A stretch of DNA of 58,250 nucleotides, counting the filler, from Dugesia japonica (Eukaryota): assembly GCA_001938525.1 (NCBI GenBank). It is 5 parts of 5 records of this genome, joined end to end, with 100 filler letters (N's around TTAATTAATTAA, not from the genome) between each part and the next. Parts side by side here need not be neighbours in the genome. Positions count along the whole stretch, not along the records: positions 11,452 to 20,977 come from MQRL01641085.1; 4 more parts are not named here. One strand, given 5' to 3'. Of this stretch, positions 1-58,250 are shown one piece after another. The notes below the pieces were generated by a model. The model was not told the origin of the DNA and searched no databases. It saw only the letters and a list, made by a program, of their open reading frames with translations. Numbering within the stretch: the first letter of the stretch is position 1; each line of letters begins with the position of its first letter. A program made the position numbers and the translations under genes.

Positions 1-637
1 AAGCCTTATCTTATTTTAATGAAATCTCAAATCCGATTAATGGTTAAGTCCAACAATTATTCTCACAATAATTGCAATTATAAAATTTAATGATTTAATT
101 TAAATATTTGCCAAATCTGATTTGAATAAATTCTGTTTCAAAATACAAAAAATTTAAATTCGTTTTTAAAAGCCATCTTACACATACGATTAGAAGTTAA
201 TAATAAAAAACAAAATTTTCTCAAGTGGACGCTAAATTTTCTAATTTAAATAGCTGTCGGTCTGACCGTTAAAGTCATAGTAGAACTGATAGTAGGATGC
301 ACTTTAATCAAATTTTTTCAAAACGCGATGTATTTGGATTCAAATTTCGACCAACCCTGATGAATTTATAAATATTCTTTTTTGTTTTAGTTGTAATAAC
401 TAAAGCAGCATAAATTTGATGGAAAATTAGCCTCAAATTAAAGGTAAAAGTTGAGAAAATCAATATTATTTAATCAATTAATAATTAATTTATAATTAAT
501 AAATAATAATTGGTAAATAAAAATTATTTTANNNNNNNAGCTCAATTGTATCTCAATTCAATAAGAAATATTAAAACCAAATGATAGATGACAAACAGAA
601 AATTTTTCTATAAAACATATTTTTTTATAATCGTTTA

Positions 638-912
638 TAATGGTTTTCAAGCTGTTCGCCGAGGAGCCGTGGCTGTGTTAAAAGGGCGCCGCGAGATTTT
701 TCCAATAATAGCAAATCGAAAAGACGAATAAAAATCCATTTGTTATTGTTGTGACATCAAACTATAAACTACATAATTTTTTAATAATATAGCAGTAATA
801 ATAATTAACCCATTAAATAAAAACGCAAAAGACAAAAACTTTGAATTAGGGCGCCGTAAAAAATTTCGATATAATAGAGGCACCACAAACCAAAAGAGTT
901 TGGGAACTACTG
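638..912. mobile_element. Degenerate hAT (Charlie-like) MITE
   Basis: Right end TTTGGGAACTACTG (reverse complement CAGTAGTTCCCAAA), left end TAATGGTTTTCAA, internal GGGCGCCG subterminal motifs. Confidence 0.5.
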
Positions 913-941
913 TTTTACATGATTAAAATTATTAAATTTAC

Positions 942-3900
942 CTTTATTATTTGAAAACTGATTAGGATTATCATATGAAAGGATGTTATTTGAACTTAAC
1001 TCAGATTCGACAGATGTTTCTCGATGAGAATTTAAAATAAATGATTTGAATCGTTGATTGGAGTCAGAATGAGAAATGTTATTTTCTAAATTAATTTATT
1101 CGTAAAATGATAATGAAGAAGTAAATAAGTAACGTTTATCAGCAGTCCACTGGTTTTGAAACACGAGACTAATACGCCTGGCTTCTTCAGCGATTTGTTG
1201 TTGATAATCTTCATTGTTCTTCATACCAGGTTGAGGTCTACAATGTTTCTTTCTTCCACCAACCTTTCTGGAATGAATATCAGATAATCTTTCAGTGTTC
1301 TCCAAATTATCATAATCTGATCTGAATTGAGTATTTCAACAAATTAAATAATTAGTCAATTCTAAACACAATTCTTTCAAGAATAATTTTAAAGAATATT
1401 TTTACATTGTTTTGCATGAATGTGTTAAGTGAAAATAATTAGAAAGATATTATAATAACGCATAATAACATAATTAAGTAAATAGCACAAGTTATAATAG
1501 GCTATATCATGAATTTATCGAATTTATCATGAAGTAGGTATATAGTAATCTTTACTCTAGAAAATAGCTTCAATAAATCACAATAAGGATTTATTATGAT
1601 AAATTAATAAACAATAAATTCAATTATATAGTCTCAGAGGAGCTTAAATCATTGGCTGTCAACATTGATTACATAATCATTTTAGTATTTATTGTCCTTC
1701 AATATTGCTTAATTAACTACTTTCGTTGGTCAATACTTAGATTACAGTCATGATTATCTAAAATAAATTAAAACTAAAATATTTCATTAAAAAAAAACTA
1801 ACAAACTTGTATTATTTAATCAACCATAAATTTTATTAATATAATATTTATTAAAGTAATGATTACTATATACCCACTTTTGTTGTCTTCAGGAATTTAT
1901 TTTTTTTAGTTAAAGGGTAATTCTTGAAGATGACAATTGTCGAAAATTTGATTTCCTACCGACAAATAAAATAAACAATATTTTGATCGAAGCTTTTAAA
2001 ATCATACAAATATATTAATATCGCAAATATTTGATCTGCAAAAAATGAAATATTTTATTTATCTACCAACAATAACAATAATCGTCTTTTGAAAAAATAT
2101 ATATAAAATATAATCTCTCATGTATTAAAACAAACACTAAAAAGTTAAAAGGAAAACCTGTCAAAACACACATTAATCAGCTACTAAATAAAATAAACCC
2201 GATAAAATTCCCCGAAGAAATTGTCGCTACTTTCCTAAATACATTGAATTTATTGATCAGTTAAATCATATAAAAAGTCTATCATGTGCAAAAAATGATC
2301 ACTAAAACTGATCATTTCAACAAAATAATAAAGTCGTATTTATTGTTTATTATTAATTTAAAACAACTAAAAAAATAAGAACGATTTAAACGATAATTAT
2401 ACAAATTACATATATTGATTAAATGATATCTAAATGTCAGCCATAACTGATACTTATCGAATTATCTAATAACTCAATGCGGGAGATAATCTCCTAGAAA
2501 TATTCGATATCTGATTGGTATTATGATTAATATGAAATGTCTCAGCTGCATTACACACTTTTCGATTAATTTTCCATGGTATCTTAATAAACCAATAATC
2601 TTAAAACAGTTAAATAAATCGATTGATATTTTATTACATAAAATCAATTAATTAAACTTTTTTTACAGTAGTTGAATTTATTATATATAGTTAAGAAGTT
2701 GCAATAAATTGACAATAAAAGATTTGTGTTTTTAACAAATATTTTAGTTTATTGATTTTTCAATTGATGTAATTTAAAAGATTTTGAGAAAATCGATAAA
2801 CAATTTTTTATCTAACAAAACACAGAATTATTTCATTGAAAACGTCTATTTTATTTTAGAAAATTATTTCAACAAAACTTTTCAATAAAATATAGGCTAT
2901 ATCGAAAAAAATGATCGCTTTTAAATTTTAAATATTTCGAATTAAAATTGTGTTTAATTAATTGAATAGGTGAGCGTAACTTTAAATCTATGTTTTATAA
3001 ATTAATTTCAGATTATTATGGAATGCACAAAAGATAAAATGTATTTTTTAATTGAAACTCTTAGAAGTAACAACATGAAACGTTGTGAGGTTTATGTGAT
3101 CCTTCATAAAGCATGGTCGCAGGAATTTATGAGACAATCAACTTTTAAAACAACTGGAGAGAAGTCGTACAGATTTTAAACATTGATGAAATAAAAACAT
3201 TTCTAAATAGTGAGCTACCAAAATTCACAAATATTCGTATCGGTAAAGCATTGGATGCATCTATTGAACCAATGAAGAATATTATTGAGACAGGTGACTG
3301 CAATGTATAAAAATTTTTTACAGCAAATATTTTTTTTATAATACAGATTTAAAGTTATGTTTATCTTTTAAATTAATTAAACAAATACATATAATTTAAA
3401 ATAAGTAAAAATTTTAAAACGATCACGTTTTTCGATATAGCCTATTGAATCTATTGAAATCGATTATGGTTAAAAGAAAATAGAAAATTAAGTGAATGTC
3501 AGAATATCTTTTAAATTTATTGATTTCAAAAAAATAAGTGAATATTAAATAATAAATTGATTACATTTTTACATTTATCTGGTTTTTGATCCAAAGAATA
3601 AGATATTTATTTAGGAAGATGTGGCTTAAAATTTCCCATTTTTACCTGAATGTTTTTCAATATTCGGCTGATTAAGTGTTCCTCTATCAACGGAATTGAA
3701 AATATGCGTAAAAAATTACTTGACCAACAGACAGGACAGGTAGAGATGCCACAATGTAAACTGACAACAGAAAATTGCAGTTCGTAAGACACCTGTCTTA
3801 TTGGGAAATAATTATGTTTATTTATTGTTGGTCTAAGAAAATGACGAGCAATAAATTTTGCGAATACAATTGGTTATAATTTAAAAAATCAATATAAATA

Positions 3901-4838
3901 AATTTGAAAAATTTAAATAAAATAATGAGAATTAAGCTTTCTTTGCTGGATTTTTAGAATAATTAAAAAGATAAACAGATAAACAAATAAATAATAACCA
4001 TTACAAACAATCACAATAATAAACAGACAATAATTATGTCAAAAAATTACTTCCTTATCAGTACTTATGAATTCGGATCACAAAAGTTATTAGCAGTCGA
4101 AAAAAATAATAATTCTACATAAATCAATAATCAATAAAGTTAAAGTCTAAATATGACATAATAATTTTTTTTGCCATTATAATATTTAAAATTTTTACAT
4201 TAATTTTAATTCAAAAAATATTGATAAATCTATTTGAAATAAATAGAGCTATTGAATATAAAAATTTTAAATATATAGAATTTGATTTTAAATAAATTCA
4301 ACACAATTTTTGTAAGTTAGATATTAGTTTCCGATTTTCAACCATATTTAATCAAAATTTCTTTGGAGTGGAAAATGAAGAAAAACGTTTCATCACTTTT
4401 TCGATCAAAATTTACTCTGACACCAAACAAGTCTTCAATAAATCGATAGACGTATTTCTAAAGGATTTTATGAAAATATCTCAAGTGAGGAAATAATCAA
4501 AAGGTAATAAAGTCATAAGTAATTTGGCTTAAATATGACCTCATCGTTCTAGATAAGTTATAATATTTAAAGATTCTGCATTACAATGCACTTACTTAAA
4601 CTTCACTAACAAAATTCAATTATTCGATTGAAGTCACATACCTTCAGAGAGTTGATTCATGTAATAATGTAACATCTTCAATGGACTAGTTTGAAAATAC
4701 AATGGATTTCCATATTCCAGTATCAACTGATTGTTTTGAGTCCACCAGATCAATCTTCATAAACGTTTTTAAATTTATATTCAAATATATTTACGATGGA
4801 TCTCTTTTTAATTAATTTACAAATTCTATTTAGGGTTG

Positions 4839-4904
<66 letters not shown>

Positions 4905-4995
4905 NNNNNNNNNNNNNNNNNNNNNNNNNNNNNNNNNNNNNNNNNNNNNNNNNNNNNNNNNNNNNNNNNNNNNNNNNNNNNNNNNNNNNNNNNNN

Positions 4996-5062
<67 letters not shown>

Positions 5063-8000
5063 ATGAAGTAAAAATCTATTATTATATTTAAAAGCTTGAT
5101 ATAACTTTTTGGATAACATGTATATTAATTCGTCAACTATTCTCAAATACGTTGAGTAGGTTTAGTTAAATAGAATGAGCTAGATAAACCATTTGTTTAT
5201 AAATAATATTCTACTGTTATGCTTTAACATACTAAAATGTTATTCGCATCGTTGAATGCTAATGTTGATCTTGTTAAAGTTAAAATGAAATAATTATATT
5301 TCTGACAAATAAGAAATATTTGTCTGTAGCTAAATTAATGGATTTAATTTTCATCAGCATTAACAATAGAAAAGAAAGATGGATTATGACGATATTTGAA
5401 TCAGTTGGCAAAATACCGATAGAAAAATTTCAAATAAATTCCTGTAATTTTAAATACCAATTAAAACTAGCTGTCGAAATTTCACAATATTAGATCATCT
5501 ATATTTATTTATAAAATCTATTTAATTACGACAAATTAAAATAAGAAAATCTATATTGAAAGATAATCTCAATTTACCTTTTACCATTTAGACTTCCACT
5601 ACTATTTTGACTGGATTTTTGAAAAGGTAATTCCAGAGGTTTATGAAATTCTTGAGGTGGTAATCTGGGGAAAAAGGGTGCCATAGGATCTTCATTATCT
5701 ACATCATAATTTAAATAAAGTTGAGTAAATCTTTTGTCTCCTGGTTGCTCATCATACTCATCACTGTCATATACTGAAGAAGCCACATCTCCGACATATC
5801 TGAAAAAATATCATTAACCATTATTTTGTGTTACTAAGAATTAAAATTACCCGCTCAATGCATCACTATCGTCACCATAATTATATCGTCCGATATCGCT
5901 ACTTCTAGATGCCATTCCGGCATGGATGTGATTTCCACAATCTTGAAGTGAATTTCTTCCACTGACGTTGTCATAATCTGATCTTTCCGGACTGCTATTT
6001 GTGTATCTTCCATGTTTTTTTGCAAACCTCGAAGTTACACTTGGTCTTACTATTTCTCTTTCCAATCGTAACCCCATATGAGAATCACCAAAATCAGGCA
6101 TTCTAACAGGAGCAATATCTGGTAATCTTGTTAATTTATTTTGTTCTTGTCCAGATCTTGAAGGAGTTTTACTAGAAATAGAGCTTAGATCTTCTCCACG
6201 ACTTGAATTTGCCAATGAATATATTTCTTCGTTTTTCAATTTATTGATATTTGATGAATCGCCCCAGGGATGAGATACAAATACCTATAATACGTGTTTA
6301 AATTAGATAATCGTGCAATGAAAATTAAACTCTATTATTGATACAGTCTTGAGAGTAAGGATCATCGAAGATTTTATCTTGTTTGTAGGGATGATTTCCA
6401 TAGAAATCTGGATTAAGTATATTATTACCGGGAAACTTATAATACGAATTTAAACGATCTTCATTAGCCATTGAACCGATTGCTGGATTAGATGACTTCA
6501 AATCACAGTCGGTTTCAGTTTCTAAATCAGAAACCAATGGATTTTCGCTGAGATCAGATATCAAATCGCTGTGAAACCGAATACAATCTACATCGGAATC
6601 ATCTTCGTCTCCGTGGATATTACTACTCAACAAATCATTAGAGTCCGACCATTTCGAACACCAATCAGATTTGTTTCTATGTTTATCTTTGTGATTTTCA
6701 TTTGACTTGTATCTACCAGCATAGCCAGGATAATCACTATACATGTCTTCGTCATCATAACTCGTCCAACCAAGGTCAGTCACTAAACTGATACAAGAAG
6801 ACCCATTATCAAGCCCTTTCGAAGCAGTATCCCGACTAGATATTCCACAGTGCATAGCAAGAGGAACATGGTCCGTCTTAAAAATTTCATCCGTCAAACT
6901 TATCTAAGAAACCAATATTTCATAAACAGAATAAAATAATCATAATAATCACAACTTGGATCATTATTCAATTTAATTTTTAAAAAATTTGTTAAATGAA
7001 ATTAATTAATTTTTGAACGATTAATTCGTTTTTACTTACAGTTTAATTAATTATAAATTTTTTTCAATTAATTTTTTTAAATACAAACTATTTATTTATC
7101 TTTTCGATTTAAATAAATTCTTGTGTATAAACTTAGTGGTATTGATTTTATTATTCAAACGTCAACGAGTTTTCTGCTACCAACTATTTTCGTTACAAAT
7201 GAGGTTAAATTGAATATATATCAAAAAACGAAAAATTACTAATTTTTAATATTCCTTTCAGATTCCATCGTAGTTTTTTTTTTGTAATTTCGATAATTCA
7301 GTTAATATTTCAAATTTCACAGCTAGAATAACAACTTAATTGAAATAATTGTAACAGGGACTTTGTGAACATCACTGGCGAGAATTATTATTTTACAAAT
7401 CGAGAAATATAACGAGAAAAGACATTTTATTAATATGGCAATTAAAAATATTTCAATAGTAAANTTTAAATTTAGCCATTGATTTTNAAANTTTTTTTTT
7501 AATATTAGTATTTTTTAGAACAAATATAAACAATTAATAATTATACTTAATTATTTGTTTACAAAAAAACATTCACGTGTATTACGAAGCTTTGTTCTAT
7601 TGATAAAAATGCTATTAATTTGAAAAATTCTTTAAACATCATTTCAACCAATGAAAATCTCAATAAGTATATAAATATATCAAATCGAAATCTACTGTAA
7701 TTATTTTCAAAACTAAACATTCAATCCATTTAACCAGAGTTACTGCAAAGTTATTATTAATATGTAATGTTTTGATATGTAAATTAATGCAAATAAGTAT
7801 CACGTATTATTAAATATTTAAAACATTTCAATATAAGAAAATTATTATTAGTGTTTACAACGAGCAAAACAATCATTATTTTCAACAATATAAGTATTTA
7901 ATTGGATAATCGATTTCTAAAATTATCTCAATGAGCATGAGTCATAGATTGCCAACTAATACTGTCTGCGTACATCAAAAGTCCACGTGGAGCAATTCGC

Positions 8001-9355
8001 CTTAAAAGTAAAATGAAAAATTAAGCTTTTCATTTCAGCCAATCCAAAAAGAGTAAACTATGAATAGATGTTCATTTAAAACTAAAATAAATAAATTGAG
8101 TGCTTTATTAAAATTTGCCGTTTTATTTTTTTCAAATAGAGGAAAAAATAAAATTTGTTAAAAAATAATTAAATTACATTGCTGATAAACTTCAAAGAAC
8201 CAAATTGAAATCTCCATTTAATTTTCAAAAATTTTAGAAAAAATTTCATGAATAATAATTTGGAATTCTCTTAATAGTTATTTGAAAATAATCGTAATAT
8301 TAATCCTTTGTTTGAAATGGATTGAGACCTATTTAAAAAAAATAACAAGATAAGCTTATATGACAAACTGATTGCCTTTAATTTTTTAAAATACTATTTT
8401 GACTTCAGNATGAGATTAATAATACAAATAAATTTTATTCAGTGATTTTGATTCAAGTTATTTGCATTGGAATCCAATATATAAATGTACATGAGCATCA
8501 TTGTACTTTTCGATAAAATCAATAAACTTCTTAAAACATTTTTTTGCAGAATAAAATCAGTCAATTTTGAAAATGAAAGAGTCATCTGATTCATTGTTAT
8601 TATGATTATTATTATTATTATTATTGAGCTCCCAAAGAATAAAAAACAAGCTTTATGTCATGAAATAAATCTTTTAGTAGGATTATTATACAATATTGAA
8701 TTTNTTCATTAACATCTTATGAAACTCTTACTTTGTTATCACTGGAAAAGTTTCCTTGACAATTTTCCATTATTTTTGTGCAGTTGTTATTGGATTCTTT
8801 CTTTCCTGGTATTTTCAATAATCATATTAATGTGAAGTAATAATCTAGAATTTACCACTCTCGTCAGATGAAGTAGCTCCACCAGATCTACGCGCTGCTA
8901 TAGAACTACTGTCTCGAGAATTAGAGGAATTTCTATTTCTTTTAGATAAATGATCGCTATCATCTCCATTAATACCACCATTAGGACTTGTGGGTCGTCG
9001 ATAGTCAGGAAAATCAAATGATGCTCCACCAATTCTAAATTACTTTGAAATTAGAGATATTTTAGAACTAAATAATAAATATGCATTCAGACAATCTTTA
9101 TTATTAAATTAGATTGAGAAATCTCCCTAACGTTTTTTACTATAAAACCCTTGAACCTTGGTTCGCTAGACGTCAGAAATTATCGACATTAGCTGGGTTT
9201 ATTACTTTATCAGCAGGTTTTAGTGAAAATTGTTATTTGATCTAAAAAAACTGAGATTTCGTTAACATTTCGTTACAGTTTTAATGGATTATATTCCCTA
9301 TAATATAAATTATAATTTCATCAACTTATATTTTATAATTTTATTATTATTATTA

Positions 9356-9390
<35 letters not shown>

Positions 9391-9813
9391 TTTGTTATTA
9401 TTACTATAATTATTATAATTTACTAAAAAATTACAATCTGCATTTTTGATGAAAAAACCTGTCGATGTTATTAGACACATTTTTAGATAAAATACTTTAA
9501 TAAAAACTAACATATTTGAGCCAAATGAATTAGAACTATTCGTATTTCCACGCGAATTTATTCGTTCCAATCTATGTTCAGTGTGATTCTCATTAAGTGA
9601 GCAACCAAATTCATTATCTTTTTGTTTAACATTAATTAGTCTGGATCTACGAATTTCTTCCATGGGATCCAATAAGTTAGCTTGACTCTCGGCCATCGAC
9701 TCATATCTATAAATATTATAATATTAATATTAATATTAATATTAATANNNNNNNNNNNNNNNNNNNNNNNNNNNNNNNNNNNNNNNNNNNNNNNNNNNNN
9801 NNNNNNNNNNNNN

Positions 9814-9871
<58 letters not shown>

Positions 9872-11351
9872 TGTGTGCATCACATACTCATTGTCAGTAT
9901 ATATTGGATTATGATGGCTCATGATATCTGTTTGGTCCACATCAAATATTCTATCATCAGACGTGGTCATTATGTCAACACTGGCGATATCCTCTTCTGC
10001 ATTATGATATGATTCATCTTCAATTAAATCTGTTTCTGGTACGGTTTTGTATGACTCTGGAATTAAACTTAATCTTTCGTTAGGAGGCATTGAATAATTT
10101 GCCGATTTGGTCCTTGGATTTGTTGAGCATGCTTTCTCAAGCTCTAAAAAGCTGTCCATTGAAGAAGAAGGAGTGATACATTTTGAAGATTTTGTGTTTC
10201 GTTCCTTAGGTGGGCTTATGGCAGACTGAGTCATTTGATTTATGTCCTTTATTTATGAGAGATTAAAAACAAAATTTCAAAATATTTATTCATAACTTTT
10301 CTTGAAAATTTTTCTCGTGGATTTTGATTGTCTATTAAACATTGATTATATTGATTATTTTGAGGAAGAATTAAAGGTGATGAATTTTGAACTAAATTTA
10401 TCTAAATAAAAGTAATATTGAAAAACGATATGACTAATATAAAACAGACAAATTAATGGCATAAATTGAATGGACTGCAGTTAAATTTTTGTCACGATTC
10501 CATGTCGTTAAAATATAACAGAATATGATGAAGTAAATACACGGCTATTAAAATCATATGACAACTGTTTAATAATAATCTACACAAACGTTCAATATTA
10601 TATTAGAAAAAATGAGTTAATGCAGCTGTTTTCGAAAGAAATTATAAAAAGACTGTGACATAATTTCTTAACCAATGTTGCCGTGAAATTACAGAATGCA
10701 ATATAACCAAATTGTAAATTAAAAATGCTTATTGAAACAAAAAAACAAATAAGATAAAAACAGCCGAATNNNNNNNNNNNNNNNNNNNNNNNNNNNNNNN
10801 NNNNTCGGCAAAATACCAATATATAATAAATAGTAACTGCTGGTTTATGTCGACAGTATTTATTTGTAATATTATTATTTTACATTTGCATTTACATTGT
10901 CTGAATAAATCCGTCGATGAGGAGGAGGAGATGGTGGTATCACAGAATCCGGCAGCTCAGTGGCTAAATTTCGATAATGGTGAATTTTTGGTCGAGTTTC
11001 TAGAATTGATTTCCGACTGATATGTTCTTGTGGCGATTGCATGATATTGACATTATGGACTGGAACAGCGGGTGATTTATGCGGGAGAACTTGTGGAATT
11101 GTTGGATTGACTGACGATGAACCGATGAGAGTTGGATTAGTCAATGGATTCATTGCTGGAATAATCGACGAAATATTCGATGGCAATGGAGAATTACTGC
11201 TAGTATTTGAAGATAGATTAGCTAATGATGTTATTGGAGTTACAGAGAATAGGACATTGGATTTATTAAAATTTTGAACATTTGGCGAAATTGCGGCAGG
11301 TATTCCACCGTTTCTGGGCATTACCAATGGATTATTTGACATGAGACTTGA
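942..11351 (-). CDS. Large multi-exon host gene, Ser/Asn/Asp-rich and mostly low-complexity, product unidentified (partial; both ends not seen)
   Basis: Hand-built exons with AG/GT boundaries and matching phases: 10884-11351 (cut by gap), 10297-10401, 9888-10246, 9512-9706, 8856-9034, 8732-8805, 6331-6903, 5851-6284, 5578-5799, 4642-4754, 4596-4605 (micro-exon), 4416-4457, 3646-3832, possibly 2454-2493, then 1134-1321 and 942-1085. Many introns are 46-52 nt. The link from 3646 to 1321 is less certain. Matches ORF-track entries 10875, 9716, 9310, 6325, 5847, 5574, 3607 and 1096. Confidence 0.8.
2895..3442. mobile_element. Non-autonomous DNA transposon with TIRs and TA flanks
   Basis: GGCTATATCGAAAAA at 2895 and TTTTTCGATATAGCC ending 3442; TA on both sides. 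Confidence 0.6.
4841..5060. repeat. (ATT)n microsatellite spanning an N gap
   Basis: Direct reading. Similar (AAT)n tracts at 9342-9400, 9814-9868, 21078-21143, 22243-22375, 24144-24214; (ATTCTT)n at 20910-20977. Confidence 0.95.
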
Positions 11352-11451
11352 NNNNNNNNNNNNNNNNNNNNNNNNNNNNNNNNNNNNNNNNNNNNTTAAT
11401 TAATTAANNNNNNNNNNNNNNNNNNNNNNNNNNNNNNNNNNNNNNNNNNNN
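11352..11451. other. Artificial assembly spacer 44N-TTAATTAATTAA-44N (also 20978-21077, 30718-30817, 48289-48388)
   Basis: Four identical 100-nt constructs containing a 12-mer with stops in all six frames. Confidence 0.95.
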
Positions 11452-11740
11452 TACGATAGTTGGCCTTACTACGACACATTTACCCCCGTATCCGCAGCTC
11501 TCGTCATTCATTCAAAATAATTTGTGGAACGAGCGGAATGCCCTTAATTATCGAAATGACGAAAATAGATCGAGAGATAATATATAATATTGATTTGTGA
11601 AATTTCCTTTACCTGATTTTATTGATTTTAAATTCATGTTGTTGTTCAATTAATTTATTATAATAATTCTTGGTGTCTTTAATAAAATCTTGTACCTAAG
11701 TAATGAATAAAAATTAATCATACTTTATTTTTTCGCATAG

Positions 11741-12305
11741 TGCATTCATCACTAAATCGTCCACCCGCTCCAACTAAGAAGATTCGGGAGGATAGTGAGG
11801 ACATAGAGATGTCCTGGAACTTATATCGTTTAGCCAAACGGCTTTGGGAGTCGACGTGGCAACGTCAGCCGCCAAAGTTAAAAGATACAAAAACAAATGC
11901 GCTAGCATTCGCCTGGAAATGAAACTCGTCCAAGAACAAGAACGAGTCTGGAANNNNNNNNNNNNNNNNNNNNNNNNNNNNNNNNNNNNNNNNNNNNNNN
12001 NNNAGATGTCCTGGAATTTATATCGCCTATCTAAAAGACGTTGGGAGGCCGATGTAGCGACCGCCGAGGCGAAGGTGAAAAGGTACAAAAATAAATGTAC
12101 CCGGGTTCGGGAGGAATTACGACTGGCTCAGGAGCAGGAACGAGTCTGGAAAGCTCAAGTCGAGTCATTCGCAGAGATTATCCGGTCCAGCCATGACCGA
12201 GAGAATAAACTGGTTAAGGATATTCTTTTATTAAAAGATAAATCGTATCTCGAACCCCTTATGATTGATAAGGGCACACAAACAAAAAACGTTTCACGTC
12301 CATGA
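11741..12305 (+). pseudogene. Retroelement-associated accessory ORF1 (copy A): coiled-coil protein ending IDKGTQT
   Basis: Acceptor tttttcgcatag|TG; reads HSSLNRPPAPTKKIREDSEDIEMSWNLYRL...KVKRYKNKC...QEQERVWKAQVESFAEIIRSSHDRENKLVKDILLLKDKSYLEPLMIDKGTQTKN. One frameshift and a diverged duplicated segment across the 11954-12003 gap. Homologous to 55181-55470 (-). Confidence 0.6.
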
Positions 12306-12438
12306 TCTGGTCTCTGTGTAAATATATAAATATCACTCTTTGCTACTTGATTGATTTGAGTTTTAAGTCTGTCGATAATTTTATAAGTGTTGAAAATTCT
12401 ACTTTAACTTACACCCACTTAATGTTCTTCTATTTCAG

Positions 12439-12821
12439 TGCCGAGAATTCAGTTCCCCACTAGTTTAAGGCGTTGTCATCGTCTTTTACGCCACCTCCTC
12501 GTCGAACGACATTTGAAGAGAAGAGCAGACAAAGCCTTGCTAAAACATCTCGATCAACGCGATCGATTAATCAAGAAGCTTGATCTTGTCGTAAAGAAGC
12601 AAACCGACCTAGCAAATCAAACGAAAGCGTTGAAGACGGAAAATAAACTCCTCCTCCAACGTAAAATAGAGTTCCTCAAGCAATACATCTCCGACTTGTC
12701 GCGTCAACTGGGCAATCCCAATATATCTCAGTGGGATGACGATGACGATGTCGCGGCCTTTAACCTGACCATCACCTCCCCTGACCAATGGCTAGATCCG
12801 GAGGCGCTAGATTTACTCTAA
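12439..12821 (+). CDS. Retroelement-associated accessory ORF2 (copy A): basic N-terminus, coiled coil, acidic QWDDDDD tail; open frame
   Basis: Acceptor tatttcag|TG; 127-aa open frame; AATAAA just after the stop (about 12836); homologous to 54719-55048 (-). Confidence 0.65.
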
Positions 12822-13143
12822 TTTTGTTAATGTCAAATAAATAGTTTAATNNNNNNNNNNNNNNNNNNNNNNNNNNNNNNNNNNNNNNNNNNNNNNNNNN
12901 NNNNNNNNNNNNNNNNNNNNNNNNNNNNNNNACCTCCCATTAAGAGCGAGGTCAACCGCAGTAAACTGAAAGCCTACCATAGGGACGGTAGGATTAAATT
13001 CTTGAAAGGGTTCCCTTGAAGACTGTTTTTCCCCAGTCACTTTTCCAAGCTCAGGTAGAACCCCAACATATTTAATGAGTCAAGATGGTATTGTAACTAG
13101 CTACCACGCCGAAATCACAGTTCTCACAAATAGTCAGCAGCGG

Positions 13144-13571
13144 ATGAAAATTGTAGAATCGTTGCCAAAGAACTTTCAAGAATCGATTTATCCAATAATA
13201 AAAAGTTTTTTGGTTATAAGAAAGAAGATGAGAAAGAGTGGCTACAATCAATTGAAGATTTTGTAACCATAAATTCTTTAAATTTATGTGCAGCATTATA
13301 TCTATTGCGGTACGGTGACGCGAAGGAATTATGGATAGCCTTTAAAGAAAATATGAAGATTCCGTCTGATGAAAATACAAGAAATTGGTACAGTTCAAAG
13401 TACATCAAGTCGAAAACATTTTTGCAAAAGATCGACGATATGAGCCAAGTTAACCAACGATCAAATGAAAGGTATGAAAATTTTGCTATTAGAGTGAGGA
13501 AGTTTGTAAGAGAAGTTTTGTCGGTGAAGCAAACAGAAGACATGATCCTGAAGAATATAATTTCAAAATAA
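13144..13571 (+). pseudogene. gag: Gypsy gag remnant
   Basis: F-x-G...D...W-L and L-x-G-x-A-x-x-W patterns plus an MHR-like Q...E...F..R; frameshifted near 13200. Confidence 0.6.
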
Positions 13572-13990
13572 ATATTCTCCGGGAAAGTAAAGGAGTCAAT
13601 CGTAATGATCCCCAGATATGTCCTTCGAAAAATGATATCAAGACAGGAGGCACGAGAAAAAGACCTGGTAACCTTACTCGTTCGCTCCACAACATCAGCA
13701 TTTAATTCGAACAATGCTCACAGAAAGGTTGTTGGCCAGAGTGGAAACGATTTTATCGCAAATTATTGCTTCGTTGGATGAAACTGATAATGTTCGAATA
13801 ACTGAAGTGTGATCTATTTACAATATAGTTTGAGTTTGATCATTTCCTGGTTTTTGATTTTCATTCATATGTGACAACAACAATATTAATAATTGATACG
13901 ATTAGAAAATTTTAAGATAAATAGATTGTCAATTTCAATTTTAATATCTGATGATAAATACGATAAACAAAATTACATCTCTTATTATAG

Positions 13991-14309
13991 TGTCGAATGC
14001 CAGAAAAATAACCACGGATACCTCCATAGTAGACTTCAGGAAAAAGTGGTACTCAATGCATAAGAAGATGCAAAGTGAGATTGTTGAATTGCAGCGGAAG
14101 AATGCACTCCTCAGAGAGAAAAATAACCATCTAAAAAAAGAGACCATGCTCTCTCACGGACGTGTCGTGAAATAGCCGACATCTACAAAGCATATGCGGA
14201 CAGAGTGGGTGTATTGATCTCAACTGTACGGACATTAACGAAAGTGTCGAAATCCGAGAAGAAAGTGGTGAAAGAGAAAATCAAGGAGATCATCGACCTG
14301 GATGAATGA
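13991..14309 (+). pseudogene. Accessory coiled-coil ORF (copy C) in the env position, remote homolog of ORF1
   Basis: Acceptor cttattatag|TG; SNARKITTDTSIVDFRKKWYSMHKKMQSEIVELQRKNALLREKNNHLKK (frameshift) EIADIYKAYADRVGVLISTVRTL...KEIIDLDE*. Confidence 0.5.
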
Positions 14310-14476
14310 CAGATTGTAAAGGAAACAAAAGTTTTCTTATGGAGAATTGTTTTAATTTATGATTACAATCATATATTAATAAACACGACATCAAAGTAGT
14401 CAGAGACAAATAAAATCGAAATTAAAATTACAAAAGGGAATACAGCATGGTCCCACTGAATTCGGTAATGGGGGAT

Positions 14477-14659
14477 TGTGATGCAGGAGAAAACATGAAA
14501 CACATTTCTGTGGTTATTAGGTATCATCCCTCAGACATCGGGTTAAATCAGAAAGACGAAAAAGCAACCAGGAGAGAAGTAATCAAAATAACATCAATAG
14601 CTTCGTAACCCAACCCGTAATAAAAAATTTGTATTATAAGTTTAAATTTTCCAAGCACA
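14477..14659 (+). repeat. Putative 3' LTR (TG...CA)
   Basis: Follows the PPT; TGTGAT/AGCACA imperfect terminal inverted repeat. The partner LTR is not seen and may lie in the 12851-12931 gap. Confidence 0.5.
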
Positions 14660-17463
14660 ATTTTAACTATTTATTTAAAACTTCATTTAAAATTATTGTT
14701 TTTTCAATTAAATTCAAGTTTTATATACTTTTTTCAGTTAATTATTTGAAAAATATTCAATTTATCATACTTAATTTATTCAATCAATTATATNNNNNNN
14801 NNNNNATAAATGTTTAGAAATTATTTCAATGAATCAATGCTTAATAAAACATTCACATTTGAATTTGAGTTAGATTTTTTTACGATAAAAATAGAACATG
14901 AATACATGAAATCTAATTTAATTTCAAAATTACAAGTAAAAATATAGAACAGGTTAAATAATTATATATTAATTAAACAGTACATTTACCACTAGTGAAA
15001 ATTAAAGACCATTGACGACTGAATACAAGTGAACAGTAAGCAGAGCACTGATAACTGAAGACCAGTGTAGAGTGGGAAAACCAATAAGTGAGAGAAAGAT
15101 CAATAAAGAGTAAATATTCCTCCTAATTAATCTAAAACCCATCCAAAAATACACCTGATTCGACCTCATGGAGTAAAAATAAACTTAAAAACTACCCAAA
15201 ATTAGACTGAATCGAGTAAATTATTAGACTATTTTAAATTCCTCGGGTAGGACTCTCAAATTAAGTATTTGTTTTTCTATATAACTTTTTATCTATAAAA
15301 TTTGATGATTTCAGGTTTACAAATTTGGAATCAATCTAAAATTTTCTGTTGAATAGACTGGCTTATAATTAAATTTGAGATACATTTCATTTTAATTAAT
15401 TATTGAGAATTAAAATTTGACTTTTTTCAAAGTAATTTGATTTTGCATGTTTCTACTGTATATATTCTAAATCAGTGAAATGTTCTTTATCGAAAAGTAC
15501 ACGGATCATTAAATTTGGATGAAAATTATTTCAATATGATTAAAGAAGAAAATATTTTAAAAATTGTCAAAAATTCTCGAGTTTATCCAATTTTCTTCAG
15601 CTCAGATATGATTTAGCAAGTTTTAACTTGGTCAATCATAATCAGCAAAAAAGTCTCTATCGAATAGAATGGTTTATAATTAAAGTTGAGAGCAAAATAT
15701 TTTTCGAAACAATTATTTTTGGCTAAAAATGATTCCGAAATCATTCTTAATTGGAATATCGACAAAATAATTTTCAAAAAAATTTCAAAATTTGGGATGT
15801 TTACCCGAATTTCAACAAAAATTTAAATTATCTTTTAAAAACTTGAAAATTTTAACAAATTCGACTTTCCCCATAAATTTCTATTAACAATTCAACCCAA
15901 ATTGACCATATCGAGGAAATTATAGCTCAAATTCACCTAAAACTAACCAAATTTGCTTAAAACCGACCGAAATTAACCAGATCTGACCTCACTGAATAAA
16001 TTATCAACCAATTTTACCTATAAAATTATCCAAAATGAATCAAATTTGACAAGTCTGAGGAAATTATCACCTAAAACGTATCCAAACTAGCAAAATTGAC
16101 TTGATTCGACCTCACCGAGTAAATTATCAACCAACATTTGCCTAAAACCAACCAAAATTCACCATATTCGACTTCACCGAGGAAAAATTCGACGACATCT
16201 GACAAAACCGAGAGAAAAAAATTCAAAATTTGGGCTGTTCACCCGGATTGCATAAAAAGTCCCTTTAAAATATTTTGAAAACTAAAAAAGGAAAAATTCT
16301 TTCGCTTAAAAAGCCTAAAATTTGAAAATAATTTTGCCAAATTTTCAAAATACGATTAAAAGTTATGTAATTGCACATAAATTTTGTTCGCCAACTAAAA
16401 ACATAGAAAAAATAGCCTCTCTTACCTAATATGATGTACTTTTTAAATTTCCAACTAAAAACACAGGGATTAAGTTTCATTACATCACTAATCCTGGGGG
16501 GTATTGAATATGTACATAAGCTGTGCGCTACTATCTATCTACTATAAATAGTTTGTGCAATCTATGAAGATATTAAAAAATTATGTAATGTTACGATCGG
16601 GGGTAAAAGACAATATTTTCGAAGCGATTAACAACTTGGAGGAATTTGTATTGAGTGAGCGAAGTATCAATACAAAACAGACAACACTTGATGCTTCAAT
16701 TAAAAAGATAATGATTAACTAATAAAGTTTATTGAACTTTACGATTTTAAATTAATAATTAAGCTTTTTGTGTAAAAACTAAGAATATATTATTTGATAT
16801 GTAAATTATTAATTTAGTGTAAACGTTTCTTGGGATATTTTTCTTTGTTTCTGCACCTCTAAGACCCACAGGACAAAAGAAGGAAATATAACTGACACCA
16901 TCTCGTTTATTTGAATTACACATCTCATATTTTTTTAATTGTCCAGGTATTGCATAACTATTTATCTTGAAGATTTATTGGTAATTACAGCGAATCATTC
17001 CTTGTCTAATAGGTGTGGAAATAGCGAAAAAGTACTTGTTTAAAATTATTCTCATTAATAAGACATGACATTAATATAATTTATTTATATAAATTTCTCG
17101 ATTATAATTATATTTTCAAATTACAATAAATTTAGATAATCGAGAATATACTGTATAAATAATAATAAAATAATCAATTAAAAATAAGATTGAAAATTAA
17201 AAAATATTTAATTTCAAAATAATCGGCATATAAAATGATTAAAAATAAATTAAAAATATGGTCAATACATAATAGTTATAAGAGATAACAAGTTAATAAC
17301 GATTGTCGCTGTATATAACTATCATGTATATAACTATACACATAATGAAGATGATAATTAGAATTGGAAATTGAATTGATCAAGGTAATTTTGAATCTGC
17401 ATGTATTTGAGCTCCGCTTAATTTATCGATAAGATTGTTTAATTGTGGATTGTTTGTGTAAAT

Positions 17464-17786
17464 CAGGGGTGCATAACATACGGTCTTCAATTATGTTACA
17501 TGTGGCTCGGGACCCAAGTTCATAAAAAATCCTAAATGTATATTTTAATAGAACTATAATTCTATACAACCAACTAGCAGCAAAATAACTCCTTAATATA
17601 CTATTTATTATATTTATTTACTTGAACTATTTATGCTATATTAAATTTTTGAATTATATAGTATAGTATAGGAGCTATAATATCAGTGATGCATAATCTT
17701 CGGCCCGAATTTTTTGCATGCATGGCTCGCGACATTGATTTAAACTGATAATGTGGCCCGTCTAGAAGAAACATTGTGCACCCCTG
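17464..17786. mobile_element. hAT MITE
   Basis: TIRs CAGGGGTGCATAA / TTGTGCACCCCTG; perfect 8-bp TSD GTGTAAAT. Confidence 0.9.
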
Positions 17787-18493
17787 GTGTAAATGTATGT
17801 GTGTTTATATTAGTATTGGTATGTATGTAAGTTTGTGTGTGAAAGTATATCTATATTGCTAAATTCCAACATATGCATATTTCTACAAAACAAAAAATAT
17901 ATTTTGATCAAGAAAACAAAGAATTAAGTCTAAATACTTATTGTGTTAATGAAATTAAATGATTTTCTACTGGATTAAATTAAAAACAAAAAGTAATATT
18001 TAACTAATAGTAAATTTAATAGAATTGTTTGGTAAAAAATATCTTGAAATTCGGAAAAAAAACTGTAAATTCTTGTAATATTTTATTATTATATATTAAA
18101 TATATTTTTAGAATTATCCTACATAAAATTCATTAGTAAAATTAGCACTAAGCCTGCCAAAAATCGAGGTTAAATTATTAATCTGAATTTTCAAAATGCA
18201 TTTTTTTCGTTTAACTATTTTATGACTTTTATATAATGAGTTTTATTTAACGTAGAATTCAGTATCTGAAAATTTCGTAATATAAATAATATTGCAAAAA
18301 ACATTTCACGTTTTTATTAGATTAGTATTGTTAATTAGTATTTCTATGCAATTTTCCTGAATTCTTTGACAGGAAAATATTTTTCATGACAAGTTATAAT
18401 TTAATATATTATTTCTAATATTTTCGATTCTTAAATTGTAATATTAATCAAGCATGATGTTTACAATTCATTAGTCATAATATCTACGATAAA

Positions 18494-18944
18494 TAGGGCC
18501 GTATTGTAACTTTTGGGGGCAAACATTAAAAATTTTTTTAAAAAAAATTTTATTGAATTTATTTTTATTTAAAAATTAATAACAAAGAAATTATAAAGCA
18601 ATTTTCCTAGCTCTTTTGCTGGCAAATTCATCAATAATATCATTGTAATCCATGGTTCTGGCTGTTGCATTTTCAATCGACACCATAAAAAGACAGAAGT
18701 AAACAATTTGAAGCAAAAATACAATTGAATTATTACACTTATTTGTTTTAAATTAAATCGTAACCAACTAGATTTGTTTGAAAGTTAAACAAGATTTGAA
18801 TTTTCATTTTTGTTTTTTTCTTTCTACTCGCGGTATTTTTTTGCTATTGGAGAAGTTTTTCTAATGTATTTAATATTTGGGACCCTTTAAAAATAGGGGG
18901 CCCAGTGTGGTTGAACTTGTTGCACTTGCGATAGTACGGCACTG
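18494..18944 (-). mobile_element. hAT deletion derivative retaining the transposase C-terminus
   Basis: TIRs TAGGGCCGTA / TACGGCACTG; perfect 8-bp TSD ACGATAAA; minus strand SIENATARTMDYNDIIDEFASKRARKIAL* resembles the end of a hAT dimerisation domain. Confidence 0.85.
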
Positions 18945-19200
18945 ACGATAAATTTGATTCTCACCAAAGTATTTGTGTATATTTTTTAATTTTACCAATC
19001 ATCTACTAACAGTTTTTAATTACATGACTGTACCTGTCATATGTGACGGAAGTAAAATAAATTCTACTTTATTCAATCATTGGATTTTTTATTCCGAATT
19101 TTAGTAAAATGATAATTGACGTTTTTTTTCTAAAATGTGATATGAATTTATATAACGCACTTATATTAGGCACTTAAGGTTTTTATTTTTTTATATATGA

Positions 19201-19640
19201 CTAGAAATTGGCTTCACTCTGCTCGATGTCAAACAATTTTGTTGCCGTTCAGAATTAACTATATGAACAAAAATACTTTACTTTAAAGTTTAAATTGTAG
19301 TCGATTTTAAAATGCTCAGTGAAGGTAATTTCCAACTATTCTTACTTTAATTGAATATTTTCAACTTAAACAACTATTTTGTTTGTCATTTGATAAGATT
19401 CGTTTTGAAATGAAACAAAGTAAACATAAATTTTGGAAAATAAAACCAAACATATTAGGGTTTACTACAAAACTTCATGAAAGATAAGATTTTTTGTGAA
19501 AACTCTTGAATCTTCATTTTCTAATAGATTACCTTGCTCTGATGTTTTGTTTATTTGCCATTTCACATTTTGCTTGTTTCTTGATCTCGAAAATGCGACA
19601 CATAATTGACCATAAGAAAAAACTGATATATTGAAATATA
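19201..19640 (-). mobile_element. Helitron 3' end (PIF1-type helicase C-terminus and CTAG terminus)
   Basis: VFSYGQLCVAFSRSR...TKNLIFHEVL* matches the FSHGQLYVAxSR...TxNxVxxEVL RepHel tail; minus-strand CTAG|T at 19201-19204. Confidence 0.75.
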
Positions 19641-21077
19641 TAAATAAGGCGCTGATTTTTTTATGATGATATGCGACGAGCGTAGACGGCATTGAAAAAT
19701 GTGGCAAAATTGAGTAACGTAATTTAATCGAAGTTTGAAAAGTATTAATGTATAGCCCTGTAACGTAACCTAAATTTATATTAAAAATATTTTATTTCCA
19801 AACTAAATACTTTTTTAAACATTGAATTNGGTGTAAACGTACAAGTGTACTCTGAACAGGATGAAGACACATTGCCAAAATTAATAGCTCTACATATGGA
19901 CCACTGGTCTCTTTGAGGTGTCCGCGTGAACACATTTTATGAGACAAGCACACATTCAAAAAATTAAAAGTAATATATTTTTTTCGAAATTGCATTTTTT
20001 ACTCAAATTTTTAAACCTCTTTTTAGAAACATATATGTTAATCAATTTGGTGTAACATTACTCTTCACACAATGACAAACTTCTGATCTGAACTATGACC
20101 TTCTCAGAATGTTTTGAAGTTTTCATTTATGTATAAAATAATCGGGCCTAATAATCGATAATGAGACGTGTATGCTTATTGATAAGTATCTAATGTTGAT
20201 TTTAGACGAATTCTTTGAGTGCACAAAGTTTACTTAATTTGAATAATTTTGCACACAAGAAATTTTTGGCGCACACAAACGGAAGAAAATGAGAGGAAAC
20301 ATTGATATAGGAATCCACACACACACACATATATATATTTTATTTTGAAATAAAACTAAAATTTTCAAGACGGAGATTACAAATGAAAATATCATCATAT
20401 TTGTTTAGCTCTTCAGTTAAATAAATAAAATAATTAAAAGATAATCTGAAAAATTATAAATTAAACATTAAAATGAAAAATAAATTAATTATTAAGTTTA
20501 GCCTCCAGTTTGCGTAAATAACACATCTGAATTTGACAACTGGAAATAAAATTTCTATAAACGTTAAACATTTTCAAAAAAAACATAAATCAAAATCATT
20601 TATATCGTATCGAATTGCCGGGTAGATGAAACACAACTTTTTGAATTTTATCTTTCTTTTGGAATTAATTTCATTCGTATTAGAAATTCTTGACAAATTT
20701 CAAATATTAAATAAAATGTTTGTCAATCATTTTTATTTAATGAAAATTCTTTTAAATTTAGAGTGNCACTATACAGATTTATACATAATTTTAAAAAGTA
20801 AAATATTATTAAAATATTCATAGATTTTTGTTGTTTAATTTATTTTTATTATTGAATATGTTATTCATAAAAGTTAATTTTATAAATTTATAATTTCATT
20901 CTCATTCCTATTCTTATTCTTATTCTTATTCTTATTCTTATTCTTATTCTTATTCTTATTCTTATTCTTATTCTTATNNNNNNNNNNNNNNNNNNNNNNN
21001 NNNNNNNNNNNNNNNNNNNNNTTAATTAATTAANNNNNNNNNNNNNNNNNNNNNNNNNNNNNNNNNNNNNNNNNNNN

Positions 21078-21145
<68 letters not shown>

Positions 21146-22304
21146 GTTATGGTAAAATAGAAATGTTTAATTACACTTTCAGGTAGAATTAATATAAGAG
21201 GCTTTTAAATAATTATATATCAGCTACATAATATGGGGAAAATTAAAAATAATGTCAAATATCCATAAAATGTATAAGACAAAATAAATTTATTAAATAA
21301 CTTGAAATAATTATAATGAAAATATTTCTACTTTTTTTCATAATAACTTTAAAAATGTTATCATTCTATAAGTAAATTATGGATATTAATGCAGTTAGTT
21401 GTTTTGTATGTTATGTATTGTTGGGAACATATTGCTTTGCGTTTAACGATTTTATTTTGTATGAAAAATATTAATTTAAAAGATATTTTAAATTTGTTCA
21501 CAGCAAAATAATGTCAAATAATAAGAATTCTAAGAATTAAAATATACAGAGAAAATATTGATATATGAGAATGCACAAATATATCGGTCAATTAACAAAA
21601 TAAAACTGATTAATCTAATTAATTTGATAATAATTATTTAAAATTGTTTTTACATTTTCTATAATAATCGCCCATTAAAACAAATAGATTACGAAATAAA
21701 ATAATAATTGAATAACAGTTGAAATACAATCGAAATCTTTTAATAATATTTTAAAATATAAAACTATTTAGTAAAATAAATTTCCATGTAAATTCAATTG
21801 GTTTATTGTAAACAGTTGTGTTTATTTGACAATGAAAGTTGAAAATGTGCGATAAATGAATAGGTAGTTATAAACAATCAGAGTAAACAAATTAATTTCA
21901 AAAAGTTTTGAAGTTAAATAATAAAAAAAATATTGAGAACATTTATTTTGATTTCAAATTTAATTTAATTTTAAAAAAAAATAACTTTTCTTCGCATTTA
22001 TTGAATAATTTACTTAGTTTATTTATAATTTATATTTAGTTTGCTAGAATTTCTTTTCATATTGTTAACATTTTATTGCCATTTTATATTGTTTCTTTAA
22101 ATCCAAAACGTTATTTTTTAAACAAAATATTAATTGTGAAATTAAAGTTAATCATTATTTTAATTTTATTCTTATAACATCGAAGTAAAAAATATTGTAT
22201 ACAAGTTAATCATGAAATAATATTAATAATATTAATAATGATAATAATAATAATNNNNNNNNNNNNNNNNNNNNNNNNNNNNNNNNNNNNNNNNNNNNNN
22301 NNNN

Positions 22305-22365
<61 letters not shown>

Positions 22366-23785
22366 TAATAATAATTACAATAACTAACAATTACAATAAC
22401 TTTCAATAATTAATAATGAAAGGAATATATTATTTATATAATATTATCATATTAATTTTCATTGTAATTTAATTATTATTATTATTTTAAAATATTGCAT
22501 TCGTTTTTTGTTTTAACATGCTCCAAATAAAAATGTAGCTGATTATTTTAACGATAAATTATACATAAATTCAACTATTAAGTCATTTAAGTGATTTAAA
22601 TTAGAAAATAATGACTGATTTTCTCTATAAACTATATTTATTTGAAATAAAATTATGACAAAAATATATTGTTAACAAATGTCAGTTTTTTAAAACAAAA
22701 TCAATACTTTTTAACAATTTTTCATGAAATCTCAGTCTAATTGTTTTAATAATCTGTTCTTCACCAATATCTATATGTAAAACTGCACATACAAACAAAA
22801 ATTGCTACGCAAAACAAACTTGCGCCATGTTGTGTTTGTTGACGTGCAAATAAATTCAAATAAAATATATCAGGCAGTCAAACAAAAAAATTGTGCATTT
22901 GCTATTTAGTCTACTTCAGTGTTTTACTATTACTAGAAAATGTTTTCATAATAATAGAAATAATATATTATAATAAATTTAAATGAATCTATCACTACTA
23001 CAGATTGTCTCTATTCACAGCAATCTGTATTCCGATTTGGAAAATGTCACTGAAATATAAATATAAATCGATTTGTTTTTTGTTTCTCTATGATGGAGAA
23101 AATAATTGATCACTGAATAATCTGATCAAATCGTTTCTATAGAAACAGATTTCTTCTGCTTTAGACTTACTGAATTATATGGCATTCGATTCGATAGTCA
23201 GTGAAATATAGTGGGCTTTTCCGGATAAAATTATTCAATTTTATAAGTTTTAAAATTTTGCATAAATTTCACAATTATCGTTTCTGTTAGAAATTTAGTT
23301 AAAATTCTACTTAAATATGTTTAAGAATAACTAGATAATTTCACTGACGACTGAGAGAAATTTATTCAAAGTTATTACTGTTATCATTAGAAAATCAGAG
23401 AAAGAATATAGTAAAACTGAATCAGTATCAAGAAAACTCATGTCTGTTGTAATAGTGGATTATTTTTGTTATAATTCTTCGTTTAATTTTTTTCGCTAAA
23501 TTACACAATAAATTTTGAAGATCTCTTTAGCAATAAAATAATTCTTTTAAATATTCTGAAAATTCAAATTTACATTCTAATTTGTTTTTATTTTCGCTTG
23601 TTTGAATTTTATAAAATTTTCAATTGAAAGTATTTTTCATGTACATTTAAAAATAGACTGTTTTAATTAGAACGTTAGCAACGTAAAACAAATAAGTGGG
23701 AAAATGAATAAATTTTTTTAAAAATTTGTTATAAAGTATAATATTGATGTTTTCCATGATTATCTTTTTGTGTGTTAATTAAAAA

Positions 23786-23970
23786 TATACCATTTTTACC
23801 TCTATTTCAACATTTTGCAATATAAATTCAATATTTTTTAATTCAATTTCAACATTTTATAATTCAATTTCAACATTTTATAATTGAAATTGAATTATAA
23901 AATATTGAAATTAAGTTACAAATGTTGAATTAATATTGCAAAATGTTGAAATAGAGGTAAAAATGGTATA
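23786..23970. mobile_element. Foldback/palindromic MITE with TA flanks
   Basis: About 36-bp perfect arms (ATACCATTTTTACCTCTATTTCAACATTTTGCAATA and its reverse complement) continuing imperfectly to the centre. Confidence 0.75.
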
Positions 23971-24160
23971 TAATTTATAATAAATATTAATATCTGTTCA
24001 CTTTTCTAAGTTTGTTTCAACTAATTCATAAGTGGTTTAAGGAAGGAGTAAATAAATAAATATTTTCTAGTTTTGACAATTTCTTTAATGTTTTCAGTTT
24101 CATTTCTGTGTTTAGTTTTGGTAATTAGATAATACTTTTATTAAATAATAATAATAATAA

Positions 24161-24214
<54 letters not shown>

Positions 24215-24833
24215 NNNNNNNNNNNNNNNNNNNNNNNNNNNNNNNNNNNNNNNNNNNNNNNNNNNNNNNNNNNNNNNNNNNNNNNNNNNNNNNNNNNNNA
24301 CTTTTAAAATATTTGCAATCTATAAGTCATCATTATTTTTAATATATTAAAATAAACCTTAAATATATTTATATATTTATATATTTATACAATTTAGTAA
24401 AGAAAACACTCACTGACATTCCCTAGAACGCTCGCACAAATTACTTACAAATATAAATAGTATATTATTTTTTTTAAAATAATTGTTATAATTATTATTA
24501 GCTTTTATATTAAAGTCCTGTATCGATTTATATACATTACAAAATAAACCTATTAGTTTTAGTTGTATTATGTTATTATTCTAAATTAAAATTCTAATCA
24601 AAATTGCAGTGGTTAAAACTGAAAACCTGATANNNNNNNNNNNNNNNNNNNATAAACACCAAACTCACTCACTAGCTCTTTCAGGAACTCACAAATAAAA
24701 AATTCACAAATAATTTGTATAAGTTTGTTGGAATTTAAATTAATTTGGGTTGGAGAAGTAGATCCGATTAACCATGGGTTTTTGTATGAGTTATCCGGTA
24801 TTTATTTGAAATGGTGATTATGATATTTAAACA

Positions 24834-38574: not shown

Positions 38575-38790
38575 CATTACAATTACAATTATTGCGAGAA
38601 TAATTGTTGGACTTAACTATTGATCGTATTTGTGATTTCATCAAATTAAAAGATTCGATCAAAATATTGTTTTACTTTTTTATTTCTAGATAGTACTTCG
38701 AATTTTCAACTTTGTTTTCATCAGGAATTGATTTTTTCAAAAACCAGTCCTGACGAAGACAAAGTAGAAAAATTCAAAATATTATCAAGA
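38575..38790 (-). repeat. Copy of a dispersed roughly 150-bp repeat headed by a hammerhead-like core
   Basis: Minus CUGAUGA-A-AAC-AAA-GUU-GAAA at about 38704-38724 and inverted CUGACGA-AGAC-AAA-GUA-GAAA at 38750. Related copies at 1-85, 1920-2000, 30665-30717, 33165-33255, 35028-35197, 42957-43045, 46985-47105. Confidence 0.65.
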
Positions 38791-41190
38791 AATAAAAAAT
38801 AACACAAAATATAACAATTCTTCCCATTCAAACTAATTTCACCAATTTTTATTGGTTAAAATTTTTCGCAATTATTTAATTTTCAACAAAACTTTTTAAA
38901 ACTCTTATGAAGATTTTTTTTAATTTTCAAAATAAATGCCGTTTTTTTAATATATTTTTAAAGTAGCTATAGATTGATTAAGTTTAAAATATTTTAAAAT
39001 ATTTTAATAAATCAACTATTTTATTCGAATTATTAAGTTGAAACCAAATTTTTTCAATCTGTTGTAATAATATCTTTACGATATCAATATTGAATTTTAA
39101 TTTATTTATCATGTTTCAAGGAATTAATAGACATGTTTACGGTTAAGTTGATTTTGGAACACTAAATAATTTTCATTTTACAACGTATGTTTATAAAGAC
39201 ACTACACTATTAACGAAACAGAATTTTCAACTGAACGATATAAATTGACAAATATATGACATGATTCATTCAAAATCATTAACATCGTATATTAGTGTCA
39301 TTAATGATTTGCACATCAAATTATTGATTTCATGTGACTGACAACTATTCAATCTTTAGAAACACTTGAAAGTGAAAGTAAAATTAGTTAATTTAATTCA
39401 TTTGAAATATAATTAATAATAATAATAATAATAATAAGTAACACCGGTAATGCTCTCATGCATTTAAGATGTTTTTTTTAATTAGATCACGTATATTTTT
39501 TATTTATAAAAATAATCTTTCATAATGAAAATAAATAAATTTTAAAATAATAATACATTGAATAAAACTAAACATATTGAAGAAAAACAATTAAATAAAA
39601 CAATTTTCAATGCAATATTATAAGAATTATTAAATTACTCAAAACCGTCTAATAATCCCCCATGCTCAAATGTTCAAATTTTTTTAAAAAATAATTAAAA
39701 TTTCCAATAATCTACCAGGCAAATATCTTTGTAAAAATTTTCACTTGTATTAACTTTACCAATTAATTACACATTATTAATTTGGAAATATGCAACATTT
39801 TATTCCGTTAATTTTTATATTTTTACATATTTATATAAGAAATAATGAAAAGTTTTGTCAATAAATTGTATTTGTTTTTTTTAAAAATAAATCATAATTC
39901 TAATAATTCCCCGATTTAAATTTTTTCAAAGAAATTAAATACTTCGTCAGGAGGATAATTAGAATGTGTTACATGTTTCTTCACAAAATCTTCGTTAGCC
40001 ATTTTTAAATGCAAATTTTAATCAATATTTTCTCTAAAATTTGTTAACTGATATATTTAAACATAAAATCAATTTTTATTACATTAATATAAAAAAAATT
40101 TAATTCTTCAATAATAACATAACAAAATGAATAAAAAGATTTCTCATTACTTTTCGCACTCCTAATAATATTAAATAAAATATTATTCATCTATAAAATT
40201 TTCCATAATTTTTATACAAAAATTATATCACTCAAATTAATAAATATTAGTATAAAATATAAAGTATATCAAATATAAACAACGATTTCTATTCAAACTT
40301 TGAACATATATAATTTTTATGTAAAAACCACTAATAAAATTAACTGAAATATTTTTTATGATATTCCAGGAGATTATAATGAATTTGACTTAGTAGATGA
40401 AATAGAAATTGGATTTGAAATTGTATTGTTGCAGAGATTATTTTCGTTAAATAATTGAATTCCAATCATGCAAATAATATGACTCTGTATGAGACAAGTT
40501 GTTTTTTAATATAATAAAAAATCATTTTAAATTTTCAGTTTTGTAAAAAAAAACTAAATTTTTTACATTGTTAGTAAATAATTTTTATTAACTACTGAAT
40601 AAATAAGATCATTATTTACCAATAATATTATTATATTCAGTTAAATCTAGATATTTTGATATCTAAGAACCAGTATTTTGTGAATAAAACAAACACTTTG
40701 TGCTGATTGTAAAAATTCTATTTAAAAAAAAATTAAAAATGAGTATAAATTAGAGAAAAATAGAATCGATAGTAGAAGGATCAATAGAAGAAAAAGGACA
40801 GAAGATGTAAAAATGATATAAAAATATAATTTACAAAAGTATAAAACCACAGTTGAGATTTTTTCCTAAAAAATTCAATCGTCATTACTAATTCATTTTT
40901 AAACTATTACAAAACTTTTCAAAAAATATGACATTGATCTTACTTTCGGAGAAAATAACAAAAATAATTCATTATTAAAATGAAATGTCATGTCATCGTG
41001 CATGTAGAGTGTTCTTAAAATATGACAAAAACTTGATTTAAATATTAAACAAAAATGATAACAATAACAAATATTCTGTAAATTAAAAAACACAAATTCT
41101 AAATATTTCAAGAAGTGTAATTTTGTGCTAAATGTTTTAACAAAAATCCCACAATTTTAATTTTTATGAAACATAAAAAGACTCAGGATT

Positions 41191-41250
41191 TAAAAGATCC
41201 ATATTTAAAAGATCCATATTTAAAAGATCCATATTTAAAAGATCCATATT
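41191..41250. repeat. 15-bp tandem repeat x4 (TAAAAGATCCATATT)
   Basis: Direct reading. Confidence 0.9.
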
Positions 41251-41787
41251 ATTTAAACACAATTTCTTCAAAATTCAAATACCTAATTTAATTTATTTAT
41301 ATAATTCTAAAAACATAGTAACTTTCTGAATAGAATTTATTTATTTTATGCCTTTAAGACTTCAATATATTTCCTTTAATAATAATTCAGCACTATTAGC
41401 GGTATCTTTGTTAATATTAGACAATTTCCTCACATCGAATTATTAGAAATATAATGTTACACAATTCTTGATTGCAATAAAATTTACAAGAACCGATTTT
41501 CAACTGTATTCATCGTCGTTTTCATAAATTTCTCGTAGTTCTTTATCAAGAAAAGCAACTATAAATTTGTTTCTACAACTTGTCTTTATTCCGGACAAAT
41601 CATAATGTTTTGTAATCTTAATAAACATTTCAACATCGTCACCTTTCTTGAAGATTCAAGGAAATATTGTTTCTTTAAGCAGATACATTGATACGTTGGT
41701 CGCCATGTCAGATTTATTAGTTTGCTTCATTTAATTCAATTACAATAAGAATTTTAAGTCAAAACTTTATTAAAACACAAATAATTC

Positions 41788-42527
41788 GGTGCTCTTTTTT
41801 TCTTTTTTTTTCCCCGCAATTTTTTTGAAAATTATTAATTAATCTCAAATCACTAAATAATTGGTAACACACACTAGCTACATATTTGGAAGAGCAATTA
41901 GCCAGTAAAAAATAAGTTAATGTACTTACTAGATTTTCTTGTATAAATTTTCAAGATAAATTTAAAATTTTTGCCTTAAATTTGTTGTCGTTGTCAGCTC
42001 TGATGCATGACAAATCTAGCATTGTATTATTGGAATAATTACCTAAGAGAAGTCTGCGCCTTTGTGCTAATTAATAATCCGGTAGTAATTGGCGGAATAG
42101 GTACTACGGTAGAGATAGATGAAAGCATGTTTAGCCGGCGAAAAACAACGTTGGTCAAGTATTCCCTACTCGATGGGTTTTTGGAGGAATTTGTTGAGAA
42201 ACCAAACAATGTTTTTTATACACAGTACCCGATAGATCTGCAGCATCATTGTCACCAATTATACAGAGTGCAATTCTTCCAGGAACTACTATTATATTAT
42301 ACACTTTGGTACAGCTAGAAGTATGTTAGACAGCTACTTGTGTGAATTCATGTGGCGACGTCGTTTCGCAGGTAACAATTTGTTTGAACAAATACTGCAT
42401 GATATAACTGTATTTATGCCGCTTTAAAGGCAGTTGTACATGAACATTGGTTTTATAATGTTTTATAATAAATTTGTGGTCGATGTCAATTTTCAAAAAA
42501 TTTGCAGGGAAAAAGTGAATAAGCACC
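41788..42527 (+). mobile_element. Merlin (IS1016/ISXO2-like DDE) transposon, internally deleted
   Basis: Imperfect TIRs of about 45 bp starting GGTGCT; perfect 8-bp TSD AATAATTC; IGGIGTTVEIDESMF...WVFGGIC...VPDRSAASL.PII...ILPGTTII and SYLCEFMWRRR. Confidence 0.9.
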
Positions 42528-43558
42528 AATAATTCTTCTAAAAAATTCTTTTTGCTTTCTGAACGTTTCTTCTCAAAATTGCCTTATGCAATTTATGTTA
42601 TATGTAATTTATTTGAACAAATTATTAAAAAAAATATTTTATTAAATTATTTAAATTATATAAAATACAAAATAATTAAACAATTCAAATTTTATAAATA
42701 ATTTTCCAAATTTTCAATTAAATTTTATATTTACATTGCAGAAACTTTCAATTATAAATTTGTATAAAAAGTTTTAAATTACGTATTTATTAAATTCTTT
42801 CAATTAATTTAAAAAAATTAAATTATAAATTTCAACAAAAGATTTTTAAATTAATATTTAAAATTTCAATTTTACATTTAAAATCATTAAAAAATTTACG
42901 CTTTTAAAAATACCTAAAATATTTAAATAAAAATATTTATTAAATTCTCGTTATTTTACAATTGCAATTATTACGAGAATAATTGTTGGACTTAACCATT
43001 GATCGTTTTATAGAATTCATTTAATATAAAAGCTTTGATCAAAATTTAGGTTTTAATTATTGATATTGAATATCTCGTTAATGTAATTTATATTTTACAA
43101 AATATATTTCCCTTATTAAATTTTTAATATAATATATTTATAATTTATCGTAAATAAATATCTCGCCTCCAAGTATATAATTCAATAATAAAATGAGTAA
43201 TTTTGGATATATTTACATATATAATATTGATTGTATGATTCAACATTTTGTAAAGTCATGCCCTTATTTTAACAATAATTTTAATGGTAATTAAATATAG
43301 AAACACTTTTTATAATAATAATAATCAATAATGTCATGCGCAAGAATAATTAATTAATTTATAAGACTATATATATGGATCTAGTTACAAAAAAATAATA
43401 ATTACGGATTTAGATCTAAAAAATGAAATAAAATTATGACAAAATTGTACATCCGGTATCTTAAAACAGATTGACCAATGTAAACCAAAGATAAAATAAT
43501 TTGATTTTAACAGTTATCCAAGTTTGCTACAGTTCTATAAAAATTCTGTAGTGTACAT

Positions 43559-43681
43559 CAGGGGTCTCCAAACTTTCCAGCCAGAGGGCCGCATTAACTA
43601 TCAATCAACAGTTTGGAGGCCAACTACACACATTTTCCGTAGATAAAAAGGTCTCCGCGGGTCGTAGTTTGGAAACTTTTG
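43559..43681. mobile_element. Short hAT-Charlie-like MITE
   Basis: CAGGGGTCTCCAAACT ... AGTTTGGAAACTTTTG; TSD GTGTACAT/GCATACAT (6 of 8). Confidence 0.65.
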
Positions 43682-43959
43682 GCATACATGATAAAAATAT
43701 TTTACATGAAAATTGATAATCTGTATAATTACAAAAATAGGCTTCACTTACAAAAATATTAGAGAACCTTAGTTTTTAAATTGGAACGCCCCCAAACAGT
43801 TCAATGAAAATATGTTGAAAATTAATGACAAAGAAAGTATGTGATACAAACAGAACTATTTAATTCAGCAATCAATAACCAACGATAAAAATGAATGTGC
43901 CAATTCAAATTATTTCTATCTTCAATCCCTGGAATTTCAAAGGTTATTCAAGTCTAAAA

Positions 43960-44560
43960 TAGATAACGCTTGGAAGTACTAACATTATAGTTTTAAAAGA
44001 ATTAAAGGTATAGCAGAAAGAAGCATAAATCCTCAAATTATAGAAAAAAGAAACTATGGAAATAATTTTCAAGATATTTTAGCTGTAAAAAAATATAAGT
44101 AATATTTTTTATTGTTGGCTTTAATATATACATGCAATCCAAATATGAAAGAACTCTATCGGGACAAACACCAATAAAAATTGCTGTAAATATGTGTTTA
44201 GTAAGGTTGATTTTACAAGTTTCTGCAATGAATTCTTAATTTGAGTAAATTTCCTTGAATTATCCGAATGTGCTTTTGTTATAGACGACGTTTTTTTAAC
44301 CAGAAATGTTCAAATATAAGAAAATTTATTAAATCGAAAAAACATCATATACGTCTTCAACTACCATATAGTCCTGAAATTAATCCAATTGGAAATATAT
44401 TCGCAAAATGGAAAAATTATAAAATAGAAGAACCGAGCAGCTATAACGAATTGATGTATATGATAAGTAATAGTAAAAATGTAATCACTCTAGGCGATTG
44501 TGGTGGACCTTTTCATAATATGTTTAAAGAGACGAGAAAACATAAAATATTTGAATTTGA
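43960..44560 (+). mobile_element. IS630/Tc1-type DDE transposase remnant
   Basis: LPYSPEINPIGNIFAKWK matches LPPYSPELNPIExxW. Confidence 0.7.
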
Positions 44561-44639
44561 CTCGTTTTGTATTATCATTCGTTTGCTTTATGATATATTT
44601 ATCATTTAATTGTCATCTTTTTTGAATGAATATCAAATT

Positions 44640-45560
44640 GATTTGGAAATTTATTAAATTGATTATAAATTTATTAAATTGATTATAAATATATTAAATT
44701 TATTATAAATATATTAAATTGATTATAAATTTATTAAATTGATTATAAATATATTAAATTGATTATAAATTTATTAAATTGATTATAAATATATAAATTA
44801 ATTATCAATTTATTAAATTGATTATAAATATATAAATTAATTATCAATTTATTAAATTGATTATAAATATATTAAATTGATTATGAATATATTAAATTGA
44901 TTATAAATTTATTAAATTGNNNNNNNNNNNNNNNNNNNNNNNNNNNNNNNNNNNNNNNNNNNNNNNNNNNNNNNNNNNNNNNNNNNNNNNNNNNNNNNNN
45001 NNNNNNNNNNNNNNNNNNNNNNNNNNNNNNNNNNNNNNNNNNNNNNNNNNNNNNNNNNNNNNNNNNNNNNNNNNNNNNNNNNNNNNNNNNNNNNNNNNNN
45101 NNNNNNNNNNNNNNNNNNNNNNNNNNNNNNNNNNNNNNNNNNNNNNNNNNNNNNNNNNNNNNNNNNNNNNNNNNNNNNNNNNNNNNNNNNTATAAATTTA
45201 TTAAATTGATTATAAATATATAAATTAATTATAAATTTATTAAATTGATTATAAATATATAAATGGATAATAAATATATTAAATTAATTATAAATTTATT
45301 AAATTTATGGTAGACTAAATATATTTTATAAATATATTAAATTGATAATAAATACTTTAAATTAATTATAAATTTATTAAATTGATTATAAATATATAAA
45401 TTGATTATAAATATAGAAATTCATCATAAATTTCTTAAATTGATTATAAATATATTAGATTGATAATAAATATATTAGATTGATAATAAATATAGTAAAT
45501 TGATTATAAATATATAAACTAATTATAAATTTATTAAATTGATAGGGAAATTTATTAAAT
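44640..45560. repeat. 20-bp AT-rich minisatellite (TATAAATTTATTAAATTGAT) spanning a gap
   Basis: Direct reading. Confidence 0.95.
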
Positions 45561-45928
45561 TTAAGTGAAAACTCCATACATGCCTTCATTTATAGAATAT
45601 TTTTAAAGAATCCTGGCCAACCCAAATGATCTTGCGGGCCACTTTGAAAATGCATTATAATCCCACGGACCGCATGTATATCTAAATTATATACACTGCG
45701 GGTAGGCTACTCCTAATTTAATTAAATACTTTTGTAATATTTTAACGCTCCTAAAACTACTCCTTTCAACCTAACTTAAATTAAAAATCTTTTAAAAATA
45801 AATTCATAATTGTTTCATTGAAATTAAATTTTAAAATTGTACTTAAGATTAAAATTAAAACAATTTAAAATACAAAAAATGAAAAATGATAATTAATAAA
45901 TAATATTATTAAATAAATAAATATGAAC

Positions 45929-46372
45929 CTGCATTATATTTGGCTGATCTAATTTAGAGGCAAATGACGATAAACTGAAATTAGAATCAGCAAGTCGACG
46001 TGATATTGAATTACTGTCCCATGATCGATTGTGTGATTTTAGAACTATGGTTGGTTTTTCATTGGAAGTGTCAACCTGAATCATATTAGCAAAACGTCCA
46101 TCAAATGAACGACTACGAAAACAATAACTGGAATTATGATCATGATTGGCACTGTTCGGAAAGACAAGATTATGTGACTTATTAAGTTCATCTTCTTCAT
46201 TAATTGGTTCACAAATATCGTGATGGTCAAACACTTCAGATGTTCGACTATCCATTTTTTTAACTGTATTTTTTGGAAACCTGACTTTAGTTTTAGGATC
46301 AATTTCAACATCAGATATGTCTGGACTCGAGCAATTTGCACTTGTAGAATTCGAGCCCGTATCAAAAATAAC
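45929..46372 (-). CDS. Internal coding exon (148 codons, phase 0/0), Ser/Asn-rich; probably an upstream exon of the same host gene
   Basis: ttag|GTT acceptor and CAG|gttcat donor; open frame VIFDTGSNSTSANCSSPDISDVEIDPKTKVRFPKNTVKKMDSRTSEVF...DQPNIMQ. Same strand and composition as the 942-11351 gene, but separated from it by artificial spacers. Confidence 0.7.
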
Positions 46373-49149
46373 CTAATTTTATTGGGTCAATATTTGAATT
46401 TTAATGTCAATTAAATAAACAAATTATTATTTCAATTAAATCAATAATGGCACATAAAATCAAGTTATAAACAATATTGCATAAATCAATCTGCAGAATA
46501 ATTCAAATACACCAAACATTCATGTATAAGAGAAAAATGTACATGTCTATTAAATAACATCATAATGACATTTTGGCATTTACTTCTGGGTAAATATGGT
46601 TAAAATTCAAATGTTAATAACATGATTGATAACATGAATATGAAATGTTGAAAATGAATAATAAACAAAAAGTTAAAATTTATAAAACCAAAATCTCAAA
46701 TTATTATTAAAACATATTTTATCATAAATAATTAATAAATTGCATTTTAAACCATAACATCAAGCGTGCATTTTAAAATAATTTTAGCAATGGTTCTTTA
46801 GAANNNNNNNNNNNNNNNNNNNNNNNNNNNNNNNNNNNNNNNNNNNNNNNNNNNNNNNNNNNNNNNNNNNNNNNNNNNNNNNNNNNNNNNNNNNNNNNNN
46901 NNNNNNNNNNNNNNNNNNNNNNNNNNNNNNNTTAATTGCATTAAAATAAAAGCTTCTCTTAATTTTTTTTATTTTTGAAAGTATTTCAAATTTTTGACTT
47001 TGTCTTGGTCAGGAGTTGAATTTTTTTCTTCAAAAACAAAAATAATTTCGCCAAGCTTTTATTTTAATGAAATCTCAAAAACGATCAATTCTCCCATAAT
47101 TGTAAAATAATAATAATAATTGTTAGGTAAATCTTCAATTGATAATTTATTTTCCAAATCACAACTAATATTTTGAGACATCATTTATTCTACTATTAAA
47201 TCAGATATTTGATTAGATAACTATAGGTGAATAGAAATAAATTATTAATAATAATAATTTTGATCGCTTAATGGCTGAAATTATTTAAAAATTATTTCCT
47301 TATAATAATAATTGTGTGATCTCGACATTCCTATAATAAATTTCTGTTGTTTCGGTAAAATTAAATTCAAGTATAGCATCAAACATATAGATCGCAACTA
47401 AAATTTGAACGTACAGAATGGTGGAAACAAGAACTCAAGCATAAATAGTATTGTAAAAATTAAATGAAGCATATTGCACAGTCACACAATCTAGCCAATA
47501 ACATTCATTCATGCAAGTTAACTGAAAGTGCAAAACCAATATGGAAGATAATTATTTATAGCTACTGCTACTTCAACATAATAATTACGATTTCCACATT
47601 GCTATTTATGATAAAATTTTGTTGAGCGATAAATAAAAGGAATTATTGTTAAATATTATGTGTATTCCAGAAACTACTGTATTTCTTATCTTATTATTTA
47701 ATTAATTCGTTTACGATGTAATATTTACTATTACTGAAATATTTGTTCTTCGTTGGTTTAGCCAGTTATTTTGTAAAAATAATTAATGTTTTGTTAATGA
47801 TTTCTCTCGGAGTTTACCATACAAATAAAGTGAAAGGTTAATTCTGTACTTATTAATTAAATTAAGAATTTCACAATTATCCATAATTTCTATTTAATAT
47901 TACAATTGTTATATTAAATTTAAAAAGATGTAAGAATAATCCATGCTATTTAAACAAATAATCCATATCTGAGAATATATCATTTATATTTAAAAATATA
48001 AATTTTTTAAAAATATGCACATATGAAGGAGGAAATATATAAAATCAATAAGGTTTTCTGATTTTAAAATTTTTTGCAGTGAATTTAATAATTATTGAGA
48101 GAAAGAGAGAGAGACAGAGTGATGTGTGAAGCTTTGTTGATAAGGGCATTAAATCCTAAAATTTATAAAATTAAAATTTTAAAATTTCAATTGACAGATT
48201 TAACATCGCTCTTAAAATTATTTTATGGATTATTTATTGAGATTGCATAATTGAAATTATATAAATTATTTTATGGATTATTTATTGANNNNNNNNNNNN
48301 NNNNNNNNNNNNNNNNNNNNNNNNNNNNNNNNTTAATTAATTAANNNNNNNNNNNNNNNNNNNNNNNNNNNNNNNNNNNNNNNNNNNNTATTGTCTAAGT
48401 CAATTAAGAAAAACATTATAAAAAATATTAACTTGTAAAATAAATTTAATAAAAACATTAATTTAAATTAAAAATGTTTACTTAATAAATTCACGACTTA
48501 TAAATTTACTTGTAAAATAAATTGATACCTTATTTTAAATTATAGTTTTCATTTGGAATAATAAAGTTTATGATTGTAATAAATTCCTTTGTTTATTTAA
48601 CATTAAAATGCTTCTGCATATTATAATTTTTCATGTCTAAATGCAAATGTTAATTAACAACATCAAATTAAATAAATCTTACTTTTAATTTGAATAATAA
48701 GTGTCAGTCATATTAAATTGAAATAGTAAAGCAAAATAAATCCTATTTTTATATTTGAAACTGGATGTGAACGGTTTGAAGCCTTGATACGAGAGATGCA
48801 CATACTGAAATCGAGCTTAAAACTACATAAGCTGATTTATAAGTTCAATTATAAACGGACTCAATTGTATGCTAACGAACCTTGATGGATTCGCTCCGTC
48901 GGACTGTACATGTCAGAAGAGGTAATGTAATGTTACGAAATTCAAACAAAACTGTTATTGAAACAATGTACGAAAATAATTTTTAATGATATTATTGATA
49001 ATAATTTTANGTAGAATACAAATAATATACTGATTTCATTAATTATAATAAGACGAAGAGTAATGTTACTTAAACATAAATATTAAGAATGATTTTCCTT
49101 GGAATATTAATTATTTCTTCGGGTGAAAAGCTAACATTAATAAAACTGG

Positions 49150-49860
49150 GAATATCCAATGTCAGGAGCATTGAGTAGTTTGTTTAGGGAGCATCTAATG
49201 TCGGTTACAAACAAGAGTGCGTACCCATAGACATTTCATAGTTTTTACCCTGTAGCAACTAATGTTTCCAACGAATATCTCATAGTATGAACCCTAAAAC
49301 ATTTAATATTTAAATCGTTGAATGAATATTAATATTGATTAGTTTAGCATTGAATAGTTTGTTAAGAGATCATCTTTTGTCGGAGCATCTAATAGTATGA
49401 GCCAGGGAGCATCTATTGTCGGGTGTAGCCAAGAGTGAACCCATAGACATGTCTTAGTTTGAACCCTGGAGCAACTAATAGTGTAAACAATCGAACATCC
49501 AATAGTATAAAATTTGGAGCAACAAATAATATGAGCCATCGAACGTCTAATAGTAGGAAACCTGAGCATCTTATGTTAATATTACCTGGTTAGCACCAAA
49601 TGGGAATGTTAATATTGTTCAGAAACAATTAATCTTAATGTTAATATTATCCGTGAGGAAATTTACTTTAAAAATCATTCTTTTTACTTAATTTAAACAG
49701 GATATCATTAATTCCACTTTATTTAAACAAAAATCATTAATTTCACTTAATTTAGAAAGAAACCATTAATCCGCCTAATTTTAACAAAAATAAATAATTT
49801 CACTTCATTTAAAGAAAAAAATCATAACTATCCTTTAATTAAAACAAATTAATAATTGTT
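49150..49860. repeat. Degenerate tandem repeats downstream of the minus-strand Gypsy integrase
   Basis: Recurrent GAGCATCTAAT and CCCATAGACAT...GCAACTAAT blocks (49165-49570); about six copies of a roughly 30-bp CACTTAATTTAAACA..AATCATTAATT unit (49680-49860). Confidence 0.7.
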
Positions 49861-50278
49861 ACATAATCATGAAGTAAACGTGATAGTATCATTACGCAAT
49901 CATGACACCATAAAAATATAGACTAATTTTCGACCAATCAAATTACAGTAATACTTCCACAATTACGTAATCACTTTAGTCCTTATTTATTTTTTTAGTT
50001 GGTTTTCTTTATTTTTAGGTTTATTCAATTTGATCCGAGCTATAAGAGAATGTAATAGAGCAAATCTTGATGAATCTTTGAATATAGTTCAGCAAAATAT
50101 TACCGAATCTTCATTTGGGTAATTTTTTTGTTTTATAAATAAAATTTATAAATTCTTTCTTTCAGAAAAAAATAATTATTTAAACTTGTTAGATAATTTA
50201 ACATTTTATTTTAATTTAAATAATTTTTAATAATTAAAAAAAAATTTAAATAATGTTGTAGTCAATAACTTTCCCATC

Positions 50279-53200
50279 TTAATTTCTCCAAGTTACCAGA
50301 TATGGACCTTCATATACAGGCTGTAGTGGTATTCTTAATTCGCGTTTGATCCATACAAATTTACATATATCAATTTCTTGTGGCATGAACGTTTTCGTGA
50401 TTCCATGTAATCTGAGACAGCTGTTTCGAAATTCTGTTGGAACCATTATTTGTCCGTCAGAGCATGATGGTACAATAATATCACCTGGTAAACGTATATT
50501 CGTCCCAAAAACTGTTTGGCATGGTGATAATTCTGAATCTTCACGCACCGCCTTACGGATTCCTAATATTGTTAATGGAAGATTTTCTAACCAACTACGT
50601 TCATCATTAGTTCCTTGAGTCCGCAGAGCATTCTTTAGAGACCTATGAAATCTTTCTATTTTTCCATTGCACTGTGGGTGATATGGTGTTGTATACCTAT
50701 GTTCAATTCCAAAATTATTGGAGAAATCGTTAAATTTTTCAGATATAAATTGTCTACCATTGTCGCTTATTATTATTTCTGTTACTCCGAAGCGAGATAT
50801 CCATTCTTTAGTTAAGGACTTTAGCACGGATTCGAATGTAATTTCATTCAGAGCCACTACCTTTGTCCATGAAGTATCACGATCAATCGTTGGTAAAATA
50901 AACCTTTTGGTTTTTAATGATTGGCAAGGGACCAACTAAACCTTGTGCAATACTTTGAATTTCCCTGGATTCGGAATAGATCCTAACGGTGCTTTTGTGT
51001 GCCTAGTAATTTTATTAGCTTGACATACCTGACAAAATCTGCACCATTTACAAATTTGGGATTTCATAGCTGGCCAAACATAACGACTTGTTAGTAATCT
51101 GATTGTCGCATTTGATCCTTGATGACACAGATTATGGAGTTTTTTGAATTCATTAAAGCGAAAACACTCCGGTTAAATGATTCTCGTGTTAGCCTTCGAA
51201 GTATCAATCAGAACACCTTCCTTAGATATTTTCAGTTTCAGAGAGTGACTTTTTATATCTTTGAGAAATTGGTCGTCTTTCTGGCTTTTTACAAGGTCTG
51301 AGAGTGAAATATGTTCAATTTCTTTTAATATTTCATCGCCTGTGTCTTTTCTAGACAGAAAGTCAGCTACTATATTGTCAGAACCTTTGATNTACTAAAT
51401 TTGCATATCAAACTCATTCAGATATTATGTTCATCTCTACTGTCTCGAAGATTGATTTTTCATCTGCATGATATAAAGTAATGGCTTATGATCTGTTCGG
51501 ACAATAAATTTTCTGCCAAGTAAGTAGTGATTAAAATACTTGATTGAGAGAACTAACGTCAGAAGTTCTCTATCAAATGTTGAATATCTTTGTTATGCAG
51601 GGTTTAACTTTCTTGACAAAAATGAAACAGGACATAAACTACCGTCATTGTTTTCGTGGTTTAAACTGCTACCAATTGCCGTACTAGATTCATCTGTACA
51701 CAGGTAGTCTGGTGTTGCCATATCAATAATCTCAGTAAGTTTCTTTATAGCAATTTTAAATGCTTCTTAGTGACTCGGTAACCATTGAATAGCTCGTTTT
51801 TTACTTGAGCCTGTGATGAGATCATGTAATGGAGACATTGTTTCTGATAAGTTCGGAATCATCCATTGATAAAAGGCTATTTTTCCAGTAAATCTTTTTA
51901 ACGCTTTGAATGTTTTTGGAACAGGCATACTGCTGATGGCTTCAATTTTAGATTGTATTGGCTTTATACCTTTTGTAGAGATTGTATAATCAAGAAATTC
52001 TACCTCGGATTTGTTGAACTGACATTTTTCTGTGTTAATCTGCAGCTTGTTCTTAAGTAAAACTTTCTTTATTAGCTCTAGATGATTCTGATGCTCGCCA
52101 TGAGTTATTTGAATGAATTAAAATGTCATCAATATATACTGAAGTAAATGCGCGACAGTCTTGCAAGCATTTGCCCATGCGTCGTTGGAATGTTTGTGAA
52201 GCATTTTTCAGTCCAAATGGCATACTTTTGTATTCATATAATCCAAATGGATTTATAATAGTAGTTTTATGTCGATCCTCCTTATTGATTGGGATTTTAT
52301 GATACGCTTTCTTAAGATCTAAAGTAGAAAAAACTGAACAACCTGTAACTTTGTCCAAAATGTTGCTCATTCTGGGTTATTGGTATCGGTCTGGTTTCAT
52401 AATTGCTTTAAGCATGCGATAGTCACCACATGAACGAAATGTTCCATCTTTCTTTTTGACAATTACAAGTGGTGAAGCCCATTCTCTGTTACTTGGTTGA
52501 ATAATATCGCCAGTAAGCATGTCATCAAACTCTTTTTTATTTGAGTGAGAAAAATTCCTCCTAATCTTCGAACTCTTTGTTTTACTGGTGCCCCGGAAGT
52601 TTCTATTCTTATGCAAGTTTGATTTTTAGTGCACATAATATTGTTATGTTTCCTAAGAATGCAATTGTTGTGACAATCTACTAATAATCTGAAATTGGAC
52701 AAGAAATTGGATCCTAAGATTGGTCGGCGTATATCAGCAACCGTAAATAGCCATGTGAATTTTCCTGGAATGCTTGGAATAAATAATGATAATTTTGTCT
52801 CACCAAAAACATCGATTTATCCATTGTTCGCCGTAATTAAAGAATGTCTGATTTTCATATTATCTGTCTGGAATAGCTGTATATGAACAATGCTAATATC
52901 AGCACCTGAGTTTACTAAAAATTCATACTTTAGCTTCTCTGACAAAACTGGAACTGTGAAGATTACGTTTATAGATTGCGACGACTTTGTTTTGATTTGG
53001 ATCTCAGTTGTCGGCTCTACTGAGATCTGTTGGTTTTTCCCGAATAATTTCTGGTGTACCAAGAGTATGGTTGTTGACATTTAACAGCATATTTTCCAAA
53101 TTTTTTATGATAAAAACAAAGTTCTCTGAAATTTTTATCATTATTTTGATTCCTTCTTGCTTTAATGGAATTGAGATCTTCTTGAGTTGAATTCTCTTCT

Positions 53201-53736
53201 TCATAGTTCTTGATAAGAGTTGAGAAAATGTGACTATTTAAAAATGACAGTCGACTAGCTTGGCTAATTCATCCAGAGTTTTAGTTTGGTATTGTACCAA
53301 ATGATGTCAAATATTGATTGACACTTACTGCATAAATCTGTATCTGAGAAAGTTTGACGTATCTGGATTTTCACCAGGCTGCATAATTTTGAAGCATTGT
53401 GTAAGCTCCAATAAAGTTTGAGATGGACGCTTATATAATTCCATTTTTGAATTTGTAAGCCGATCAATTGCCTGAGTCATTGGCATTGACGTTTTCGCTA
53501 ATATGGCTTGCTTTAGGTTTTCATAAGGATCATTGGAATGTGGATTCGAATCATAGGACACGATTTCCAAAATATCTAGAGGCAAATTGGTGAGCAGATG
53601 AAAATACTTTGTTATGGAGTTGCGAATGTTGGAAAGTACGAATGTTGTATCTATTTGTGTGAACCAATTGATCAGATTTGGGAAATAATTTGGTATTTTC
53701 ACCTGAACGTGATTTTTTTCTTTGTTTCTGACACCA
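50279..53736 (-). mobile_element. pol: Decayed Ty3/Gypsy element internal region (PBS-gag-PR-RT-RH-IN)
   Basis: gag VKIPNYFP..WFTQID...TKYFHLLTNLP...PYENLKQAIL; PR FLVNSGADISIV; RT ASPLVIVKKKDG..CGDYR and YIDDILI; IN IISDNGRQF, TTPYHPQCNGKIERFHRSLK, YEGPY. Confidence 0.93.
53726..53736 (-). promoter_or_regulatory. Primer-binding site (tRNA-Leu-like) directly after an LTR-type CA end at 53738
   Basis: Minus strand GACTACA-A-TGGTGTCAGAA, about 30 nt upstream of gag. Confidence 0.6.
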
Positions 53737-54718
53737 TTGTAGTCAATATCGAATGATATAATTTGAATGAGAAGAATTCAGGAAATTTGAAAAGTATCTA
53801 TTTCAATAAAATAAATGATATAAACAAAATTAATTAAATATTTAATATATTTAATTAATTATTTTCTGAATTTAATACTACAAATATATTATTAAAATTT
53901 TTTTTAATCTATGTTGGGCTTTAACAGCCTGAATAACAAAAGAAATAAATTGAATTAATCAAGAAAGGAATTAGAAATAATGGGCTTGTGAACAAAAAAA
54001 TAATAAAAAAGGAAACCGAAAAGAAATAGCAATCAAATAAATATTAACAAATTATCAATGAATTAATTAAAAATTATTAAATAAATCGTCAAATTAAAAC
54101 TAGAACGAGAAAATGAAAATGAAGAGGTGATAGAGATAAAAAGAATCAAATATATTCGTCGAAGCAATAATTAGTTCAAATAAAACAAAAGGCTCATAGA
54201 TAAAAGCTAATCGGTAATAATAACAAACAGAGTTTCCAGGAGTAGTTATTAGAATAAACGAGCAATTAAATAAATATTGTTTAAAGAAATAATGATTAAT
54301 TAACAAAAAGGGATCAAATGAAACCCTCCGAAATATGAACAATAAAAGAGACTAATGAACCGAAACATAAGATTAAAAAATAAGAAAATATTAGTGCTGA
54401 TAGAATTAAATAAATTAAAGAATATTCGATTATTGAAATAAAATGATAAAGGAGGAGAATAAATTGATAATTGAGATATGGCAGTGCTCAAGAAAGTAAC
54501 AATAATGAACGGTAAATATCATAAACATAAATGTGGTGCGCACAATAAAAAGAAAGTTCGAATAAATAATAATTAAATAATATTTGAATGAAATAAATGC
54601 CAGAAAATGATGAGAAATAATAAACGAAGTGAAAAAGATAATCTATTCCCGAGTAAGACAAACAATATAATCAATACAAGTAAGATTTATCTAAATACAC
54701 GCGAATACGGCTAAGTTA

Positions 54719-55048
54719 CTAATGGACGGGCGCGTTATCCGTAAATTCTAATGCGGCCTCGTCATCTTTATCGTTCCACTGCGCAAATGCGTTTAGGCTC
54801 TGTCTAGCCGCCAGGTCAGTGATGTACTGGGTTAGAAAGTTGACCGTATTGAACAATCTGTTGGCAGTGCGATTGACGATGTTCAGTTGCTTTTTGCTCA
54901 CAGGCTCAATTTTTCTGATGAGTCGATATTTCTGCATGATGTGGCGCGACAAGGTCTTCTTGCACCTTTTAGCTAATCTGCGTTGTTAAGAAACTACGGA
55001 TTAGCTTATGGCAGTGACGCAGATTCATTGGTAAACGAAATTTTGTCA
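54719..55048 (-). pseudogene. Accessory ORF2 (copy B), one frameshift
   Basis: Acceptor tatattcag|TG; TKFRLPMNLRHCHKLIRSFL (frameshift) KRCKKTLSRHIMQKYRLIRKIEPVSKKQLNIVNRT...VNFLTQYITDLAARQSLNAFAQWNDKDDEAALEFT aligns along its length with 12439-12821. Confidence 0.7.
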
Positions 55049-55180
55049 CTGAATATAAAGTTAAATAATAGACCAGGATAGTTAATTCATGAAAATGGTT
55101 ATGAAATAGTAAAATGTAGAGTGAGCTAAAGGAACGCAGATTGTATTTAACTATTAACAGGAGAATATGCAAAAATAAGT

Positions 55181-55470
55181 TCAATTTCGGATCTGGGTAG
55201 CTTTATCAACGAGAAGTGGTTGTACCGGCACCCGCTTTCGTAATACTAGTACGTCATTCACGAGTTGGTTTTCACGTTCATGCAAGGACCGGATTATTTT
55301 TGCCTAAGCTTTCTAAGCTTTCCTGAAAATGCAACGTTTTCATCTTTAACAGAATTGATTTTTCTCTTGTTGTCAGCTATTCAGATTTTCTTGTCCTGTT
55401 GTTTTAAGGTTATCTGGATCAAAGTTACTCACCTTTTACACTTTTCTGGTTAATTGACCTTTCTTTTTGT
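55181..55470 (-). pseudogene. Accessory ORF1 (copy B), with stops and a frameshift
   Basis: KVN*PEKCKR*...QQDKKI*IA ... AKIIRSLHERENQLVNDVLVLRKRVPVQPLLVDKATQIRN* versus copy A AEIIRSSHDRENKLVKDILLLKDKSYLEPLMIDKGTQTKN. Confidence 0.7.
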
Positions 55471-56879
55471 GTATTTATTAAATAAAATTTTCTTTATTTT
55501 CTCTAATTTAAATATTAATTTTTTCATTATTTATTATTCATTGAATGGTAAAGAAATAGTATGGTACTAACCCAAATCAAGTAGAAAGAAGCACGCGATT
55601 AAAAATCCCCCTAGAAACCCAATTGAATTAATTTCTCTCTCCGCTTCAACAACATTAAAATTTTGTATGCTTTATTTGCACACGAGCGTAATTAATATTA
55701 TTATCTGATTCATTAGCACACCTATACGGTAAATATTTCATCTATTACACACTTTCGTAATTTTATATTTCTGGGCCCTTCATATTCCATCGATTTTTTT
55801 TATTGAACAAAATAAATTTTTGGATCCGAAACTGTTGCAATAATTCTTAAATAAATCATCTATTGTTCTTTGGTATGAATTTAAAAATAAATTTTTTTCA
55901 TTTATTTTTTCCGAAAATTACAGCAGTATTTATACCAATTTTCTGTTACGCTACCATTCATTTTATTGGTTATATAAAATTAAATAATCGTAGATATTAA
56001 ATTAAATGATTTAGCCATTTTGAAGTAGTCAATTTCTTGAAGATCGCCATTTTTACCGTACACCTTTTTATTCAAATATGCCTTTTTATGAGTGATTGCC
56101 TATGTTAATAATATCAGGTTATTAAATATTTAATAGTCTCATATTGCTGTTGTCATTAGATGTTAATAAATATAAATGAAAATATTGATTTAATTTTTTA
56201 ATGAAACAAATATTTACTTTGAAAAAATATTTTATTAATAATTTAATTAAATGTTATAAATTTAATTTACCACATATCCTTGGGAATTGACATTTATTTT
56301 GAAAATTGGCCGTTTAATAGTAGAAATTGACCGTTTATTTCTTAAATAAACTTTCTAAATTTTCAAACAATTTTCTATTTTAAAAATATTTAAAATATTA
56401 AAAATTTTAGAAAAAATATAAAGATTAATGTAATTGAATTTAATTTTTAACTACAAATGAATGGAAAATAAAAGAATATATTATAAAACATGCTATGATT
56501 AAAGATAACATAATTGATCATTAGAAGTTGTGTAAATATAACCGATTTGTATGACTTAATGAAATATGCATAACTTATTAAATTTAGTATATAATACCTT
56601 TGTATATAATTCTAAAAAATTGATGTATATTTTCATGAAAATTTAAAATATTTATGTAAAATTTAAATGTTTAATGAAATTTTTAAGTCTTAGCGAAACT
56701 AGTGCTTGAATTATTGAACTTAATATGAATATATTAAGTATATTTGTATATGAATGTAAATATTCTGCAATGTGATTGTTGCATATTCATCCACTTGAAC
56801 ACAAAATTCCTGGCAATCTCAGTGGAAACTAAACCAAATTTATCAGCCATTTTACTATCGTTTGTGCCTCAGTGCTTAT

Positions 56880-57309
56880 CAGAGGCGTAGCTAGGGGGGC
56901 AGGGGGGCAAGTGTGCCCAGGCGCCAAAATGGGGTTTGAAATATTTATATTGTGTATTTTTTTTTGTATCGTTTTAATATGATATCTATCAAGATTGAAG
57001 GTTCGTCACCCTCTTGCAGTCAACTTTTTGTTATCCACTATCAATCTTATTGTGTGAATTTAATATTGCTAAACCTAGTCTATAGANNNNNNNNNNNNNN
57101 NNNNNNNNNNNNNNNNNNNNNNNTTATTTGGATATAGTATTTCGTTTGTATTACTTCTTGCTTGACTAATCACATGTTTCGTCTGCATCAGTTTCTTTTT
57201 TAGTCTCTACTTTAGTAGCCGTTACATTGGATGACTCTTAATTTTTCAGTGGGGGGGGCGCAAAATATGAATCTTGTCCACGGGCGCCAACACACTAGCT
57301 ACGCCTCTG
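56880..57309. mobile_element. hAT MITE
   Basis: Perfect 15-bp TIRs CAGAGGCGTAGCTAG; perfect 8-bp TSD GTGCTTAT. Confidence 0.92.
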
Positions 57310-58250
57310 GTGCTTATGTATCTATACACTTAAATGTCTTAAAGGATTATAATTTATACACTAACTGATACAACTGATCTACTTGAGTATTGGGTAACTC
57401 GCTAATATTCACATATCACGATACATAAAACAAATGAAAACAAAATAGCAATTTTGCCAAAATGCAAGAAATTTAAGTCGGTCAAAACTTTTTATGGTGT
57501 ATTCCATAAAAAAAACAACCTGAGCATTTAAGATACATTATTTATTATTAGATCGTACACCAAATATTGAGTTAGAAACCTTAACAATATTGAAATGACC
57601 CTTTGAAGCTTTTGAGTAAAAATATGAATTTACAAAGAAATTAAGAATCCATTACTCAAATATTATGTGATATCGATTTACAGTTGAAATATCAATAGAT
57701 TGAAATAATTTGTCGTAACACGGAATGACAACGATAAATCGGTATTAAAAAAAGCGAATTTCATATCGAATTTACCGATTAAAATAAATTCCATACTGAT
57801 TATTAAAGTGAATGAGGTAACCGCTTTAAATTTTGGATTTGCATTGCTTTGAATTATGGTAAACATGAATGATTAATCGTTAAATCAGTTACATTTATTT
57901 TTCAACTAAAATATCAAAATATTTTCTCATATGTTTATATTGATTATAATTGTTTATACTTTCACATTTTTTACTAATTTATTTTTGTAAAGGGATGATG
58001 TTTATAAATGCTTTATGAATCTCCTCACTAGAGTTAGTAATGTGGTCAAAACAAATATAGATAGACCGGCAGAGTAAGATTCTATTTCATAACTAATTAT
58101 CAATTAGAATTTATTTAGTCATTTCACGAGGCTGCCAATTAATCTTTCAGAGAAAGCTAAAGCTAACTTTGAAAGGTTTAAAAGTAGAAATCCTGGATTT
58201 GTGTTTGGTAAATTATTTTCTGATAAATAAAACAATGGTTAATATTTTTT

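What the first reader, a model, noticed from the sequence alone, without database searches (positions are those of the whole stretch)
11741..12821. Conserved two-gene accessory cassette (ORF1+ORF2) found twice, each upstream of a different Gypsy gag
Seen: 11741-12821 (+) and 54719-55470 (-) carry the same two ORFs in the same order, separated by a roughly 130-nt AT-rich spacer. Similarity is clear in protein and much weaker in DNA. ORF1: AEIIRSSHDRENKLVKDILLL...PLMIDKGTQ vs AKIIRSLHERENQLVNDVLVL...PLLVDKATQ. ORF2: PTSLRRCHRLLR...RLIKK...KKQ...FLKQYISDL...QWDDDDDVAA vs PMNLRHCHKLIR...RLIRK...KKQ...FLTQYITDL...QWNDKDDEAA. Both cassettes are co-oriented with and 5' of a gag, and the two gags are of different types. 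Neither ORF has a signal peptide or TM segment, and I recognise neither as gag, pol or env. Inference: a mobile accessory module kept under protein-level selection and carried by, or exchanged between, LTR-retrotransposon lineages. Linkage of copy A to the next gag crosses an N gap and is unproven.
Basis: partly seen in the sequence, partly recalled or inferred. Interest (0 to 1): 0.82.

Follow-up and report, generated by a model that had tools for sequence, protein, structure and literature searches.

The report
Spliced orphan-gene array, not gag cassette
Two small unknown genes really do occur twice here and were kept by selection, but they belong to a longer run of short splice-dependent genes from an unidentified mobile element, and their position beside retrotransposon gag genes looks accidental.

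Summary
The two-ORF similarity is real (21/40 and 41/100 identical residues, 0 of 2000 shuffles, synonymous sites saturated). The gag link does not hold. Copy B lies about 840 nt outside the 5' LTR/PBS of its Gypsy neighbour. Copy A's gag is a 560-nt fragment with a different GC3, sitting inside a longer ORF array.

ORF1, ORF2 (both copies) and a further ORF3 each open in phase 1 at a pyrimidine-rich AG|TG acceptor after a 132-178-nt AT-rich spacer, and ORF2A has no Met. They need a shared upstream leader, supplying either a short peptide or the A of the AUG. This is inferred; there are no transcript data.

The proteins are short helical orphans with no credible homologue in any search. ORF1 ends in an LC8-type DKxTQ motif. 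GC3 is 0.52, against 0.27 for host exons and 0.29 for Gypsy genes.

Best reading: the accessory region of an unidentified complex retroelement, expressed by subgenomic splicing (about 0.45). A viral or Polinton-like unit is the main rival. The carrier is unresolved.

The parts
11453..11587 (+). ORF0: possible C-terminal end of a further array ORF, cut by the linker gap
   Evidence: 44 open codons, GC 0.39, CpG o/e 1.9, then a 153-nt AT-rich spacer; no Pfam match; weakest member
11741..11953 (+). ORF1 5' half (copy r1): starts at an AG|TG acceptor in phase 1; 23 codons precede the conserved Met; one frame break near 11851
12004..12305 (+). ORF1 (copy r2), 99 aa from ATG 12006: one long helix (residues 3-80) and a low-confidence tail holding DKGTQT
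   Evidence: LC8 motif as given in the PMC3078936 listing
12306..12438 (+). 133-nt AT-rich spacer ending in a pyrimidine-rich AG acceptor
12439..12821 (+). ORF2A, 127 codons, no Met, opens in phase 1 at AG|TG; helix 8-91, acidic/aromatic C-terminus
12932..13074 (+). GC-richer (0.45) stretch after the 81-N gap; probably array sequence, alternatively gag A leader or an integrase end
   Evidence: no Pfam match in 3 of 3 frames; unresolved
13075..13634 (+). gag A fragment (about residues 1-190 of a 420-470-aa Ty3/Gypsy Gag), broken; probably not native to the array
   Evidence: bracketed by an imperfect 11-12-nt repeat at 13074-13085 and 13631-13643; GC3 0.36
13635..13812 (+). ORFx: coding-like C-terminal piece following the gag fragment, then a 178-nt spacer
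   Evidence: no Pfam match in the one frame scanned with stops as X nor in the overlapping frame (E 0.035 only)
13991..14309 (+). ORF3: opens in phase 1 at AG|TG; basic coiled-coil (bZIP_2 E 0.0023, below cut-off); one frame break near 14150
14467..14659 (+). Short G-run followed by a TGTG...AATAAA...CACA stretch (14477-14659): possible PPT and 3' LTR
   Evidence: sequence; post hoc and weak; no second copy in the window
55181..55303 (-). ORF1B: C-terminal 40 codons only, ending DKATQI..stop
55049..55180 (-). 132-nt spacer ending in a pyrimidine-rich AG acceptor
54719..55048 (-). ORF2B, opens in phase 1 at AG|TG; one frame break near 54986
50257..53882 (-). Gypsy element B (neighbour, not carrier): LTR candidate 53882-53738, PBS-like site 53736, DUF7041 gag, pol, integrase, 11-nt LTR-end remnant 50267-50257

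Best explanation
The ORFs are part of an array of at least three, probably five, short accessory genes of a multi-copy mobile element, most likely a large complex LTR retroelement not otherwise present in this window. Each gene is a 3'-terminal exon: AT-rich spacer, acceptor AG|TG, phase-1 reading frame, own stop. One upstream leader is spliced to any of them and supplies the start, either as a short peptide ending in phase 1 or as the A of an AUG completed by the TG, much as env and accessory genes are made from subgenomic RNAs. The products are non-enzymatic helical proteins. ORF1 is probably a coiled-coil dimer with an LC8 site, ORF2 a long helix with an acidic tail, ORF3 a basic zipper, so they are likely host-interaction or nuclear regulatory adaptors. 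SHOWN: homology, purifying selection, acceptor-like sites and phase, composition, helicity, B lying outside its neighbour. INFERRED: splicing, the leader, the carrier class, all functions. The copies here are decayed fragments.
For: Only 9 of 210 strong acceptor-like sites in the window are followed by TG. Among 23 AG|TG sites, the three longest phase-1 frames are ORF2A (127 codons), ORF3 (61) and ORF1 (60). ORF2 conservation begins at the acceptor, and ORF2A has no Met. No phase-1 GT donor is shared by the two ORF1 ends, so the spacer is not a simple ORF1-ORF2 intron. Spacers are 133, 132, 153 and 178 nt. pS is saturated and pN is 0.12-0.39. GC3 is 233/452 = 0.52, vs host 0.27 and Gypsy B/C 0.29. 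For an LTR carrier: a G-run plus a TGTG...CACA LTR-like stretch follows ORF3, and a gag piece sits inside the array between microhomologies, as template switching could leave. Precedent: insect ERV env is spliced to a short peptide or to an AU dinucleotide of the start codon (10.1101/2023.08.03.551782, passage).
Against: No transcript data, and no leader or donor was identified. Acceptor thresholds were set after seeing the sites, and ORF3's site scores 0.50, below the 0.55 'strong' cut; only three sites are independent. ORF1 has a conserved internal Met, so it may not need the leader. No LTR pair, pol or PBS can be tied to the array. The PPT candidate is only a 5-G run. GC3 differs from every Gypsy gene in the window, which fits a virus equally well. 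Many TQT peptides do not bind LC8 (PMC6607443, passages), and copy B reads TQI. Gaps at 11352, 11954 and 12851 make contig order uncertain.
Confidence: 0.45

Rival explanations
1. Endogenised fragment of a nuclear virus or Polinton/adintovirus-like element, whose small genes are expressed from one transcription unit with a common leader and alternative acceptors.
For: GC3 0.52 is unlike both host and all Gypsy genes here. The genes are tightly packed and co-oriented with short AT-rich spacers. A coiled coil plus an LC8 motif is familiar from viral proteins (recalled).
Against: No viral hallmark gene nearby. Foldseek against BFVD gave 0 of 14 and 0 of 8 matches at E<=0.001. A LTR-like end follows ORF3. 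The viral contig collection could not be scanned.
Confidence: 0.22
2. The array belongs to the gag A family itself (ORF0-2 upstream of gag, ORFx and ORF3 downstream of a deleted pol, or tandem elements). This is the part of the first reader's idea that survives, for copy A only.
For: All parts are co-oriented. ORFx and ORF3 are on the same contig as gag A. A LTR-like end follows ORF3. Accessory ORFs upstream of gag are known: Burro (PMC6431247 section 7) and insect sORF2, found upstream of gag or downstream of pol (PMC11952523 passages).
Against: GC3 0.36 vs 0.52 (p 0.001) and a repeat bracketing the gag piece. Close gag A relatives are in the protein collection while ORF1 and ORF2 are not; this is weak, since ATG-less ORFs may not be called. 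Copy B has no gag A beside it.
Confidence: 0.15
3. Part of a non-LTR or DNA element with spliced or multiple coiled-coil ORFs (Terminon/Penelope-like, CACTA, Helitron).
For: Terminons carry several co-oriented coiled-coil ORFs (PMC6431247 passages; PMC5408684 section 3.4). Copy B is 5'-truncated.
Against: No hammerhead or other Rfam match. No RT, transposase or helicase is linked to the array.
Confidence: 0.1
4. Host multigene cluster or operon resolved by spliced-leader trans-splicing.
For: Spacers of 130-180 nt ending in an acceptor resemble intercistronic regions (recalled).
Against: GC3 is twice that of the host exons. Copies are decayed and dispersed among TEs. A leader ending in AUG joined at AG would read frame 0, which hits a stop within 1-10 codons in 4 of 4 cases (read).
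Confidence: 0.05
5. One reading: a two-gene module placed 5' of gag and exchanged between two Gypsy lineages.
For: Both copies are co-oriented with and upstream of a gag. Sharing of accessory ORFs between retroelement groups has precedent in rotifers (PMC5408684).
Against: Cassette B is about 840 nt outside element B's LTR candidate and about 980 nt upstream of its PBS-like site. No cassette copy lies at B's 3' end, as a long LTR would require. With three gags in 58 kb, adjacency by chance is easy.
Confidence: 0.05

Closest known systems
Spliced env of Drosophila errantiviruses (springer, ZAM, idefix subclades; 10.1101/2023.08.03.551782, passages seen)
   Same: A downstream ORF without its own start, completed by splicing to a short leader peptide or to part of the AUG.
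   Different: There it is one ORF, a membrane fusion glycoprotein, and the leader gives AU. Here at least three soluble helical ORFs share one junction type (|TG), and the splicing is inferred only.
Burro giant Gypsy elements of planarians (PMC6431247, section 7 read; original description not seen)
   Same: Complex LTR elements with accessory ORFs. Plausibly a similar host: AT-rich, introns of about 50 nt; the host taxon is my inference and was not tested.
   Different: No Burro domain (MATH, BIR, BCL2, ankyrin, env) was found here.
Rotifer LTR ORF3s and Terminon ORFs (PMC5408684, abstract and first part of Results read)
   Same: Coiled-coil accessory ORFs attached to retroelements and shared between groups.
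   Different: The shared types shown there are enzymes (GDSL, DEDDy). Sharing between lineages is not shown here.
sORF2/FAST-like proteins of MDG1-group retrotransposons (PMC11952523, passages seen)
   Same: Small accessory ORFs upstream of gag or downstream of pol.
   Different: sORF2/FAST-like proteins have a membrane domain and N-myristoylation; none is evident in ORF1-3 (by inspection).

Membership tests
Internal accessory ORF of Gypsy element B | Lies between the 5' LTR/PBS and the 3' LTR, or inside both LTRs | tested here: not met
   PBS-like site at 53736 and LTR candidate 53882-53738; cassette at 54719-55303; no copy at the 3' end, although that LTR is almost wholly lost
Accessory ORF of the gag A element | Same LTR-bounded unit as gag A | tested here: inconclusive
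   81-N gap; no PBS or 5' LTR seen; GC3 and the bracketing repeat argue against
Ty3/Gypsy element as carrier | LTR pair, PBS and PPT around the array | tested here: inconclusive
   One LTR-like stretch (14477-14659) after a G-run; no partner
Ty3/Gypsy element as carrier | Linked pol (PR-RT-RH-IN) | tested here: not met
   No pol sequence in 11452-14793; the contigs are short, so this does not exclude it
env-type spliced ORF3 | Signal peptide, furin site, fusion peptide, TM anchor | tested here: not met
   No env Pfam, PDB or BFVD match; models are single soluble helices
env-type spliced ORF3 | Expression from a spliced subgenomic RNA | not testable with these tools
   Acceptor-like sites and a shared phase are shown; no RNA data
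Burro | Giant polyprotein with MATH/BIR/BCL2/env domains; sequence similarity to Burro accessory ORFs | not testable with these tools
   No Burro sequence on hand; none of those domains among 26 ORFs scanned
Terminon/Penelope-like | Athena/PLE RT and hammerhead motifs | tested here: not met
   0 Rfam matches at gathering score; no such RT near the array
Polinton/adintovirus or other EVE | pPolB, capsid, ATPase, terminal inverted repeats | tested here: inconclusive
   None seen in the fragments; viral contig collection closed
LC8/DYNLL partner | [D/S]-K-X-[T/V/I]-Q-[T/V]-[D/E] motif in a disordered region | tested here: inconclusive
   A matches 5 of 6 defined positions, B 4 of 6; tail pLDDT <50; binding not tested

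The most novel reading that the evidence does not exclude
An undescribed mobile element or virus of an invertebrate whose three to five accessory genes all lack a start of their own and receive their AUG from one splice event (leader ...A joined to TG...). One donor would then act as a master switch over a battery of orphan regulators, including an LC8-recruiting coiled coil, and the family is old enough for synonymous saturation.
Probability: 0.22. Interest if true: 0.78.

Novelty: new variant of a known kind. Interest (0 to 1): 0.48.

Why it matters
Accessory genes of invertebrate retroelements and endogenous viruses are a little-charted source of host-interaction proteins. ORFs that begin only after splicing are invisible to ATG-based gene callers, which may be why these have no database relatives. 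If the shared AG|TG junction is confirmed, it gives a simple signature for finding such arrays genome-wide and a testable expression mechanism. The claim as first stated (exchange between Gypsy lineages) would have mattered more, but the evidence here is against it.

Tried and rejected
Homologue searches.
- ORF2: 0 of 12 candidates. ORF1: 0 of 1 candidate.
- phmmer of ORF2 over 1.84 billion representatives gave 2 hits. Both were rejected: a DUF7507 repeat protein matching only by summed weak repeats, and an oyster coiled-coil repeat protein.
- Atlas: ORF2 best score 0.76; ORF1 0.92 to unnamed clusters, with recognition below the informative level.
- Pfam gave only generic coiled-coil families below cut-off. 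PHROGs: 0 families for ORF1 and ORF2.
- PDB sequences: best E 0.39 and 0.48. Foldseek on BFVD: nothing at E<=0.001.
- GTDB genomes: 1 of 151 stretches, a coiled coil inside a 1125-aa bacterial protein, rejected. Rfam: 0.
- ORF3, ORFx and ORF0 were not searched in the large protein collections (caps spent). Longer or fused forms of ORF1 were not searched at all.

Ideas dropped.
- The spacer as an ordinary ORF1-ORF2 intron: no shared phase-1 donor.
- ORF1, ORF2 and ORF3 as paralogues: z between -0.7 and 0.3.
- 55304-55470 as the ORF1B N-terminus: no similarity.
- 12932-13016 as an integrase end, and 53900-54650 as a pol remnant: my impressions from recalled motifs, not backed by Pfam or tblastx.
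- AATAAA signals after each ORF: uninformative in such AT-rich DNA.
- A true dN/dS: not computable, because pS is saturated.

No complex prediction was run. Nine paper searches found no description of such an array, but the library lacks most subscription papers and Repbase-type records.

Full report
Setting. The window is 26% GC and has 25 N-runs. Four pairs of these form N44-TTAATTAATTAA-N44 linkers, and four are exactly 50 N; one 50-N gap is flanked by an identical 58-nt overlap, so such gaps need not be real distances. A Ser/Pro-rich host gene with introns of about 50 nt runs on the minus strand. Three decayed Gypsy pieces are present: gag A (13075-13634), element C (about 24900-29500) and element B (53882-50257). 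An invertebrate, perhaps a flatworm, is my inference; it was not tested.

Observation. tblastn within the window finds ORF1 residues 56-95 at 55303-55184 (21/40 identical, E 3e-11) and ORF2 at 55049-54728 in two frames (9/21; and 37.6% over 93 columns, E 2e-15). 0 of 2000 shuffles reached any score. Codon comparison gives pS 0.76 / pN 0.29 for ORF1 (40 codons) and 0.80 / 0.39 for ORF2 (100 of 127 codons, the gapped middle left out). Identity by codon position is 0.56/0.71/0.35, and bootstrap pN/pS is 0.46 (0.36-0.57). Synonymous sites are saturated, so no dN/dS can be given, and protein-guided alignment biases pN downward. The spacers match in length (133, 132 nt) but not in sequence. Copy A also holds a second ORF1 5' half before the 50-N gap, 36/47 identical to the one after it, with pS 0.83 and pN 0.12. 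It is either an old internal repeat or a third family member joined by the scaffolder; the window cannot tell. B's homology ends at 55303.

The gag link fails for B. On the minus strand, CA is followed one base later by TGGTGTCAGAA at 53736, a PBS-like site (its match to a tRNA end is recalled, not tested). 145 nt upstream lies TGTAGT, the inverse of the ACTACA end. The last 11 nt of this LTR candidate recur at 50267-50257 just after integrase (0.0014 expected by chance in 1890 nt), and the flanks read ATATT and ACATT, a 4-of-5 target-site match. Cassette B ends about 840 nt beyond that LTR. Between them lies a plus-strand purine-rich stretch (purines 0.61-0.72) with no Pfam match. The LTR start is less certain than the PBS, but a long LTR holding the cassette should leave a copy at the 3' end; none is seen, though most of that LTR is lost.

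The gag link is doubtful for A. Gag A has three relatives at 66-78% identity among 129 candidates, all three with CCHC knuckles (weak Pfam matches). The window copy stops at about residue 190 of 420-470. It is flanked by GC-richer, coding-like DNA on both sides (0.45 and 0.40 vs 0.34). It is bracketed by AATGA-G-TCAAGA and AATGA-TA-TCAAGA, a pattern met in 13 of up to 3000 random window pairs (noticed post hoc). GC3 is 60/165 for gag A against 233/452 for the array (p 0.001), 197/682 for Gypsy B and C genes, and 164/613 for host exons. The simplest reading is a gag fragment lodged in the array, but membership of the gag A family is not excluded. Element C has its own PBS-like and PPT-like sites and no cassette.

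ORF2A has no Met. Its similarity to ORF2B starts exactly at a pyrimidine-rich AG followed by TG, in phase 1, in both copies. The same junction opens ORF1 (11741) and a further coiled-coil ORF3 (13991), unrelated in sequence. In the window, 9 of 210 strong acceptor-like sites are followed by TG. Of 23 AG|TG sites at a looser cut, the three longest phase-1 frames are these three (127, 61, 60 codons; next 39 and 36; ORF2B 26 because of its break). The cut-offs were chosen knowing the sites, and ORF3's site passes only the looser one. None of six putative host acceptors read by eye is followed by TG. ORF1 is conserved to within a few codons of its stop in both copies, and no phase-1 donor is shared, so ORF2's partner exon is distant. 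With the ORF0 and ORFx ends, the unit reads ORF0 - 153 nt - ORF1 - 133 nt - ORF2 - gap - (gag piece) - ORFx - 178 nt - ORF3, then a G-run and a 183-nt TGTG...AATAAA...CACA stretch that may be a PPT and LTR (weak).

The proteins. AlphaFold2 gives ORF1 one helix (residues 3-80, mean pLDDT 85.5, pTM 0.48) with a low-confidence tail, and ORF2 a helix at 8-91 (78.3, 0.38) with an uncertain acidic end. The alignments held only 4 and 3 rows. The ORF1 tail holds DKGTQT (A) and DKATQI (B), close to the LC8 motif given in the PMC3078936 abstract (search listing only). Many such peptides do not bind (PMC6607443, passages). ORF3 scores weakly to bZIP_2 (E 0.0023, below cut-off). No credible homologue was found for ORF1 or ORF2 by sequence, feature or fold search. 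ATG-less or spliced ORFs may simply be missing from those collections.

Mechanism. I favour subgenomic splicing of one leader to alternative terminal exons in a complex LTR retroelement (0.45). The leader would give either a short peptide (junction codon Val) or the A of AUG; M-P, M-T, M-S and M-H would be ordinary N-termini, but sequence alone cannot decide.

Comparison. Errantivirus env is spliced to a leader peptide or to an AU dinucleotide (10.1101/2023.08.03.551782, passages; its supplementary figures with the junctions could not be seen). Accessory ORFs are known in Burro (PMC6431247, passages and section 7), in rotifer retroelements (PMC5408684, abstract and part 1 of 2 of Results) and in MDG1-group elements (PMC11952523, passages). 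So the principle is known. A battery of soluble orphan ORFs with one shared junction was not found in nine searches. It works like spliced accessory genes; membership of any named family is not shown.

Verdict. The feature is real, the stated linkage is mostly wrong, and the underlying object is unexplained and testable. Novelty: new variant of a known kind. Interest 0.48; 0.78 if the splice-made AUG array is confirmed (probability about 0.22).

Noticed in passing
window 56880-57309: MITE-like insertion with terminal inverted repeats CAGAGGCGTAGCTAG and an exact 8-bp flanking duplication ATAAGCAC (hAT-like, label recalled); read
   Followed up: no
window about 24900-29500 (+): Decayed Gypsy element C with a PBS-like site at 24924, a G-rich tract near 28990 and 73%-similar segments at both ends; no cassette
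   Followed up: partly
window 845-11400 and 45893-46372 (-): Exons of a Ser/Asp/Pro-rich host gene or genes with introns of about 50 nt; no Pfam match for 6 pieces scanned
   Followed up: partly
window 53900-54650 (+): Purine-skewed, decayed coding-like stretch between cassette B and element B; unidentified
   Followed up: partly
window 32157-32677 (+): ORF with a 50-residue unit repeated across an N gap and a hydrophobic C-terminus; no meaningful Pfam match
   Followed up: partly
window 19465-19791 (-), 42004-42427 (+), 44259-44609 (+): Transposon remnants resembling a Helitron helicase end, a Merlin/IS1595 transposase (both from recalled motifs; Pfam found nothing) and a Tc1-type DDE (DDE_3, E 0.08)
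   Followed up: no
window 11352, 20978, 30718, 48289: Artificial N44-TTAATTAATTAA-N44 scaffold linkers; order across them is not evidence of linkage
   Followed up: yes
window 23785-23971, 35073-35200, 38664-38810, 46935-47073: Palindromic MITE-like elements, and a roughly 100-nt repeat family with about eight copies
   Followed up: no
proteins P0003-P0013: Unnamed Gag family with two CCHC knuckles, 66-78% identical to gag A for the three representatives; the contigs (up to 28 kb) could not be fetched and would show whether this family carries accessory ORFs
   Followed up: partly
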